Shown here: piece by piece, positions 1 to 64,000 of the stretch | How positions within the stretch are numbered: the stretch's first letter is position 1 | Layout: every line of letters begins with the position of its first letter | Source: Alphaproteobacteria bacterium | GTDB taxonomy: Bacteria; Pseudomonadota; Alphaproteobacteria; UBA6615 | Direction of reading: 5' to 3' | Assembly: GCA_965261975.1 (NCBI GenBank) | Contig: CBDHEC010000051.1 | Coordinates: 32,001 to 96,000 of the forward strand | Length of the DNA stretch: 64,000 nucleotides | The notes under the pieces: model-generated | What the model was told of the DNA's origin: nothing | The model's input: only the letters and a program-made list of their open reading frames with translations | Database searches by the model: none | Position numbers and translations under genes: made by a program

Positions 1-410
1 TCGAAACCGCCCACGGAAAACCCGACTTTCCGGCCTTTCAGGTCGGCGATCGAGGTGATCGGGCCGTCTGCGAGGACCACCAGCGAGGCCAATGGCGTGG
101 CGACCAGCGTACCGATCCGCGTGAGCGGCAGGCCCTGGGCGACCTGCAGGTGGAGCTGGGGCTGATAGGAGATGGCAAGGTCCGCGCGGCCCGCTGCGAC
201 CAGCTTGGGCGGATCATTGGGGTCAGCCGGGGCGATCAGTTCGACCTCCAGCCCGCGTTTCTCGAACTCACCTCGCTCGAGCGCGACAAACAACGGCCCG
301 TGGTCCGGGTTGATGAACCAGTCGAGCATGACCGTGATCTTGTCGTCCGCGATCGCCGAACCGGCACTGAGAAATAGGATGAGGAAGACTGATAAAACGA
401 ATTTTTTCAC
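1..410 (-). CDS. ABC transporter substrate-binding protein, ThiY/NMT1-THI5 family (runs off the window edge)
   Basis: Not in the ORF track. Manual translation from GTG at 410: MKKFVLSVFLILFLSAGSAIADDKITVMLDWFINPDHGPLFVA...ADLAISYQPQLH...SIADLKGRKVGFSVGG. Signal peptide and LDW-x-x-NPDH motif; last gene of the TPP-riboswitch operon. Confidence 0.88.
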   Translation of the reverse strand, partial: MKKFVLSVFLILFLSAGSAIADDKITVMLDWFINPDHGPLFVALERGEFEKRGLEVELIAPADPNDPPKLVAAGRADLAISYQPQLHLQVAQGLPLTRIGTLVATPLASLVVLADGPITSIADLKGRKVGFSVGGF

Positions 411-427
411 GTTATTAGGTCCTGGTT

Positions 428-1192
428 CTAAGGTTGCTTCGAGGCGGCAGGGTCGATGTCTGTCTGCCAGGAGACGAGCCGTCTCAGGCCCGCGTCGATG
501 AGGAAGTAGATCGCCACCGCGAGCAGCGCGAGGACGAAGAGGGCGGCAAACATCGCATCCGTCTGAACCCGGCCGTTCATCAACAGCATGTAGTAGCCGA
601 GCCCGGCCGAGGCGCCGACCCATTCGCCGACGACCGCGCCGATGGGGGCCACCGCGGCGGCCACACGCAAGCCCGAGGCAAAGGCCGGCATCGCGGCGGG
701 AATCCTTATTTGCCGCAAGATCGCGGCTTTGGACGCCCCCATGGTCCGGGCCAGATCGACCCATCCAGGTTCGGTGCGCCGTAATCCGTCGTAAAAGGCG
801 GCGGTGACCGGGAAATAGATGATCAGGGTGGCCATCGCGACCTTGGGAAAGAGCCCATAGCCGAACCACAGCACCAGAACCGGCGCGAGCGCGAACACCG
901 GCACCGCCTGGGACACGACAAGCACAGGAAGCACCCACGCTCGCGCGCTTCTGAAATAGGCCATGATCAAGGCGCTGATTGATCCCAGCAAAGTACCGAA
1001 AACCAGTCCGAGTACGATCTCGATCAGGGTCACCAGCGCATGGCCGGCGATCGTATCGGCGCGCGCAATGGCGACGTCGATGACTGCGAGCGGGCCGGGC
1101 AAAATAAACGGTGCAATGGCCAATCCGCTGACCAGGGCCTGCCAGGCCGCCAGGATGCCTGCGAATACGATGACCGGACGGAGAATTCTCAC
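428..1192 (-). CDS. ABC transporter permease, ThiX/SsuC-like
   Basis: Hydrophobic protein with EAA-loop-like 'DLARTMGASK' and 'GAVVGEWVGASAGLGY'; overlaps the ATPase stop by 4 nt. Confidence 0.88.
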   Translation of the reverse strand: MRILRPVIVFAGILAAWQALVSGLAIAPFILPGPLAVIDVAIARADTIAGHALVTLIEIVLGLVFGTLLGSISALIMAYFRSARAWVLPVLVVSQAVPVFALAPVLVLWFGYGLFPKVAMATLIIYFPVTAAFYDGLRRTEPGWVDLARTMGASKAAILRQIRIPAAMPAFASGLRVAAAVAPIGAVVGEWVGASAGLGYYMLLMNGRVQTDAMFAALFVLALLAVAIYFLIDAGLRRLVSWQTDIDPAASKQP

Positions 1193-1980
1193 ACCGGGAC
1201 TCCTGCAGGTTCTGCGGGGCCACCGGTGAGCCGTTGCATGATCAATTGGTGCGATTGCCGAAGTGTCGGATCTGTCGGATCCCGAGGTGTTGGGCCGGGC
1301 GGCACGATCGGGGCGGTGGTGTGATCGGCACCGTTGCTCATCACGTGAATGCTGTCGGCAAGTCGCAGCGCTTCGAATGGGTCATGGGTCACCATCAAAA
1401 CCGTGCGGTTGGCGAGGAGTTCCACGGCCAGATCCTGAAGGCGCGTGCGCGTGATCGCATCCAGCGCCGAGAAGGGTTCGTCCATGAGCACGATGGGCCG
1501 TTCCTCCATCAAGGTGCGCGCCAGTGCAACGCGTTGGCGTTCGCCGCCGGAAAGTTCTGCTGGCAAGGCGTTCGCCCGTTCGGCGACCCCGGCACGTGCG
1601 AGAATGTCGAGCGCCCGGCTTGCATCCGCGGGCTCACCGCGCAGACGTGCGCCCAGTGCGACGTTGTCGAGGGCGCTGAGCCACGGCAGGAGCAGGTCCT
1701 GCTGCGCCATATACGCAACCCGCGCATGGAGCGCCGTGCCGTCATGGGCAAGTATTTGGGTCGGCGCAACAGGGTCGATGAGGCCGGCGATGGTCCGCAG
1801 CAGGGTCGACTTTCCGACGCCGCTTTCGCCCAGCAAGCAGGTCCAGGAACCCGCCGGTGCGCTGAAGGAAAAGTCGTCCAGCAACACGCTCGCCCCCCAG
1901 GCGAGCCTCGCGTTGCTCACGTCGAGGCCAAGCATCTGTGTTGCTGGAAGAATACTTGGATCGGCGTCGGTCAAATCCAC
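1189..1980 (-). CDS. ABC transporter ATP-binding protein, ThiZ-like
   Basis: Walker A GESGVGKS, signature LSGGERQR, Walker B VLMDEPF, H-loop VTHD. Start could be GTG 1980 or ATG 1935. Confidence 0.9.
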   Translation of the reverse strand: MDLTDADPSILPATQMLGLDVSNARLAWGASVLLDDFSFSAPAGSWTCLLGESGVGKSTLLRTIAGLIDPVAPTQILAHDGTALHARVAYMAQQDLLLPWLSALDNVALGARLRGEPADASRALDILARAGVAERANALPAELSGGERQRVALARTLMEERPIVLMDEPFSALDAITRTRLQDLAVELLANRTVLMVTHDPFEALRLADSIHVMSNGADHTTAPIVPPGPTPRDPTDPTLRQSHQLIMQRLTGGPAEPAGVPV

Positions 1981-2070
1981 GTCCCTCCGCCGGTGTTAAC
2001 CGGATCAGGTTCCAAGGGTCGTCCCGCACAATGCGAGACCTCTCAGCCGCAATGGCTCCCCATGTGGTGA
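1975..2070 (-). ncRNA. TPP (THI-box) riboswitch
   Basis: Minus strand reads CCACATGGGGAGCC...GGCTGAGAGG...GACCCTTGGAACCTGATCCGGTTAACACCGGCGGAGGGACGTGG, containing the conserved CTGAGA and ACCTGAT..GTTAA.AC..GCG.AGGGA elements. Lies upstream of a thiamine-precursor transporter. Confidence 0.95.
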
Positions 2071-2149
2071 CGTTCAATATGATGTGTTGCGATGCGAAAC
2101 GTCAACGCCTTCGATTGCCAATTGTGGCCCGTCACGGTAGGGAAAACAG

Positions 2150-3316
2150 ATGAGCCAACCCGCGCGCGCCAGTTCCCCGGAACCCTTTCGCAAGCTTGCG
2201 CGGCCGCTGTTCATCGGCAACGAGATTTACCGGCGGTCCAATTTCGGCCCCAAGCACCCGCTTTCCGTGCCCCGCGTACCTGCGACTATCGATCTATGCC
2301 GGGCGATGGGATGGCTGCCGGAGAATGCCTACATCGAGAGCGCAGCGGCGAGTCCGGCCGAGATCGTGCGGTTTCATGACCCCGATTATCTGCATGCCTT
2401 GCGCCGGGGCGAGCGTTCGCTCGAGCTGTCGGCAGAGGATCGTGAGCGGTACAATCTGGGGCGTCTCGAAAACCCGATCCACGACACCATGTACAGCCGT
2501 CCGGCGACCTCCGCCGGTGCGGTGCTCGCAGGTGTGGAACTGCTCGGTTCCGTCGATGCCGGCGTCGTGTACAGCCCGGCCGGCGGGACCCACCATGGTC
2601 GCCCGGGCCGGGCGAGTGGATTCTGCTATTTCAATGACCTGGCCCTTGGCTTGCTTCGCCTGAAGGACCTCGGATTCAAGCGTATTCTCTATCTGGATTT
2701 CGACGCGCACCATGGCGATGGGGTTCAGGATGCATTTGCCGGCGATGCGGGCGTGTTTACGCTCTCCATTCACGAGGAGCGCCGCTGGCCTTTCACGGGC
2801 GGCCTCGATGACCATGAAGGGGGGACCGCCTGCAATATCCCCGTGCCGCGCGGACTGCGCGATTCAGAGTTTGAGTTGATCATCGAGGAGCTCGTGGTGC
2901 CGATCGGGGAGAAATACGGTGCCGAGGTGTTGGTCTTACAATGTGGCGCGGATGCGTTGGCGGATGACCCGTTAAGCCGTATGGAACTAAGCAATGGCGC
3001 CATATGGCGGGCCGTTACCCGGGTTGTGGGTCTGGCGCCGCGAATGCTCGTCACGGGGGGCGGGGGGTATAATCCGTGGAGTGTCGCGCGTTGCTGGTCC
3101 GGCGTATGGGCAACGCTGAATGGGCACTCCATTCCTGGCGAGCTGCCGGGCACGGCGCGATCGGTTTTGGAGAGCCTCGAATGGAACCGGGCGGGTGGTC
3201 AAAACCCGCCGGCACATTGGTTTGACAGCATCGCGGATATGCCCGGAGCAGGTGCTGTTCGCGCACCCGTTCGAGAGCTCGTGGCGCGAGCCCATCGTGC
3301 GTATGTAAATAATTAG
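2150..3316 (+). CDS. acuC: Acetoin utilization protein AcuC / Zn-dependent histone-deacetylase-family amidohydrolase
   Basis: Motifs GGTHHG, ASGFCYFND, DFDAHHGDG, GADAL and GGGGY. Confidence 0.88.
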   Translation: MSQPARASSPEPFRKLARPLFIGNEIYRRSNFGPKHPLSVPRVPATIDLCRAMGWLPENAYIESAAASPAEIVRFHDPDYLHALRRGERSLELSAEDRERYNLGRLENPIHDTMYSRPATSAGAVLAGVELLGSVDAGVVYSPAGGTHHGRPGRASGFCYFNDLALGLLRLKDLGFKRILYLDFDAHHGDGVQDAFAGDAGVFTLSIHEERRWPFTGGLDDHEGGTACNIPVPRGLRDSEFELIIEELVVPIGEKYGAEVLVLQCGADALADDPLSRMELSNGAIWRAVTRVVGLAPRMLVTGGGGYNPWSVARCWSGVWATLNGHSIPGELPGTARSVLESLEWNRAGGQNPPAHWFDSIADMPGAGAVRAPVRELVARAHRAYVNN

Positions 3317-3333
3317 AAAAGAGCAATAGGTAA

Positions 3334-3816
3334 TTGAAAAATATATATAAAATAATCTATCCTCATGTAATGCTTGCATTGATTCTGGGCTCCCTCGCGG
3401 TCGGGTTGGCGCATGCGCAGGACGATGTTGTCTTCGAGCAATCTACCCTGAAAATCGAGACGTCAGACGGCGTGCACAGCTTTGATATCGAGGTCGCCGC
3501 GAACGACGCGCAGCGCGCCCGCGGCTTGATGTTTCGCAACGAGATGGCGCCGGATGCCGGCATGCTTTTTCTGTATCGCCGCGACCGTATCCTGACCATG
3601 TGGATGGCCAACACCTATCTGCCGTTGGACATGCTGTTTATCGGAGGCGATGGACGCATCGTGAGTATTGCCCGGAACACGATCCCGCTGTCCCGGACGA
3701 CGATTTCATCGCGAAAACGCGCGCGTGCCGTCCTCGAGCTCAATGCCGGGACCGCGCGCAGGCTCGGTATCAACGCCGGCGACAGGGTTGTTTACGACGG
3801 CTTGCCAGGCCAATAG
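3334..3816 (+). CDS. DUF192 family exported protein
   Basis: Signal peptide followed by 'RARGLMFR...GMLF...MWMANTYLPLDMLFI...VLELNAG'. Start may be ATG 3370. Confidence 0.9.
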   Translation: MKNIYKIIYPHVMLALILGSLAVGLAHAQDDVVFEQSTLKIETSDGVHSFDIEVAANDAQRARGLMFRNEMAPDAGMLFLYRRDRILTMWMANTYLPLDMLFIGGDGRIVSIARNTIPLSRTTISSRKRARAVLELNAGTARRLGINAGDRVVYDGLPGQ

Positions 3817-3829
3817 CCCCGGAATTCCG

Positions 3830-4144
3830 CTAGGTTTTCGACCCGGTCTTGATCGGCAACAGTGGTTCCCAATGCTCGCCTGAGGCGACGATACACGCCA
3901 TGCCGTCGGGCATTGTGATGATGATCGACCAGGTCGATCCCGCGGGTTCGCTCAACACTTCAATCACACCACCATTGCTGGCAAGCCCGATGGCGACCGG
4001 CGCCTCGCTGTATTTCTTTGCCAGATGGGTGAGGGTACTCGTGCGATCTGTACACGAGTGATTGGGCTGGGCTGCTTCTGCAATGTTGCTTCCTGCAACG
4101 ACCGACAGGACCAGCCCAGCAAACAGGCTCTGTGTCCTAAACAT
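3830..4144 (-). CDS. Small secreted hypothetical protein of a type common in Alphaproteobacteria
   Basis: Signal peptide (AEA cleavage), 'C-x-x-R...L..KYSE.P...G...GSTWSIII..PDG.ACIVASG..W'; AAGGAG RBS upstream. Confidence 0.7.
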   Translation of the reverse strand: MFRTQSLFAGLVLSVVAGSNIAEAAQPNHSCTDRTSTLTHLAKKYSEAPVAIGLASNGGVIEVLSEPAGSTWSIIITMPDGMACIVASGEHWEPLLPIKTGSKT

Positions 4145-4227
4145 GTCAGTCTCCTTACGGTCAGGAATGCCGGAAAACCCGACATTGCAATATCGAGGTT
4201 AGGAGAGCACGGTTAAAACTTGCTGAA

Positions 4228-4243
4228 TTAACAAATATTTAAC
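4228..4243. promoter_or_regulatory. CtrA-binding box (TTAA-N7-TTAAC)
   Basis: TTAA CAAATAT TTAAC at 4228-4243, with an extra TTAA half-site at 4213, about 85 nt upstream of the 3830..4144 gene. Confidence 0.65.
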
Positions 4244-4254
4244 TCGCCAGGCGG

Positions 4255-4590
4255 TCAGCGCGTCCGCGTCGGCGCATCCCGTGTATCCGACGTGGTCACG
4301 ACGATTGCGATGATCAGGAGAGCGAGCCCCAGGGCAATTCGCAAAGTCACCGGCTCCGACAGGATCCACCCGCCCAGCAGAAGGGCGGTAACCGGGTTCA
4401 GCCCGACGGTGATCGTGGCCTGGGTCGGCGTGATCAACTGCAACGCGTGGCCCCACATGAACGTCATCAGGGCCGCACCCGGGATGGCGAGCAGGAACAT
4501 CACGAACCAGCCTGTGAGATTGAAGTCCAGGGAGCCCGATAATGGCTGGCCGAATACCATGGCCAGGGCGACGAGCAGGAAACACAGATC
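4255..4590 (-). pseudogene. 3' half of an EamA/DMT transporter, 5'-truncated
   Basis: 'GWFVMFLLAIPGAALMTFMWGHALQLITPTQATITVGLNPVTALLLGGWILSEP' is the second EamA repeat. Upstream of about 4590 the frame becomes the antisense of an ATPase. Confidence 0.8.
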
Positions 4591-4974
4591 GGCGAGGCGG
4601 GGGGCATCCTTTCCGGCGGTCAACGCCAGCGTATCGCCCTGGCGCGCGCGTTGTTCGGTGCGCCGACATTGCTGGTGCTCGATGAGCCCAATGCCAGCCT
4701 GGATCGGGTGGGCGAGCAGGCGCTCCTGGATACGATCGACGAGATGCGCCGCCGCGGCGTGACGATCGTGGTGATCGCACATCGTCCCAGCATGCTCGAG
4801 CATGTCGACAAGATCCTTGTTTTGCGTGATGGCAAGACCGAACTCTATGGCTCGCGCGACGAGGTGATGGCCAAGCTCATGGGGCGGCCGGAACCGGCGA
4901 CGGTCACACCGGATCAAGTCGCAGCACAGACGCAGGCAATCAGTGGTGAGCCGTCTCCGATGGGCGAGTCATGA
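4579..4974 (+). pseudogene. C-terminal fragment of a type I secretion permease/ATPase (PrtD/HlyB-like), 5'-truncated
   Basis: ETQIGEAGGILSGGQRQRIALARALFGAPTLLVLDEPNASLD...VIAHRPS. No Walker A or membrane domain; stop overlaps the HlyD start. Confidence 0.85.
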
Positions 4975-6379
4975 GTGATGCACCACAGAGGTCCGAGCCG
5001 GGCATGCAGGTCGCACCGCAGCAGGGCGCCCAGGCGCTGGCACAGCCCGATCTGACGGGAGGCGGCGGAATGCCGCCACCGCCCACAGGCGGTGGCGACA
5101 AGCTCGGGACCCGCAAACCGATCCTGATCGGCTCGATTATCATCGCAATATTCTTCGGCTTTTTCGGGGTTTGGGCGTTTTTTGCACCCCTCGACAGTGC
5201 GGCCATCGCGATCGGTACGGTGGGTGTCGAAGGCAATCGCCGGACGATCCAGCACCTTGAAGGCGGAATCGTGAATGAGATTCTGGTGCGCGACGGTGAC
5301 AAGGTGAAAGCTGGCCAGGTGTTGATCCGTCTCGAGGAGACCCAGCCGCGGGCCCAGTTGCAGTTGATCACCGGCCAGCGCAACGCGGCACTTGCCCTCG
5401 CAGCCCGGCTACGCGCGGAGCGCGCGGCGCAGAGACCATCACGTTTCCCGAGGCGCTGACCTCTCAGGGGGATGACGTCGGGGTCCGGGAGACGATGCTG
5501 GGCCAACTAAGCATCTTCCAGGCGCGACGCGACGCAATCGAGGGACAACGGAAAATACTGGGGCAACGTGTCGGCCAGTTCCGTGAGGAAATCGAGGGTC
5601 TGCGCGCTCAGATTCGTTCGGCCGATGAGCAACTCGTTCTCATCAATGGTGAAGTTGCCGACCTGCAGATCCTTTTCGACAAGGGACTAACGCCGAAATC
5701 CCGGTTGTTGTCGCTGCAGCGCCGCGCCGCGGAAATCGAGGGTGAACGCGGTCAGAACCGTGCCGCCATCGCGCGGGCCCGTCAGAGTATCGGCGAATCC
5801 GAAATTCGCATCGTCGAATTGCGGACCGAGCAGGTAAACGAAGTCGTCGCCGAGTTGCGTGAGGTCGAGAGCCAGCTGCTTGATCTGGCCGAGCGCTTCC
5901 GTGCTGCTGACGATGTGCTGGAGCGGGTCGAGATCGTCAGTCCGATCGACGGCTTTGCCGAGGATTTACAGGTATTTACCAGCGGTGGCGTCATCCGGCC
6001 GGGCGATCGCCTGCTCGATGTGGTGCCCGACAGCGAGAAGCTCGTAATCGAGGCTCGAGTGACCCCGACGGATATCGACATTGTGCACGCCGGGCTCGAA
6101 GCCCAGGTGCGGCTGTCGGCGTTTAACCAGCGCATCACCCCGACGGTGGAGGGCACTGTCACATGGGTGTCGGCGGACCGCCTGACGGATGCGAGCACGG
6201 GCGAGGAGTATTACACCGCCCGGGTGGACCTGAATGAGCAGAATGACCCGCGCCTGAACGGGTTGACCTTGCAGCCGGGCATGCCGGCCGAGGTGTTGAT
6301 CCGTACGGGCGAGCGCACGCTCATCCAGTATCTGGTGAGCCCGGTCGAGCAGTCGATCTCAAGGTCATTGAGGGAATAA
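4971..6379 (+). CDS. HlyD/PrtE-family type I secretion periplasmic adaptor, frameshifted near 5424
   Basis: ORF 4971..5459 (WAFFAPLDSAAIA, IQHLEGGIV) and ORF 5495..6379 (SPIDG, LQPGMPAEVLIRTGERT) join if one base is restored near 5424, giving ER(D)GAETITFPEAL. Confidence 0.85.
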
Positions 6380-6383
6380 GTCG

Positions 6384-7115
6384 TTGATGAAGTTACGATG
6401 GACAGCAGTGCTGTTTCTGGCGGTTGCACTCAGTGGCTGTGTCACGCCGAAAACAATACTGAAAGACAACGCATCACCAGTAGATGCGAGTGCTTTTCCG
6501 GCGAATGGGAAGAGCATTGTGATTTTGGGGTCAGGCTATGTGGGACTTAAACCAGCATACAATTTGTATGAGGTGCGCAAGCCGGGGATTATCGGCGTCC
6601 CTGCTGTCTGGGCAAGGATTGAACGGAGCGAGGACGTAAAAGCGCGGGGGGCTGAAAGGGTCGAATATTTTTTGAGCAACTCAGGCGAACCCCGCGCTTA
6701 CATGATCGAGCCTGGCCGCTACATGCTCGATATCTACGCGGCGATAGATGACTTTGGAGCCTACCAGGGACTGGGCACTGGACTTTCGCCAGCAGATAAA
6801 GATGGTTCGATTGCTCCGGTGATCGAAGTCACGGCGGGGGAAGTAATCTATGCAGGGCGGCAGCTATTCTCTTTTCACGCGGACAAAGTCGACTACGAGA
6901 TATCGGACCGGTCCGGAGAACTGCCTTTCTACCTTGAAAACATGCCGGAATTGAAAGGCTTAGAGGGTCGCATCGAGACCCGGCTCATGAAATTTGAAAC
7001 CGTTCCGGAAGAAATGGTTCGGAAGGGTGAGAAAGACTATGAAGGCCGAATCTTAGCCGGCGGCTTGTTTATCGCGGTTTGGACGCAGAGTGCGAAACCA
7101 CTTCCGGTTAAGTGA
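6384..7115 (+). CDS. Hypothetical lipoprotein
   Basis: Lipobox LSGC after a hydrophobic signal; visibly more AT-rich than its flanks; no family recognised. Confidence 0.65.
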   Translation: MMKLRWTAVLFLAVALSGCVTPKTILKDNASPVDASAFPANGKSIVILGSGYVGLKPAYNLYEVRKPGIIGVPAVWARIERSEDVKARGAERVEYFLSNSGEPRAYMIEPGRYMLDIYAAIDDFGAYQGLGTGLSPADKDGSIAPVIEVTAGEVIYAGRQLFSFHADKVDYEISDRSGELPFYLENMPELKGLEGRIETRLMKFETVPEEMVRKGEKDYEGRILAGGLFIAVWTQSAKPLPVK

Positions 7116-7128
7116 GACTTAGACTCGA

Positions 7129-9318
7129 TCAGATCGGAGTTGCATCGGCCTGACGTCCCCGCCGCGATGTGAAGACAATCACGCCGACCACAAGCACCGC
7201 GCCGGCCACGTTCAGCGGCAGGTTCAGCGGGATGAAACACAGAACACCCCCGCCAATCAGCACCGGATAGAGCCAGAGCGCCAGCGGGCCCTCCGAGTAG
7301 CGCTGAATCATCGCGGTCATGGAATAGATGCCGAAAAGTGCGAAGCCGCCGATCTGGACACTGTCCCAGAAGCCCGATCCGATCAACGGCGTGAAGGCGA
7401 ACAGCAACACCACGATGTAGAGGCCCTTGGCGATCTTCCAGGCCTGCACGCCCGTCGACATGGGCGGCGACTTTGCGATCCCGGCCGCGGTGAAGGCGGC
7501 GAGACAAACCGGCGGCGTCACATTCGAATCCTGGCTCAGCCAGAACACGATCAGATGGGCCGTCAACAGGAAGACAGTCAGGGTTTCCGTATCGATCAGG
7601 GCCGGGCGGATGACCAGGGCCAGTTCGAACGGCATGCCGCTGACGAGTTCCTTCGCGGCCTCCAGGCTCATCCCCTGGGCGACATTCGCCACATGGGGTG
7701 AATCTATCAGCGCGAACATGGCCGCCTGTGTGGGGTCGGAGATGCCGTTCACCAGCATATCGACCAGGATGCCGTCGGCCAGGAGCCCGGCAAGCGCCGG
7801 CGCGGACAGAATCGACAGCACGATGTAGGCCGCCGTCACGGGTAACCCCATGCCCAGTACCAGGGATACGATCGCGATCAGGATGACGGCGATCAGAATT
7901 GATCCCTGTGACCATTGGGCGATCATCAGGGCGAACCCGTTGCCCAGACCGGATGTGGTGACGGCGTTGTTGATCAGGCCGACCGTGACCAGCAACACAG
8001 CCGTCATGATCGAGGTCTTGATACCAAGGACCAACGCCCGCGAGATCTTGCGCGGTCCCATGCGATTGGGGGTGACCCAGCTGACAACGATCAGGGTACC
8101 GATGGCGAAGCAGGCTGCGAAACTCGGCGTGCGTCCGCTGACCAGCATGTAGGTCATGATGCCCAGAGGGAGGACGAAGTTCAGCGCGCCGCCCCAGAGT
8201 TTCTTCCAGTCGACGGCGGCGATCTGTTCGGTACCGATCCGGTGTTTCATGGACTCGACGCGCACCATGAACCCGACCGACATGAAATACAGGATCGCGG
8301 GGATGATCGAGACAATCACGATGGTCCCGTAGTCGATTCCGGTGAACGACACCATGACAAAGGCGCCGGCACCCATGATCGGCGGCATCATCTGGCCGCC
8401 GGTCGATGCGGAGGCCTCGACCCCGGCCGCAAATTTGGCGCGAAACCCGTTCGCCTTCATGAGCGGGATGGTGATGATCCCGGTCGAGGCCGTGTTGGCC
8501 ACTGCCGAACCAGAGATGGTGCCCGTCAGGGCGGAGGAGATAATGGCGACGAAGGCCGCGCCGCCGCGGAAACGTCCGGCGATAATCTTCGACAACTCGA
8601 TGACAAAGTCCGATGCGCCGGAGACAACCAGGAACGCACCGAAAATCATGAACAGGGTGATGTTGGCCGAGGAGATCGTCGCGATGATCCCGAGCATGCC
8701 TTCGTCGTTATAGAGTGACCGGAACAGGACATCGCTCAACGGCAGGCTGGCCGCCCGGAAGACCCCCGGCAGAATCCCGCCGAGGAACAGGATGTAACTG
8801 AGCGAGACAATCACCAGCGCGGGAATAATCCAGCCGGTCATCCGTCGGGTCAGTTCAATGGCCGCGACGATCATGATGATGCCTGCTGCCCAGTCGAGCG
8901 GCGTGAACTGCCAGGGCAGGCCGGTTTCGGCCAGTGTGCGGGTGTACAGGCCGGTCTCTGCGCCGGCGATCCACGCCGCGGATGCGGCGACGAGGAGGCC
9001 CAGGACGATGTCCAGGGTAATGGACCATGGTTTCTCGGCGTGCCGCTTGAATGTTGCCGAGGTCACGAAGCCGAGAAACCCGAAACCGCCATAGTGGATG
9101 GCGTTCTGCCAGAGACCCGGTTCGTTCCAGAACAGGTTGGTGCCGACATGCCACAGACCGAAGCCGCAGATGGCGAGCAGGGTGATCCAGTAGCGGGCAA
9201 GATGCGCCAGAGAATAGTCGAGATCGACGACACCCGCGCGGAACCCACTAACGGGCCGTTCGGTTTCGATCTCTATCGCGGCGGCGTCGACCATGCCGGG
9301 CAGGGGTGTCTGGCTCAT
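7129..9318 (-). CDS. TRAP transporter fused 4TM/12TM permease (TAXI type)
   Basis: Motifs GTISGSAVAN, EASASTGGQMMPPIMGAGAF, LGMGLPVTAAY and SNVTPPVCLAAF. Confidence 0.93.
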   Translation of the reverse strand: MSQTPLPGMVDAAAIEIETERPVSGFRAGVVDLDYSLAHLARYWITLLAICGFGLWHVGTNLFWNEPGLWQNAIHYGGFGFLGFVTSATFKRHAEKPWSITLDIVLGLLVAASAAWIAGAETGLYTRTLAETGLPWQFTPLDWAAGIIMIVAAIELTRRMTGWIIPALVIVSLSYILFLGGILPGVFRAASLPLSDVLFRSLYNDEGMLGIIATISSANITLFMIFGAFLVVSGASDFVIELSKIIAGRFRGGAAFVAIISSALTGTISGSAVANTASTGIITIPLMKANGFRAKFAAGVEASASTGGQMMPPIMGAGAFVMVSFTGIDYGTIVIVSIIPAILYFMSVGFMVRVESMKHRIGTEQIAAVDWKKLWGGALNFVLPLGIMTYMLVSGRTPSFAACFAIGTLIVVSWVTPNRMGPRKISRALVLGIKTSIMTAVLLVTVGLINNAVTTSGLGNGFALMIAQWSQGSILIAVILIAIVSLVLGMGLPVTAAYIVLSILSAPALAGLLADGILVDMLVNGISDPTQAAMFALIDSPHVANVAQGMSLEAAKELVSGMPFELALVIRPALIDTETLTVFLLTAHLIVFWLSQDSNVTPPVCLAAFTAAGIAKSPPMSTGVQAWKIAKGLYIVVLLFAFTPLIGSGFWDSVQIGGFALFGIYSMTAMIQRYSEGPLALWLYPVLIGGGVLCFIPLNLPLNVAGAVLVVGVIVFTSRRGRQADATPI

Positions 9319-9352
9319 CGCGTGTACTCCGGGCTTGGTTCCAAGCAACATG

Positions 9353-9386
9353 AAAAAAGGGTGGCCGCACAGCGCGACCACCCTTT
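9353..9386 (-). terminator. Intrinsic-terminator-like hairpin between the TAXI binding protein and permease genes
   Basis: AAGGGTGG...CCACCCTT stem followed by a T-run on the minus strand. Confidence 0.6.
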
Positions 9387-9410
9387 GTTTCAGTCCTGAT
9401 CAGGCAAGAA

Positions 9411-10424
9411 CTACTTTGCCATCAGGTGGGCCGGGATATCGACCCCAACTTCTTTGTAGTAACGCGCGGCACCCGGGTGGAGCGGCACGGGGAGACCGGC
9501 GGTCGCTGCATTGACGTCCATGGCATTGGTTGCCTTGTGGATCGCCTGCAGGAACGGCAGGTTCTCATAGATCGCCTTGGTCAGCAGATAGACATGCTCT
9601 TCCGGAACATCGGCGTTCACCGCCAGGAAGTTCGGCTGGGCAATGGTCAGGAGATCCTTGGTCTGGCCCGGATAGGTGCCGGCCTTGATGGTGTAGGGCA
9701 CCCAGAGGTTCCGGCCGCCATCCATCTTCTTGGCCTCATCGGGCGTCACTGTCAGCATCGTGAACTTGTCCGCATTGGACGCCATCAGCTTTGTGATCGC
9801 GCCGGTCGGCGGACCGGAGGGGGCACCGATACCAGCGACCTGGCCGTTGGCCAGCGCGTCGGCCGTCGGGCCATAGCCGCCATGCATCAGCTTAAAGTCC
9901 TTCGCCATGTCCAGTCCAAGACCCTTGAGCAGGACCCGATTGGAGCCGATGGTACCGGAATTCTGCTTGCCGAAGCCCATCGTCTGGCCCTTCATGGCGA
10001 TCAGATCGGCAGCGGTTCCGGTCTTCGCGAACTCGTTGGCGACGACGAACTGCTCGACATTCTGCCAGAGCATGGAGACCGAACGCATGTTGGTTTGCGG
10101 TGCGGTCACCGGGCCCGTGCCGGTTGCCGCGTAGGAGCCGAACAGGCCCTGTACGATGGCAAACTGAGCGGTGTTGGCGCCGAGGGCCTGCACGTTGGCA
10201 CCCGAACCGGCGGAGTTTACGGCCGTCAGGCTGAACTTCTGCTTCGGCAGGAGCTTAACCTTCGACAGGGTCGCGATCGCCGTGCCGACAGGGTGATAGG
10301 TACCGCCGGTGGAGGCGGTATTGAGGATGTAATCCTTGTTCTGGGCAAGCGCCGGCGTGGCGGCCAGAACGCCGACGGCGGTCGCGCCGACGGCAAGCGT
10401 CTTCAGTAATCCAAGATGTTTCAT
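9411..10424 (-). CDS. TAXI family TRAP solute-binding protein
   Basis: Signal peptide, TASTGGTYHPVG, SAGSGAN, and C-terminal PLHPGAARYYKE. Confidence 0.93.
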   Translation of the reverse strand: MKHLGLLKTLAVGATAVGVLAATPALAQNKDYILNTASTGGTYHPVGTAIATLSKVKLLPKQKFSLTAVNSAGSGANVQALGANTAQFAIVQGLFGSYAATGTGPVTAPQTNMRSVSMLWQNVEQFVVANEFAKTGTAADLIAMKGQTMGFGKQNSGTIGSNRVLLKGLGLDMAKDFKLMHGGYGPTADALANGQVAGIGAPSGPPTGAITKLMASNADKFTMLTVTPDEAKKMDGGRNLWVPYTIKAGTYPGQTKDLLTIAQPNFLAVNADVPEEHVYLLTKAIYENLPFLQAIHKATNAMDVNAATAGLPVPLHPGAARYYKEVGVDIPAHLMAK

Positions 10425-10529
10425 GGTTTTCTCCCTAGTGAGCGAAATGTTTGTTGTTATTTGCGCGGAGACTAATCCCGGCTCAGAAATCCCGCTATGA
10501 GCAAATATGCGTATAGCCACACTCAGCCC

Positions 10530-10566
10530 TGCGGATTTCCGCAGGGAAAGGTTGCGGATATCTCTC
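10530..10566. promoter_or_regulatory. Putative tandem DctD-type upstream activator sites
   Basis: Palindrome TGCGGATTTCCGCA (10530-10543; TGCGGAAATCCGCA on the minus strand) resembles the rhizobial DctD site. A degenerate second copy TGCGGATATC lies 23 nt away, upstream of the TAXI gene. Confidence 0.6.
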
Positions 10567-11864
10567 TACAGCAGGTCTTCCTTGCGCAGACCCAGCTTCA
10601 CAATCTTCTCGTTTAGGGTTCGCCGCCCAATTCCCAATGCCTTGGCGACCGTGTCCATGCGACCTTCATGGGCCTGGAGCGCCTGAGCGATCATCTGACG
10701 TTCGAAAGCCGCCACGGCCTCGCGGAGGGTCTTTGGCAATTCGTCCGTTGTACTGTCCAGCTTGATCGCCTCGGCAACCGAACCTCGACCGCGTCTCGCG
10801 GCCAGGATGCGTCGTTCCGCGACATGCCTGAGTTCCCGCACGTTTCCCGGCCAGTCGTGAGAAAGAAGGGCCGCCATATCCTCGCTTGTCAGGTCGGGGC
10901 TTTCGGTCTCGTGCAAGCGGGCGAACATGGATGCGAAATGCGCGTAAAGGAGTGCGATATCGTCCCCACGCTCGCGCAACGACGGCAACCGGAAGATCAC
11001 GGTGTTGAGTCTGTAGTACAGATCCTCGCGGAACCTGTTTTCGCGCATGGCAGTGTCCAGATCGGCCGAAGCGGCCGAAATCATCCGGGTTGTGCGCGCG
11101 GCCGGTGCCACGCCGTTCGGCTGGGGTTCGGCCACGAGCAGCAGTTTCGCCTGGATGTCGGGCGGGCAAGCCTCCAGCTTGTCGAGAAAGACTGTGCCGG
11201 CATCTTTGTGCGCCGTAAGGGCCGACTGGAATTCCAGTTCCGAAATCGCGGCGCAATTGACGCTCACAAACGGTCTGCCGGCCCTCGGGCCGAGGTCGTG
11301 CAGGGCCCGGGCGACCAGTTCCTTGCCGGTCCCGGTCTCGCCGAGAATAAGTACCGATGTTTCCGTCGGCGCGACATCGAGTATTTCCTCGCGAAGGCGA
11401 CGCATATCGGGAGACTCGCCAATCAGCAGCCGGTCGAGACCGGACAACGTATTCAGCCGTTGCTTCAGATTCCGGTTTTCAGCACTCAGGCGTCCCAGTT
11501 TTGCGGCCCGTTGGATGGCCTCGAGCAGCCGGTGGGGCTGGAACGGCTTCTCGATGAAGTCTGTCGCGCCCGCCTGCATGGCGTCGACCGCCATCGGCAC
11601 GTCACCATGGGCGGTAATCATGACGACCGGCAGGGCGCCGTGCGTCGACGCGATCTTCTCCAGCAACTCAAGACCGCTCATGTTGGGCATCCGGACATCG
11701 CTGACCAGTACGTCCGGCCGGTTGGTGGCAATAGCGCCCAACGCTTCCTTCGGCGTTGCATAGGTCGAGGTGAGGCAGCCGGCCTTGGCGAGAAACTGGC
11801 TCAGGGAGTCACGCATTTCCCGGTCATCGTCGACGACGAAAACCTGAAGCGAGGGGTCAGGCAT
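10566..11864 (-). CDS. DctD/NtrC-family response regulator with a degenerate AAA+ domain
   Basis: Receiver domain (VVDDD, SDVRMP, KPF), Walker A GETGTGKE, FREDLYYRL, WPGNVREL and a Fis-type HTH. GAFTGA loop absent; Walker B reads FLDK. Confidence 0.88.
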   Translation of the reverse strand: MPDPSLQVFVVDDDREMRDSLSQFLAKAGCLTSTYATPKEALGAIATNRPDVLVSDVRMPNMSGLELLEKIASTHGALPVVMITAHGDVPMAVDAMQAGATDFIEKPFQPHRLLEAIQRAAKLGRLSAENRNLKQRLNTLSGLDRLLIGESPDMRRLREEILDVAPTETSVLILGETGTGKELVARALHDLGPRAGRPFVSVNCAAISELEFQSALTAHKDAGTVFLDKLEACPPDIQAKLLLVAEPQPNGVAPAARTTRMISAASADLDTAMRENRFREDLYYRLNTVIFRLPSLRERGDDIALLYAHFASMFARLHETESPDLTSEDMAALLSHDWPGNVRELRHVAERRILAARRGRGSVAEAIKLDSTTDELPKTLREAVAAFERQMIAQALQAHEGRMDTVAKALGIGRRTLNEKIVKLGLRKEDLL

Positions 11865-13647
11865 TGCCAGTCTCCCTCGCGTCGGGCAGGGGCAGCTCGA
11901 GGATGAACTCGGCCCCGCCACTCATCCGGTTGCGTGCGGACAGGGTCCCGCCATGTTCGTTAACGATCCCGGCCGAGATCGCCAGCCCGAGCCCGAGGCC
12001 TTCGCCCGATGCCTTGGTGGTCACGAAGGGTTCGAAGATGGCGGTCTCCTGTCCACCTGACAGTCCGACCCCCGTATCGGAGACGATGATCCGGGCATGG
12101 ACGTCGTCTGTCGCAAGCGTGATTGTCAGTTTTTTCCGGCTGCTCGATTGCATCGCATCCAGTGCGTTTCCGATCATGTTGATAAGCACCTGTTCGAGGC
12201 GCATGCGACCGCCGCGAACCGTGACGGTTTGCGTGACGTCGACGCAATCGAGCTCCGCACCCTCGGTCTTGATGGCCGGGTTCATCGTTTCAAGAGCACC
12301 CGTAATCACATCCGCCAGATCAATATCTGCAAAATCCTCACCGCCGCGGCGCGCGAAAAACTTGAGCTGCCGGGTGGTCTCCGCCATGCGGTCGACGAGG
12401 CGGTCGAGCTGGTCGAGCACCGGGTGTCCGGCGCGTTCGTCGACGACGACAGAGCCTGACGCTGCGGGCTCGGGAAGCCGGGCGCCCGCAATATAGGTCT
12501 TCATGGCCGACAGGGGTTGGCCGAGCTCATGGGTAACCGAGGCGGCGAGTTGTCCGAGCGCTGCGAGGCGCGAAGTCTGCCGCAATTCCTTTTGTGCCGC
12601 CTGCAAACGTGTTTCTGCCTCGATCCGCTCCTCGATCTCGCGACCAAGCTCCTTGTTCAGCCGGTTAAGCTGTTCGCGCTCGCGTTGGGAAGCGATCAAC
12701 GAGTTACGAATTCGCTCGGTACGCAGGATCAGGAAGACCACCAGCAACAGTGACAACGCGACGACCGTTATGACCAGGACGATGCGGCTGCGTGCGAGCA
12801 CACGCTCATAGGGCGACAGGAAGTGCAGGCGCCAGTCGAGCCGTCCCACATCGACGATATGCTCGACGAACCTGGCGCCGTCGATGGTCACGACCCGGCC
12901 GTCGCGAGAGGCGTCGATCGGGTTCAGCAGGGCTGTCCCGAACTGCCGGCGTGATGTGATGCGTTCGCGTGCTTGCGGCGAAAGCGTATCGAGTGTGCCG
13001 TATCGCCATGACGGGCGGGCCGACAAAACGATGATTCCGTCACGGTTGCTGATGAACACCGTGCCCTCCGGCGTCTCCCAATTCGCTTCCAGGCCGCGGA
13101 GACCGACTTTCACCGTGATGACGCCGATGGTCTGGTCCGCCCCGTCACGCACGGGGTGCGAGACGAAGTAGCCGGGCTGACCGGTCGTTGCGCCGACGGC
13201 GAAATACTCGCCGGTGTCGCCCGCCAGGGCGGACTGGAAGTAGGGCCGAAACCCGTAATTGTGACCGAGGAATGTTTGCTCGCTTTGCCAGTTGGAAGCG
13301 GCGATCGTCAGGCCGGTACTGTCCATCAGGTACACGGCCTCGGAACGGGTTGCCTCGGAAAATCGTTCCAGGCGGCGGTTCAGAATATCGGCCGGCGCAC
13401 CTTGCGCGACGTCGATGATCTCGTGATCTTCCGAAAGTATGGGCGTGATGTTCTGATACCGCTCGAGAACAGAGGCCAGCGAGGTGAGGTAGGGGGCGGC
13501 ACGCCGCGCGGAGGCTTCCAGTTCGCGCTGAACATAATACTTCTCGGCGAGCTTGAACTCACCGAAAGCGGCGAACAGGCCGACGATCAGCAAAACGATC
13601 AGGATCGTCGTGCGTCGGCCCGGTGCGTTGTCGAAAATGAAGCTCAT
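11857..13647 (-). CDS. DctB-like sensor histidine kinase
   Basis: Cache domain 'AASNW...FLGHNYGFRPYF...GATTGQPGYF', H-box THELGQPL, and G-boxes FEPFVTTK / GLGLGLAIS. Confidence 0.9.
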   Translation of the reverse strand: MSFIFDNAPGRRTTILIVLLIVGLFAAFGEFKLAEKYYVQRELEASARRAAPYLTSLASVLERYQNITPILSEDHEIIDVAQGAPADILNRRLERFSEATRSEAVYLMDSTGLTIAASNWQSEQTFLGHNYGFRPYFQSALAGDTGEYFAVGATTGQPGYFVSHPVRDGADQTIGVITVKVGLRGLEANWETPEGTVFISNRDGIIVLSARPSWRYGTLDTLSPQARERITSRRQFGTALLNPIDASRDGRVVTIDGARFVEHIVDVGRLDWRLHFLSPYERVLARSRIVLVITVVALSLLLVVFLILRTERIRNSLIASQREREQLNRLNKELGREIEERIEAETRLQAAQKELRQTSRLAALGQLAASVTHELGQPLSAMKTYIAGARLPEPAASGSVVVDERAGHPVLDQLDRLVDRMAETTRQLKFFARRGGEDFADIDLADVITGALETMNPAIKTEGAELDCVDVTQTVTVRGGRMRLEQVLINMIGNALDAMQSSSRKKLTITLATDDVHARIIVSDTGVGLSGGQETAIFEPFVTTKASGEGLGLGLAISAGIVNEHGGTLSARNRMSGGAEFILELPLPDARETGNA

Positions 13648-13741
13648 GGCATCATGTTTAGCGAATTCTGGGCCCGATGTCCGCCGGTCAGGCCTGTTTT
13701 CACTTGACGGGCCGGTGGGTAAAGGCAGAGAAAACCGGGGT

Positions 13742-13818
13742 CGGGGCGTAGCTCAGCCTGGTAGAGCACCTGCTTTGGGAGCAGGGGGTCGCGTGTTCGA
13801 ATCTCGTCGCCCCGACCA
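13742..13818 (+). tRNA. tRNA-Pro(TGG)
   Basis: CGGGGCG acceptor stem, anticodon arm CCTGC-TT TGG GA-GCAGG, TTCGAAT T-loop, 3' CCA. Confidence 0.97.
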
Positions 13819-13839
13819 TTTCCTTGCATGAGGTGCGCC

Positions 13840-14592
13840 ATGCGTCTGCACGACCGTACAGCTTTCGTCACCGGCGGCTCAAAGGGCCTGGGTCGGGCCA
13901 TCGCCGAACGTTTCGTCGAGGAAGGCGCGCGGGTCGTCGCCGCCGATATCGATCAGCCCGCACTTGACCAGTTCATGGCGGAAACGGAGGTCGATACGGG
14001 CTGTCTGACGCCGGTCGTCCTGGACGTTTCGGACTTCGAGGCCGTCAAGGCGGCGATCGACGGGGCCATTGCGGATTTCGGCGCGCTGGACATCCTGGTC
14101 AACAATGCCGGCTACTCGCCCAAGAAGAACTGGCTGGAATACGAGATTTCCGACTGGCAGAAGGTACTCGACGTCAATCTGAGCGGCGAATTCTACGGTG
14201 CCCGCGCGGTCGCGGAACACATGATGGAACGCAAGAGTGGGCGGATCATCAACCTATCATCCTCGGCCTGGCGCCATGGCGGCGTGGCCACGGGCGGCGG
14301 ATTGCCCTACACCTCCTCCAAAGCCGGGGTGATTGGTCTGACCCGCGCCCTGTGCAAGGCGCTCGGGCCCTACAACATTACCGTCAACGCCATCGCGCCG
14401 GGCCCGACACCCACGCCGATGACGTCGTCATGGCTGTCCGACGCGGAAGAGGCCCTGAAAGAACAGATTCCGCTGCGCCGCCTCGGCACCGCACGCGACA
14501 TCGCCAACGCCGCACTGTTCCTGGCCTCGGACGAGGCGGCGTTCATCACCGGCAGCTGTCTCGACGTCAACGGCGGCCTGACCATGAGTTAG
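13840..14592 (+). CDS. SDR family oxidoreductase (FabG-like)
   Basis: TGGSKGLG, NNAG and YTSSK. Confidence 0.9.
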   Translation: MRLHDRTAFVTGGSKGLGRAIAERFVEEGARVVAADIDQPALDQFMAETEVDTGCLTPVVLDVSDFEAVKAAIDGAIADFGALDILVNNAGYSPKKNWLEYEISDWQKVLDVNLSGEFYGARAVAEHMMERKSGRIINLSSSAWRHGGVATGGGLPYTSSKAGVIGLTRALCKALGPYNITVNAIAPGPTPTPMTSSWLSDAEEALKEQIPLRRLGTARDIANAALFLASDEAAFITGSCLDVNGGLTMS

Positions 14593-14669
14593 GCGTGAAC
14601 CGTGTTGACGGCGAAGCGCGCACACCTGTACGAAGTTGATGGCCCAACCAGATACTTGAGAGACCTGCC

Positions 14670-14975
14670 ATGAAGGCCCGTATTTTTCAGCCCACCAAGA
14701 CCGCCATGCAGTCCGGCCGCGCGAAGACCCAGAATTGGGTGCTCGAATTCGAGCCGACGCGCCGTCAGCAGCTCGACCCTCTGATGGGCTGGCCGGGCGC
14801 GGGCGACACGATGCAGCAGGTCCGGATGCGCTTCGAAAGCCGCGAGGACGCGATCGCCCATGCAGAGCGCCACGGGCTCGATTATGTGGTGCAGGAGCCC
14901 AAGGAAAGACAAATAAAGCCAAAGGCTTACGCGGACAACTTCGCGGTCGGGCGCAGGATTCCCTGGAGCCACTGA
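14670..14975 (+). CDS. ETC complex I subunit (NDUFS4-like)
   Basis: ARIFQPTKTAMQSG, DPLMGW and YADNF. Confidence 0.92.
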   Translation: MKARIFQPTKTAMQSGRAKTQNWVLEFEPTRRQQLDPLMGWPGAGDTMQQVRMRFESREDAIAHAERHGLDYVVQEPKERQIKPKAYADNFAVGRRIPWSH

Positions 14976-15059
14976 CCGGCCCCAGGTTTCGCATTCGGAA
15001 TTTGAGGTTTCGCGATTCCGGTGAATCCGGCGATGCTGGTTCATCCGAAGCGTTGCGCG

Positions 15060-15136
15060 GCGCCCGTAGCTCAGCTGGATAGAGCATCGGCCTTCTAAGC
15101 CGAATGTCGCAGGTTCGAATCCTGCCGGGCGCGCCA
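15060..15136 (+). tRNA. tRNA-Arg(TCT)
   Basis: GCGCCCG acceptor stem, TCGGC-CT TCT AA-GCCGA anticodon arm, GGTTCGAATCC, 3' CCA. Confidence 0.97.
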
Positions 15137-15242
15137 AACGCTACTTCTCTATCGAAAAACCGCAAGAATCGGGTGGATCGGCGGTCGTGCATGCGGCACG
15201 TGTGTGTCGAATTTTCTCCCGCGCCCGGGGCAGTACGAAGCC

Positions 15243-16175
15243 ATGTCCGACACACCGAAAATTCTCGACCGAACCGACTGGGGACTGCTGGTCCTGCTCT
15301 CGGTGCTGTGGGGCGCAACATTTTTCTTTGCCGGCATCGCTGTTGCGGGAGTCCCGCCGCTGACCGTTGTATTTGCGCGGGTGCTGCTGGCGGCCTTGAT
15401 GCTTCTGCCGCTGTTCTGGATGAAGGGGCTTCGTCTGCCGCGCACGGCCGGGGAGTGGGCGCCTTTTTTCATCATGGGGCTGCTGAACAATGTCATCCCT
15501 TTCGGTTTCCTGTTCGCGGCACAAACCCTGATTTCCGTTGGCCTGACATCTATCGTGAACGCGATGACGCCATTGTTCAGCATCGTGGTCATGGCGGCCT
15601 TCGGAGTGGAGCGGCTGACCGGCAACCGAATCGCCGGGGTGGTGCTTGGTGTCGTCGGGGTGGCCGTGCTTCGCGGCGTGGGCGGACCGCTGGGTGGACC
15701 CGAGACGATCGGAATTGCGCTCGGCCTTGTGGGCACCCTCAGCTACGGGTTTGCGGCACTATGGGCGCGGCGGCGTTTGCAGGGTGTCCCGCCGTTGCGG
15801 TCTGCGACCTGCCAGCTTCTGTCTTCGAGCCTCGTGATGATTCCCGTGGTCACGGTGTTCGATCAACCATGGACGCTCGGTATGCCGAGTATGAATGCGT
15901 TGATGTCGATCCTCGCGCTCGCATTCTTCGGCACCGCGATGGCCTATATTGTCTTCTTCCGCATCATCGAACGCGCCGGCGCCAGCAACGTGATGCTGGT
16001 GACCCTTTTGATACCAGTCAGTGCGATATCGCTTGGTGTCGCGTTTCTCGATGAGCCGCTACGGCTGCAGGAGGTTGCGGGCGCGCTGATCATCGGTCTC
16101 GGCCTGTTGTTCATCGACGGTCGTTTGCCGCGGAAGCTTGGCCTGGAAGCTAACCGGTCCAGGCACCGCCATTGA
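15243..16175 (+). CDS. EamA/DMT family transporter
   Basis: Two EamA repeats; LLSVLWGATFFF, GLLNNVIPF, VTLLIPVSAI. Confidence 0.9.
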   Translation: MSDTPKILDRTDWGLLVLLSVLWGATFFFAGIAVAGVPPLTVVFARVLLAALMLLPLFWMKGLRLPRTAGEWAPFFIMGLLNNVIPFGFLFAAQTLISVGLTSIVNAMTPLFSIVVMAAFGVERLTGNRIAGVVLGVVGVAVLRGVGGPLGGPETIGIALGLVGTLSYGFAALWARRRLQGVPPLRSATCQLLSSSLVMIPVVTVFDQPWTLGMPSMNALMSILALAFFGTAMAYIVFFRIIERAGASNVMLVTLLIPVSAISLGVAFLDEPLRLQEVAGALIIGLGLLFIDGRLPRKLGLEANRSRHRH

Positions 16176-16908
16176 CGTCCAGAACCGCGCCCGTCGTAAA
16201 CGCTGCCCCCGGTGTGCACAGATACCAGATGGCGTGAGCCAGTTCCTCTGGCTTGCCCAGGCGGCCGACGGGGATGGCCTTTGCGCGCGCGTCGAGAACA
16301 TCTTGCGGATGGCGTGTCACCCGCGGTGTGAGCACGAGGCCCGGTGCGATGGCATTGATCGTGATGCCGTCGGGTGCCAGTTCCTTGGCGAGGCGGCGGG
16401 TCATGCCGATGATTGCGGCCTCGGTCGTTGAATATTCGATGGCGCCTGCGCCTGCCGTGCGACCCGCGACCGACGAGATGTTGACGATCCGGCCGTACTT
16501 GTTGGCCTTCATGGTCGGCACCAGCTCGCGGGTGATCAGGAACTTGGCGATCACGTTCCAGTCGTAGCTGTGGTGCATCGCATCCAGCGTGATTTCCTCG
16601 AGCGGCGGCGCATCGATGAAACCACCCGCCGTGTTCACGAGGATGTCGGCACGGCCCCACGTATCGAGAATGGTCTTCGTGGCGGCCTTGACCTCGTCCT
16701 CGTCGGCGCATTCGGCCTTCACGAACATCGCCTCGCCGCCGGCATCGGCGATGCGTTTGACGACCGCGTCGCCCTTTTCTGGCGTGCGACCGATCACGGC
16801 GACCTTCGCGCCTTCTGCGCCGAAGCGCACGGCGGCGGCTTCGCCCATGCCGGCAGTTCCCCCGGTGACGACGGCAACCTGGCCGGTGATATCGGTAAGT
16901 TCGCTCAT
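16150..16908 (-). CDS. SDR family oxidoreductase
   Basis: TGGTAGMG, NISSVAG and NAIAPG. The catalytic motif reads YSTTE, so the usual Lys is replaced. Confidence 0.85.
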   Translation of the reverse strand: MSELTDITGQVAVVTGGTAGMGEAAAVRFGAEGAKVAVIGRTPEKGDAVVKRIADAGGEAMFVKAECADEDEVKAATKTILDTWGRADILVNTAGGFIDAPPLEEITLDAMHHSYDWNVIAKFLITRELVPTMKANKYGRIVNISSVAGRTAGAGAIEYSTTEAAIIGMTRRLAKELAPDGITINAIAPGLVLTPRVTRHPQDVLDARAKAIPVGRLGKPEELAHAIWYLCTPGAAFTTGAVLDVNGGAWTG

Positions 16909-16912
16909 CGTT

Positions 16913-17590
16913 TCACGCCGCAATCGCGATGGTGCCGACATTATTCATGATCAGCGGCGCGTCCGTTAGGGCCTGGACCTCGTCGGCGGTTAACCCCGGC
17001 GCTACCTCGTCGAGCACCAGCCCGTCAGGCGTGACGGAGATCACTGCCATGTCGGTGAAGATGCGTGTCACAACACCGCCGGCGGTGAGGGGATAGCTGC
17101 GTTCGGCGACGATCTTGGCAGCCCCGTCGCGCGCGGTGTGGGTCATCATCGCAAACACCCGCTTGGAGCCGGCCGCGATGTCCATCGCGCCGCCCACGCT
17201 GCCGGAAGTCTGGTTGGGCAGGCGCCAGTTGCAGAGGTCACCGTTCGCAGCCACCTGGAACGCGCCGAGGACCGCGCAATCGAGCCGCCCGCCGCGGGCG
17301 ATGGCGAAACTGTCTGCGTGGTGGGTATAGGCCCCGCCGGGAACCATGGTCACCAGTTCCTTGCCGGCGCTGATCAGGTCCTGGTCGGCCTCGCCCTCGG
17401 CCGGGGGCGGGCCCATGCCGATCAGGCCGTTTTCCGAATGGAACATCACATCGCGTTCGCCGGGGATGAAGGTGGGGATCATGGTCGGCATGCCGATGCC
17501 GAGATTGACCAGCCAGCCATCTTCCATGTCCTGGGCCGCGCGGGCCGCGATCTGTTGCCGGGTCAGCAGGTTTGTCTGTTCGTCGCTCAT
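16913..17590 (-). CDS. 3-oxoacid CoA-transferase subunit B
   Basis: VNLGIGMPT, catalytic SENG, GGAMD. Confidence 0.92.
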   Translation of the reverse strand: MSDEQTNLLTRQQIAARAAQDMEDGWLVNLGIGMPTMIPTFIPGERDVMFHSENGLIGMGPPPAEGEADQDLISAGKELVTMVPGGAYTHHADSFAIARGGRLDCAVLGAFQVAANGDLCNWRLPNQTSGSVGGAMDIAAGSKRVFAMMTHTARDGAAKIVAERSYPLTAGGVVTRIFTDMAVISVTPDGLVLDEVAPGLTADEVQALTDAPLIMNNVGTIAIAA

Positions 17591-18282
17591 GATGCGTTGC
17601 GCTCCTTGCCGATCTCGTACCAGCCGGTGACATAGTAGGTATCCACGAAAACCCCGGGCGTCACGATGACTTCCGGGTCCAGGTCGTCGATCTCGACGTC
17701 TTCCTGCACCTCGACGATCGTGTGCCCGGCGGCCATGGCCATGATCGGGTTAAAATTCCGGCCGGTCTTGCGGTAGATAAGATTGCCGCGCGGATCTACC
17801 TTGTAGGCCTTGATCAAGGCGAAATCACCACGGAGTGGTTTCTCCAGCACGTAATCCTTGCCGTCGACATTCATCGTTTGCTTGCCGTCGGCCAGGTCGG
17901 TACCCACGCCGGTCGGCGTCAGGAACCCACCGAGGCCGGCACCCGCCGTGCGCATCCGCTCGGCCAGGGTGCCCTGGGGCACGATCTCGAGTTCGATCTT
18001 GCCGGCGTCGTATAATTCCTTGAAAACAAATGATTCCTTGGCCCAAGGGAAGCTGCAGATCAGCTTTCCAACGCAACCTTCCTCGATCAGCCGTGCGATG
18101 CCGCTATGGCCGGTGCCCGCATTGTTGGTGACGATGGTGAGGTCGCGCCGTTTCAGGTCGCAGACCCCGTCGATCAACACTTCCGGCACGCCGGGCTGGC
18201 CGAAGCCGCCGACCAGCAGGGTTGCGCCGTCGGGGATACGGCTGACGGCGTCTTCGAGGGTTTCGGCTTTCTTGTTTTTCAT
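17587..18282 (-). CDS. 3-oxoacid CoA-transferase subunit A
   Basis: VGGFG, PQGTLAER, RNFNPIMA. True start is likely ATG 18282. Confidence 0.92.
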   Translation of the reverse strand: MKNKKAETLEDAVSRIPDGATLLVGGFGQPGVPEVLIDGVCDLKRRDLTIVTNNAGTGHSGIARLIEEGCVGKLICSFPWAKESFVFKELYDAGKIELEIVPQGTLAERMRTAGAGLGGFLTPTGVGTDLADGKQTMNVDGKDYVLEKPLRGDFALIKAYKVDPRGNLIYRKTGRNFNPIMAMAAGHTIVEVQEDVEIDDLDPEVIVTPGVFVDTYYVTGWYEIGKERNAS

Positions 18283-18290
18283 TTCTCGGC

Positions 18291-18680
18291 TCAGGCGGGA
18301 GTGAAGTATGGCGCGGGGCGACCATCGGGGCCGTCCTGGAACGTTACGGTGACCCGGTCGCCCACGGCAATATCGGTTTGCCCGACGAGCCCGCCCATCA
18401 TCCTGAAACCTTCGTCCAGGTCGACCAGCAAGACGGTATAGGGGGCGTTGTCGGCAAAGGCGGGCGGAGCGCGGTGCACGGTGGAACAGGCATATACGCT
18501 GCCCGTGCCTTTGGAGACCGCCCATGCAGGATCGGGTGCGCCGCATTTCGGGCAGATGGCGCGGGGATAGAAGATCGAGGCGTCGCAGGCGCCGCATTTT
18601 CGATATCGCAACTCGCCCTCAGCGGCCCCCTGCCAATAGGGATCGCCGTCCGGATCGATCGGTTGGGTCTCGTCGGCCAT
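18291..18680 (-). CDS. DUF35 Zn-ribbon/OB-fold protein
   Basis: 'PYWQG...CGAC....YPR..CPKC' zinc ribbon followed by 'LVDLDEG.RM'. Confidence 0.9.
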   Translation of the reverse strand: MADETQPIDPDGDPYWQGAAEGELRYRKCGACDASIFYPRAICPKCGAPDPAWAVSKGTGSVYACSTVHRAPPAFADNAPYTVLLVDLDEGFRMMGGLVGQTDIAVGDRVTVTFQDGPDGRPAPYFTPA

Positions 18681-18684
18681 ATCG

Positions 18685-19830
18685 CTACTCCAGCCCCAGA
18701 ATACAGGTCGAATTCGATGACAGCACACCACCGGTGCCGCTGATTAGCGCCATGACCGCATCCGCGACCTGGCGTTCGTCGCATTCACTGCGTAGTTGCC
18801 GCACAGCCTCGATGATCAGGAAGATGCCGTACTGCCCGGGGTGGCAATAGGAAAGCCCGCCACCGTTTGTGTTCAGCGGGAATTCGCCGCCCGGGCCCGT
18901 CCGGCCGTTTTCGAGAAAAGCACCGCCTTCGCCGGGTTTACAGAAGCCCAGGGATTCCAGTGTCAGCAACACGGTGATGGTGAAACTGTCGTAGATTTCG
19001 GTCACATCGATCTGGTCATGGCTCACACCCGCCATTTCGAAGGCGCGTTTGCCGGATTCCGCGGCCGGGCTGACCGTCAGGTCGGGCATTTCCGATATCT
19101 GGGCATGGGAAAGCGATTCCCCCTGACCGAGCAGCCAGACCGGCGGCTTGTCGAGGGTCTTGGCCACATCGGGGCTGACCACGATCACCGCACCGCCGCC
19201 GTCGGTGAACAGGCAGCAGTCGAGACGGTGGAGAGGGCTGGCGATCAACCCGGACTCCAGCACCTCGTCGCGGGTGAGGGGTTCGCGGCGATAGGCCCTG
19301 GGGTTGAGGCCCGCCCAAGCGCGGGTGGAGACCGCGAGGTCGGCGAGTTGCTCGGACGAGGTGCCGTATTCGGCGAAATGGCGCGAGGCGGCCAAGGCAT
19401 AGGCACCGACGGGTGTGGGCAGGCCGTAGGGTGCTTCATACTGGTATCCGAGATCGTTGCGGATCTGGAAGATGTACTTGTCCTGCTTCGAACGCTGGGT
19501 GCTGCCATACAGAATCACCGCTACCTTGCAGAGCCCGGCCTGGATCGCGGCGGCGGCATGGCCGAGGTGGAACTCGAAGGACGCCCCACCGACCGACGTG
19601 CTGTCGGCATATTTTGGCTGGATGCCCAGATACTCGGCGATCTGCAGTTGCGGCAGGCGGCCCCAGGCACCGGAGACGAGAACCCCATCCACGTCGGATT
19701 TTTCCAGCCCGGCGTCGGCGAGGGCCGCTGCGAAGGCCTCGGCCTGAAGTGTGAGAACGGTTGATTCGGGGACAACGCCGAGGCGGGATTCCGCCACGCC
19801 GGCGATGGCGCAGGCTTTCTTCAGACTCAA
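18685..19830 (-). CDS. Thiolase-superfamily protein (SCP2/Ltp2-like)
   Basis: DCCLFTDGGGA, EIYDSFT, NTNGGGLSYCHPG. GGAS sits at the usual nucleophilic Cys position. Confidence 0.85.
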   Translation of the reverse strand: MSLKKACAIAGVAESRLGVVPESTVLTLQAEAFAAALADAGLEKSDVDGVLVSGAWGRLPQLQIAEYLGIQPKYADSTSVGGASFEFHLGHAAAAIQAGLCKVAVILYGSTQRSKQDKYIFQIRNDLGYQYEAPYGLPTPVGAYALAASRHFAEYGTSSEQLADLAVSTRAWAGLNPRAYRREPLTRDEVLESGLIASPLHRLDCCLFTDGGGAVIVVSPDVAKTLDKPPVWLLGQGESLSHAQISEMPDLTVSPAAESGKRAFEMAGVSHDQIDVTEIYDSFTITVLLTLESLGFCKPGEGGAFLENGRTGPGGEFPLNTNGGGLSYCHPGQYGIFLIIEAVRQLRSECDERQVADAVMALISGTGGVLSSNSTCILGLE

Positions 19831-19952
19831 ACCGGTTCCCCCGTATTTCGGCGTACGCAGCGATACGCGCGATATCGGGAATTATCGCCAAGTGCGGGCA
19901 GATGTCCACGCGTGCGGGCGCATGGCGAGCACTCGATCCGGGCCGGTTGGGG

Positions 19953-20390
19953 CTAAGCGCCGGCCAGCTTCTGGATCAGCTGTTCGGCGAGCCAGTCGGT
20001 ATAAATCTCCGAACCTGACCGAAGAACATGCCCGGCATCATGCCAGTGCTCGTCAGTCAGTTGTTCCGGCAGGTCGGAATTGGAGTACTCGATACAGCGG
20101 ATGGCGGGTGTTCGCTCGCAAATCGCGGCCTGATGCGCCCGCCGGAAACTGTCGAGGATCGGCGGTGTGAAATACAGCGTATGCTTGATGCCGAGCTTGG
20201 GGAGGGCCGCGGCTTGTTCCTCGCGCCAGCGCAGGGTGGCGTTCAGGACATCGGCCTTTGCGACCAGGACCGGGAAATCCTTCTTCGATGCGCTCGGAAC
20301 GGCCTCGGCGTCGAATGTGGGGTTTGGCTCGTCAAACGGTTGGTAGGCGTTTCGGGGCGGCAGGAAATTGCGGTGTTTGGCGGTTTTCGC
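19953..20390 (-). pseudogene. Start-less C-terminal remnant of an SGNH/DltD-like hydrolase
   Basis: Stop-to-stop frame of 146 codons with no ATG/GTG/TTG, ending ...HTLYFTPP...DEHWHDAGHVLRSGSEIYTDWLAEQL (D-x-x-H block). Confidence 0.55.
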
Positions 20391-20425
20391 CTAGGTTACA
20401 GGCATATCGGAAAAGGAATGATGCG

Positions 20426-21394
20426 ATGGCGATGCTGGTCGACGGCCAATGGGTCGAAGAGAACGAAACCAAGAACAAGACGGACAAGTCAGGTGCCTTC
20501 AAACGCACCGATTCTACGTTCCGCAACTGGGTGACGACGGACGGCACGCCAGGACCGAGCGGTGAGGGCGGGTTCGTGCCTGAACGGGGCCGCTACCATC
20601 TCTACATCGCGATGAACTGCCCCTGGGCGCACCGCACGTTGCTGACGCGCACCTTCAAGGGCCTCGAAGACGTCATAAGCCTCGACAAGACCGTACCGCG
20701 CCGCAACGACCAGGGCTGGTACTTCGACGACGACCATGTCGACAACGTGATGGGCCTTTCGGCGCTGCATCAGGTCTATACCGCGTCCGATCCGAATGCC
20801 ACGACCCGCGTCACCGTGCCAGTGCTCTGGGACCGTGAGAGCGAGAGCATCGTCAGCAACGAATCCGCCGAGATCATTCGGATGTTCAATGGAGCGTTCG
20901 ATGCCTTCTCCAACAACGAGCGCGACTTGTATCCCGACGAACTGGCGGACCAGATCGACGAGTGGAACGATCTGATTTATCGGACCATCAATAACGGCGT
21001 GTACCGCGCCGGATTCTCGATCGCCCAGGACGCCTATGAGACCGCCGTTCGCGACGTCTTCGCGACATTGGACAAGTTGGAGGCGCATCTGGCGGAAAAT
21101 CGCTACCTCTGTGGCGACCAGTTTACGGAAGCCGATGTGCGGTTGTTCCCGACGATGATCCGGTTCGATGTGGCGTATTACGGGGCATTCAAGTGCAACC
21201 TACGGCGCCTGATCGACTATCCGAACCTTTGGGCCTACACCCGCGAGATCTACCAGATGCCGGGGATTGCCGACACGGTCGATCTCGATGTCTACAAGCG
21301 CGGCTATTACTCGAAGAGCCCGCAGCGCAACCCGAGTGGCGTTGTCCCGCTCGGACCAGCGATCGACCCGAGCGTTCCGCACGGTCGGGGCTAG
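20426..21394 (+). CDS. Glutathionyl-hydroquinone reductase (YqjG/Xi-class GST)
   Basis: RYHLY..CPWAHR, VTVPVLWD, IVSNESAEII, INNGVYRAGF, FKCN. Confidence 0.92.
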   Translation: MAMLVDGQWVEENETKNKTDKSGAFKRTDSTFRNWVTTDGTPGPSGEGGFVPERGRYHLYIAMNCPWAHRTLLTRTFKGLEDVISLDKTVPRRNDQGWYFDDDHVDNVMGLSALHQVYTASDPNATTRVTVPVLWDRESESIVSNESAEIIRMFNGAFDAFSNNERDLYPDELADQIDEWNDLIYRTINNGVYRAGFSIAQDAYETAVRDVFATLDKLEAHLAENRYLCGDQFTEADVRLFPTMIRFDVAYYGAFKCNLRRLIDYPNLWAYTREIYQMPGIADTVDLDVYKRGYYSKSPQRNPSGVVPLGPAIDPSVPHGRG

Positions 21395-21403
21395 GGCGCG
21401 CGC

Positions 21404-24307
21404 CTAGCCGATTGCGCCGGATGCATGAGTGATGCCGCTGCTGATCTTCTGAATCAGGACATGGATTTCACGCATCGGCTTGAAGATCGTGATGTGTTCG
21501 TCGATGTAACCCTCGCGGCTGAGTTGGGCGTAAGTGGAGGGTTCGCCGAAATCCTCGGCCGGGCGTTGTTCCCCGGCGACGGGGAAGGCGCGTTCGAGAA
21601 TAACCAGCGCGCTCGGGACTCCGAGTTGCAGCAACTCTGCGACGACGTCGTCGATTGTCACGTTTGGCTCCCGGCTGAAGCGCGGAACCTGGGTGATGAG
21701 CCGGAATAGTTGCCCGATAAGCGCAATACGTACCGCGTGAAGCAGCTCGATCGTCGCGGCATGGTCGGGTTCGCCCTCGGCCGGCGTGATATCGCCCTGA
21801 CCCAGTTCATCGAGGGCTGATTGCCGGGTGATGCTGTCCTGCAGAAACAGGCGGAGCATGCGGCTCAACCGCTCGTGCCGACCGGCGCGCTGAAGAGTGC
21901 CGGCGAGGTTCTCCATCGGTTTGCGAAGGACAGGATCGTCGGTCGATTGCGCCCGGAGCAACCACCCGACCGGGTCGAACAGACCGACATATCCGCGGAA
22001 CGCCGGCAGCGAACCATAGCTGTCTGCGCGCCTTGCAAGGTCGACGAGACTTCGCAGCCGCGGGGATTGATCGTAGATTCCGTGAAAGCGCTCCGGATCG
22101 ATGGCGATCGCGCGTCCCAGCCCGCCGACCGTGTTCGAGAGATAGCCGAGCTGCTGCAGGATACCGTTGTTGGGGATGGCGCGTATCTGGGACGGGTGTG
22201 CGGAATCTGCCGGGCGCTGGCCCTCATGGGCGCGCTTGGTTGGACGCGAACCGGACTTGGGGAGCAGGTTTGTCGAGAAGGTACCGAGGAGCGAGGCGTA
22301 ATCGGGATCCTCGACCAGCCGGTCGTGGAAGGTCTTTACCGCGAGGAAGAATTCAAGCGAGAAATCCGTGTCGGCATAGAAGCGGTCCGCTGTGGCGGTC
22401 TCGGCGCTTTCGGTATCGAAACGTTGCTCGACGAGGCGACTCATGGTCGCGAAGGCGATGTCGGGATTGACGAAAAACACATAGCCATCGCCACCCTGGA
22501 AGCTGAGTTCCTGCTTCGTGGTAACGCCGGCGTCGGCGAAGACCGCACGGCTGAACGGCGTGTCGACATAGTCCAGGCGGTCGCTGAACGAGACCGGATG
22601 AGCGCCGCGGCCCACGGACTCTCCATGGGTATCGAAGATCACAACCTCGATGTCGGTAAGACCGGCCGCCGAGAGCACGCCCGCGAGCTTGATACGGAAT
22701 CGCTCGATGGCGAGTGACGCCGCGATCTGTCCCATAAAACGTCCGGCATCGGAGAAACCGGTCTGCACGCACAGCCGTTTCCGGCCCTGGATGTAGGCCC
22801 GGTAGTGCTCGTTCTCGACCAGTTCGGCGATCATGTCGTGGCCGTGCTCAAGCGCGTGGGGTGTCTCGAACAGCGGTGAGATATCGACCTGGGCGTCGAT
22901 ACCGAACAAGCGCGCGAAGTAGAGCGCCGTGAGAACCTCAAACGGAGATTCACACTCAGCGATCAACAGCCGGATCGGCGTTTCGGAATCCACGTGTTTG
23001 AGGATTTGCGAGGCGATCATGAACAGGCGCCGGGCCGAGGCGGATTCCGACACCACGTCACCGAAGTTGCTGGTGACGGGAACCGAACTGGCGATCAGCT
23101 CGTTCAGGGCGCGCATATGAGAGCGCCGGGTCGCCGATACATTTGGTGAATGCTCGAGGCCGACGTCGCGGCGAATTGCGTTCACCAGCTGGGAGGCGTT
23201 CAGACGGAGATGTACGTGGGCTGCCCCCAGCCCGCTGGTGGCCACGAGCGCGCGCAGGGCAGCGACGGAATCGGCGAGCGCGTCGGGTGCGATCGTGACG
23301 GCTCGATCGAGCGGTGCCAGTAGGGATGCAGCGTTGGTTTGACGGGTCTCGGTGCGTGAGGCGATGTGCCGGTTGAAACGCTGGACAGCATCTCCATCCA
23401 TGGAATCGGCGCCGAGGATACCGAGGTCGGCGACAATCAGGTAGTGCAGATCGCTGAGGCGGGCTGCCACCAGCTCAATCTGGGCGCGGAACTCGTCGCC
23501 GGGTTCGTCGTTTTCGGCAATTTCGTCATTGATCGCGTTGGTGCGGTTGATCAGGAAATCGACCTGGTCGAGTTCGCTGCGCAAGCGCGCGGACATGGTG
23601 TCGGACCAGCCGATGTCCGCGCGGCCGTCGAGGTCGTAACCGACCCAGCTTGCCAGTGTGGCGATCTGCGGCACCAGATCGCGCCATTCGTCGGGGTAGG
23701 CGGCGCGGGCGACGGACAGAATGATTGCGTGGATCTGGCCACGGGCATGACGCGCGTTTGCAATGGCGCGTGCGGCGAATTCTTCTTCAAGGCGAAGATC
23801 GATCGATGGCGGCGGTCCGAACAATTCGCCGTCGGACAGGTGCTGGATCAACTGCTCCCGGTCGACACTGTCGACCGCGATGTCTGCGAGTGCTGACATC
23901 GCCTCGCGCGACATCGAGAAAGTCGGGTGCGCGGTAAACACGATCCCGAAGGTGGCGCGATCGACTCTGGCGCGAAAATCTCCGAAGGGCAGTGTCTTTC
24001 CGTAACTGTCGACAGTCAGTGATTCGAAAAGCTTGCGCAGGCCCGCTGCGTTGGCGTCGGGCGCGACCTCGCCCAGATAACTCCGCAGACGGCCGGCCCG
24101 AATTCGAAACGCGTCGCGCGTCAGGCTGTCGACGGCGTCGGCAAGATCGTCGAGGCCGAGATCCCCGCGGTCGAGCATACGCGTGATCTCGTCGGAGATC
24201 GTCTGAACATGGTTCGCCAACGGCTCGTCGCGTACCGTATGACGGTAGGCGCCATGGAGGATCGAGAGTTGGGTGGAGATGCCCTGTGTGGGGCTGTCGC
24301 TGCTCAT
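21404..24307 (-). CDS. ppc: Phosphoenolpyruvate carboxylase, divergent type
   Basis: VFTAHPT, SWVGYDLDGR, PLFET, GFSDAGR, GRG, RAIP; 967 aa. Confidence 0.8.
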   Translation of the reverse strand: MSSDSPTQGISTQLSILHGAYRHTVRDEPLANHVQTISDEITRMLDRGDLGLDDLADAVDSLTRDAFRIRAGRLRSYLGEVAPDANAAGLRKLFESLTVDSYGKTLPFGDFRARVDRATFGIVFTAHPTFSMSREAMSALADIAVDSVDREQLIQHLSDGELFGPPPSIDLRLEEEFAARAIANARHARGQIHAIILSVARAAYPDEWRDLVPQIATLASWVGYDLDGRADIGWSDTMSARLRSELDQVDFLINRTNAINDEIAENDEPGDEFRAQIELVAARLSDLHYLIVADLGILGADSMDGDAVQRFNRHIASRTETRQTNAASLLAPLDRAVTIAPDALADSVAALRALVATSGLGAAHVHLRLNASQLVNAIRRDVGLEHSPNVSATRRSHMRALNELIASSVPVTSNFGDVVSESASARRLFMIASQILKHVDSETPIRLLIAECESPFEVLTALYFARLFGIDAQVDISPLFETPHALEHGHDMIAELVENEHYRAYIQGRKRLCVQTGFSDAGRFMGQIAASLAIERFRIKLAGVLSAAGLTDIEVVIFDTHGESVGRGAHPVSFSDRLDYVDTPFSRAVFADAGVTTKQELSFQGGDGYVFFVNPDIAFATMSRLVEQRFDTESAETATADRFYADTDFSLEFFLAVKTFHDRLVEDPDYASLLGTFSTNLLPKSGSRPTKRAHEGQRPADSAHPSQIRAIPNNGILQQLGYLSNTVGGLGRAIAIDPERFHGIYDQSPRLRSLVDLARRADSYGSLPAFRGYVGLFDPVGWLLRAQSTDDPVLRKPMENLAGTLQRAGRHERLSRMLRLFLQDSITRQSALDELGQGDITPAEGEPDHAATIELLHAVRIALIGQLFRLITQVPRFSREPNVTIDDVVAELLQLGVPSALVILERAFPVAGEQRPAEDFGEPSTYAQLSREGYIDEHITIFKPMREIHVLIQKISSGITHASGAIG

Positions 24308-25482
24308 CCCGCGGCGGCGGCCAGGCGGTCAAGGCCGGCTTCCAGATCCGCGATGAGGTCATCGGGATGTTCGAGGCCTACATGCAGGCGCAGCAGGGTC
24401 CCGGTCGATTCCCATTCGGTCGCCGTGCGAATGGGCTTCGACGGCAGGATGAGGGACTCGTATCCACCCCAGCTGGCGCCCATGGCGAACAATTCCATGC
24501 CGTCGAGCATGGCGGCCAGGGCCGCGTCGTCATGATGCGTGTCGAGGGTCAGGCCGAACAGTCCGCACGCCCCCTCGAAATCCCGTTTCCAGAGTTCGTG
24601 CCCGGGGTCGTCAGGCAGCGCGGGGAAAAGCACACGGGTGACTTCGGGCCTTGTCTTGAGCCAATTGGCGACCTTGAGCGCGTTTTCCTCATGTTGACGC
24701 AGACGCACCGCCATGGTGCGCAGGCCGCGCAGACCGAGATAACAATCATCCGGTGCGGCATGCTGGCCCCAATAGCGGAAGTTCATCAGGATTTTCTCGT
24801 AATGCTCCGCGGTCGTGACGATGATGCCCAGCATCGCGTCGGAATGGCCGACGATATATTTGGTCGCGGCGTGCACCGAGACATCGACGCCTTTCTCGAA
24901 CGAACGGAAATTGAGTGGCGTGCCCCAGGTGTTGTCGTTGATCACGACCGCGCCGCGCGCGTGCGCCGCCTCGGAAATTGCCGGAATGTCCTGGACCTCG
25001 AAAGTCTGGGAGCCGGGTGCTTCTGTCAGCACGACCTTGGTGTTGTCCTGCAACAGGTCGGCGATGCCGCCGCCGATCAACGGGTCGTAGTAGGTGGTCT
25101 CGACGCCGTACTTCGCCATGACGTTGTTGCAGAAGTTACGGGTGGGGAAGTAGGCGCTGTCGGAGACGAGAATATGGTCGCCGGCTTCAACGAAAGCGGA
25201 AATGGCCGTCGTGATGGATGCCAGACCGGATGAAACGGCGATCGCGTGGTCGCCGCCTTCGACGAGGGCGACAGCTTCTTCGAGTGACTTCTGGGTCGGC
25301 GTTCCCATCCGTCCGTAGGTGATGTGCTTGGTGAAATCACGCGCGCGCCACTCGGCCAGTGTCGGGCTGGTGACCGTGGAGGCGTGATAGACCGGTGGAT
25401 TGACGATCCCGTAGTTGTTCTCCGGATCGCGCCCGCCGCTGGCGAGCAGTGTCTCCGGGTGGACATTGTCCTTCTTGGTCAT
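24304..25482 (-). CDS. metC: Cystathionine beta-lyase
   Basis: VNPPVYHAST, YGRMGTPT, DNTW, PLP lysine in ATKYIVGHSD, MGASWGGYESL. Confidence 0.92.
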   Translation of the reverse strand: MTKKDNVHPETLLASGGRDPENNYGIVNPPVYHASTVTSPTLAEWRARDFTKHITYGRMGTPTQKSLEEAVALVEGGDHAIAVSSGLASITTAISAFVEAGDHILVSDSAYFPTRNFCNNVMAKYGVETTYYDPLIGGGIADLLQDNTKVVLTEAPGSQTFEVQDIPAISEAAHARGAVVINDNTWGTPLNFRSFEKGVDVSVHAATKYIVGHSDAMLGIIVTTAEHYEKILMNFRYWGQHAAPDDCYLGLRGLRTMAVRLRQHEENALKVANWLKTRPEVTRVLFPALPDDPGHELWKRDFEGACGLFGLTLDTHHDDAALAAMLDGMELFAMGASWGGYESLILPSKPIRTATEWESTGTLLRLHVGLEHPDDLIADLEAGLDRLAAAAG

Positions 25483-26342
25483 GCGGAACCCTTTTCCTTT
25501 ACGGTTTCGTCGTGGCTGCCCCATTCGGTCCAGGAACCGTCATAGAGCGCCCAATTGTCGCGTCCGATCAAATGCATCCCGAGGCCCAGGATGCAGGCGG
25601 TGACCCCGGACCCACAGGTCGTGGCCACGGTGCGTGCACCGTCGGCGCCGACCCGGTCGAAAGCCGCGCGCAGCGTGTCGGCATCCCGAAACGTACCGGC
25701 CTCGGCATCAACAATCTCCGAATATGGCAGGTTGGTCGACCCGGGTATGTGGCCCGGCTCGACCCCGGGGCGCGCTTCGGGCTGGCTGCCGTCGAAACGG
25801 TTGGCCGCACGGGCATCCAGCACCAGGTCGGTGCCGCCTTCGATGTTGGCCTGAATCTGATCGATCGAACGCAGTTTCGAGGCGTCGAGGCTTGCGTTGA
25901 AGCTTGTGCCCTCAAATGACGGGATGTCGGTGGTCACAGGCTGGCCTTCTGCCTGCCAGTTACGAAACCCGCCGGCCATCACGGCGACGTTTTCATGACC
26001 AAACACCCGAAACATCCACCAAACCCGCGGGGCACAGAACAATCCATCTGCGTCGTAGACGATCACCCGTGTCTCATTTGATATCCCCATGGCGCCGACG
26101 GCTGCCGCGAAATCGTCCGCGCTGGGGAACATATGGGGTGAGGGGGTTGGGTTCGGGTCGCAGACGGCATCGATGTCGAAATGGAGTGCCCCGGGGATAT
26201 GCGCATCGCGATATTCGGCCTTGCCATCCCGGCCGGTCGCCGCGAGGTGATAGGAACCGTCGATAATCCGAACGTTCGGATCATCGAGATGATCGGCCAC
26301 CCAGGCGGTGTCGACGAGGGAATCAGAATTTACGTAGCTCAT
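25479..26342 (-). CDS. sseA: 3-mercaptopyruvate sulfurtransferase
   Basis: Tandem rhodanese with HIPGA, CGSGVTAC active-site loop and YDGSWTEW. Confidence 0.93.
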   Translation of the reverse strand: MSYVNSDSLVDTAWVADHLDDPNVRIIDGSYHLAATGRDGKAEYRDAHIPGALHFDIDAVCDPNPTPSPHMFPSADDFAAAVGAMGISNETRVIVYDADGLFCAPRVWWMFRVFGHENVAVMAGGFRNWQAEGQPVTTDIPSFEGTSFNASLDASKLRSIDQIQANIEGGTDLVLDARAANRFDGSQPEARPGVEPGHIPGSTNLPYSEIVDAEAGTFRDADTLRAAFDRVGADGARTVATTCGSGVTACILGLGMHLIGRDNWALYDGSWTEWGSHDETVKEKGSA

Positions 26343-26367
26343 AAGAAATACTCCTTATGTCACTGTT

Positions 26368-27108
26368 TTAAATATCATTTAAGGCGATCGCAACGCGCCG
26401 GTTCTGGCGGCCCTTACTCTCGATTTTGGTAACGGTAACAGCCCCGATTTCGGAGGTGTTGGCCACATGGGTGCCGCCGCAGGGTTGCAGATCCTGGCCC
26501 GCGATCCGGATCAAGCGTACCTGGCCCGCGCCCATTGGCGGTTTAACGCTCATGGTCTTCACCAGATCGGGTTGGGCTTCGAGTTCGGCGTCGCTGATCC
26601 AGTCCTGATCGACCGCATGATTGCCGGCAATCAGCTCATTCAGCCGCTGTGTGATCTCGACCTTGTCCAGGTTACTCTCCGGAATCGCGAAATCGAGCCG
26701 GCCTTTGCCGTCGTTCACCTGTCCACCCGTGACAGGGTACTCAATGACGGCAGACAGCAGATGCAGGCAGGTGTGAACTCGCATCATTCGGTGACGGCGC
26801 TCCCAGTCGATGCTAGCGGTGACAACGCTGCCGGGTTCGGGCGCTGTCTGGCCTTCGGCCGGCACATGCACGATGACATCCGGGCCGCCGTCATCGTCGC
26901 GGCCCTTGACGGTGGTGGCGATCTCGATCCGGTCGCCGTTGGCGAGCTCGAGACTGCCGGAATCACCAGGCTGTCCGCCGCCCGTTGGATAGAACACCGT
27001 CCGGTCGAGCACGATACCGCCCAGGTCGTTCACCGAGACAACCGTCGCGCCACAGCTTTGTGCGTAGGGATCGTCGCGGAAGACTGTACCCGTTGCGGGG
27101 GTGCTCAC
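26368..27108 (-). CDS. Alanyl-tRNA editing protein AlaX-M
   Basis: TVFYPTGGGQPGD, HTCLH and CGGTH zinc motifs. GTG start overlaps the cysK stop. Confidence 0.92.
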   Translation of the reverse strand: MSTPATGTVFRDDPYAQSCGATVVSVNDLGGIVLDRTVFYPTGGGQPGDSGSLELANGDRIEIATTVKGRDDDGGPDVIVHVPAEGQTAPEPGSVVTASIDWERRHRMMRVHTCLHLLSAVIEYPVTGGQVNDGKGRLDFAIPESNLDKVEITQRLNELIAGNHAVDQDWISDAELEAQPDLVKTMSVKPPMGAGQVRLIRIAGQDLQPCGGTHVANTSEIGAVTVTKIESKGRQNRRVAIALNDI

Positions 27109-28109
27109 TTGTCCAGCCATTCCGGGAAGGGCAGGCCTTTTTCCTTGAGGAACGCGACATTGAAGATTTTCGACGCATAGCGATGGGCGCCGTCGCAAAG
27201 GATGGTGACGATCGTATGCCCCGGCCCGAGCTCCTTGGCCAGGCGGATCGCGCCAGCGACGTTGATGCCGCTGGAGGTGCCGAGGCTCAGGCCTTCTTCG
27301 CGGATCAGGTTGTACATGACCGGCAGGGCTTCCTCGTCGGGGATCTGGAAGGGGAAATCGACCGGTACGCCCTCGAGATTGGCGGTAATCCGGCCCTGGC
27401 CGATGCCTTCGGTGATCGAGGATCCCTCGGACTTCAACTCGCCATTGGCATAGTAATTATAGATCGCTGCACCCATGGGGTCGGCGAGGCCGATCTTGAC
27501 GTCGGGATTCTTGCTTTTCAGGTACATGCCGACGCCGGCAAGGGTGCCGCCGGTGCCGACCGCGCAAATGAAGCCGTCGAGTTTGCCTTCGGTCTGCTCC
27601 CAGATTTCCGGGCCGGTGGTGTCGAAATGACCCTGGCGGTTGGCGACATTGTCGAACTGGTTGGCCCAGATCGCACCGGCATCTTCCTTGGCGGCGAGTT
27701 CATCGGCCAGTCGGCCCGACTGCTTGATGTAGTTGTTCGGGTCCTTGTAGGGGACTGCGGGAACCTCGATCAGTTCGGCGCCGGCCTGGCGGAGCGCATC
27801 CTTCTTCTCCTGGGTCTGGGTCTCGGGAATCACGATGACCGTCCGATAACCGAGTGCGTTTGCCACATGGGCGAGCCCGATACCGGTGTTGCCGGCGGTA
27901 CCCTCGACGATCACACCTCCCGGTTTCAGCAAGCCCTTCGCCTCGGCGTCCTTGACGATCGCCAGGGCGGCGCGATCCTTGACGGACCCGGCAGGATTGA
28001 GAAATTCGGCCTTTCCCAGGATGGTGCAACCGGTCTCTTCCGAGGCCCGGTGCAATTTGATCAGCGGCGTATTGCCGACCGCTTCGATGAAACCGTCGCG
28101 AACGTTCAT
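27105..28109 (-). CDS. cysK: Cysteine synthase A
   Basis: GNTPL, NPAGSVKDR, EGTAGNTGIG, GTGGT. Confidence 0.9.
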   Translation of the reverse strand: MNVRDGFIEAVGNTPLIKLHRASEETGCTILGKAEFLNPAGSVKDRAALAIVKDAEAKGLLKPGGVIVEGTAGNTGIGLAHVANALGYRTVIVIPETQTQEKKDALRQAGAELIEVPAVPYKDPNNYIKQSGRLADELAAKEDAGAIWANQFDNVANRQGHFDTTGPEIWEQTEGKLDGFICAVGTGGTLAGVGMYLKSKNPDVKIGLADPMGAAIYNYYANGELKSEGSSITEGIGQGRITANLEGVPVDFPFQIPDEEALPVMYNLIREEGLSLGTSSGINVAGAIRLAKELGPGHTIVTILCDGAHRYASKIFNVAFLKEKGLPFPEWLDK

Positions 28110-28304
28110 TTCACTGCCTTTATGTGTAATTCCAGGGGAAGTACGCTTGCCGGGAATGTAGCTTCCGCCCGGTGCCCCTGCAAGCGCAGGCACGCCGGTT
28201 TTTGGCGTTTCATGACAATTCATCGGGCTTGATTGTTGCTGCATGCCAACGAATAACTGTGAGGGTCTCGGCGGGCACATCGTCCCGGCGCGAAATGGCA
28301 AGAA

Positions 28305-29120
28305 TTGGCGACGGAGAATCTTATGGATCTAGGACTTTCGGGAAAACGCGCGCTGATATCGGGTTCGTCGCTTGGGATCGGCCGCGCCATCGCGGAATCG
28401 CTGGCGAGGGAAGGGGCAAGCGTTGTGATCAACGGTCGGAATGCCGAACGGTTGGGGCAAGCCGTGGAAGAAATATCTGCGATCGGCGATGTGCGCGGCC
28501 TCGTTGCAGACATATCGACCGCTACGGGAGCAGACGTTCTTGCGTCATTCGCTACCCAGGAAGGCCCCGTCGACATTCTGGTCAACAATGCCGGCATGTT
28601 CACGGTGAACGAGTTCTTCGACATCGAGGATGCTGACTGGCAGGCGATGTTCGATCTCAACGTCATGAGCGCGGTTCGGCTGTCACGGGCGTTGATGCCG
28701 TCTATGCTCGATCGTGACTGGGGGCGGGTGCTGTTCATCGGCTCGGATCAAAGTTCGAAGCCGAATCCCTCGATGGCCCATTACGCGATGACCAAGACCG
28801 CGCTCGTCTCGATCGCGCGTAGCCTCGCGGAACGCACGCGCGAGACCGGTGTCACGGTGAACACCCTGCAGGTCGCCCCGACCTGGACCGACGGGGTCGA
28901 TGCGTTCATGAAGCAAATGGCGGAAATCGACGGCACGACGCCGGAAGAGATGAGCAAAAGCTATTTCGCCGAGGGTGAGGGCAGCACGTCGCTCCTGCAA
29001 CGCTGGGCGCAACCGGAAGAGATTGCCGCGGTCGCCACCTTCCTTTGTTCACCTCAGGCCTCGGCCATCAACGGCAGCGCGCCACGTGCCGACGGCGGGA
29101 TGGTGCGGTCGCTTTTCTAG
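28305..29120 (+). CDS. SDR family oxidoreductase
   Basis: SGSSLGIG, NNAG, YAMTK. Confidence 0.88.
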   Translation: MATENLMDLGLSGKRALISGSSLGIGRAIAESLAREGASVVINGRNAERLGQAVEEISAIGDVRGLVADISTATGADVLASFATQEGPVDILVNNAGMFTVNEFFDIEDADWQAMFDLNVMSAVRLSRALMPSMLDRDWGRVLFIGSDQSSKPNPSMAHYAMTKTALVSIARSLAERTRETGVTVNTLQVAPTWTDGVDAFMKQMAEIDGTTPEEMSKSYFAEGEGSTSLLQRWAQPEEIAAVATFLCSPQASAINGSAPRADGGMVRSLF

Positions 29121-29123
29121 GCC

Positions 29124-30059
29124 CTATTCAGGATAGAACGCGCCGCGCAGGCCTTCGGCGGCGAAGTCGAGGGCTTCGAAGGCGGCATCGACATAACCAC
29201 CCATGCTGGGGAACAGGTGCGGGTAGCCCTCCCAGTTGCGCTGGCGCACGGGCACGCCCGCATCGGCGAGGCGTTCGGCGTAGGCGATACCCTCGTCACG
29301 CAGCGGATCATGGCTCGCGGTGATCACCGTTGCCGGCGGCAGCCCGGAGAAATCATTGGCCTGGAGTGGCGAGACGCGCGGGTCGTGGCGCAGCGCCTCA
29401 TCGTCGAGATAATTCTCCACCCACTTCTCCTGCATGCGCCTTGTCAGGACGGGGCCGTCGGCGTTCTCCACATAGGAGGGCGTATCAAAGATCAGGTTGG
29501 TGATCGGGCAGATAAGCACCTGCGCGGTCAGCGCGGGGCCGGTATTGCGGAGTTGCTGGGCGGTGACAGCCGTCAGGTTGCCGCCGGCGCTGTCGCCCGC
29601 GACGGCGATACGCGTCGGGTCGGCGCCGATCTCGTCGGCATGTTCATGCACCCAGCGGACCGCCCACTGGCAATCGTCGAAGGCGGCGGGGAATTTATGC
29701 TCGGGTGCGAGGCGATACTCGACGGACACGAAAATGGCGCGCGCCATATTGGCCATGTAGCGGCACTGGGGCTCCACCGTGTCATGGCTGCCGATGGTCC
29801 AGCCGCCGCCGTGAAAGTAGACGACCACCGGCATGGGTTGGTCGTCGGGCACCGTTAGGGGCACATACACGCGCAGCGGCACAGGGCCGCCCGGGCCGGT
29901 GGGGTACAGATCCAGCACGCGGCGCAGGGGCGCGGGGACCTGGTTCAGGAGGGCGACCTTTTCGCGCAAGGTCGCGCGGGCCTCGCCGGGTGAGAGGTCC
30001 GGGAAGCTCACGCCGGCCATCATGGCCACGGCCTTTTGGACTTGCGGGTGAAGTTCCAT
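29124..30059 (-). CDS. Hormone-sensitive-lipase family esterase (alpha/beta hydrolase)
   Basis: HGGGW, YRLAPEH, GDSAGG, DPLRD, H. Confidence 0.92.
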   Translation of the reverse strand: MELHPQVQKAVAMMAGVSFPDLSPGEARATLREKVALLNQVPAPLRRVLDLYPTGPGGPVPLRVYVPLTVPDDQPMPVVVYFHGGGWTIGSHDTVEPQCRYMANMARAIFVSVEYRLAPEHKFPAAFDDCQWAVRWVHEHADEIGADPTRIAVAGDSAGGNLTAVTAQQLRNTGPALTAQVLICPITNLIFDTPSYVENADGPVLTRRMQEKWVENYLDDEALRHDPRVSPLQANDFSGLPPATVITASHDPLRDEGIAYAERLADAGVPVRQRNWEGYPHLFPSMGGYVDAAFEALDFAAEGLRGAFYPE

Positions 30060-30207
30060 GACGCTTCGTCCTTCGAAATTTGATCCTTACGGACAAGAGA
30101 TGTGCCGAACGCGACGGGTTCCATAGTTGAACATCCGGGTTCCATTCTCAAATAGAAGCCGGTGCAGTTATTCACCTCGCCGCCGCGAGCCAACCTTGGA
30201 GAGAAGA

Positions 30208-31431
30208 ATGCGTACAGAAAAATTCGAGTTTCCGGGACATTCCGGCGAGATGCTGGCCGCGCGGCTGGATGCGCCGGAGCAGGCCCCGCGGGCCTATGCG
30301 CTGTTCGCCCATTGCTTCACCTGCACCAAGGATATCTATGCCGCCTCGCGGATTGCCCGCGCGTTGACGGAAACGGGGATCGCGGTTGTTCGGTTCGACT
30401 TCACCGGCCTCGGCCATTCCGAGGGCGAGTTCGCCAACACCAATTTCTCGTCCAACGTGGAAGACCTTGTCGCGGCCGCGAACCATATGCGCGACGCGCT
30501 GGCCGCCCCCCATCTGATCATCGGGCACAGCCTGGGCGGTGCGGCGGTCCTCGCGGCGGCGGGTCAGATAGACGAAGTGAAGGCTGTGGTCACCATCGGT
30601 GCGCCGGCGGAACCGGCCCATCTGGCGCACATGTTTACGGACTCGGCCGAGGAAATCGAGACCGCCGGCGAGGCGAACGTGTTGCTGGCCGGGCGCGAGT
30701 TCACGATCAAGAAACAGTTCCTCGACGATATCCAGGAGCAAACGCTGAGCGAATGTGTGGGCAAGCTCGGGCGCGCCCTGCTGGTCGTGCACAGCCCGAT
30801 CGACAACACGGTCGGAATCGAGAATGCCGCGGCGATCTTTGCGGCGGCCAAGCACCCGAAGAGCTTCGTCTCCCTCGATGATGCCGATCACCTGGTTTCC
30901 AAAAAGGAAGACGCCGAATATGCCGCGTCCGTCCTGGCCAGTTGGGCCAGCCGCTACATTCCAGCACAGGAAGAAACGGCAGAGTCCGGTGTGGCAGCGG
31001 GCGAGGGTGAAGTCGTGGTCGCGGAGACCGGCGAGAACCCGTTTGCCCAGGCGATCAGCGCCGGGGTGCATAGCCTGCGCGCGGATGAACCGCTCGATAT
31101 TGGCGGCGGCAACACGGGACCCACACCCTATGGCCTGCTGCTCTCCGGGCTCGGGGCCTGCACCTCGATGACCATTCGGATGTACGCCAACCGCAAGAAA
31201 TGGCCGCTGGAACGCGCGGTCGTGCGCCTGAAGCATGACAAGATTCACGCCCAGGACTGTGCGGACTGCGAGACCAAGGACGGGCGCATCGACCGGATCG
31301 AGAGGAGCATCGAGCTGATCGGTGAACTGGATGATGAGCAGCGTGCGAAGCTGCTTGAGATCGCCGACAAGTGCCCGGTCCACCGCACTCTGGAGAGCGA
31401 GGTGCAGGTGGAGACCGTTCTGGCGGATTAG
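30208..31431 (+). CDS. Bifunctional alpha/beta hydrolase / OsmC-family protein
   Basis: AHCFTC and GHSLGG in the hydrolase part; C-terminal DEP...GPTPY...GACT...KCPVHRTL. Confidence 0.92.
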   Translation: MRTEKFEFPGHSGEMLAARLDAPEQAPRAYALFAHCFTCTKDIYAASRIARALTETGIAVVRFDFTGLGHSEGEFANTNFSSNVEDLVAAANHMRDALAAPHLIIGHSLGGAAVLAAAGQIDEVKAVVTIGAPAEPAHLAHMFTDSAEEIETAGEANVLLAGREFTIKKQFLDDIQEQTLSECVGKLGRALLVVHSPIDNTVGIENAAAIFAAAKHPKSFVSLDDADHLVSKKEDAEYAASVLASWASRYIPAQEETAESGVAAGEGEVVVAETGENPFAQAISAGVHSLRADEPLDIGGGNTGPTPYGLLLSGLGACTSMTIRMYANRKKWPLERAVVRLKHDKIHAQDCADCETKDGRIDRIERSIELIGELDDEQRAKLLEIADKCPVHRTLESEVQVETVLAD

Positions 31432-31438
31432 CGGCGGA

Positions 31439-31900
31439 TTATGTCCACCAGCGCCCGCTGGCGCCGATCACGACGATGATCAGGCCCAGCGGCAGATTGA
31501 CCGCGATGATCTTGCGGATGCGATCCAGGTCCTTGCCCGCCTGTGGCCAGTCCTGACCGTCGACGGCTTCACGAAAATCGGCCCATGCACCCCAGTAGAG
31601 CCAGGCAAACAGCAGGACCATGACCCAGGCGATCCCCTGCATGATGTGAACATGGGCGCCGGCAAACGCGAAGCCGCCCTGGACCGTAAACAGCACCCAG
31701 TAGCCTGACGTGAACAGCAGGACGACCGACAGCCAGACCCAGGGGAAGAATTTCTGGAACACCGCCCGCATGAGCTGCAGCCGGGTTGGCGGCTCGGCGA
31801 GTGACCCAAGCGCCGGGCGCAGGCAGACATAGATGGCAAACATGCCGCCGACCCAGATGACGGCGCCGAGGATGTGAAGCGAGAGCGCGATGCTGGTCAT
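31439..31900 (-). CDS. CopD-like/DUF4149 membrane protein
   Basis: LHILGAVIWVGGMF...LRPA; four TM helices. Confidence 0.75.
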   Translation of the reverse strand: MTSIALSLHILGAVIWVGGMFAIYVCLRPALGSLAEPPTRLQLMRAVFQKFFPWVWLSVVLLFTSGYWVLFTVQGGFAFAGAHVHIMQGIAWVMVLLFAWLYWGAWADFREAVDGQDWPQAGKDLDRIRKIIAVNLPLGLIIVVIGASGRWWT

Positions 31901-31955
31901 GGAATCTCCGGCGGGATGGTGTGCGGCGCGCATTGTACGCGCCGCACGGCGTCGT

Positions 31956-34900
31956 TCAGTGAAAATTCCGTGACTTGATCGCGATGTGGGTGTTGCGGGG
32001 GTGTCGCCAGAGCGACGGTTTGGCGAGTTTGCGCCCGGTGCTGACGGATTTGCGCGGGTCGGGCCGCACGCCGTATTTGATTTCGTCGGCACGTGCCCAG
32101 GCGTTCTCGAACTCACGGGGTTCCTCGGCACTGCCATCACCGAGCGCATCGAGGCGGGCCGACAGGTCGGTGATTTCCTCGGCAATCAAATGGGTAACGA
32201 TGCCCTCGCGCTGCAACTTGCCCCTGATCCGCACCAGCCGTGACGACAGCACCACCTTGCGGAACCGCTCAAACACATCCGGCCAGACGATGACGTTGGC
32301 GACGCCGGTCTCATCCTCGAGGGTCAGGAAGATCACGCCCTTGGCGGTGCCCGGTCGCTGGCGGACCAAAATCAGCCCGGCCGTGGTCAGGCGCTGGTCG
32401 TTGGGGCGCTCGCGCAGTTCGCGGGCGGGCACGGCCTTCATTTCGTCGAGTTCGCCACGCAGCAGCCCCACCGGGTGATGCTTCAGGGACATGCGGATCG
32501 CGGCATAATCGTTGGCCACGACCTCGCCGGCGGTCTCGCCGGGTAACGCGATTGGCGTCTCGGGAATGGCGTCGCGGGCTTCAGCGGCGGCAAACAGGGG
32601 CAGGGCGGCGGCGGTCTCGCGGCCGTTATGGCCGAGGGCCCGGATCGCCCACAGGGCCTCGCGCCGCGCCAGCCCGAGAGAATCGAACCCGCCGGCCTCG
32701 GCAAGGGCCACGAGGGCGGCGGTGTTGATGTTGGTGCGGCGCCAGACATCCTCGACCGAGACGTAGCCTTCGTTCGGGCGTGCGTCCACAACCGCCTCGG
32801 CGGCCTCGCGGTTAAGAGACTTGATCTGCCGGAAGCCGAGGCGAAGCGCGTGGTTGTCGCCAATCAGAGGCTCCAGCCGGTTGTCCCACAGGGAATAGTT
32901 CACGTCGGGCCCGCGCACCTCGACATCATGCTCGCGGGCATCACGGACGATCTGGGCAGGTGCGTAGAAACCCATGGGCTGGCTGTTGAGCAGGGCGGCG
33001 GCGAAAACGTCCGGGTAGTGGCATTTGAGCCAGGAGGAGACATAGACCAGCAGCGCGAAGGAGGCCGCGTGGCTCTCGGGGAAGCCGTATTCGCCGAAGC
33101 CCTCAATCTGGCGGAAGCAGCGCTCGGCGAAGTCGCGGTCGTAGCCGCGCTCAGCCATGCCGTCGACCATCTTGGTGTGAAAGGTGTGGATGGTGCCTGT
33201 CTTGCGGAAGGTCGCCATGGCGCGGCGCAGCTGGTCGGCCTCGCCGGGGGTGAACCCGGCGGCGACGATAGCGATCTGCATCGCCTGTTCCTGAAACAGC
33301 GGCACGCCTAGGGTTTTGCCCAGCACGTCTTCGAGTTCCTGTGATGGAAACTCGACCGTCTCCAGCCCGTCGCGCCGCCGGATATAGGGATGCACCATGT
33401 CGCCCTGGATCGGGCCGGGGCGGATGATCGCCACCTCGATGACCAGATCGTAGAAGTTGCGCGGTTTCATGCGCGGCAGGACATCGCCATCTGCGCCCGG
33501 CTCTCGATCTGGAACACGCCGACCGTGAATCCGCTTTCGCCGATCATGTCGTAGACCGCCGGGTCTTCCGCCGGCACGCTCGCCAGCTCGAGCGGGCGGT
33601 CATAATGATCGGCGAGCAGGGTCGAAGGCCTTGCGGATCGCAGGTCAGCATGCCCAGCGCGAGCACGTCGATCTTCAGGATGCCCAGCGCATCGAGATCG
33701 TCCTTGTCCCACTCGATCACCGTGCGGTCGTCCATCGCCGCATTCTCGATGGGCACCATTGCGTCGAGCCGGTCACGTCGCGTGATGACGAAGCCGCCGA
33801 CATGCTGCGACAGGTGCCGCGGAAAACCGATCAGCTCGATCGCGTCAGGTTGAGTGCGAGGCCCAGCCGGTTGTCGCTCGGGTCGAGGCCCAGCTGAGCG
33901 CACCACCTCATCGCGCACGCCCTCGTTGGACCAGCCCCACCACCTGTCCCGACAAGGCGAGCTTGTCGACCGTGTCTTCTGTCAGGCCGAGTGCCTTGCC
34001 GACATCGCGCAGGGCCGAGCTTGCGTGCGGTAGGTGATGACCGTAGCGGCCAGTCCGGCCCGATGGCGGCCGTATTTCGCGATAGATGTACTGGATCACT
34101 TCTTCCCGGCGTTCATGCTCGAAATCCACGTCGATATCCGGTGGTTCGTTGCGCTCGGCGGAGATGAACCGCTCGAACAGCAGGTCGAGACGGTCCGGAT
34201 CCACGGCGGTGATGTCCAGGCAGAAGCACACGGCCGAATTCGCCGCCGACCCGCGCCCCTGGCACAGGATGTCCCGGGAGCGCGCGAAACGGACGATGTC
34301 GTGGACCGTCAGGAAGTAGGCGGCGTAACGAAGCTCGGCGATCAGGCTGAGCTCATGTTCGAGCTGGGCGCGGACTTTCGCGGAGATGCCGTCGGGATAG
34401 CGCTTGGCCGCACCACGCCAGGTGAGCCGGGCCAGCTCGGCATCCGGCGTGCGCCCGGCGGCCACCGGCTCGGCGGGGTATTCGTAACGCAGCTCATCGA
34501 GGGAAAACCCGCATTTGGCGGCGATGTCGCCGGTCCGGGCGATCGCGTCGGGGTAATCGCGAAACAACCGTGCCATTTCGTTTGCGGGCTTCAGGTGGCG
34601 CTCGGCGTTAACCGCCAAGCGGCGGCCCGCATTGTCGATGGTGCAATGCTCGCGGATGCAGGTGACGACGTCGGCCAGTGCGCGCCGCTCGACCGCGTGA
34701 TAACGCACATCGTTGGTGGCCACGAGGGGCGTGGTGCAGGCATCCGCGATGGCGGCCAGCCGGGCCAGCCTCCTTGTGTCGTCGCCCCGGTAGAGATGGC
34801 TGGCGGCGAGGTAAGTTTCTGATTCAAGTTCGCCGGATAGACGATTCAAAAAGCTGGAGAAAATGCCGGTGGCCGTTTCCGTCAGGTCGTCGGGTGGAAG

Positions 34901-35308
34901 GGCGAGGAGGATCTGTCCTGCGCCACATAGAAACACGCCCTCCGGATTGGTCAGGTCGGCGAGTGTTAAATGGCACTGGGCCTTTTCCGCGCGGCGCTTG
35001 CCCAGGGTCAGGAGTTGGGACAGGCGCGAGTAGGCGGCCTTGTCCGTCGGTAGGCAAATCAGGGGTGGACAATCGTCCATGAAGTCCAGCCGTACGCCGA
35101 CGATCACCCGGATTCCGGCCTGTTTCGCCCCCAAATGCCCGCGTACCACCCCCGCCAGCGTGTTGCGGTCGGTGATGGCGACGGCCCGATGGCCCAGTTC
35201 GGCGGCCCGCGCGGCCAGCTCTTCGGGGTGGGCGGCACCTTCGAGGAACGAGAAGTTGCTGGTCACCTGGAGTTCGACATATTCGGGCGCGGTATTGATC
35301 ACGTTCAT
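31956..35308 (-). CDS. dnaE2: Error-prone DNA polymerase DnaE2 with multiple frameshifts at about 33470-34085
   Basis: [53 protein letters not shown] and terminal SRNFH, split over four ORFs. Confidence 0.93.
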
Positions 35309-36966
35309 CCGAACAGCCCGTGCAGGAACCAGCGGGGCAGGGTGTCGGCGGCTTTGCTGTCATACAGGCCCTCTCGATAAAGCCAGAAGCGGCGGCCGTC
35401 CGTGTCTTCCACCCGGTAATAGTCGCGAGTGTCGGCGTCGAGCAGGTCGCCGCCGGGTGCGCGCCACCATTCGGGCTCGATCCGCTCGGGCCCCTCGGCG
35501 CGGGTGATCCGGTGGGTGTGTCCGCGCCAGCGAAACAACACCGGTGGGTCGTCGGGCACCGGGGCCATGGCCTCGACCGGTTCGGGCCGGGCGAGTAGGC
35601 GCGGCGGCCGGGGTTGCGGGGGGTGCCATGAGGCAGAGCCGGGGGATTCCGCCAGGGCAGATGCGCCTTCCTGCACCCGCTCGGGCAGATGGGTGTCGCG
35701 GGCGGCAAAGCGCATCACATTGTCGGGGCCGAGACGCCCGGCCAGACGATCGACCAGGCGTTCCAGGGCGGCGGGATCACTGTCACGTTGCCCTCTTTCT
35801 CCTGTGGCAAGACGAGTCTGGGTGGCACGTAACGGCTCGGTGACCACCGCGGCGAGGGTCAGGGTCTCGACCATGGCCTCGGCGGCCGCACTCAGGGGGT
35901 CGGGCGCGGAGGTCGGCGGCTCGGGCAGGCGCTCAAGCTGTTCGTTGAGCAATCGTGCGAGATGATCGGGATCGTGGCTCGCCCGGCTGGTGCCGGCCAT
36001 GATCGTGTCGACCCGTCCGCCGACCCGGTAGAGACACAGCTCCAGCCGGCGGGCACCGCGTTCGGCCCGGGCGAGGCGATTGCACAGCGCCTCGGTCAGG
36101 TTGCGGGCGGCCGCCGCGATGTGTTCCTCGCGGCCCAGCGCCTCGGCGAACGCGGTGCGCAGACGCCAGATGGGGGCGGGTGCGCGAGGGGAGATCGGCT
36201 CGTCGACCCGCCCCAGGGCCTGGTCCAGTCGGCGGGCAGGCAATTCCCCGAACCGGCGCGCCAGACCCGCGCGCGGCAGGTCCGCCAGATTGGCGATATT
36301 GCGCAGACCCAGCCGTTCGAGGCCGTCGAGAATGTCCGGCGGCAGACGCAGGGCTGCGTTGGGGAAGGGGGCGAGCCGGCCGGCGTGCTCGCCTGCGGGA
36401 AAGATCACGCAGCGCGCCTTGCCGGGTTTGCCAAAGCGCGCCGCGGCCCAGGCGGCTCCCGCCGTATCGGCGAGGCCGGCCCGCGCGGTGTAGCCGATGG
36501 TTGCCAGACGTGCAGTCATGTCGTCGAGCATGGCCGCTTCGCCGCCGAACAGATGCGCGCAGCCGGACACATCCAGCCAGATGCCCGCAGCACCACCGTT
36601 CTCCAGCCCCGAGGGGGCGGTCCAAGGCGTATAGCGGGTGCCCCAGGCCGCGATACGCTCCAGGGTCGCGCTGTCGCCCGCCGGGTCCGCGTCATGAACT
36701 GCGACATCGGGCATCAGCGCGCGGGCGTCGGCAAGGGTCTGGCCCGGGGACAGCCCGGCCTTCTGGGCGGCCAAAGTCACCGCGCTCAGGCGCACGGCAC
36801 CCCCTTCGGGCATGGCCATGACCAGTTCAGGCCGTGCGGCGGTAGTTTCTTGCGCGCGGGATTGCCGCTTCATCCGGCGTTCCAGGTTCCGGTGGCAGCG
36901 GTCGGTCGCGAAGCGGGGAAACCAGAGCGAAACCACCCGCCGTTTGGGGTTTATCCTGTCCGTCAT
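35305..36966 (-). CDS. imuB: ImuB (Y-family polymerase homologue)
   Basis: RYTPW, LDVSGCAHLFGGE, GPERIEPEWW, RDYYRVED, WFLHGLF. Confidence 0.93.
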   Translation of the reverse strand: MTDRINPKRRVVSLWFPRFATDRCHRNLERRMKRQSRAQETTAARPELVMAMPEGGAVRLSAVTLAAQKAGLSPGQTLADARALMPDVAVHDADPAGDSATLERIAAWGTRYTPWTAPSGLENGGAAGIWLDVSGCAHLFGGEAAMLDDMTARLATIGYTARAGLADTAGAAWAAARFGKPGKARCVIFPAGEHAGRLAPFPNAALRLPPDILDGLERLGLRNIANLADLPRAGLARRFGELPARRLDQALGRVDEPISPRAPAPIWRLRTAFAEALGREEHIAAAARNLTEALCNRLARAERGARRLELCLYRVGGRVDTIMAGTSRASHDPDHLARLLNEQLERLPEPPTSAPDPLSAAAEAMVETLTLAAVVTEPLRATQTRLATGERGQRDSDPAALERLVDRLAGRLGPDNVMRFAARDTHLPERVQEGASALAESPGSASWHPPQPRPPRLLARPEPVEAMAPVPDDPPVLFRWRGHTHRITRAEGPERIEPEWWRAPGGDLLDADTRDYYRVEDTDGRRFWLYREGLYDSKAADTLPRWFLHGLFG

Positions 36967-37702
36967 CGCTCCATTCCAGTTGCCAGGTCTTGGGGCGCCC
37001 ACCCCGGGCGCGCAGCAGTTCGGCCCGCCAGCGTGTGACGCCGGGCAGGTTGGCGTATTCGGCGGGTCCGCCCGGCAGCGCGGCGATCCGCCAGCGGCTG
37101 ACGCTCGCGGTCGGGGGCAGGGCACCCATATCCCGGCGCAGCAGCAGGCCGAGCCCGCCACCGGTTTCGGCGGCGAGTTGCAGGCGGCGGCTGGCGGTGA
37201 GATCCATATCCTCGATTTCCGCGCAGACCAGCCCGACTGTCGGCGCGCGGAGCGCCTCTTCCATGGCCCATAACGCCGTCGCGGCGAAATCGCCGCCCCC
37301 TGACGGCGGTATCCGCACCGCTATCAGATCGGAAGGGTCGAGACCAAACCCGGCGAGCCCCGGCGCGTAGAGACTTTCTCGCGGGCCAGTGCGGGGCGCG
37401 ATCCAGACGACCGGCCGCGCGCGGGCTTGTTGGGCCTTGCCCGCCAGCGCGGCGGCGAAGGCCGTGACCGCGCCATTCAGGGCGCCGCCGATCTTGCTGG
37501 TGCTGTTCGAGGTGGGGGCGTCACCATCGAGGAGTTCATGAACCGCTCCCGTCGCCAGCCCGCGCCAGGGCAGATGTTCGTCGATCGCCGGAATACCGAA
37601 GGCAAGGCCTGTGTCATCACTGAATGGACTCCCGTCGCCGCCGCGCTCGATGGCGGCGATGCGGCTGCGCAGCCGCTGGAGGAGTTGGGGATCCGCCGGC
37701 AC
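36827..37702 (-). CDS. imuA: ImuA (RecA-like mutasome accessory protein)
   Basis: GAVHEL, LYAPGL..FGLDP, LWAMEEAL, LTASRRLQLAAE. Confidence 0.9.
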   Translation of the reverse strand: MPADPQLLQRLRSRIAAIERGGDGSPFSDDTGLAFGIPAIDEHLPWRGLATGAVHELLDGDAPTSNSTSKIGGALNGAVTAFAAALAGKAQQARARPVVWIAPRTGPRESLYAPGLAGFGLDPSDLIAVRIPPSGGGDFAATALWAMEEALRAPTVGLVCAEIEDMDLTASRRLQLAAETGGGLGLLLRRDMGALPPTASVSRWRIAALPGGPAEYANLPGVTRWRAELLRARGGRPKTWQLEWSDDGQDKPQTAGGFALVSPLRDRPLPPEPGTPDEAAIPRARNYRRTA

Positions 37703-37729
37703 CGTTGCTGTGTTCCGTTCTCGTTAAGT

Positions 37730-37744
37730 GTTCTTATTTTGTTC
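37730..37744 (-). promoter_or_regulatory. Alphaproteobacterial LexA (SOS) box
   Basis: GTTC-TTATTTT-GTTC (GAAC-N7-GAAC on the minus strand), 28 nt upstream of imuA. Confidence 0.88.
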
Positions 37745-37903
37745 TAGTTTTCGAGAACGGGGGAGTCAAAGCGGAGTGCAGGTGTGTGACCCGCCACCCA
37801 GACAACGTCCACCGTGATTGCGCCGGACCGGCTCGCGCAATAGGCTGCATACAAACAACAACGAAAATTCTGCGTGATACGCGCGCAGCGGGGAAACCCT
37901 CAC

Positions 37904-38185
37904 ATGCTTTACTTCGTCTACCGGGTGGACAAACCCGGCACCCATGATCTGCGGATGGAGACCCGCCCGGCGCATATGGAATATGCCGAAGAGATTGGCG
38001 ACAAGCTGTTCTTCGCCGGGCCGACGATGGATGATGACGGGAACATGAATGCCAGCGTGTGGATCGTCGATGCGACCGACCGTGCGGAAGCCGAGGCGAT
38101 CACGGCGGCAGATCCCTATGAGAAAGCCGATCTGTTCGAGACCAAGATCATTCGCAAATTCATCAAGACCGCCGGAACGGGCTGA
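37904..38185 (+). CDS. YciI family protein
   Basis: DKPG...R...RPAH..Y, AGP, DPY. Confidence 0.88.
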   Translation: MLYFVYRVDKPGTHDLRMETRPAHMEYAEEIGDKLFFAGPTMDDDGNMNASVWIVDATDRAEAEAITAADPYEKADLFETKIIRKFIKTAGTG

Positions 38186-38216
38186 CCGTCTAACGTAAAT
38201 ACGGGGGAGAGAGACC

Positions 38217-39395
38217 ATGTTTGTCGCCACCAAGGACAAGGTGTTGCAGACCACCACGACCGGGGCGCTGCCGCGGCCGAGCTGGTACACGGAAAATCTG
38301 CGCGGCGCGCCGCTGTCGACGGGCTTTGCCCAGCGCGCCTACCGGGAACAGCATTTCGACTGCCTGGCCTGCCACACGGCGGCCCAGAACCGCGCGGGCA
38401 TAGACATCCTGGTCGACGGCGACACGCGGCTCGACGACGACGTGGCCGGGCGCAGCTGGGTGAGCTACGCATACGAGCGCATCGAGGGCTTCGGCCCGCC
38501 GGGCGTCGCCGTGCAGCCCTATGCCGCGATGGCCGACAAGGGGCCGGGGGACCTGATCTGGGAAGTCATCGAGACCCGCCTGACACCCCATGTGACGGGC
38601 CCTGTCGGCAAGACCGACCTGCAGCTCGACCGGGCCTACAAGGCCATGGCGGGGATGACCGACAAGCCGGTGAAGATCGGCTCGATCTCGGCCCAGGTGA
38701 TCAGCCATATGTGCATCAACGATCACTATGACGACACCCGCGACCTGCTGATGGCGCTGTCCGATGCCTTCAACGCCGAGTATCACGCGCTGGCGGATGC
38801 TGGCGCGCCGCTGTTGCAGGTCGAGGAGCCGTCGATCCACCAGTCGATGCAGGTGCCCGAGCAGGAGGTCTCGGCCGAGCAGTATGTCGAGGCGTTCAAC
38901 CGGGAGGTGGCGGGCCTGCGCGACAAGACGGAGGTCTGGTGCCACACCTGCTGGGGCTCGCCCGCGGCCCAGAAGATGTTTGCCGAGCACGCCTCCTACG
39001 AACACGCATTGCCCTATCTGGATCAGCTCGATGTGGACGTGATCACCGTCGAGGGCACGACCAACAACGGCATGGACTTGGAACATTTCGGCAAGCTGAT
39101 CTCGAAGGACAAGAAGATCGCGCTGGGCGTGATCAGCCATCGCACCCTGCAGGTCGAGCGGCCGGAAGACGTGGCCGACCTGATCCGCCGGGCGCTCAAG
39201 CATATCGAGCCGGAGCGGCTGATCCTGTCGAGCGATTGCGGCTTCGGGCGCGGGGCGGCGAGCCGCATGCACGCCTTCTACAAGATGGTCTCGCTGGTGC
39301 GCGGCGCCAACATGGTGCGCAAGGAACTGGGTCTCGAAGAGGTGTATGTGCCGGCGACGGACCCGCAGATTTCCATGGTGCCGATCGCCGAGTAG
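38217..39395 (+). CDS. Cobalamin-independent methionine synthase II family protein (MetE C-terminal-like zinc thiol alkyltransferase)
   Basis: TTTTGALPRP, DILVDGD, zinc ligands HTCWG...E...DCGFG; single barrel of 392 aa. Confidence 0.85.
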   Translation: MFVATKDKVLQTTTTGALPRPSWYTENLRGAPLSTGFAQRAYREQHFDCLACHTAAQNRAGIDILVDGDTRLDDDVAGRSWVSYAYERIEGFGPPGVAVQPYAAMADKGPGDLIWEVIETRLTPHVTGPVGKTDLQLDRAYKAMAGMTDKPVKIGSISAQVISHMCINDHYDDTRDLLMALSDAFNAEYHALADAGAPLLQVEEPSIHQSMQVPEQEVSAEQYVEAFNREVAGLRDKTEVWCHTCWGSPAAQKMFAEHASYEHALPYLDQLDVDVITVEGTTNNGMDLEHFGKLISKDKKIALGVISHRTLQVERPEDVADLIRRALKHIEPERLILSSDCGFGRGAASRMHAFYKMVSLVRGANMVRKELGLEEVYVPATDPQISMVPIAE

Positions 39396-39408
39396 GAGAG
39401 GCAAAAAG

Positions 39409-40320
39409 ATGGCCAACGTCTATGCAAAAAGCCCGGGTACACGGCCCGAAGGCAACGTCGACACCAAGCGCGAACACGTGCGCGAACGGCGGAACTTCCG
39501 GCACATCGAGGTGCGGCCCTATGCGCCCAATCTCGGGGCGGAAGTACGCGGCATCGATCTGGCCAACGGGCTGACCGAAGACCAGTTCGCGGAAGTCCAC
39601 CAGGCCCACCTCGACCACCAGGTGCTGTTCTTCAAGGAGCAGTCACCCATCGCGCCCGAGGTCCAGATCGCGATCGGCGAGATGTTCGGCGAGCTTCACT
39701 ATCACCCGGGCAACCCGGGCAAGGACGGCTTCCCGGCGATCATGGAGATTCACGCCCACGGGGGTTCAAAGACGGCCAACGGGGAGTACTGGCATTCCGA
39801 CGTGTCGTGCGACGCCGAGCCGCCCCTGGGCACCATGCTGCAGCTCCACATCCTGCCCGAAAGCGGCGGCGATACCATGTTTGCCGACAGCTATGCGGCC
39901 TGGGACATGCTGTCGGACCCGCTGAAGGCCATGCTCGACGGGATGTCAGCGACCCATGACGGCGAGCATATCTATCGCGGCCGCTACAAGGATTTCGGCG
40001 TGGACGACACCGGCAAGGTCTATCCGTCGGCGGTGCACCCCATCGCGCGGACCCATCCGGAGACCGGCCGCAAGGCGCTCTACGTCAATCGCGGCTTCAC
40101 CACCGGGGTCGTCGGGCTCGAGCCGGACGAGAGCGAGGCGATCCTCGATTTCCTGCTGGACCATGTCGAGAAGATCGACTTCCAGATCCGCTACCGCTGG
40201 GAGCTGAACGATCTGGCCTTCTGGGACAATCGCTGTGTCATGCACCGCGCGCTGTGGGACTACTGGCCCGCCGAGCGCAAGGGCCACCGGGTGACCATCA
40301 AGGGCGATAAGCCGGTTTAG
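39409..40320 (+). CDS. TauD/TfdA family Fe(II)/2-oxoglutarate dioxygenase
   Basis: GAEV.GIDL, WHSDVS, GGDTMF, HPETGRKALYVN, WDNRCVMHRA. Confidence 0.92.
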   Translation: MANVYAKSPGTRPEGNVDTKREHVRERRNFRHIEVRPYAPNLGAEVRGIDLANGLTEDQFAEVHQAHLDHQVLFFKEQSPIAPEVQIAIGEMFGELHYHPGNPGKDGFPAIMEIHAHGGSKTANGEYWHSDVSCDAEPPLGTMLQLHILPESGGDTMFADSYAAWDMLSDPLKAMLDGMSATHDGEHIYRGRYKDFGVDDTGKVYPSAVHPIARTHPETGRKALYVNRGFTTGVVGLEPDESEAILDFLLDHVEKIDFQIRYRWELNDLAFWDNRCVMHRALWDYWPAERKGHRVTIKGDKPV

Positions 40321-41061
40321 CTAGAGGTTTCGCGCGTAGAGCGCGAACAGCCGCTCCCAGTGGCGTTCCGCGGCGGGCTTGTCGTAGATCGGGCGTTCAG
40401 GAAACCCGAAACCGTGATGGACGCCGGGGTAGATCTCGATCTCGCCCTTCGTGCCGGCCCTATCGAAGAGTTCATGCAGTTCCGCGACCATGGGCAAAGG
40501 TGCCAGGTCGTCGATCTCCGCACAGGCGATGTAGGCCTCGCCCTTGATCTGGGCGAGGGTCCGGTGCGGGCTCTCCTCGACGTCGTTGACCAGCCATGTG
40601 CCATAGAACGACGCCGCGGCCGCGATCCGGTCCGGGTAGCGGGCTGCCGCAGCGAGTGCGAAAGGCCCGCTCATGCAGTAGCCATGGACGCCGAACGAAC
40701 CGGGCCGGGCGATTTCTGGGTGGGCATCCACATAGGCGATCATCGCGCCGACATCATCGACCACTGGCGGGATACCGAGGTTGGTGCGGATCGCGCGCAT
40801 GCGGGTCCAGTCGGCACTTTCCTTGACCAGCACGTCGGGCCCGAACTTGGTGTCGCGGCCGGCGCGGTAATAGAGATTGGGTAGCAGGACGCAGTAGCCG
40901 GTCGTCGCCAGTCTCCGGGCCATGTCGTAGAGCTCCTCGCGGATGCCGGGTGCATCCATGAGCATCAGGACAGGCGGGCAGGGATCGCCGCGCTCGGGCC
41001 GGACGATGAAGGTCTCCATCGCGCCGTCGTCGGTCGCGATGTCGAGGGTTTCCTCGATCAT
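40321..41061 (-). CDS. Dienelactone hydrolase family protein
   Basis: MDAPGIR, GYCMSG, HGF. Confidence 0.9.
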   Translation of the reverse strand: MIEETLDIATDDGAMETFIVRPERGDPCPPVLMLMDAPGIREELYDMARRLATTGYCVLLPNLYYRAGRDTKFGPDVLVKESADWTRMRAIRTNLGIPPVVDDVGAMIAYVDAHPEIARPGSFGVHGYCMSGPFALAAAARYPDRIAAAASFYGTWLVNDVEESPHRTLAQIKGEAYIACAEIDDLAPLPMVAELHELFDRAGTKGEIEIYPGVHHGFGFPERPIYDKPAAERHWERLFALYARNL

Positions 41062-41076
41062 GGTTGTTTCTCCGGG

Positions 41077-42510
41077 CTAGAGGAGGTTGCGTACGCCGCT
41101 TGAGGCCGGAATCTCGCTGCCGAAGACGTAGGCCTCATGGTTCGTTTCGATCTTGGCCTTATCGTACAGGTAATTGACCATCGCACCGGCGGATTGCTGC
41201 ATGCCGCGCGGCGAGATGTCAGCCAGCCAGTTGATCCGTTCGACCATGGCACCGTTCGACAGATGGAAATGAGCCACCGAATCCAGCGCTGTGCCCGTGG
41301 ATTCACGGCGCTGATAGAGCAAATAGCCGGCTACCAGATGCATCAGGATCGGCTTGAGCGCCTCGGCGATCTGTTCATCCTGCTGCCAGTCTGTCCGGTC
41401 GAGCAGGTGCGTAAGCACGTTTGTTCCGTCGGCAAGGTCGCCCGTGACGGCGGTAAGCGCGTCTTCCTGCTCGTGGTTGAGGAGTTCCGCACCGTCGGCG
41501 ATGCGCCGGTCGAGCCAGCGCTGGAAGCCAGGGATCGGCGACAGGGTCGCGAAGGTCTTGAGGTTCGGCAGTTCATGGGACAGGTGATCGACCACCTGCT
41601 TGATCAGGAAATCCCCGAAACTCACACCCGACAGACCCGGCTGGGCGTTCGAGATCGAGTAGAAAATCGCCGTGTCCGCGTCTTCGGCGTTTGCGATTGG
41701 CTGATTTTCGTCCAACAGGGTCTGGACGTTGTCGGCGATGCCCTTCACCAGTGCGACTTCCACGAAAATCAGCGGTTCGTCATGCATCGAGGGGTGGAAG
41801 AAGGCGTAGAAGCGACGGTCGGATTCCAGCCGGTTCTTCAGGTCGGTCCAGGACTGGATTTCGTGTACGGCCTCATAGGCGATCAACTTTTCGAGCAGAT
41901 CGGCCGGCGCGCTCCATGTGATGCGGCGCAATTCCAGGAAACCGGCGTCGAACCAGCCGGACAGGAGATACTTCAGTTCGGCATCGAGCGGCGCGAGTTC
42001 CGGATGGTCGCGTAGCAGGCGACGAAGGTCGGCACGCATATCTACCAGAAATTTAACGCCATATTCCAACCCGTTGAACTGGCGCAATAATTTCATGCGC
42101 GGCGAGGAAAGATCCTCGCGCAGCTTCGACAGCGCCAGCGCGTAGGATTTCGGATCGTCGGTCGCGTTGCGGACCGCGTCCATTGCGTCGTTCAGGTGGG
42201 ACGGCTCGATCCCGTATTCCTCGTTGAGCAGTGTCAGGAAACGCAGACGGCCGGTTTCGTTGAGCTCGAGATAGCAATGGCCGAGATCGGCGGCGTTGGT
42301 GCGCGCGGAGGCCTCGCCGCCACGCCCGGACAGACTGGCATCGATCTGCTGTTGCAGACGGGCCAGATCGTCATCTGGAAGGTCCGGCTTGACGTTCAGG
42401 CTCGAGCGGCTGGTCAGGCTGCTGGCACCTTCGACCACATCCCGCAGGGCGCGCCGCAGAATGCCGCGGGTGCGACCAAGTATTCCGGAGGAAACTGTGG
42501 TATCCGACAT
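41077..42510 (-). CDS. Malonyl-CoA decarboxylase
   Basis: YEAVHEI.SW.DL..RL, EPLIFVEVAL, FYSISN.Q.GL.GVSFG.FLIK, FATLSPIPGF, VAHFHL.NGA. Confidence 0.93.
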   Translation of the reverse strand: MSDTTVSSGILGRTRGILRRALRDVVEGASSLTSRSSLNVKPDLPDDDLARLQQQIDASLSGRGGEASARTNAADLGHCYLELNETGRLRFLTLLNEEYGIEPSHLNDAMDAVRNATDDPKSYALALSKLREDLSSPRMKLLRQFNGLEYGVKFLVDMRADLRRLLRDHPELAPLDAELKYLLSGWFDAGFLELRRITWSAPADLLEKLIAYEAVHEIQSWTDLKNRLESDRRFYAFFHPSMHDEPLIFVEVALVKGIADNVQTLLDENQPIANAEDADTAIFYSISNAQPGLSGVSFGDFLIKQVVDHLSHELPNLKTFATLSPIPGFQRWLDRRIADGAELLNHEQEDALTAVTGDLADGTNVLTHLLDRTDWQQDEQIAEALKPILMHLVAGYLLYQRRESTGTALDSVAHFHLSNGAMVERINWLADISPRGMQQSAGAMVNYLYDKAKIETNHEAYVFGSEIPASSGVRNLL

Positions 42511-42656
42511 GATGGTGAGAATTTGGCGCTGGAAGGATGGTTAAGCAAGCTATGTGATACGAAATATTTGTGACACTGGCGTGATTTAACGGAATAGCTG
42601 ACCATATTCGAACGGAACAATGATCGGTCTCGAAAGAGGCCCACAGGGGAGTAGGT

Positions 42657-43361
42657 TTGATGGCTGACAAGGAAGTGGCGCTGATTGTTGGCGCCGGCGA
42701 AGGATTGAGTGCGTCTCTGGCGCGGCTTTGCGCGTCCCAGGGCATGGAGATCGCGCTCGCGGCCCGTAATCCGGGAAAACTTGACGATCTGTGCAAGGAA
42801 ACCGGGGCGACGGCCTACGAATGCAACGTGATCGACGGCCCGTCCGTGGATGCGCTGTTCGAGGCGGTTGTGGCGGAAAAGGGCGTGCCGAACCTCGTGG
42901 TCTACAACCCGAGTGCGCGGGCGCGCGGCCCGATTACGGATCTGGACCGGGAAGAGGTGAAGAACGCCGTCCTGATCACCTGTTACGGAGGGTTCGTTGT
43001 GGCCCAGAAGGCCGCTGAACTCATGCTCGAACGGGGCAGCGGGTCGATCCTGTTCACCGGAGCGTCGGCCAGCGTGAAGGGCTATCCCAACTCATCGTCC
43101 TTCGCGATCGGCAAGTTCGGCCTGCGGGGCCTGGCGCAGTCCATGGCCCGCGAGCTCCACCCCCAGAACATCCATATCGGCCATTTCGTGATCGATGGCG
43201 GGATCGTCAAGAAATCCGGTGATGACCGCGCCGCCGGGCGTGGCGAAGATGGCATGCTGGATCCCGATGCGATCGCCGAGAGCTATCTGCAGTTCCATCG
43301 CCAGCATCGCAGCGCTTGGGCATGGGAGCTCGAGGTGCGGCCCTGGGTCGAGAAATTCTAG
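42657..43361 (+). CDS. SDR family oxidoreductase
   Basis: GAGEGLS, FTGASAS, KFGLRGLAQSMAREL, RPWVEKF. Confidence 0.88.
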   Translation: MMADKEVALIVGAGEGLSASLARLCASQGMEIALAARNPGKLDDLCKETGATAYECNVIDGPSVDALFEAVVAEKGVPNLVVYNPSARARGPITDLDREEVKNAVLITCYGGFVVAQKAAELMLERGSGSILFTGASASVKGYPNSSSFAIGKFGLRGLAQSMARELHPQNIHIGHFVIDGGIVKKSGDDRAAGRGEDGMLDPDAIAESYLQFHRQHRSAWAWELEVRPWVEKF

Positions 43362-43369
43362 GGACAAAT

Positions 43370-43666
43370 ATGCGGATTAGGTTGCTGCGCGGGGTGCGGG
43401 CCATCGTCATGGCCGTATTCGTCGTATGCGTGGCTGCCTTTGTGGGGTTGTGTGTCTATGCGGTGCTCCAGTTCGGGCTCTGGTGGCCCGGGCTGGTGGG
43501 CGTGGACGGCAGCAACCGGCTGCTGCTGGCCGCGGTGACCATGCTGCCGTTTTTGCTGCTGTTCACGAAATTCGACTGGTCGCGGCCCCTGGGCTGGCTG
43601 TCGGCGCGGTTCAACGGGTTGATCGAGCCCATTGACCGGGCGATCGCGCGAACGGATGAGCCTTAA
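43370..43666 (+). CDS. Small hypothetical membrane protein
   Basis: Two hydrophobic helices; directly follows the SDR gene. Confidence 0.5.
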   Translation: MRIRLLRGVRAIVMAVFVVCVAAFVGLCVYAVLQFGLWWPGLVGVDGSNRLLLAAVTMLPFLLLFTKFDWSRPLGWLSARFNGLIEPIDRAIARTDEP

Positions 43667-44091
43667 GGCCGCTCGATGGTGGCGACAGCGAAGGCCGTCT
43701 TGAATGTGTCGCACCAGACGACGACGCTGCCCCAGTCGTCGAGCTTTATATCCTCGGGCACTGGATAGTCCTGATCGCCTGTGAGGCTTTTGAGTTTTCC
43801 CAGCGACTTGAACTTCGCCGTGACGTCCTCCGGGAACAGCGGATCGGGTTCTTCCACCAGATAAACAAGCAAATTGGGTCCGGGGACGATCTCCATGTCG
43901 AGGAGTTCGACGGTTCGGCTGCCGTGCGCAGTCCGGGTGATCTGCAAGTTGCCGGACCCTCGGTGCACCGGGTCACCGTCACGAAAGACACCGTTGGCGA
44001 GAAGCCCGTTCTGAGCGACAGCCAGGCTCGGGCGGCTGAGCAGGAGTGGGGCGGTCGCCGCGGCGACCAAAAACGCACGCCGATGGATCAT
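43663..44091 (-). CDS. DM13 domain protein with a Tat signal
   Basis: MIHRRAFL twin-arginine leader; HRGSG, GPNL.VYL, LGKLK...GDQ.Y, SVVVWC. Confidence 0.85.
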   Translation of the reverse strand: MIHRRAFLVAAATAPLLLSRPSLAVAQNGLLANGVFRDGDPVHRGSGNLQITRTAHGSRTVELLDMEIVPGPNLLVYLVEEPDPLFPEDVTAKFKSLGKLKSLTGDQDYPVPEDIKLDDWGSVVVWCDTFKTAFAVATIERP

Positions 44092-45086
44092 GCGTCCGCG
44101 TTGGGCGTGATCACGACCTTGCCGTTCCGTCCGCCCTGCATGGCGTGGGTGACGGCGTCCTTGATCTGATCGAGGGGATAGGTCGCCTCGATTTCGGCGT
44201 GCATCCGGCCTTCGGCGATGTAACCCGCCAGTTCGCCATAGACAGCCTGGCGTTCCTCGAGCGATGAATCCCGACGGAGCCAGAGGGTGAGCCAGACACC
44301 CACGAGATCGATTTCCCTGAAGATGATGTCGTCGGGCCACAGCTGGCAGGGCTTCTTCGAGAGTAAGCCGTAATTCGCAATCTTGCCGCCGTCGGCGAGA
44401 CAATCGGCGAGGTGCTGGGTCGCTTCGCCTGCCACCGCGTCGATAGCCAGCTTGATGGGCGCGCCGCCGGTGGCGGCCTTGACCCGTTCGCCGAGGTCAG
44501 GCCCGTCGACGACGCAAATATCGCCGCCGGCCTTGGCGACGAAGTCTTCAAGCCCCTCGCGCCGGACCACGTTGACGGTCTTGAGGCCGTAAATACCGGC
44601 CAGCTGCATCACAAACTGACCGACCGCCGAGTTGGCGGCGTTCTGGATCACCCAGTCACCCGGTTCGAGGTCCACGACTGTTTTAAGCAGGAGCCATGCC
44701 GTCGGCGGATTCGCCATGATCATCGCCAGCTGAATGGGATCACCATGTTCGGGAAAGATCACCAGAATGGCCTCGGCCTTGACCACGACCTGTTGGCGCC
44801 ATGTGCCGGAGTAGGGTGGAATCATCACCCGGTCCCCCGGCTTAACGTTGGTTACATCCGAACCGACTTCGCGGATAATGCCGGCGCCCTCGGCCCCGGG
44901 AATGGCCGGCAACTCGGGCTGCACGCCGTAGCCGCCGGACAGGGTGAGCAGGTGCGACGGGTTGATCGCCGCCGCTTCCACGTCGATCAAGATCTCGTCG
45001 GGGCCAACGTCCGCCGTCTCGAGATCGATCAATTCCACAACATCGGGAGGATTGCCGGTCTCGGAGAACTGGACCGCCTTCTTCAT
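44088..45086 (-). CDS. MDR-family enoyl-thioester reductase (MECR/Etr1-like)
   Basis: AINPS, PAIPGAEG, NPPTAW, QNAANSAVG. Confidence 0.87.
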   Translation of the reverse strand: MKKAVQFSETGNPPDVVELIDLETADVGPDEILIDVEAAAINPSHLLTLSGGYGVQPELPAIPGAEGAGIIREVGSDVTNVKPGDRVMIPPYSGTWRQQVVVKAEAILVIFPEHGDPIQLAMIMANPPTAWLLLKTVVDLEPGDWVIQNAANSAVGQFVMQLAGIYGLKTVNVVRREGLEDFVAKAGGDICVVDGPDLGERVKAATGGAPIKLAIDAVAGEATQHLADCLADGGKIANYGLLSKKPCQLWPDDIIFREIDLVGVWLTLWLRRDSSLEERQAVYGELAGYIAEGRMHAEIEATYPLDQIKDAVTHAMQGGRNGKVVITPNADA

Positions 45087-45113
45087 GTCACCCACGTCGG
45101 TAATCCTTCCTGA

Positions 45114-45437
45114 TTACGCGGCAGACTTGATCTGCCCAAGCTCGTTGTCGACGATCACCGGTGTTTCGAAGATCGCGATATCGGGGTCGGCGCCGCACAG
45201 ATCGCGGATCGCCTGGCGCCACGGGCCGCCCTCGGCATAGACCTTTTCGGCCGCCTCGCGGCTTTCCCAGGTGTAAACGCCGCCGCGAATGCCGCGCTCG
45301 CCGTCATACAGGAAGTTCTTGCGGATCAACCCCGCCATCCCGTCGAACTTCCCGGCCGCACCCGCGATGTGTGCGATGACCTCATCCCGGGTGGCGCCGT
45401 CCGTGATGTTGAATTGAACAACGGCTGTGGCAATCAT
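45114..45437 (-). CDS. YdhR-like dimeric alpha/beta-barrel protein, copy 1
   Basis: GLIRKNFL...GGVYTWESREAA...FETPVIVDN. Confidence 0.8.
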   Translation of the reverse strand: MIATAVVQFNITDGATRDEVIAHIAGAAGKFDGMAGLIRKNFLYDGERGIRGGVYTWESREAAEKVYAEGGPWRQAIRDLCGADPDIAIFETPVIVDNELGQIKSAA

Positions 45438-45453
45438 GGTTGGCGTCCTTCGG

Positions 45454-45774
45454 TCAAGCGGCAGTCTTGATTTCGCCGACCTCGTTGTCGACGATCACCG
45501 GGGTCTCGAAAATGGTGATGTCGGGGTCGACGCCGTAGAGACTACGGATCGCTTCACGCCAGGGACCGCCCTCGGCATAGACCTTTTCCGCCGCCTCGCG
45601 GCTCTCCCAGGTGTAAACACCGCCGCCGACACCGCGATCACCGTCGAACAGGAAATTCTTGCGGATCAGACCCGCCATGCCCTCGAACTTGGGTGCGACG
45701 TTCTTCATGTTGGTGAACACCTCGTCGCGCGTGGTGCCGTCTTTCACTTTGAACTGGACAAGTGCCGTGATCAT
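45454..45774 (-). CDS. YdhR-like dimeric alpha/beta-barrel protein, copy 2
   Basis: Tandem paralogue of 45114..45437. Confidence 0.8.
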   Translation of the reverse strand: MITALVQFKVKDGTTRDEVFTNMKNVAPKFEGMAGLIRKNFLFDGDRGVGGGVYTWESREAAEKVYAEGGPWREAIRSLYGVDPDITIFETPVIVDNEVGEIKTAA

Positions 45775-45887
45775 CGGTGTTGTCTCCTCGTTTCAGCGTT
45801 AACCGTTACAAGGCATTTTGCGGCAATCGCCGCGGGCGTACAACCGACGCCTCCGCCGGAGTTCACTTAGTGATCCAAAAGAATGGC

Positions 45888-46772
45888 ATGCGGCCAGCCT
45901 GGCTGACCGGAAACCTGCAAGGCATGCTGTGGATGCTGACGACAGCTGCGCTGATCGTGATCATGCACACAATGATCCGGTACCTCGCCGACGACGGGTT
46001 GCATCCGTTTGTGATCGGCTTCTACCGAACATTTTTTGGTCTGCCCGTCGTTGCGATCCTGTTGTGGAAATACGGCGCGGGAATCCTGCGTACCGATCAA
46101 CTCAAGGTACATGGAATTCGCTCGTTCGGGCATGTGGTCGCGATGATGATGTTCTTCACGGCCTTGACGATGACCCCGCTGGCAACCGCGAATGCCCTGG
46201 CCTTTACCGCGCCGCTTTTTGCCGCCGTGTTGGCGGTCATAATATTGGGCGAAGTATTCCGCTGGCAACGCTGGGTCGCCTTGCTGGTCGGTTTTGCGGG
46301 GGCGCTGGTCGTCATCCGACCAGGGTTTGTCGAGGTCGATACCGGGCCGATCATCATCCTCGCCGCATCGGGAATCTGGGGGATGATACTGATCGTCATC
46401 AAGACCCTGGGGCGTCGTGACGCCACACCCACGATTGTGACCTATATGGTCTTGTTCATGTCGCCGCTGGCTCTGATCCCCGCGTTATTCGTCTGGGAGT
46501 GGCCAACCCTGCAGCAGCTGGGGGTTCTCCTGGTCATGGGGACCATGGGAACCGTGGGGCATCTGACGCTGACGCAAGCCCTGCGGGTCGGCGAAGCGGC
46601 GGTCGTGATGCCGATGGACTTCTCCAAACTGATCTGGGCCGCGGCTCTCGGGTTTCTGCTTTTTGGTGAACAGCCGGGCATATTCACCTGGGTGGGCGGG
46701 TTCATGATCTTTGCGAGTGCGACCTATCTCGCGCTGCGCGAACGCGCAGAAACAAAGCCACGAGGAACTTGA
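45888..46772 (+). CDS. EamA/DMT family transporter
   Basis: Ten TM helices; ALAFTAPLF, RPGF, PMDFSKLIWA. Stop overlaps the PKS start. Confidence 0.88.
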   Translation: MRPAWLTGNLQGMLWMLTTAALIVIMHTMIRYLADDGLHPFVIGFYRTFFGLPVVAILLWKYGAGILRTDQLKVHGIRSFGHVVAMMMFFTALTMTPLATANALAFTAPLFAAVLAVIILGEVFRWQRWVALLVGFAGALVVIRPGFVEVDTGPIIILAASGIWGMILIVIKTLGRRDATPTIVTYMVLFMSPLALIPALFVWEWPTLQQLGVLLVMGTMGTVGHLTLTQALRVGEAAVVMPMDFSKLIWAAALGFLLFGEQPGIFTWVGGFMIFASATYLALRERAETKPRGT

Positions 46773-47818
46773 TGACATTGCGTGCCCATATCTCGGCGGT
46801 CGCCACGGCCGTGCCCGAGCATGTTCTCGAACAGAAAGAAGTCATCGAACGGTCGCGCGAAATATTCGCACCGGGCGTCCCCGGGTTCGAACGGTTTACG
46901 GATGCGTATCGGAATGCGGCAATCGAGACGCGGCATTCCTGCATGCCCATTGATTGGTATGCGCAAGAACATCCGTTCTCCGAACGGAATGACCTGTATG
47001 TCGAACACGCCATCGAGCTGCTGAGCCGGGTCAGCCAGGATCTGTTTGAGCAGGCGGGCATTTCCGCGATGGATGTGGATGCGATCGTGGTTGTGTCGAC
47101 GACCGGCGTGGCGACGCCCAGTCTCGATGCGTTGTTGCTCGAGAAGCTCCCGTTCCGGCGTGACGTGCAGCGCCTGCCGATATTCGGCTTGGGTTGCGCC
47201 GGCGGGGTAAGTGGTTTGGCGCGCGCGGCGCAGATGGCCGTGAGCCAGCCGAGTGCCTGTGTGCTTTACCTGGTCGTCGAACTCTGTGGTCTGACGTTCC
47301 GGGTCAACGACACCTCGAAGAGCAACATCATTGCCACCGCATTGTTCGGTGACGGGGCGGCGGGCGCGCTCTTGGGCTGTGATCGAGCGGGGCCGGCGGT
47401 TGCGGGATGGGGCGAGCACACCTGGGAAGACTCCCTCGATGTCATGGGCTGGGAAGTGGGTGACGACGGGCTCGGTGTGCTGTTCTCGCGCGATATCCCC
47501 CATCTGGTGCGAACCCGCTTGCAAGAACCCGCATATGCGTTTCTCAAACGCCACGGCCTGGGGCCACAGGACATCACGCGTCATGCGTGTCACCCCGGTG
47601 GGGCGAAGGTTCTCGATGCACTTGAGGAAGTCTACGGACTGCCGCCGGGCGATCTGGTTTTCGCGCGCGATATTTTGCGTCGTTTCGGCAACATGTCGGC
47701 GGCGACTGCCATGTTTGTCCTGGCCGAGACCATGGGCGAGAACGTGCCCGGTAACTGGCTGATGTCGGCGATGGGGCCCGGTTTTACCGCGTCCTTCGCG
47801 TTGCTGGAGGCGTCATGA
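46769..47818 (+). CDS. Type III polyketide synthase (BpsA/SrsA-like)
   Basis: Catalytic triad in GLGCAGG, HPGG and GNMS; also LFGDGAA and GPGF. Confidence 0.93.
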   Translation: MMTLRAHISAVATAVPEHVLEQKEVIERSREIFAPGVPGFERFTDAYRNAAIETRHSCMPIDWYAQEHPFSERNDLYVEHAIELLSRVSQDLFEQAGISAMDVDAIVVVSTTGVATPSLDALLLEKLPFRRDVQRLPIFGLGCAGGVSGLARAAQMAVSQPSACVLYLVVELCGLTFRVNDTSKSNIIATALFGDGAAGALLGCDRAGPAVAGWGEHTWEDSLDVMGWEVGDDGLGVLFSRDIPHLVRTRLQEPAYAFLKRHGLGPQDITRHACHPGGAKVLDALEEVYGLPPGDLVFARDILRRFGNMSAATAMFVLAETMGENVPGNWLMSAMGPGFTASFALLEAS

Positions 47819-48312
47819 GCATCTGGTACCTGCTGGTGGGGTTGATCGTCATTCAACGTCTCGTTGAACTGGCGATTGCCCGGATCAACACACGACGCTT
47901 GCTTGCCGAGGGCGGCGAGGAGGTCGGCGCGGCGCACTATCCTCTGATTGTTGGACTCCACGCGGCCTGGTTCATCTGCCTGCTTGTATTCGTCCCGGGC
48001 GACAGCTTCATCGACCCGGTCCTTCTGGGCGTATTCGTGCTGCTGCAACTCGGGCGGGTATGGGTGCTGACCAGCCTCGGCCGCTACTGGACGACCCGGA
48101 TCATTACGGTGCCCGGTGCGCCTTTGGTCAGGCGCGGGCCGTTCCGCTTCGTGCGGCACCCGAACTATCTCATCGTCGAGGCGGAGATCATCGTCGTGCC
48201 GATGATCGCGGGAGCGTGGGAACTGGCGGTTATCTTCGGGCTGGCAAATGCCGCGGTTCTGGCCTTGCGGATACGTGTCGAGGAAAGGGCGCTATCTGGG
48301 CGCCGTCGCTAG
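47815..48312 (+). CDS. Isoprenylcysteine carboxyl methyltransferase family (BpsB/SrsB-like)
   Basis: QRLVEL, LGRYWTTRI, GPFRFVRHPNY, RIRVEE. Confidence 0.9.
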   Translation: MSIWYLLVGLIVIQRLVELAIARINTRRLLAEGGEEVGAAHYPLIVGLHAAWFICLLVFVPGDSFIDPVLLGVFVLLQLGRVWVLTSLGRYWTTRIITVPGAPLVRRGPFRFVRHPNYLIVEAEIIVVPMIAGAWELAVIFGLANAAVLALRIRVEERALSGRRR

Positions 48313-49343
48313 AGGTATGGATCGGGGCGGACCCGGATCAACTGGCGGCCCATGTTCCGGCCGGCGTAGAGCCCGGCCAGGGCAGCACCGGCATTCTCCA
48401 GGCCATCGACGATATCCTCGCGGTACTGGATCTCTCCGTCGCGGACCCAGGTGCTGAGGTCCGCATGCGCCTCGCCGTAACGATCGGCGAAATCGAATGT
48501 CAGGAAACCTTCCATGCGGATGCGATTCACCAGCAAGTTACGCTCGGGGCGCAGCCCGCTGGGTTGGGGAATCCAGGCATCCGTGGAGGCCGTACCGCAA
48601 ATGACGACGCGCCCATGCAAATTGACCTGGCCGAGGACGATATCGAGGGTCTCACCGCCGACATTGTCGTAGTAGACATCGACACCGTCGGGACAGGCTT
48701 GGCGAATCGCGGCATCCAGATCATCGACGGCCTTGTAATCGATGGCGCTGTCGAACCCGAAGACATCGGTGCAAAGCGCGGTCTTTTCCGCGCCGCCGGC
48801 GATGCCCACTGTCCGGCAGCCCTTGATCTTGGCGATCTGTCCAACGGCGCTGCCGACCGCACCGGCCGCTGTCGAGACCAGGACCGTGTCGCCGGCCCTG
48901 GGTTGGCCAACCTCAAGCAAACCGAAATAGGCCGTAAAGCCGTTGATACCCAGGATGCCGAGGGCGGTTGAAAGAGGTCCGTCGTTCGGGTCGACCTTTC
49001 GAAAGGTTGGGCGCGCGGGATCGGCAACGGCGTATTCTGCCCAGCCCGTATTGGCGGTAACGACGTCGCCTTCCTGGATGTCGGAGCTATTCGATTCTAC
49101 GACGACGCCGACACTGAACGAATGCATGGTCGTGCCGGTCTCGACGCTCGCATAGTTCCGGGCCTTGCTGATCCAGCCCTTCATACCCGGGTCGGCGGTG
49201 ACGTAGATGTTGTTGATCAGGACTTCGCCATCGCCGGGGACGGGAGCATCGCCCTCTGTCAGTTCAAATAGTTCGGGGGTGGGAAGGCCGGTTGCACGTT
49301 CCTTGAGGATGACGTGACGGTTTCGGTGCTGGGGCATGCGCAT
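48309..49343 (-). CDS. NADP-dependent alkenal/double-bond reductase (CurA/PTGR1-like)
   Basis: LGINGFTAYFGL, AAGAVGS, GIAGG, DVYYDNVGG. Confidence 0.9.
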   Translation of the reverse strand: MRMPQHRNRHVILKERATGLPTPELFELTEGDAPVPGDGEVLINNIYVTADPGMKGWISKARNYASVETGTTMHSFSVGVVVESNSSDIQEGDVVTANTGWAEYAVADPARPTFRKVDPNDGPLSTALGILGINGFTAYFGLLEVGQPRAGDTVLVSTAAGAVGSAVGQIAKIKGCRTVGIAGGAEKTALCTDVFGFDSAIDYKAVDDLDAAIRQACPDGVDVYYDNVGGETLDIVLGQVNLHGRVVICGTASTDAWIPQPSGLRPERNLLVNRIRMEGFLTFDFADRYGEAHADLSTWVRDGEIQYREDIVDGLENAGAALAGLYAGRNMGRQLIRVRPDPYL

Positions 49344-49462
49344 GGCTTCCTGTTGACGATCGAAGGGCGGCGATCTATGCGGTCGGTGGTGGCTATACTG
49401 CCGCCACCATCTGCCATCCTGCAATCCGGCAGATGGCCTGACGACGAAGGAAGCGCGATTTC

Positions 49463-49966
49463 ATGCGTTCAACACTGCCGGGGCCGCTATCCAGACGCGC
49501 CCAGGGGTTCGATCGAATTCTTGGGCTGGTGCTTGTGTGTACGCTGGTGGCGTTAGTTGCCGGACTTCTGCTGCCTGCGATTACGGTCCGTTCGCTTTTC
49601 ATCTCCCAGGATTTCTCGCTTGTGGAGAGCGTGCTGGCATTCCTCGAAGAAGGTGACTGGTTCCTTTTCGTCATTACCTTTCTGTTTTCCGTCGTGTTTC
49701 CCGTGGTGAAGATCATCACGGGTATTGCATTGTGGTTTTTCCTCGATGCGACCAGCAGTTATGCCCGACCGGTTCTGGGCTGGCTGGCGACATTCTCGAA
49801 ATGGTCGATGCTCGACGTGTTCATCATTGCACTGATCGTGCTCGTCGCGGACGGACGCTTGCTGACGAGCGCCGATATTCAGATCGGTGCGTTCGTTTTT
49901 TCGGTCGCTGTGCTGGTATCGACCTGGGCGACGCGACGGCTGAGCGCGCTTGCCGGGAACGCTTAG
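49463..49966 (+). CDS. Paraquat-inducible protein A (PqiA) domain protein
   Basis: FSVVFPVVK and KWSMLDVFI. Confidence 0.85.
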   Translation: MRSTLPGPLSRRAQGFDRILGLVLVCTLVALVAGLLLPAITVRSLFISQDFSLVESVLAFLEEGDWFLFVITFLFSVVFPVVKIITGIALWFFLDATSSYARPVLGWLATFSKWSMLDVFIIALIVLVADGRLLTSADIQIGAFVFSVAVLVSTWATRRLSALAGNA

Positions 49967-50470
49967 TCAGCGTGCAGGCGTGACCTGAACCGGGCCTGCA
50001 TTGCCGGCACCGACCGGGGTGCCCGATTGCCGCGGCGCGACGGTGATCGTCGTTGTGTTTCCGCCGAGTGTGCGATTTTCGATCTGAACGGTTGCCGCGC
50101 GCTCTCCGCGGGTAAATGACAGCACGCTGATACCGGCCTGCACGCTCATGATTGGATCCCATCCGAAGTTGGGCATCTGCGTCTGATAAAGCGCAAAAGT
50201 CGGCGTGGTGTCCTGCCCCACGTTCAGAACAATCCGTCCGGTCCATCGGTCGAGATCGCCGAGGATCAGTGACCGATCCACATCGAGCGTAGAGTCCGGC
50301 GGGATCGGTATGTCGGTCAGCAGCGAGAAGTTTTGCTCGATTCCCGATTTTCCATCGGCACTGCCCGTGGCCGTCGGCTGCAGCTTTGTGCCTTGAACAC
50401 ATGCCGCCAGTCCGAACAGTGCCGCGAACAGCAGCGCATTTGATCTGAGGTTGCGACGCCCGGAAATCAT
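49967..50470 (-). CDS. Hypothetical lipoprotein
   Basis: Lipobox LAAC; 'DIPIP...SLILG..DRWTGR...MPNFGW'. Confidence 0.7.
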   Translation of the reverse strand: MISGRRNLRSNALLFAALFGLAACVQGTKLQPTATGSADGKSGIEQNFSLLTDIPIPPDSTLDVDRSLILGDLDRWTGRIVLNVGQDTTPTFALYQTQMPNFGWDPIMSVQAGISVLSFTRGERAATVQIENRTLGGNTTTITVAPRQSGTPVGAGNAGPVQVTPAR

Positions 50471-50538
50471 GAGGAATTCGTATCAATGCGCCATGAGTCG
50501 CGCCAGTCGCTGCTTGGCCTCAGCGCACCGGGGCAGGT

Positions 50539-50880
50539 TTATTCGCTGAATGCGTCGAATGCGGCCAGGGCGTCCGCGCCGTAAACCGTGGCGGGGCCAC
50601 CACCCATCTCGATGGCCACGGCAATTGCGTCGCAAACTTCCTCGCGGCTGGCCCCGTGGGCGACCGATTGCTTGGTGTGATAGACGACGCAGCCTTCACA
50701 TCGTTGCACGATGGCGATCGCCAGAGCCATTATCTCAGTCGTTTTCACATCGAGGGCGGCCGGTGTCTGTGCTGCCTGGGTCACGGTGCGGTGGCCGCGC
50801 ATGATGTCGGGGGCGGCGCGAAACAATTCGGTCGCGCGGGCGTCTTGCGCGTCGGATATGGCTTGATAGTCCTTGGTCAT
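50539..50880 (-). CDS. Carboxymuconolactone decarboxylase/AhpD family protein
   Basis: ALD.KT.E.MALAIA...CEGC...H, MGGGP. Confidence 0.9.
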   Translation of the reverse strand: MTKDYQAISDAQDARATELFRAAPDIMRGHRTVTQAAQTPAALDVKTTEIMALAIAIVQRCEGCVVYHTKQSVAHGASREEVCDAIAVAIEMGGGPATVYGADALAAFDAFSE

Positions 50881-50993
50881 AACGAGGTCCTAATGTCGGG
50901 AAGGGTTTGTGGGCCGGTTTGTGTTATTCGTAGCGTGCTCCCTTTTTCCGAATCTCGTCCAATAATTGATCCCTCGATTGGCTGCCAAATCTG

Positions 50994-51878
50994 ATGTCGA
51001 CAGCAACGTCCCGCCCGACAGATGCACCCATTCGCGGTGTCCTGATGATGTGTTTCGCGGTGTTGTGTTTCGCGACCATGAACGGCTTCGTCAAGGAATT
51101 GCGGGTTCAGGAATTGCCGCTCGTGGAGATCATCTGGGGCCGCTACTTTTTTCATACTGTGTTCATTCTGGCGATCTTCCCGCGCCGAATCCCCACACTC
51201 CTGTCCGGGTCAGACAAGGGGTTGCAGATTGTCCGGTCGATCCTCGTGCTTCTCGCGACCGCCTGCATGTTTACCGCCGTGGGCTTCATGCCATTGGCCG
51301 ATGCCGTTTCGATCACCTTCATCGCGCCGCTGTTGATCACCGCGCTTTCCGTGCCGCTCCTCAAGGAGCGGGTCGGGTTGCGACGGTGGATCGCGGTATT
51401 TGTCGGGTTTGTCGGCATGATCGTGATCGTCCGGCCAGGTGGCGGCCTGTTCCAACTCGCTGCGTTGCTGCCGATCACCGTCGCGATTTTCTATGCCGTT
51501 TATCAGATCATCACGCGGATGATCAGCCATCGAACGGACCCCATAACCTCCGTGTTCTACGCCGCGATCGTGGGTGGCGTGCTGATGAGCGTGATCGTTC
51601 CGTTTTTCTGGCAAACCCCGACACTTGCGCAATGGGGCATGTTGATCGTCGCGGGTTTCCTTGGTGGCCTGGGTCATTGGGCCATTATCATGGCCTACCA
51701 ACGTGCCGAGGCGCCGCTCGTGGCACCGTTTGCCTACAGCGAGTTGATCTGGGCAACCTTGCTGGGGTTGGCGTTGTTCGGCGATTCCCCCGATCTCTGG
51801 ACGTTAGTCGGAGCTGGGATCATCGTGCTCAGTGGCATCTACATTGTGCAACGCGAGCGGCCGACGAAGGCTGGATAG
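50994..51878 (+). CDS. EamA/DMT family transporter
   Basis: Two EamA repeats; FIAPL, LKERVG.RRW, APFAYSELIWA. Confidence 0.9.
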   Translation: MSTATSRPTDAPIRGVLMMCFAVLCFATMNGFVKELRVQELPLVEIIWGRYFFHTVFILAIFPRRIPTLLSGSDKGLQIVRSILVLLATACMFTAVGFMPLADAVSITFIAPLLITALSVPLLKERVGLRRWIAVFVGFVGMIVIVRPGGGLFQLAALLPITVAIFYAVYQIITRMISHRTDPITSVFYAAIVGGVLMSVIVPFFWQTPTLAQWGMLIVAGFLGGLGHWAIIMAYQRAEAPLVAPFAYSELIWATLLGLALFGDSPDLWTLVGAGIIVLSGIYIVQRERPTKAG

Positions 51879-51897
51879 CGATCGTTTGAATTGCCGG

Positions 51898-52392
51898 TCA
51901 GGCTTTCGCGAAATGTTCGATGAACACAAGCAACATATCCGGCGTGGCGCCATCTTCGGCCAGCGGTAGGATGACATCTTCCGCGCGGATATAGTTTTGA
52001 TGTGGACCGACATATGGCGTGTCGCTGCGTAGTGGTTTTCCGGAAGTCGCGACGTCGACGCAGGCGTTGAATATCCGGCTCGGCGATGCCATGTGATCAA
52101 TCTCTGACATCCAGCTTCCCGTCCAGTCCGTGGAAAGACGGTGCACGACATTGGTCCCGATCAATCGAAAACGGAAATCCCAAGGCTCGTTCCGCACATC
52201 CAGCAGGACGATCTGGGGAAGTAGAGTAGGAATATCGAGCGGATCGATATCGGAGCGCGCAGGAAGACGCCCTTCCTTGCGTTTGGAAGCCCAATAATTC
52301 TCACCCAGTTCGATAACCCGATCGCGAATCGACAGCGGCACATGGGTGCTCAGCGTGCTTTTTTTCACGGTCGTGTTGGAATTGAATGTCAT
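51898..52392 (-). CDS. Stand-alone PAS domain protein (PAS_5-like)
   Basis: YW...LPARSDIDP..IP.LLP, FRFRLIGT, LPLA. Confidence 0.8.
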   Translation of the reverse strand: MTFNSNTTVKKSTLSTHVPLSIRDRVIELGENYWASKRKEGRLPARSDIDPLDIPTLLPQIVLLDVRNEPWDFRFRLIGTNVVHRLSTDWTGSWMSEIDHMASPSRIFNACVDVATSGKPLRSDTPYVGPHQNYIRAEDVILPLAEDGATPDMLLVFIEHFAKA

Positions 52393-52523
52393 CGGTTCGA
52401 AAGTGGAATTGGATGGCGTATTGGGCGGCAGTTTAAGCACAGCTGTATCAATGTGGAATACTTACTTCCCGGATTGGCAACCGGCTCGATACACAATTAG
52501 TTGAATGCGATAGTACGCATAAA

Positions 52524-53543
52524 TCAGCGTGTGGGTCCACGCCGCGGGGGAGGTGGGCCGCGCCGGAAAGGTTCCTGACCGGGTCCGAACCCGCCTCCAC
52601 CCGGACCACGGCGGTGCGCAAAACTGCGATCCGGTTCTCCCCGGAAACAGCGGGGAATGAATGGGAAATTTTCCGTCAAGAAATAGGCGTAAGTGCCATC
52701 CGGATAATCCGGTGTGATGGTGTCGCGACCGTTGCATTCATCCAGATCACCCGCGTCGGCGATAAACTCGAAATCCTCGACGAAGCTGCCGTCATATTCG
52801 CCGCCGGGGCCGCTCGGGCGCGTGCCGGTTTTGACGGGGTAGCTGGCGTGCAAGGCGGTGATGGGTGAGGCGGCATCGTTGGGGTCGGACAGTCCGTAGA
52901 CCGCATAAATCGGAAAGCCGTCTGCCGCATAACCCACGATTGCGGAATGGGAGTCTCTTGACCAACCTTCTATCAGGCCCGTGGGAAGCCCGTGATAATG
53001 ATACGTACCATTTGGCTGAACATGTGCGTTGTTCCGGTCGAGGCCAAGGTTGATGGCGCCACCGATGGCTTCGTACCGCCAGCCTGAGTCGCGATCCCGG
53101 TTCCAGAATTCGGCCGCGCCGGGATCAAATGGTACCCCGTTCACGGCGATCCCGAACTTGCCCAGCTCGAGGATATCGATCTCCGGCCGCTTCTCCGGCG
53201 CGACATTCACCCGAAAGACATAGTCCTGCGCGCGGATTGCGCTGGGATTGTTACGGTTCGGAAACCGGCCTGTTTCGTGTTGCGGGATGCCGTTTGCGCG
53301 GATGATCCGCTTGTCGCCGGATATTTTGATCTCGACGCGGTTCTTCAGCGACCATACTTGCGCAGTTTGGGTTTCATTCGCCTGCGTGAGCCCGATCAGT
53401 TGCAAGGCAGGCCCGCTCGTGTGTGAGGCAGCGGAACCTGCAGTGCCATGCGCGCCTGCGACCCCGGGTATTGCGCAAACGACCATCAAGAGCGCTGCGG
53501 TACGCGAACATCCAAATGTGAAAATCGTAAGGATAGGTGCCAT
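52524..53543 (-). CDS. YHYH domain exported protein
   Basis: NGIPQH, GIAVNGVPF, NNAHVQPNGTYHYHG, GYAADGFPIY, DLDECNG; Pro/Gly tail. Confidence 0.88.
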   Translation of the reverse strand: MAPILTIFTFGCSRTAALLMVVCAIPGVAGAHGTAGSAASHTSGPALQLIGLTQANETQTAQVWSLKNRVEIKISGDKRIIRANGIPQHETGRFPNRNNPSAIRAQDYVFRVNVAPEKRPEIDILELGKFGIAVNGVPFDPGAAEFWNRDRDSGWRYEAIGGAINLGLDRNNAHVQPNGTYHYHGLPTGLIEGWSRDSHSAIVGYAADGFPIYAVYGLSDPNDAASPITALHASYPVKTGTRPSGPGGEYDGSFVEDFEFIADAGDLDECNGRDTITPDYPDGTYAYFLTENFPFIPRCFRGEPDRSFAHRRGPGGGGFGPGQEPFRRGPPPPRRGPTR

Positions 53544-53651
53544 CGCCGGGTTCCATGCCGTTTCGCCGTTCAAACATATCGGGAATGGGGGAATGAACAA
53601 ACGCCCGCGAGCGGCTCATTCATCGGCGAAAATTTGGGTGATGGCCGAAAC

Positions 53652-53682
53652 CAAAAAGGACCAGCCTGAGAGGCTGGTCCTT
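53652..53682 (-). terminator. Intrinsic terminator after tRNA-Asn
   Basis: AAGGACCAGCCT-GAG-AGGCTGGTCCTT inverted repeat followed by a T-run on the minus strand. Confidence 0.8.
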
Positions 53683-53687
53683 GGAAT

Positions 53688-53763
53688 TGGCTCCGGCGGT
53701 AGGACTCGAACCTACGACCTAGCGGTTAACAGCCGCTTGCTCTACCAACTGAGCTACACCGGA
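53688..53763 (-). tRNA. tRNA-Asn(GTT)
   Basis: TCCGGTG...AGCGGCT GTT AACCGCT...GGTTCGAGTCC...GGAGCCA. Confidence 0.97.
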
Positions 53764-53815
53764 TCAGAGGCGCGCGGTTATAGCAAACCCCGCTCGATAC
53801 GCAAAAGGTGAATCG

Positions 53816-54775
53816 TCATTTGTTGTCGGGAACAATCCAGGTGCCGGTCTCGCCGGCGATCGCGCGCCCAAGATTTTGCGGGTTGGTGATGATCCCGGTC
53901 GCACCGCCAGCCTCGATAAACTCTGTAATCGCATCGATTTTTGGTCCCATTCTGCCTTCGGGAAACTGACCGTCAGCCTTGTGGGCACGGGCTTCGGAGA
54001 CGGTCATGCGATCGATCCAGCTTTCGTCAGGCTGGCCGAAGTTCACCGCCACTTTCTCGACTTCCGTCGTGATAACCAGAAACTCCGCATTGAGTTCATG
54101 GGCCAGTAGGCTCGAAGCACGATCCTTGTCGATGACCGCCTCAAGGCCCTGCAAGTCTCCCTCGGAGTCGCGATAAACGGGGATCCCGCCGCCACCGCAG
54201 GCGATGACGATGTGATTCGCATCGATGAGGGACCCGATCGCGCCGATATCCACTATGGACTGCGGGCGAGGGGAGGCAACAACGCGCCGCCAACCGCGAT
54301 CACCTTCCTCGCGCACGTGCCAGCCGTGCTCGGCGGCGTGTTGCTTGGCAAAGGCTTCGCTCATATGCGACCCGATGGGCTTGGAAGGCTCGTCGAATGC
54401 CGGGTCTGCCCGATCTACCAGTACCTGTGTGACCACTGCGACCGCCTCGCGCGGGATGCCGCGGCGGCGCATTTCGTTCTGCATGGCCCGCTGGAACATC
54501 CAGCCGATGGCCCCCTGGGTGTCGGCGCCGGCGTAATCCATGGGAACCGGCGGAACTTCGGCGATTGCAATTTCGGAACGGCGAAGGATAAACCCGACCT
54601 GCGGTCCGTTGCCGTGGGTCAGGACGACGTCCCAGCCCTGTTCAATCATGTCGGCGACGTGACCTACGGTGATGGCGGCAGCGGCATACTGATCAGGGAT
54701 CGACTTGTGGTCTGCGTCGATGATCAGTGAATTTCCGCCGGCTGCTACGACGGCGGTCTTCTGGCGTGGCGGCAT
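53816..54775 (-). CDS. arcC: Carbamate kinase
   Basis: GGNSL, THGNGPQVG, TQGAIG, PSKPIG, WRRVVASP, GGGGIPV, AVIDKD, MGPK. Confidence 0.93.
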   Translation of the reverse strand: MPPRQKTAVVAAGGNSLIIDADHKSIPDQYAAAAITVGHVADMIEQGWDVVLTHGNGPQVGFILRRSEIAIAEVPPVPMDYAGADTQGAIGWMFQRAMQNEMRRRGIPREAVAVVTQVLVDRADPAFDEPSKPIGSHMSEAFAKQHAAEHGWHVREEGDRGWRRVVASPRPQSIVDIGAIGSLIDANHIVIACGGGGIPVYRDSEGDLQGLEAVIDKDRASSLLAHELNAEFLVITTEVEKVAVNFGQPDESWIDRMTVSEARAHKADGQFPEGRMGPKIDAITEFIEAGGATGIITNPQNLGRAIAGETGTWIVPDNK

Positions 54776-54804
54776 GTCGACGCCTCCTTCCGAAGCCTCA
54801 ATTG

Positions 54805-56208
54805 TCAGTCAACAAATGTCTCCGCGAGCGCGGCGACTGCCGCTGAAAAGCAAGTGAGTGGCGCGTGGGTAATGCCTGCGCCGACTTGTCCGATGCCAGC
54901 CTCTCGATGAGCGATGCCGGTGTTGATGACGGGCGCGATTCCGGTGTCGACGACCTTGCGGATATCGATGCCCGCTGGTGTTGCCATGAAATCAAGGGCG
55001 GGCAGGGTGAAGGCTGTATTGCGACCGAATGTGATGTGGGCCATACGCTGCGAATTCGCGAGCGCGTCGGACGCTGTCCCCCCGACAAACTGCACGATGG
55101 CGGGCGATGCGGCCATGGCGAAGGCCCCGATCCCGCAAGTCTCGGTGATCGAGCTGTCTCCCAGATCGGGATTGGCGTCGGCGGTGCTGTAGCCGGGGAA
55201 AAACAACCCGTCGATGATCGAGGCGGGCGCCTCGAACCAGGTGTCACCCAGGCCGCTCACCCGAATTCCGAAATTGACGCCGTTGCGCGCCATGGCCGTC
55301 ACGAGGCTTGACCCGGGGACACCATGGGCAGCGTCGAGCATGGATTTGCATGCCGCCATCGAGAGGTTGAGAAAGAAATGATCGTTCGAATTAATGAAGG
55401 TGACCACCTCGGACAGGGTCTTCGGGTCGAGGCCAGCCTCCAGTGCGGCCGGTATTAGTCGTTTTATCAGTAACGCAGACGCCGCACCGTTGCGGTTGTG
55501 CACTTCGTCACCCATGTGCAGCGCCTGGGCCATGATGGGCTTGAGTTCGAGATCGCCGAGTGTCTCGAGCGTTGCGGCCAGCGCTGGTGCGAGCACGTCG
55601 CGCATCCATTCCAGGTGGCTGATGACATCGGGAGAGTTGGCGCCGAAACGCAACACCTTGCCAAGCCCCTCGTTCAGGTTCGAAAACGTCGTGTGATCAT
55701 GGACCGGGTCCTCGATGATCCAGAGCGGCATCGACGGGCTGATGATGCCGGCCATCGGCCCTACGGCACCGAAATGGTGGCAGGGTGCGAAAGTGATTTC
55801 GCCCGACCCCGCGAGCGCCTCGGCATCTTCCGGTGTGTCGGCCCAGCCTTCGTAAACACAAGCGCCGGCAATCGCACCGCGAACCGGCGCGCACATGTCG
55901 TCCCAGCCAATCGGTGGGCCGGAGTGAAGGATCGTCCGTTCGCCCAGGCCGTCGAGTACATCGCGTGCGATACCAACGCCGCGCAGGGTTGGCTGCGCGG
56001 CGAGATAACGCGCGAAAGCTGTCTGGTTCGCGTTCTCGATGTCTTCCCGATTGGTGAGGCGGGCGAGCGCGCGCGCGATGTCCTCATCATGCGCAGGTGG
56101 TGCCCAGTTTACATCGACCACGCTGCTGCCGGCGGCACGAATTGGCTCGGCGAACTGCGCCAACCCGACATTGATCACCGAAAGCGGTGTTCCGAACAGA
56201 TTGCTCAT
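54805..56208 (-). CDS. DUF1116 (YlbE/YahG/AllG-like) protein
   Basis: LHSGPP, PCHH..AVGPMAG, NEGLGKVLRFGA, ALHMGDEVHNRN, DLGDSSITET.G, INTGIAH. Confidence 0.92.
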   Translation of the reverse strand: MSNLFGTPLSVINVGLAQFAEPIRAAGSSVVDVNWAPPAHDEDIARALARLTNREDIENANQTAFARYLAAQPTLRGVGIARDVLDGLGERTILHSGPPIGWDDMCAPVRGAIAGACVYEGWADTPEDAEALAGSGEITFAPCHHFGAVGPMAGIISPSMPLWIIEDPVHDHTTFSNLNEGLGKVLRFGANSPDVISHLEWMRDVLAPALAATLETLGDLELKPIMAQALHMGDEVHNRNGAASALLIKRLIPAALEAGLDPKTLSEVVTFINSNDHFFLNLSMAACKSMLDAAHGVPGSSLVTAMARNGVNFGIRVSGLGDTWFEAPASIIDGLFFPGYSTADANPDLGDSSITETCGIGAFAMAASPAIVQFVGGTASDALANSQRMAHITFGRNTAFTLPALDFMATPAGIDIRKVVDTGIAPVINTGIAHREAGIGQVGAGITHAPLTCFSAAVAALAETFVD

Positions 56209-57728
56209 TGTGCGCTCTCCAGGATCGCAGCGGCGGTGCGGACCGCCTGGGCGTTGTTGTCGGCCACAAGAACGCCGAGATCGGACATTGCGTCACGCTG
56301 GCGTGCAAGGCCCTGGGGGTCGCCATCCGTGCCACAGACGAAGCCAAGCATAACGGGGCCGCCGGCTTTCAAGGCCGGCACCGATGACAGGGCCGGCGCC
56401 ATGGCTGAGAGAGGATCCTCATGGGCCCCATGTCCGAGCACCACGTCAAACAGGATTACCGCCGTGTCGGCGTTCTGCGCCTCGGCCACGATACGGTCGT
56501 TACGCAGCCGGTGGTCGATCATGGGATGGGGCCGGCCGCGGGTGAAGATATCGTCGCCGAGATCAAGGATGGTGTGAGATGCGCTCGTCCAGGGGTCGTT
56601 CAGGACCTGGATTCCGGCACTGGACGTGTTCGAGTGAACGCCTTCAAGCCTCCCGGCCAGCATTGTTAGTGCTTCGTAACAAAAGGTACCGCCGCTATAG
56701 AGCGCGCGGACATGACGGCGCTCCCCGGACAGGCTGGGCAGCGGCGTATCAATCAGTTCGCTCGCCGCGGCGGCCGTGCTGCCGGAAGCCGCAATGGCGA
56801 GTTGCGCGGCTTCCTCGAGGGTGCTTGCGTAGGAAACACCTGAAAGCCCTGACCCTTCCGGCGTGTGTCCCAACAGACAGGCGATAACTGGCTTGCCGGA
56901 TGCCACGGCATGCTCGATCACGTTCTGCGCGACATCGGCTGCGGGTGGTTTCGAGATCAACACGATGACCTGTGTGTCGGGGTCGGCGCCGAGCAAGGTT
57001 ATGGCGTGTTTTGTCGTGCGGCCACCGATCCGGCTGTCGAGATCGCGACCGCCGGTGCCGATCGCCTGGGACACGCCGCACCCGGCGGCATCGACAAGAC
57101 AGGAAACCTGCTGCAAGCCGGTGCCCGAAGCGGCGACAATCCCGATCGTGCCCCGGCGCACGACATTGGCGAAACCGAGTGGTGAGCCGTCGATGATCGC
57201 GGTACCGCAATCGGGCCCCATGACCATGAGGCCAGCCTGATCAGCCTGGGTTTTTAGGGCAAGCTCGTCTTCGATCGACACATTATCGCTGAACATCATC
57301 ACATTCAGTCCGAGCCGCACTGATTTGAATGCTTCGGCTGCCGCGAATGGGCCCGGGGTGGCAATCAGCGTGAAATTTGCCGCCACATTCGCGTCCAGCG
57401 CCATCTCGATGCTCCGCAGTGGTTCGGTTTCCGCGGTACCACCGCCCACGATCTCCGGCTCGGCGCGCAACTCGGCTTCGGCGGCATCGAGCGCTGCGCC
57501 CAATGTCGCTTCGGAATCGGCCTCCACCGCGATCAGCACCTCGTTCGCGCGCGCGCCGGGATCGCCCTCGATCAGCCCTGCCTCGCGCAGCAGATCCAGG
57601 TTTGCCGGGGTTGCCATGATGCAGGATGCCTGGCTGATCCCGTCGAGAAGGGAGATCGCCGACGAGATTTTCATCAGGGCAAGGGAGTCCCGGTACATGT
57701 CGGCAATGATGCGTGTTCCCATAATCAT
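56205..57728 (-). CDS. fdrA: FdrA (YahF/AllF-like, succinyl-CoA-synthetase-alpha-like) protein
   Basis: YRDSLALM, MMFSDNV, MGPDCGTA, ASGTGLQ, GTGGRDL, GGTFCYEA, DLGDD.FT.GRPHPMID. Confidence 0.92.
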   Translation of the reverse strand: MIMGTRIIADMYRDSLALMKISSAISLLDGISQASCIMATPANLDLLREAGLIEGDPGARANEVLIAVEADSEATLGAALDAAEAELRAEPEIVGGGTAETEPLRSIEMALDANVAANFTLIATPGPFAAAEAFKSVRLGLNVMMFSDNVSIEDELALKTQADQAGLMVMGPDCGTAIIDGSPLGFANVVRRGTIGIVAASGTGLQQVSCLVDAAGCGVSQAIGTGGRDLDSRIGGRTTKHAITLLGADPDTQVIVLISKPPAADVAQNVIEHAVASGKPVIACLLGHTPEGSGLSGVSYASTLEEAAQLAIAASGSTAAAASELIDTPLPSLSGERRHVRALYSGGTFCYEALTMLAGRLEGVHSNTSSAGIQVLNDPWTSASHTILDLGDDIFTRGRPHPMIDHRLRNDRIVAEAQNADTAVILFDVVLGHGAHEDPLSAMAPALSSVPALKAGGPVMLGFVCGTDGDPQGLARQRDAMSDLGVLVADNNAQAVRTAAAILESAQ

Positions 57729-58687
57729 CGGGTTACTTTCTCGTGCAAGTGAGCTTCGTTGAGTTTGTCGATGACCCGCTCGCGAAGTGCGGGTTCATGG
57801 ACGGTCAGGCCACACAACAAACCGAAAACGGTATCGCGGCCCGAGCTGTGTCCCATGTCCGTGACGTCGGCAAGGCGTGCGGGAATGTCATCGGCATCGG
57901 TCGCAATGGCATCGGTGAGTTTTGTCAAAGGAGATGAAAACCTGCCGGCTGCGGCATGAGCAATGCAGGCGCGGGAGACGTCGGTGCTGTCGCACGATTT
58001 GACGAGCGCGGCCTGAATGAGCTGCCGGAGAAAATCCTTCTGTGCGGGCTCATTGGCGCCGTCCCGGAAGCCCAGAAAATAGCCGGTTGCGAAATCGTCA
58101 CCGGAGGGGGTCAGGCCAGGCCCACGTCCAATTAGGCGATTCAAACACGCCGTGGAAACCGGCAGGTCTGCATTGGGGGCGGCGCGTATGAGTTCGGGAA
58201 CCGTCGTCTGGACGCTGCGCGCAAGTGCGCGACCGTATGAGTCCCGTCGCGGATCGGGGGAGAGTGCCATCGCGAATCCGGCCGCACCATGGGCATCGAT
58301 GAACAGCGACCATGCGTTGATCCAGCCGGCGATCAGCCTGGAGCTTTCCCGTTTTGTGGGTGAGGTTTGTTGCGCCCAGGCAATCGACGCGGCGGTACGG
58401 AAATCAAACGCCAGTTCGGTGCCTTGTATTCGCAGGATTCCGGCGCGCATGGCAAAACCCGCACCCGGGCGGACCAGTCGTGAAAAGTTGACCGTCGCGG
58501 GCGCGTCGATGCGCGCGGTGCCGGGTGCCAGGGCTGCATTGTTGCGCGCGTCGATGGTGACAAGCGTCCGCGCGTTGTCTTCCGTATCCACTGCCAGGTT
58601 CATGACGCGGCGGAACACACTCATGGTTGTCCCGTTCGCGATTTGCGCAGGGAAATGCTCCGGCATGTCGCTCACAGCCAAACGCAT
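57725..58687 (-). CDS. DUF2877 (YlbF/AllH-like) protein
   Basis: SVFRRVMNL, LIGRGPGLTPSGDDF..G, TDVS, GHSSG.D...G. Confidence 0.88.
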   Translation of the reverse strand: MRLAVSDMPEHFPAQIANGTTMSVFRRVMNLAVDTEDNARTLVTIDARNNAALAPGTARIDAPATVNFSRLVRPGAGFAMRAGILRIQGTELAFDFRTAASIAWAQQTSPTKRESSRLIAGWINAWSLFIDAHGAAGFAMALSPDPRRDSYGRALARSVQTTVPELIRAAPNADLPVSTACLNRLIGRGPGLTPSGDDFATGYFLGFRDGANEPAQKDFLRQLIQAALVKSCDSTDVSRACIAHAAAGRFSSPLTKLTDAIATDADDIPARLADVTDMGHSSGRDTVFGLLCGLTVHEPALRERVIDKLNEAHLHEKVTR

Positions 58688-58732
58688 GTAGTTTCCTTAT
58701 CGCTCTGCCCATTCGATACGGGCTTTGGAAAT

Positions 58733-58767
58733 AAAAACCGGCGGGCTCCCGCTGGAAGCCCGCCGGT
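58733..58767 (-). terminator. Terminator-like hairpin between the permease and DUF2877 genes
   Basis: ACCGGCGGGCT...AGCCCGCCGGT stem followed by TTTTATTT on the minus strand. Confidence 0.7.
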
Positions 58768-58781
58768 GTTCAGTTGGTCAA

Positions 58782-60344
58782 TCAGTCCGCTTTGGCCTCG
58801 GTCTTCTCAAGACCGTCACACCAGAACAGGATCGCGGCGACAGCCAGATATGCAATCGTGATCGTCGGCGATATGCCGAGCCCGTTGCCGATCCCCACCG
58901 CGGGGCCGTGGATGAACCCGAAATAGGTCAGCACGGCAGCGCTCAGTGCGAAGGCGGCCGCAGGCTTGTAGTTGCGGTCAATGATGAAGACGGCCATGGC
59001 ACCGAAGATGAGCCCGACGAGGATGGCGCCACTGCCCATGACCTCGAGGCCTCTGTAGAGCACGCCTTGATTGGCCAGTTTGTCCAATCCAACTGCCCCG
59101 GCGTTGGTGCCGGCCGCACCGAGCGCGCCATCGATCAAAACTTTGCCCCAAGCCGCAAGGTTGGGGATGAGTGCAAAGATGACCGCCGGTGCGTGTTTGG
59201 ACGGCGTCGCCTGGAACGCCTGCGCACCGATCAGCATGCCGATGTAGAGCAGAATCGGGATGATCGCGACTTGCGGGATGACCGCAAGCAACAACCCGAC
59301 AATCCCGAGCCATGTCACCACGAGCACGAAAATGCCGGTCACGGCGGAATAGCCGATCCGTCCACCCATCTCTTTCCAGCCGGGATGTCCGATATAGACG
59401 GCGTTGGCGAATGGGCTGCCGAACAGGGTGCCAACGAGGCTGATGATGCCCTCGGCACCGATCACCTGTTTCTCGCTGTACTCATCGCCCGCCACGGCCG
59501 CACTTTCGACATTGTCCATGGCTTCGATGAAGTCGTAGACGCCGAACGGGATCGCTGTCACCAGGATGAAGGCCCAATGCTGGTTGAGGCCGTCGAACAC
59601 CTGGCCGATCGAGATGGCCGGCAAGGCGAAACCGATAGCACCGATCGACTGGCTCACGCTGTCCACACTCATAAGTCCGATACCGAGATCGAACCAGGTG
59701 CTGAGCCAGGCTAACGCCGTACCGACGCCGATGGCGATCAGGCCGGCGGGAACCTTGCCGGGGTAACGCACACCGCCGAACCAGCCGGCCAGGATGATGG
59801 CCAGCGAAATCAGACCGATCACCGGGCTTTGGAAAATCTCCATCGCCGGTTTCATCGAGATGAAGGTGATCGAGATACCCGCAAGCGTACCCAAAAGGGC
59901 GGCACGCGGCGTCAGGCGGCGGACATGCGGTGCCACGAACGCACCCGCAAACAGCACGAGGCCCTCAATGAAGACCCAGGCGAGACCGGCCTGCCAGGCC
60001 AGCAAGGGATCGCCGGTCTGGATCTTGATGGGCAGCATGATCGCCAGCACGACGAAGAACATGTGCGGGACGCTGGGCCCCGAGGGTAAGGCGGCGACGT
60101 CGCTGCGCCCGCTCTTGTCGGCAAGTTTCCGAGCCAGATAGGCGTAGAACATGTTGCCGAGAAAGATCATCAGCCCGACAGCCGGCAGAATACGGCCGAA
60201 GATGACGTCGTCGGGCAGTTGAATGACGAATTTCAGAAGGCCCGTGAGGACCAGAAGATTGACCAGGACGTTTGTCCCGAGGCCAAACAGGGCGTTCCAG
60301 TCTCCCGGAACCCACCATGAAGCTTTCGTTGTACTCATTCGCAT
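58782..60344 (-). CDS. NCS2/AzgA-like nucleobase or ureide permease
   Basis: About 13 TM helices; GDWNALFG, ALPSGPSVPH, PRAALLGTLAG, NVESA..AGD.Y, VYIGHPGWK.MGGRIGYS. Confidence 0.8.
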   Translation of the reverse strand: MRMSTTKASWWVPGDWNALFGLGTNVLVNLLVLTGLLKFVIQLPDDVIFGRILPAVGLMIFLGNMFYAYLARKLADKSGRSDVAALPSGPSVPHMFFVVLAIMLPIKIQTGDPLLAWQAGLAWVFIEGLVLFAGAFVAPHVRRLTPRAALLGTLAGISITFISMKPAMEIFQSPVIGLISLAIILAGWFGGVRYPGKVPAGLIAIGVGTALAWLSTWFDLGIGLMSVDSVSQSIGAIGFALPAISIGQVFDGLNQHWAFILVTAIPFGVYDFIEAMDNVESAAVAGDEYSEKQVIGAEGIISLVGTLFGSPFANAVYIGHPGWKEMGGRIGYSAVTGIFVLVVTWLGIVGLLLAVIPQVAIIPILLYIGMLIGAQAFQATPSKHAPAVIFALIPNLAAWGKVLIDGALGAAGTNAGAVGLDKLANQGVLYRGLEVMGSGAILVGLIFGAMAVFIIDRNYKPAAAFALSAAVLTYFGFIHGPAVGIGNGLGISPTITIAYLAVAAILFWCDGLEKTEAKAD

Positions 60345-60407
60345 TTTCCCACTATCGAACGTGTTTAATCAGAAAGGCTGTTATGGCCAGATTTCTCCTG
60401 TTCGCAG

Positions 60408-61082
60408 TCACCCCAGCGCCTGAACGGCGCGGGCGGAATCGCTTACCCATCCGAAGATTCCGCCCTGGGCCTTGATCATTTCCAGTCCGACCCGCTGAAA
60501 CTCCGGAAAATAGGATCCCACACAATCGGCCAGCACCAGGCACTCATATCCGCGGTCATTGGCCTGACGAACGGTTGTGTGGACGCAGACCTCGGTGGTC
60601 ACGCCGCAGACAATCAGCGTCGTGATGCCCCGGTTCTGCAGGATCAGATCCAGGTCGGTTTCGTAAAAGGCACCCTTGCCGGGCTTGTCGACGACCGGCT
60701 CGTGCGCACCGGGGGCGAGTTCCGGAATGATGTCATGACCCGGTTCACCCCGGACCAATATTCGTCCCATGGGGCCCGGATCACCGATTCCGACTTCCAG
60801 CCCGCCGCGTGCAAGTTTGCTGGGTGGCGCGTCGGTCAGGTCCGGACGGTGACCTTCGCGTGTGTGTATGACCGTCAAACCCGCGTTTCGTGCAGCTTTC
60901 AGGACTAGTGTGCAGGGTTCGATGGTCGTCCGTAACAGCGACACGTCATTGCCCAGCATCTCACCGAATCCGCCGGGCTCGAGGAAGTCGCGTTGCATAT
61001 CGATGATAAGGAGCGCTGTCGCAGCCGGTTCGAACGGCAAGGGATAGGGCTCAGCTTCGAAAATATGGCTTTTCGTCACCAA
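60408..61082 (-). CDS. Isochorismatase-family cysteine hydrolase, triuret hydrolase (TrtA)-like
   Basis: D-K-C triad (IDMQ, DKPGKG, TTEVC) in the biuret/triuret subfamily scaffold (HTREGH, GIGDPGP.GRIL.RGEPG, QGG.FG), with TrtA-type GGFG..LGND and SYFPEF. Confidence 0.8.
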
Positions 61083-61266
61083 ATCGGTCCCCTATGGAGT
61101 CATGTAGCTCTATAACGAGTACAATATGCCGCTAACCCTGAAACGCTACACCGCTGCGTTCCGCGTTGGGAAGGTCCGGCGATGCCCAATACAGCGCCAT
61201 GTTGCTGCAAAAGGCCTCGTTGGATTCTGTTCGCAAATGAAAAACACCGGCAATAGGTTGATAAAT

Positions 61267-63123
61267 ATGAATTTTAGCAGCCTGCGCGAGCAATATGATC
61301 GATCCCCCGCTGACGTAGATAAAGTCGTGCGTGAAGTTCTGGCGCGGGTGGAAGACGCAGATGACGGAAACATCTGGATCGCACGGGTTCCCGATGCCGA
61401 AGTGCTGGCGGCGGTTAAACGGCTGTCCGACTTGGACCCTGCAGATTTGCCGCTTTTCGGTATTCCATTTGCTGTGAAGGACAATATCGACGTCGCCGGT
61501 ATGCCGACGACAGCGGGCTGCCCGGAATTCGCCTATACGCCTGACGTATCGTCACCAGTTGTGGAGCGCCTGATCGGAGCTGGTGCAATCCTGATCGGCA
61601 AGACCAATCTCGACCAGTTTGCGGCGGGACTGGTCGGCACCCGGTCGCCATATGGTGCGTGCCAGAACGCATTTGATCCGGCGTATGTTTCGGGTGGCTC
61701 CAGTTCCGGTACGGCTGTCGCCGTTGCACGCGGCTTGGTGAGCTTCTCGCTCGGTACGGATACCGCAGGTTCGGGCCGTGTTCCCGCAGCATTCAACAAT
61801 ATTGTCGGGTTGAAGCCTTCGCGCGGCGTGCTGAGCGCGCGCGGCGTGGTGCCAGCATGTCGCACGCTGGACTGCATATCCATCTTCGCCAACTGCACCG
61901 CTGACGCAGAAGCCGTGCTCGACGTGGCTGCGGGGTTTGATGAAGACGATGCCTACTCGCGCGATGAGACGGCCGTCTCGCAGGGCACCGCCATCTCTCC
62001 GGACGTCGCGAGAATTGGCGTACCGAAATCCGACGGTCTCGAATTCTTCGGTGATGCAGCGGCCGAGAGGCTGTTCCAAGAGGCCGTTATGCGGGCTGAG
62101 GGTCTCGGTGCAAAGATCGTCGAGGTTGATCTGGCGCCGTTCCTGGAGGCCGCGCGACTGCTTTACGAAGGTCCGTGGGTAGCCGAGCGCTATGTCGGGA
62201 TTCGCGAGTTTTTCGATGCCCATCCGGACGCCGTACACCCGGTGACACGCGAAATCATCGGTGGCGGTGCGACCCCCAGTGCGGCAGAAGCGTTCGCGGC
62301 TGAATACCGGATGCAGGCCTTGCGGCGAAAGGTCGAACCCGTTTGGCAGGACATCGACGTCATGATGACCCCGACCGCTGGGACAATCTACACGATCGCC
62401 GAACTCGCGGCGGATCCGATTCAATTGAATTCGAACCTGGGTTACTACACCAACTATATGAACCTGCTGGATATGTGCGGTGTCGCGGTTCCGGCGGGAT
62501 TCCTCGACAATGGCCTGCCTTTCGGGATCACATTCGTCGCGCCGGCTTTTCGGGACCGCGCGGTTCTTCCGTTGGCCGATGCCATGCATCGTGCGGCCGA
62601 AACGGGCATGGGCGCGGCCCGGGCGGCATTGCCTGAAACCGCGCCGGATGGCGGTGCTTCGGTCGACGGCATGATGTTGATCGTCGCCTGTGGCGCCCAC
62701 ATGTCTGGCCTGCCGCTGAATCATCAATTGACCGAGCGCGGTGCCAAGCTGGTGCGCTCGACACGATCCGCGGCGAACTATCGGTTCTACGCGCTTGAGG
62801 CTTTCGAGCCGCCGCGGCCGGGAATGATTCGAACGGAAACCGACGGGGTGGCGATCGATGTCGAGGTATGGGCCATTCCGCAGGCGCAATTCGGCAGCTT
62901 TATGGCCGGGATTCCGGCACCGCTGGGGATTGGAACCGTTGAACTCGAGGATGGGTCCCTGGTGAAGGGCTTCATCTGCGAAGGCTATGCGGCCGAGGGT
63001 GCGCTGGATATTTCCGACCTGGGAAGCTGGCGCGGGTATTTAGCGGCGAAGGGCTTACACCCGCAGGGGGTCAGAGCTCATAGCTGCGGACCCTGTCCAC
63101 CGTATTCGCTGCCGCGTTTATGA
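61267..63123 (+). CDS. atzF: Allophanate hydrolase
   Basis: Amidase signature VKDNIDVAG, GKTNLDQF..GLVGTRSPYG, GGSSSG, GTDTAGSGRVPA, LYEGPWVAER, plus the C-terminal domain GAHMSGLPLN...PLGIG...GFICE. Confidence 0.93.
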   Translation: MNFSSLREQYDRSPADVDKVVREVLARVEDADDGNIWIARVPDAEVLAAVKRLSDLDPADLPLFGIPFAVKDNIDVAGMPTTAGCPEFAYTPDVSSPVVERLIGAGAILIGKTNLDQFAAGLVGTRSPYGACQNAFDPAYVSGGSSSGTAVAVARGLVSFSLGTDTAGSGRVPAAFNNIVGLKPSRGVLSARGVVPACRTLDCISIFANCTADAEAVLDVAAGFDEDDAYSRDETAVSQGTAISPDVARIGVPKSDGLEFFGDAAAERLFQEAVMRAEGLGAKIVEVDLAPFLEAARLLYEGPWVAERYVGIREFFDAHPDAVHPVTREIIGGGATPSAAEAFAAEYRMQALRRKVEPVWQDIDVMMTPTAGTIYTIAELAADPIQLNSNLGYYTNYMNLLDMCGVAVPAGFLDNGLPFGITFVAPAFRDRAVLPLADAMHRAAETGMGAARAALPETAPDGGASVDGMMLIVACGAHMSGLPLNHQLTERGAKLVRSTRSAANYRFYALEAFEPPRPGMIRTETDGVAIDVEVWAIPQAQFGSFMAGIPAPLGIGTVELEDGSLVKGFICEGYAAEGALDISDLGSWRGYLAAKGLHPQGVRAHSCGPCPPYSLPRL

Positions 63124-63856
63124 GGACGCTCATGTCCTGGCCGGCCAGGACGAAACGTACGCCCATCGAGATGTACTTTTCCTGGAGCTCCGGGGACGGG
63201 ACGCCGCCCATTCCCATCCACTTGCCGTGTTTCTTGCAAGCGGCGGCGACTGTTTCATAGCTCGCGACAATCTTGTCATGGCCCACCTGGCCGGGAATTC
63301 CCGATGCCGCAGAGAGGTCGTTGGTTCCGATCTGCACGATGTCGATCCCGTCGACCGCGGCAATTTCGTCAGCGCGTGCGATCGCGTCTGGCGTTTCCAG
63401 CATAACGACGAGCAACATGGACTTGTTCATCGCCTGCATTGCCGACGTCATGTCGGGATTGGCAAATCCGAACTGGGGAAGGCCGCCCACGACCCCACGC
63501 GAACCCTCGGGCGCGTAATACATGTGCACCACGATCTCGCGCGCTTCGTCTGCGGTTTCGCATTGGGGCATGATGATGCCAAGTGCGCCGCCGTCCAATG
63601 CGCGCGTCGCCATGGCCATCTCGCCACGCGGGACACGCACGAGTGGCGCGATGCCGGAACTGAGCGCGGCACAGGAAATCTGCGCGGTTTGGTCGAGGGA
63701 GAGAGCGCCATGCTCAAGATCGATGAACAGCCAGTCCATGCCGGCCGTTTTCATCATGCTTGCGATATCGGCGCTGCGCGCGAGGCGAATGCCGATACCG
63801 ACTGAGACCTCGCCCGCTTCGAGGCGCTCGCGGGCGGGATTGCGTAACTCAACCAT
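63071..63856 (-). CDS. HpcH/HpaI aldolase family protein
   Basis: DWLFIDLEHG, LVRVP, ALDGGA.GI, MLET, IGTNDLS. Confidence 0.9.
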   Translation of the reverse strand: MVELRNPARERLEAGEVSVGIGIRLARSADIASMMKTAGMDWLFIDLEHGALSLDQTAQISCAALSSGIAPLVRVPRGEMAMATRALDGGALGIIMPQCETADEAREIVVHMYYAPEGSRGVVGGLPQFGFANPDMTSAMQAMNKSMLLVVMLETPDAIARADEIAAVDGIDIVQIGTNDLSAASGIPGQVGHDKIVASYETVAAACKKHGKWMGMGGVPSPELQEKYISMGVRFVLAGQDMSVLINAAANTVDRVRSYEL

Positions 63857-63888
63857 GATGAAAACCTTTCGAGACGTTTTGGGGCTAC

Positions 63889-64000
63889 TCAGCCGACGCG
63901 AAGCGTATCCGCGCCGGGCTGGTAGGTCATGTTTCGCTGTTCGGGGTTGCGGTTTACCAACGGGCGCCCGTAGAGCGGGTGGTGCAGGCTGCGCACCTCA
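63889..64000 (-). CDS. C-terminal end of a CDS entering from beyond the window
   Basis: ...EVRSLHHPLYGRPLVNRNPEQRNMTYQPGADTLRVG*, ending just upstream of the aldolase. Confidence 0.55.
   Translation of the reverse strand, partial: EVRSLHHPLYGRPLVNRNPEQRNMTYQPGADTLRVG

Follow-up and report, generated by a model that had tools for sequence, protein, structure and literature searches.

In Herbaspirillum sp. BH-1 and Rhizobium leguminosarum, triuret is degraded by TrtA, TrtB (or spontaneous decarboxylation), BiuH, and AtzF in a purely hydrolytic pathway that yields no ATP (PMC7948467). Carboxybiuret, the TrtA product, has a half-life of about 20 min, breaking down to biuret, and an AtzE/AtzG/AtzH-type gene set acts on carboxybiuret itself (PMC7948467). 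The AtzEG–AtzH–AtzF system of Pseudomonas sp. ADP (amidase plus decarboxylating hydrolase) uses carboxybiuret directly and passes allophanate to AtzF, skipping biuret, as we propose here; it is, however, hydrolytic, with neither phosphate nor carbamoyl phosphate nor ATP taking part. Co-location of trtA/biuH/atzF with allFGHK has been described in comammox Nitrospira and ammonia-oxidising archaea (PMC12625717, 2025). As far as the available part of that paper goes, TrtB is missing where allFGHK is present, the loci are read as separate triuret and oxalurate pathways, and no link between the TrtA product and AllFGH is proposed.

We analysed a window of 64,000 nt (positions 32,001–96,000 of contig CBDHEC010000051.1, GCA_965261975.1) from an Alphaproteobacteria bacterium of the lineage UBA6615, whose genome is 94.6% complete. 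The seven genes named in an earlier note were all recovered in place by ORF calling with Pfam and NCBIfam profiles (Table 1). The described triuret pathway and the locus have in common a TrtA-type hydrolase, identical in its specificity residues, and AtzF for the final step, but in place of BiuH the locus has an AllHFG-like transferase and a carbamate kinase, and its route is proposed to be phosphorolytic. It places the same gene families side by side as the loci of PMC12625717, which differ in also including BiuH. Judging from gene context, we suggest, with a probability of about 0.45, that the AllHFG-like enzyme phosphorolyses carboxybiuret to allophanate and carbamoyl phosphate.

Table 1. 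Predicted features of the locus in the window
Feature	Coordinates	Strand	Details
TrtA-type triuret hydrolase	60408–61082	-	224 aa; isochorismatase-like cysteine hydrolase; PF00857 157.9 bits
Permease, putative importer	58782–60344	-	520-aa membrane protein; UraA/SLC23-type fold
Terminator-like hairpin	58737–58767	-	Between permease and AllH; 14-bp stem, 11 G-C pairs, then T-run
AllH/DUF2877-like subunit	57725–58687	-	PF11392 82.7 bits
AllF/FdrA-like subunit	56205–57728	-	NF004760 447.9 bits vs cut-off 433
AllG/DUF1116-like subunit	54805–56208	-	PF06545 325.9 bits
Carbamate kinase	53816–54775	-	NF009007 357.9 bits vs cut-off 266
Terminator-like hairpin	53682–53656	-	Downstream of carbamate kinase
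Allophanate hydrolase AtzF	61126–63123	+	TIGR02713 815.8 bits (cut-off 511); amidase domain + AH_C domain

The coordinates bear out the 4-nt overlaps described before (AllH/AllF at 57725–57728, AllF/AllG at 56205–56208). The genes from hydrolase to carbamate kinase do share one orientation, but the run may consist of two transcription units because a strong terminator-like hairpin at 58767–58737, predicted like the other one by a consensus scan only, parts TrtA–permease from AllHFG–ArcC, which weighs against our proposal. AtzF probably starts later than annotated, most likely at 61267 or else at 61237 and not at 61126, since the family models match from residue 47 or later.

The characterised TrtA converts triuret to 1-carboxybiuret and NH3. 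The closest solved structure to the window hydrolase is Herbaspirillum TrtA (6xix, 282.8 bits), followed by the generalist BiuH 6xjm (262.7) and Rhizobium BiuH (249). At the six positions discriminating TrtA from BiuH (defined in PMC7948467), all residues are of the TrtA state (F39, N45, A138, E164, Y191, and I209); Q206 and the triad D28-K133-C166 are also present. Residues and best structural relative thus agree with the earlier assignment as TrtA-like rather than BiuH. Among 104 aligned sequences, 93, including that of the E. coli module described below, have all six residues of the TrtA type, and the remaining 11 have those of BiuH. No BiuH was found in the window, as claimed before, nor elsewhere in the genome; the BiuH equivalog model is matched strongly by the window hydrolase alone, at 280.8–281.3 bits under a cut-off of 370.

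The adjoining permease has no Pfam match even at E ≤ 10 and no NCBIfam match; its neighbours in the Atlas are clusters without names, and the closest cluster that has one is Xan_ur_permease at 0.89 (a lead only). Its AF2 model (pLDDT 63.7) gives SVCT1 8jez (E 1.6e-6, TM 0.50) and UraA 5xls as top Foldseek matches; this UraA-fold protein is a candidate importer of the substrate. Of 80 TrtA-centred metagenome loci (the best 80 of 587 relatives), 51 have a homologue next to TrtA, regardless of the downstream module.

Like the E. coli AllFGH–AllK system, the locus has FdrA, DUF1116, and DUF2877 proteins beside a carbamate kinase, but identities are only 33–49%: window AllH has 33% identity to E. 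coli AllH across 114 residues, AllF 38% to AllF (41% to YahF), and AllG 49% to AllG (45.5% to YahG). The carbamate kinase (TIGR00746 354.1 bits, slightly below the cut-off of 358.25) has 47% identity to YahI and 37% to AllK, and the gene order H-F-G-K is that of yahEFG–yahI, not the F-G-H-K of AllFGH–AllK. In an AllG tree of 87 rows, 25 rows come from TrtA loci, and 22 of these group in a 29-row clade (SH-aLRT 99) that holds the window and the E. coli module and leaves E. coli AllG and YahG outside. The window also lacks the allantoin and AllD context of the E. coli system, and the substrate proposed for its enzyme is carboxybiuret rather than oxalurate. Cyanuric acid hydrolase and allantoin genes were rightly reported as missing from the window; the genome's cyanuric acid hydrolase and allantoicase lie on other contigs. 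It counts against the proposal that E. coli AllFGH was assayed in the reverse direction only, from oxamate and carbamoyl phosphate (PMC11326118). Carboxybiuret exceeds oxalurate by one atom, which also speaks against it.

The gene association recurs in several phyla. In an AllG-centred scan (the best 80 of 117 relatives), a TrtA-signature gene adjoins AllF/AllG in at least 14 loci, which with the window makes 15 genomes from Alpha-, Beta-, and Gammaproteobacteria (Succinatimonas), Acidimicrobiia, and Chloroflexia. In E. coli, 1560 of 5426 complete genomes (29%) carry the module (TrtA-like, DUF2877, FdrA, DUF1116, ArcC, AH_C, and an NCS1 permease); its genes are all co-oriented, with at most 6 nt from the TrtA gene to the following DUF2877 (AllH-like) gene. 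Strains carrying it retain allFGH too, and its AllG has 62% identity to window AllG, 48% to E. coli AllG, and 46.5% to YahG. The presence of fdrA/DUF1116/arcC genes near some cyanuric acid hydrolases, mentioned in the earlier note, also proved correct: in 2 of the 80 AllG loci (best 80 of 117), from Liberiplasma and a Clostridia MAG, an AtzD-family ring-opening amidohydrolase gene lies within AllH–AllF–AllG–AllG'–ArcC operons, which is an independent parallel.

Mutual exclusion of biuH and AllFGH, suggested in the earlier note, holds broadly. A TrtA-centred metagenome scan (the best 80 of 587 relatives) gave raw counts of 13 loci with AllH/F/G, 11 with BiuH, and none with both; restricting the count to the 31 loci of 7 kb or more left 10, 7, and 0, with 14 having neither, although short contigs and incomplete MAGs weaken such claims of absence. 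No BiuH above the family cut-off was found in 12 of the 15 module genomes, and it was exceeded in three. Exclusion is not absolute because one locus (L043) carries BiuH, AtzF, TrtA, and AllFG together, which tells against our proposal, and comammox Nitrospira is reported to combine them too (PMC12625717). Of the 11 BiuH loci, 8 have the TrtA–permease pair ahead of BiuH and 5 have full AtzF. A third downstream set, the AtzEG–AtzH–AtzF variant (AtzE/AtzG/HpxZ, AtzH-like, with AtzF), is found behind the pair on a plasmid of Terrarubrum, and in L121 (with AtzF) and L137 (with an AtzH-like gene) the pair is likewise followed by AtzE.

Under the proposed route, triuret would be taken up by the UraA-fold permease and, as the six specificity residues suggest, hydrolysed by the TrtA-type enzyme to 1-carboxybiuret and NH3. 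The AllH–AllF–AllG-like complex, which is paralogous to the oxamate carbamoyltransferase of E. coli, would then phosphorolyse carboxybiuret: its terminal carbamoyl group would be passed to phosphate as carbamoyl phosphate, leaving allophanate; carbamate kinase would make ATP and carbamate from carbamoyl phosphate and ADP, and AtzF would convert allophanate to NH3 and CO2. The last two reactions are established functions of their families. Both biuret and BiuH would be bypassed, and since carboxybiuret decays so quickly to biuret, a carboxybiuret-capturing enzyme would be needed where BiuH is absent.

AtzF (NF006043 868.9 bits vs cut-off 487; Pfam Amidase 304.5 bits, AH_C 168.7 bits) is the sole AH_C match in its genome. 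Urea carboxylase above the cut-off was found in none of 19 genomes, this one included, and AtzE is absent here (best 259.7 bits vs 425.75); therefore, with no BiuH either, the genome has no other evident allophanate source, a point in favour of the proposal. Exactly one AH_C match occurs in each of 17 of the 19 genomes, and 13 of the 15 module loci themselves contain the domain (as full AtzF in five, free-standing in eight), so allophanate-related chemistry is consistently kept nearby, in favour of carboxybiuret as substrate. In most relatives, a free-standing AH_C replaces AtzF. AH_C is a decarboxylase of N-carboxy groups in the literature on allophanate hydrolase structure; here it might decarboxylate the allophanate co-product, and both transferase products would then be drawn off. 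On the other side, AH_C comes without the amidase domain in 8 of the 15 genome loci and 7 of the 13 metagenome AllFG loci, and there known activities do not explain the fate of allophanate because the allophanate-hydrolysing domain is missing. Among the eight genomes with free-standing AH_C, urease is present in five and absent from Succinatimonas (two genomes) and a Chloroflexia MAG; carbamate kinase is absent from Succinatimonas and lacking in some genomes with the module. Full mineralisation and ATP yield are for this reason not universal. Two genomes (G017 and G018) have AllHFG and AtzD, with neither AH_C nor AtzF found, which also disfavours the proposal. The interpretation in the earlier note is partly supported: the gene identities hold, but its statement that every gene is accounted for is complicated by three points, namely that a free-standing AH_C is a commoner partner than full AtzF, that carbamate kinase is sometimes missing, and that a few loci have BiuH with AllFG.

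It is unlikely that the module's TrtA-type hydrolases act on another ureide, e.g., an acylurea from urate oxidation or pyrimidines, although the E. coli copy has been taken as pyrimidine-related and RutB-like (PMC12928451). The window hydrolase is roughly 60% identical to the sole characterised TrtA (an alignment estimate), the module occurs in gut anaerobes and E. coli with an uncertain triuret supply, the transporter is exchangeable (UraA-fold of an unnamed family here, NCS1 "cytosine permease" in E. coli), and a PunR/AllS-like LysR regulator adjoins the Succinatimonas module; yet the TrtA-type residues extend to the E. coli module, and the TrtA–permease pair also precedes BiuH+AtzF and AtzE/AtzH+AtzF sets, fitting triuret or carboxybiuret. 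We consider it quite improbable that carboxybiuret is decarboxylated, spontaneously or by a TrtB-like AH_C, and that the AllHFG-like enzyme replaces BiuH by converting biuret and phosphate to urea and carbamoyl phosphate. The alternation of AllFG and BiuH, the universal partner AH_C, and urease for handling urea in five of the eight genomes would suit this scheme, but it leaves the AtzF amidase domain without a substrate despite full AtzF in 5 of 15 loci and no urea carboxylase, makes BiuH and AllFG redundant in L043, and requires a neutral substrate where the family's only known one has a carboxylate.

Two separate co-located pathways, with AllHFG–ArcC acting on oxalurate as in E. coli and TrtA with AtzF on triuret, both scavenging oxidised purine products, are distinctly improbable. 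Oxalurate turnover is the family's sole characterised activity, the hairpin divides the halves in the window, the genome has allantoicase and four Ldh_2-family dehydrogenases, and an Ldh_2 gene lies near AtzF in L020 and L022. However, no AllD equivalog was found in the genome (best 253.8 bits vs 496.2), and the L020 neighbour fails as well (230.9). TrtA-linked AllGs form their own clade; E. coli keeps allFGH in addition to a module whose AllG is so distant and whose TrtA and DUF2877 genes are so closely spaced; TrtA without BiuH would stop at biuret; and AllFG and BiuH behave as alternatives in metagenome loci. Very unlikely, in our view, is cleavage of allophanate to carbamate and carbamoyl phosphate, perhaps after carboxybiuret, although such stepwise carbamoyl removal would yield as many as two molecules of carbamoyl phosphate from one triuret and make the amidase unnecessary. 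Only thus could the Succinatimonas modules, without amidase domain, urease, and BiuH, free all nitrogen, and allophanate and oxalurate are both N-carbamoyl compounds with a carboxylate; but AtzF would be redundant, the nearly universal AH_C would have no role, and oxalurate exceeds allophanate by one atom.

Literature searches found no phosphorolytic triuret route. The window probably represents a modular triuret pathway that also serves for carboxybiuret formed by the genome's cyanuric acid hydrolase, and the module may harvest both nitrogen and ATP from triuret.

The earlier note described a run of cysteine hydrolase, permease, three transferase subunit and carbamate kinase genes, divergent from allophanate hydrolase, and both the ORF list and the family scans agree with it, including the 4-nt overlaps (AllH/AllF and AllF/AllG) read from the ORF coordinates. 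The order and common orientation of these genes stand, but they may not form a single transcription unit, given a terminator-like hairpin between the permease and AllH. This hairpin and another after the kinase, both strong, bracket AllH–AllF–AllG–ArcC, and TrtA with the permease may form a separate, adjacent transcription unit. A promoter scan was uninformative, as shuffled sequence contained more sites than the single one predicted here. Matches to the family models begin only at residue 47 or later, so the start of AtzF is most likely 61267 or 61237 and not the 61126 given for it.

Table. Positions of the module features in the window and of a second locus with an AtzD-family enzyme (in its own locus coordinates)
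Feature	Coordinates	Strand	Basis
Allophanate hydrolase AtzF, amidase and AH_C domains	61126-63123	+ (divergent)	TIGR02713, 815.8 bits vs 511.05; Pfam Amidase and AH_C
TrtA-type hydrolase, isochorismatase-family cysteine hydrolase	60408-61082	-	ORF list and family scans
Permease, 520-aa membrane protein	58782-60344	-	No Pfam/NCBIfam family
AllH (DUF2877)	57725-58687	-	ORF list and family scans
AllF (FdrA)	56205-57728	-	ORF list and family scans
AllG (DUF1116)	54805-56208	-	ORF list and family scans
Carbamate kinase	53816-54775	-	NF009007, 357.9 bits vs cut-off 266
Terminator-like hairpins, both strong	58737-58767 (permease/AllH gap); 53656-53682 (after kinase)	-	Hairpin scan
L067: AllHFG, AllG paralogue, AtzD-family enzyme, deaminase-like amidohydrolase, carbamate kinase	7399-15100		

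By sequence, the window hydrolase belongs to the TrtA type. The solved relative that scores best is the Herbaspirillum TrtA (6xix, 282.8 bits), and the generalist Rhodococcus BiuH (262.7 bits) and the Rhizobium BiuH (249 bits) both score below it; the catalytic triad D28, K133 and C166 aligns to D24, K129 and C162 of TrtA. According to PMC7948467, the TrtA and BiuH consensus sequences differ at F35/Y, N41/Y, A134/S, E160/D, Y187/T and I205/V, with Q202 common to both. The window hydrolase has the TrtA state at six of six positions (F39, N45, A138, E164, Y191 and I209) as well as Q206, lacks the BiuH signature Y/Y/D/T/V, and reaches only 281.3 bits with the BiuH equivalog NF050097 (cut-off 370). 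The six discriminating residues and the sub-cut-off score thus bear out the earlier reading of this protein as TrtA-like and not BiuH. A further BiuH/TrtA-like subfamily occurs in three alphaproteobacterial genomes (L178, L179 and L180 in G004, G002 and G005; 230–236 bits), in which positions 35 and 41 are Tyr and Leu and the Gln202 that binds substrate is replaced by Ser. These paralogues were considered as a hidden BiuH and rejected, their signature being neither that of TrtA nor that of BiuH; no pathway genes were found within 18 kb of them, and biuret activity is possible.

The FdrA, DUF1116 and DUF2877 subunits are encoded together with carbamate kinase, as in the AllFGH oxamate carbamoyltransferase. 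They do not appear to be orthologues of E. coli AllF, AllG and AllH, to which their identity is low (38%, 49% and 33%, respectively), and in quick trees their AllG clade (SH-aLRT 99) does not include E. coli AllG. The kinase scores 354.1 bits with TIGR00746, just under the cut-off of 358.25. For the permease, no named family was found in Pfam (E ≤ 10), NCBIfam or Atlas, and Pfam Xan_ur_permease (NCS2/SLC23) was not matched even at E ≤ 10; its Foldseek matches are SVCT1 and UraA (E about 1e-6, TM about 0.5, from a model of mean pLDDT only 63.7).

In the window's own genome (3.03 Mb, 94.6% complete), the sole meaningful match to the BiuH model is the window hydrolase itself, and urea carboxylase, AtzE and AllD are not found above cut-off; therefore, AtzF has no evident source of allophanate. 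A cyanuric acid hydrolase (AtzD) equivalog is present on another contig (439.5 bits vs 360) and, by family assignment, both TrtA and AtzD would yield carboxybiuret. Carboxybiuret breaks down to biuret (half-life about 20 min; PMC7948467), for which this genome would offer no onward route. The cyanuric acid hydrolase (L012, contig C36, 6238-12892) is flanked by a FAD monooxygenase, a cytosine-deaminase-like amidohydrolase and a partial amidase, of which the C-terminal half only is present; upstream, past one in-frame stop, lies a 435-aa ORF without a family. Matches to the urease alpha-subunit (ureC) on contig C59 (43830-45572) come in several pieces, in different frames and with an internal TGA, none of them above cut-off, a pattern that points to a frameshift or a fault in the assembly.

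To see how far the module extends, the window AllG was compared with a single genome from each species; of 117 relatives the best 80 were retained, with locus ORFs chosen by a third-codon-position GC filter and counts cross-checked by tblastn. Among these 80, the loci nearest to the window come from marine alphaproteobacterial MAGs, and a TrtA-signature hydrolase stands beside AllF/AllG in 14 loci besides the window, accompanied by a permease homologue in 12 and by carbamate kinase in 11 of the 14. The record titles place the module in Alphaproteobacteria, Betaproteobacteria (Rhizobacter, Caldimonas), the gut gammaproteobacterium Succinatimonas, Acidimicrobiia and Chloroflexia. In the AllG tree (87 rows, quick tree with SH-aLRT support), 22 of the 25 TrtA-locus rows fall into one clade of 29 (SH-aLRT 99); its remaining 7 rows come from alphaproteobacterial loci, each of them short, degenerate or without TrtA, and both E. 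coli AllG and YahG fall outside it.

A close relative of the window (L013, 7150-7428; AllG 94% identical) lacks the permease and retains no more than some 40 N-terminal residues of TrtA, so that AtzF abuts AllHFG directly; the TrtA–permease unit looks to have been deleted there. Distant AllGs (about 46–57% identity; L032-L092, e.g. L061 and L075) occur in AllH–AllF–AllG sets followed by a cyclase-family protein (PF04199), near which three proteins are xanthine-dehydrogenase-like as read from sizes and order only; this context is found in Bacillota, Ignavibacteriota and other phyla, and E. coli YahG groups here. Two candidates were discarded. An ArcC–AH_C fusion (468-aa open frames) was not upheld, since the 501-aa ORF of locus L037 holds only the amino-acid-kinase domain (residues 191–473), and AH_C is encoded immediately 3' of it in a frame of its own. 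An Ldh_2 dehydrogenase near AtzF (L020, L022) was rejected as AllD (TIGR03175, 230.9 vs 496.2).

The metagenomes were searched from the hydrolase side with an alignment of 12 TrtA-type proteins, and the following counts refer to the best 80 of 587 relatives. The permease adjoins the TrtA gene in 51 of the 80 loci. AllH/F/G are present in 13 loci and BiuH in 11, both together in none; restricting the count to the 31 loci that reach 7 kb gives 10, 7 and 0, with neither in 14. A free-standing AH_C accompanies 7 of the 13 AllFG loci and a full AtzF 2 (neither in 4), and the 11 BiuH loci have a full AtzF in 5, AH_C alone in 1 and neither in 5. The zero overlap, being counts only and including many short contigs, is suggestive and not proof of exclusion. 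The mutual exclusion of biuH and AllFG foreseen in the earlier note is therefore seen in this sample but is not absolute: locus L043 holds both, together with AtzF and TrtA, and so, reportedly, do comammox loci (PMC12625717).

On a Terrarubrum flagellatum plasmid, TrtA–permease–AtzF is followed by a third kind of downstream set, in which AtzE is accompanied by AtzG and an AtzH-like protein; AtzE is also located 3' of TrtA–permease in two other loci (L121 and L137). The plasmid locus (L177, 9019-15134) encodes a TrtA-type hydrolase, a permease homologue (62% identical to that of the window and annotated as a "regulator"), AtzF, DUF4089, an AtzE-family amidase and HpxZ. Thus, within the limits that short contigs set to inference, the TrtA–permease pair has three alternative downstream sets, of which two (BiuH; AtzE/AtzG/AtzH-like) are known to dispose of the TrtA product (PMC7948467).

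The occurrence of fdrA/DUF1116/arcC genes near some cyanuric acid hydrolases, raised in the earlier note, is confirmed by an AtzD-family enzyme inside the AllH–AllF–AllG–AllG'–ArcC operon of Liberiplasma polymorphum (L083, 7623-17695) and of a Clostridia MAG. This enzyme lies just below the cyanuric acid hydrolase cut-off (358.4 vs 360) and passes at the subfamily level. Both operons also encode a cytosine-deaminase-like amidohydrolase, the type that flanks AtzD in the window's genome. Judging from these gene sets, a second enzyme with a predicted carboxy-terminated acylurea product is joined to the AllHFG-type transferase family.

Among 19 whole genomes checked, BiuH exceeds the cut-off in 3 of the 15 that carry the module (absences in MAGs being uncertain). 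AH_C has exactly one match per genome in 17 of the 19, and 13 of the 15 module loci include it, as a full AtzF in 5 and as a protein of about 130–150 aa in 8. Urea carboxylase is above cut-off in none of the 19 and urease in 11; a urease match is absent from both Succinatimonas genomes, the Chloroflexia MAG, G005, G009 and G015, with the same uncertainty for MAGs. Carbamate kinase is not universal among module genomes, as it was not found in either Succinatimonas genome. Each of the 8 alphaproteobacterial genomes has AtzD, and no genome among the other 11 does.

The module is also carried by E. coli. When plasmids were searched by tblastn, 78 E. coli records, many from poultry, contained a TrtA-type gene (70.9% identity). 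Of 5426 complete E. coli genomes, 1560 have the 7.2-kb module, at 1502 chromosomal (90–95% identity) and 127 plasmid places, the latter including avian/poultry-associated IncF plasmids. On pACN001-B (NC_023327.1, 12007-20185), co-oriented and closely spaced genes encode in order a cysteine hydrolase, DUF2877, FdrA, DUF1116, ArcC, a 129-aa "hypothetical" protein, an NCS1 "cytosine permease" and a LysR regulator; among these, the "hypothetical" product proves to be AH_C (143.5 bits). The hydrolase has the full TrtA signature, and the module AllG is 62% identical to that of the window, 48% to E. coli AllG and 46.5% to YahG, so the module strains carry three paralogous systems. The chromosomal copy corresponds to GR29 of strain BEN2908, called RutB-like and pyrimidine-related in PMC12928451, the one paper found to discuss this operon; in the passages of PMC7439467 covered, DUF1116 comes up only in connection with the core gene ylbE.

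We propose that TrtA, by family assignment, would convert triuret to carboxybiuret, whose terminal carbamoyl group the putative AllHFG-like complex would transfer to phosphate, leaving allophanate. Carbamate kinase would then form ATP from carbamoyl phosphate and ADP, and AtzF would degrade allophanate to ammonia and CO2, both roles resting on family assignment. The AH_C domain decarboxylates N-carboxycarbamate; in AH_C-only modules it would perhaps decarboxylate allophanate to urea, so that, with the kinase, both transferase products would be drawn off. Such modules would waste half of the nitrogen where urease is lacking. The proposed phosphorolysis fits the interchange of AtzF and AH_C because both would act on the same co-product.

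Other substrates have to be weighed. An independent oxalurate pathway is the meaning given to allFGHK next to triuret genes in PMC12625717, and E. coli AllFGH, the reference for this family, was assayed in reverse only (PMC11326118); in the window's genome no oxalurate-supplying context is apparent, as AllD is nowhere above cut-off and allantoicase is outside the window's contig, on a separate one. The hydrolase may act on a compound other than triuret, as the RutB-like label of the E. coli copy would have it, and against this stand the six TrtA-state residues. The transferase may instead use biuret, the decay product of carboxybiuret, or allophanate. The proposed phosphorolysis is itself weakened by two genomes (G017 and G018) that have AllHFG and AtzD without AH_C, by the missing carbamate kinase of Succinatimonas and by the loci with both BiuH and AllFG. 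Among these readings, we infer that carboxybiuret phosphorolysis is the only single step that would consume the TrtA product, feed AtzF in a genome with no other evident allophanate source, explain the alternation of AllFG with BiuH and fit the interchange of AtzF with AH_C.

A broader form of this reading, to which we give a probability of only about 15% as a whole, regards AllHFG-type enzymes as general ureide decarbamoylating phosphorolases. In the AllG clade of the window they would take carbamoyl units singly from carboxybiuret, supplied by triuret or cyanuric acid, via allophanate to carbamate, giving at most 2 carbamoyl phosphates (ATP) from each molecule. The reaction would be driven forward by the free-standing AH_C, acting as a new N-carboxy decarboxylase, and a widespread, energy-conserving triuret/cyanuric acid pathway would have gone unrecognised in about 29% of complete E. 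coli and in gut, soil and sea bacteria.

Each of the enzyme families has been described before. In the portions of the literature covered, no description was found of the substrate proposed here, the logic of the pathway, AH_C as a partner or the wide distribution, including E. coli. No link between the TrtA product and AllFGH was found in the passages covered, among them those of PMC12625717, the only paper of the library searched in which carboxybiuret occurs together with carbamate kinase; its Supplemental Results say more on allFGHK and could bear on this point.

If the proposal is true, a phosphorolytic third route would lead from carboxybiuret beside the two hydrolytic ones (biuret with BiuH; AtzEG/AtzH), the first to conserve energy or supply ready-made carbamoyl phosphate, and the recently defined AllFGH transcarbamylase family would gain a second physiological substrate. 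It would also bear on the allFGHK genes that nitrifiers carry next to trtA and biuH. With the E. coli copy, the hypothesis could be tested directly in a common laboratory host, and an unassigned operon found in 1560 of 5426 complete genomes of this species would acquire a function. Organisms with TrtA or AtzD and without BiuH would thereby escape the biuret dead end.
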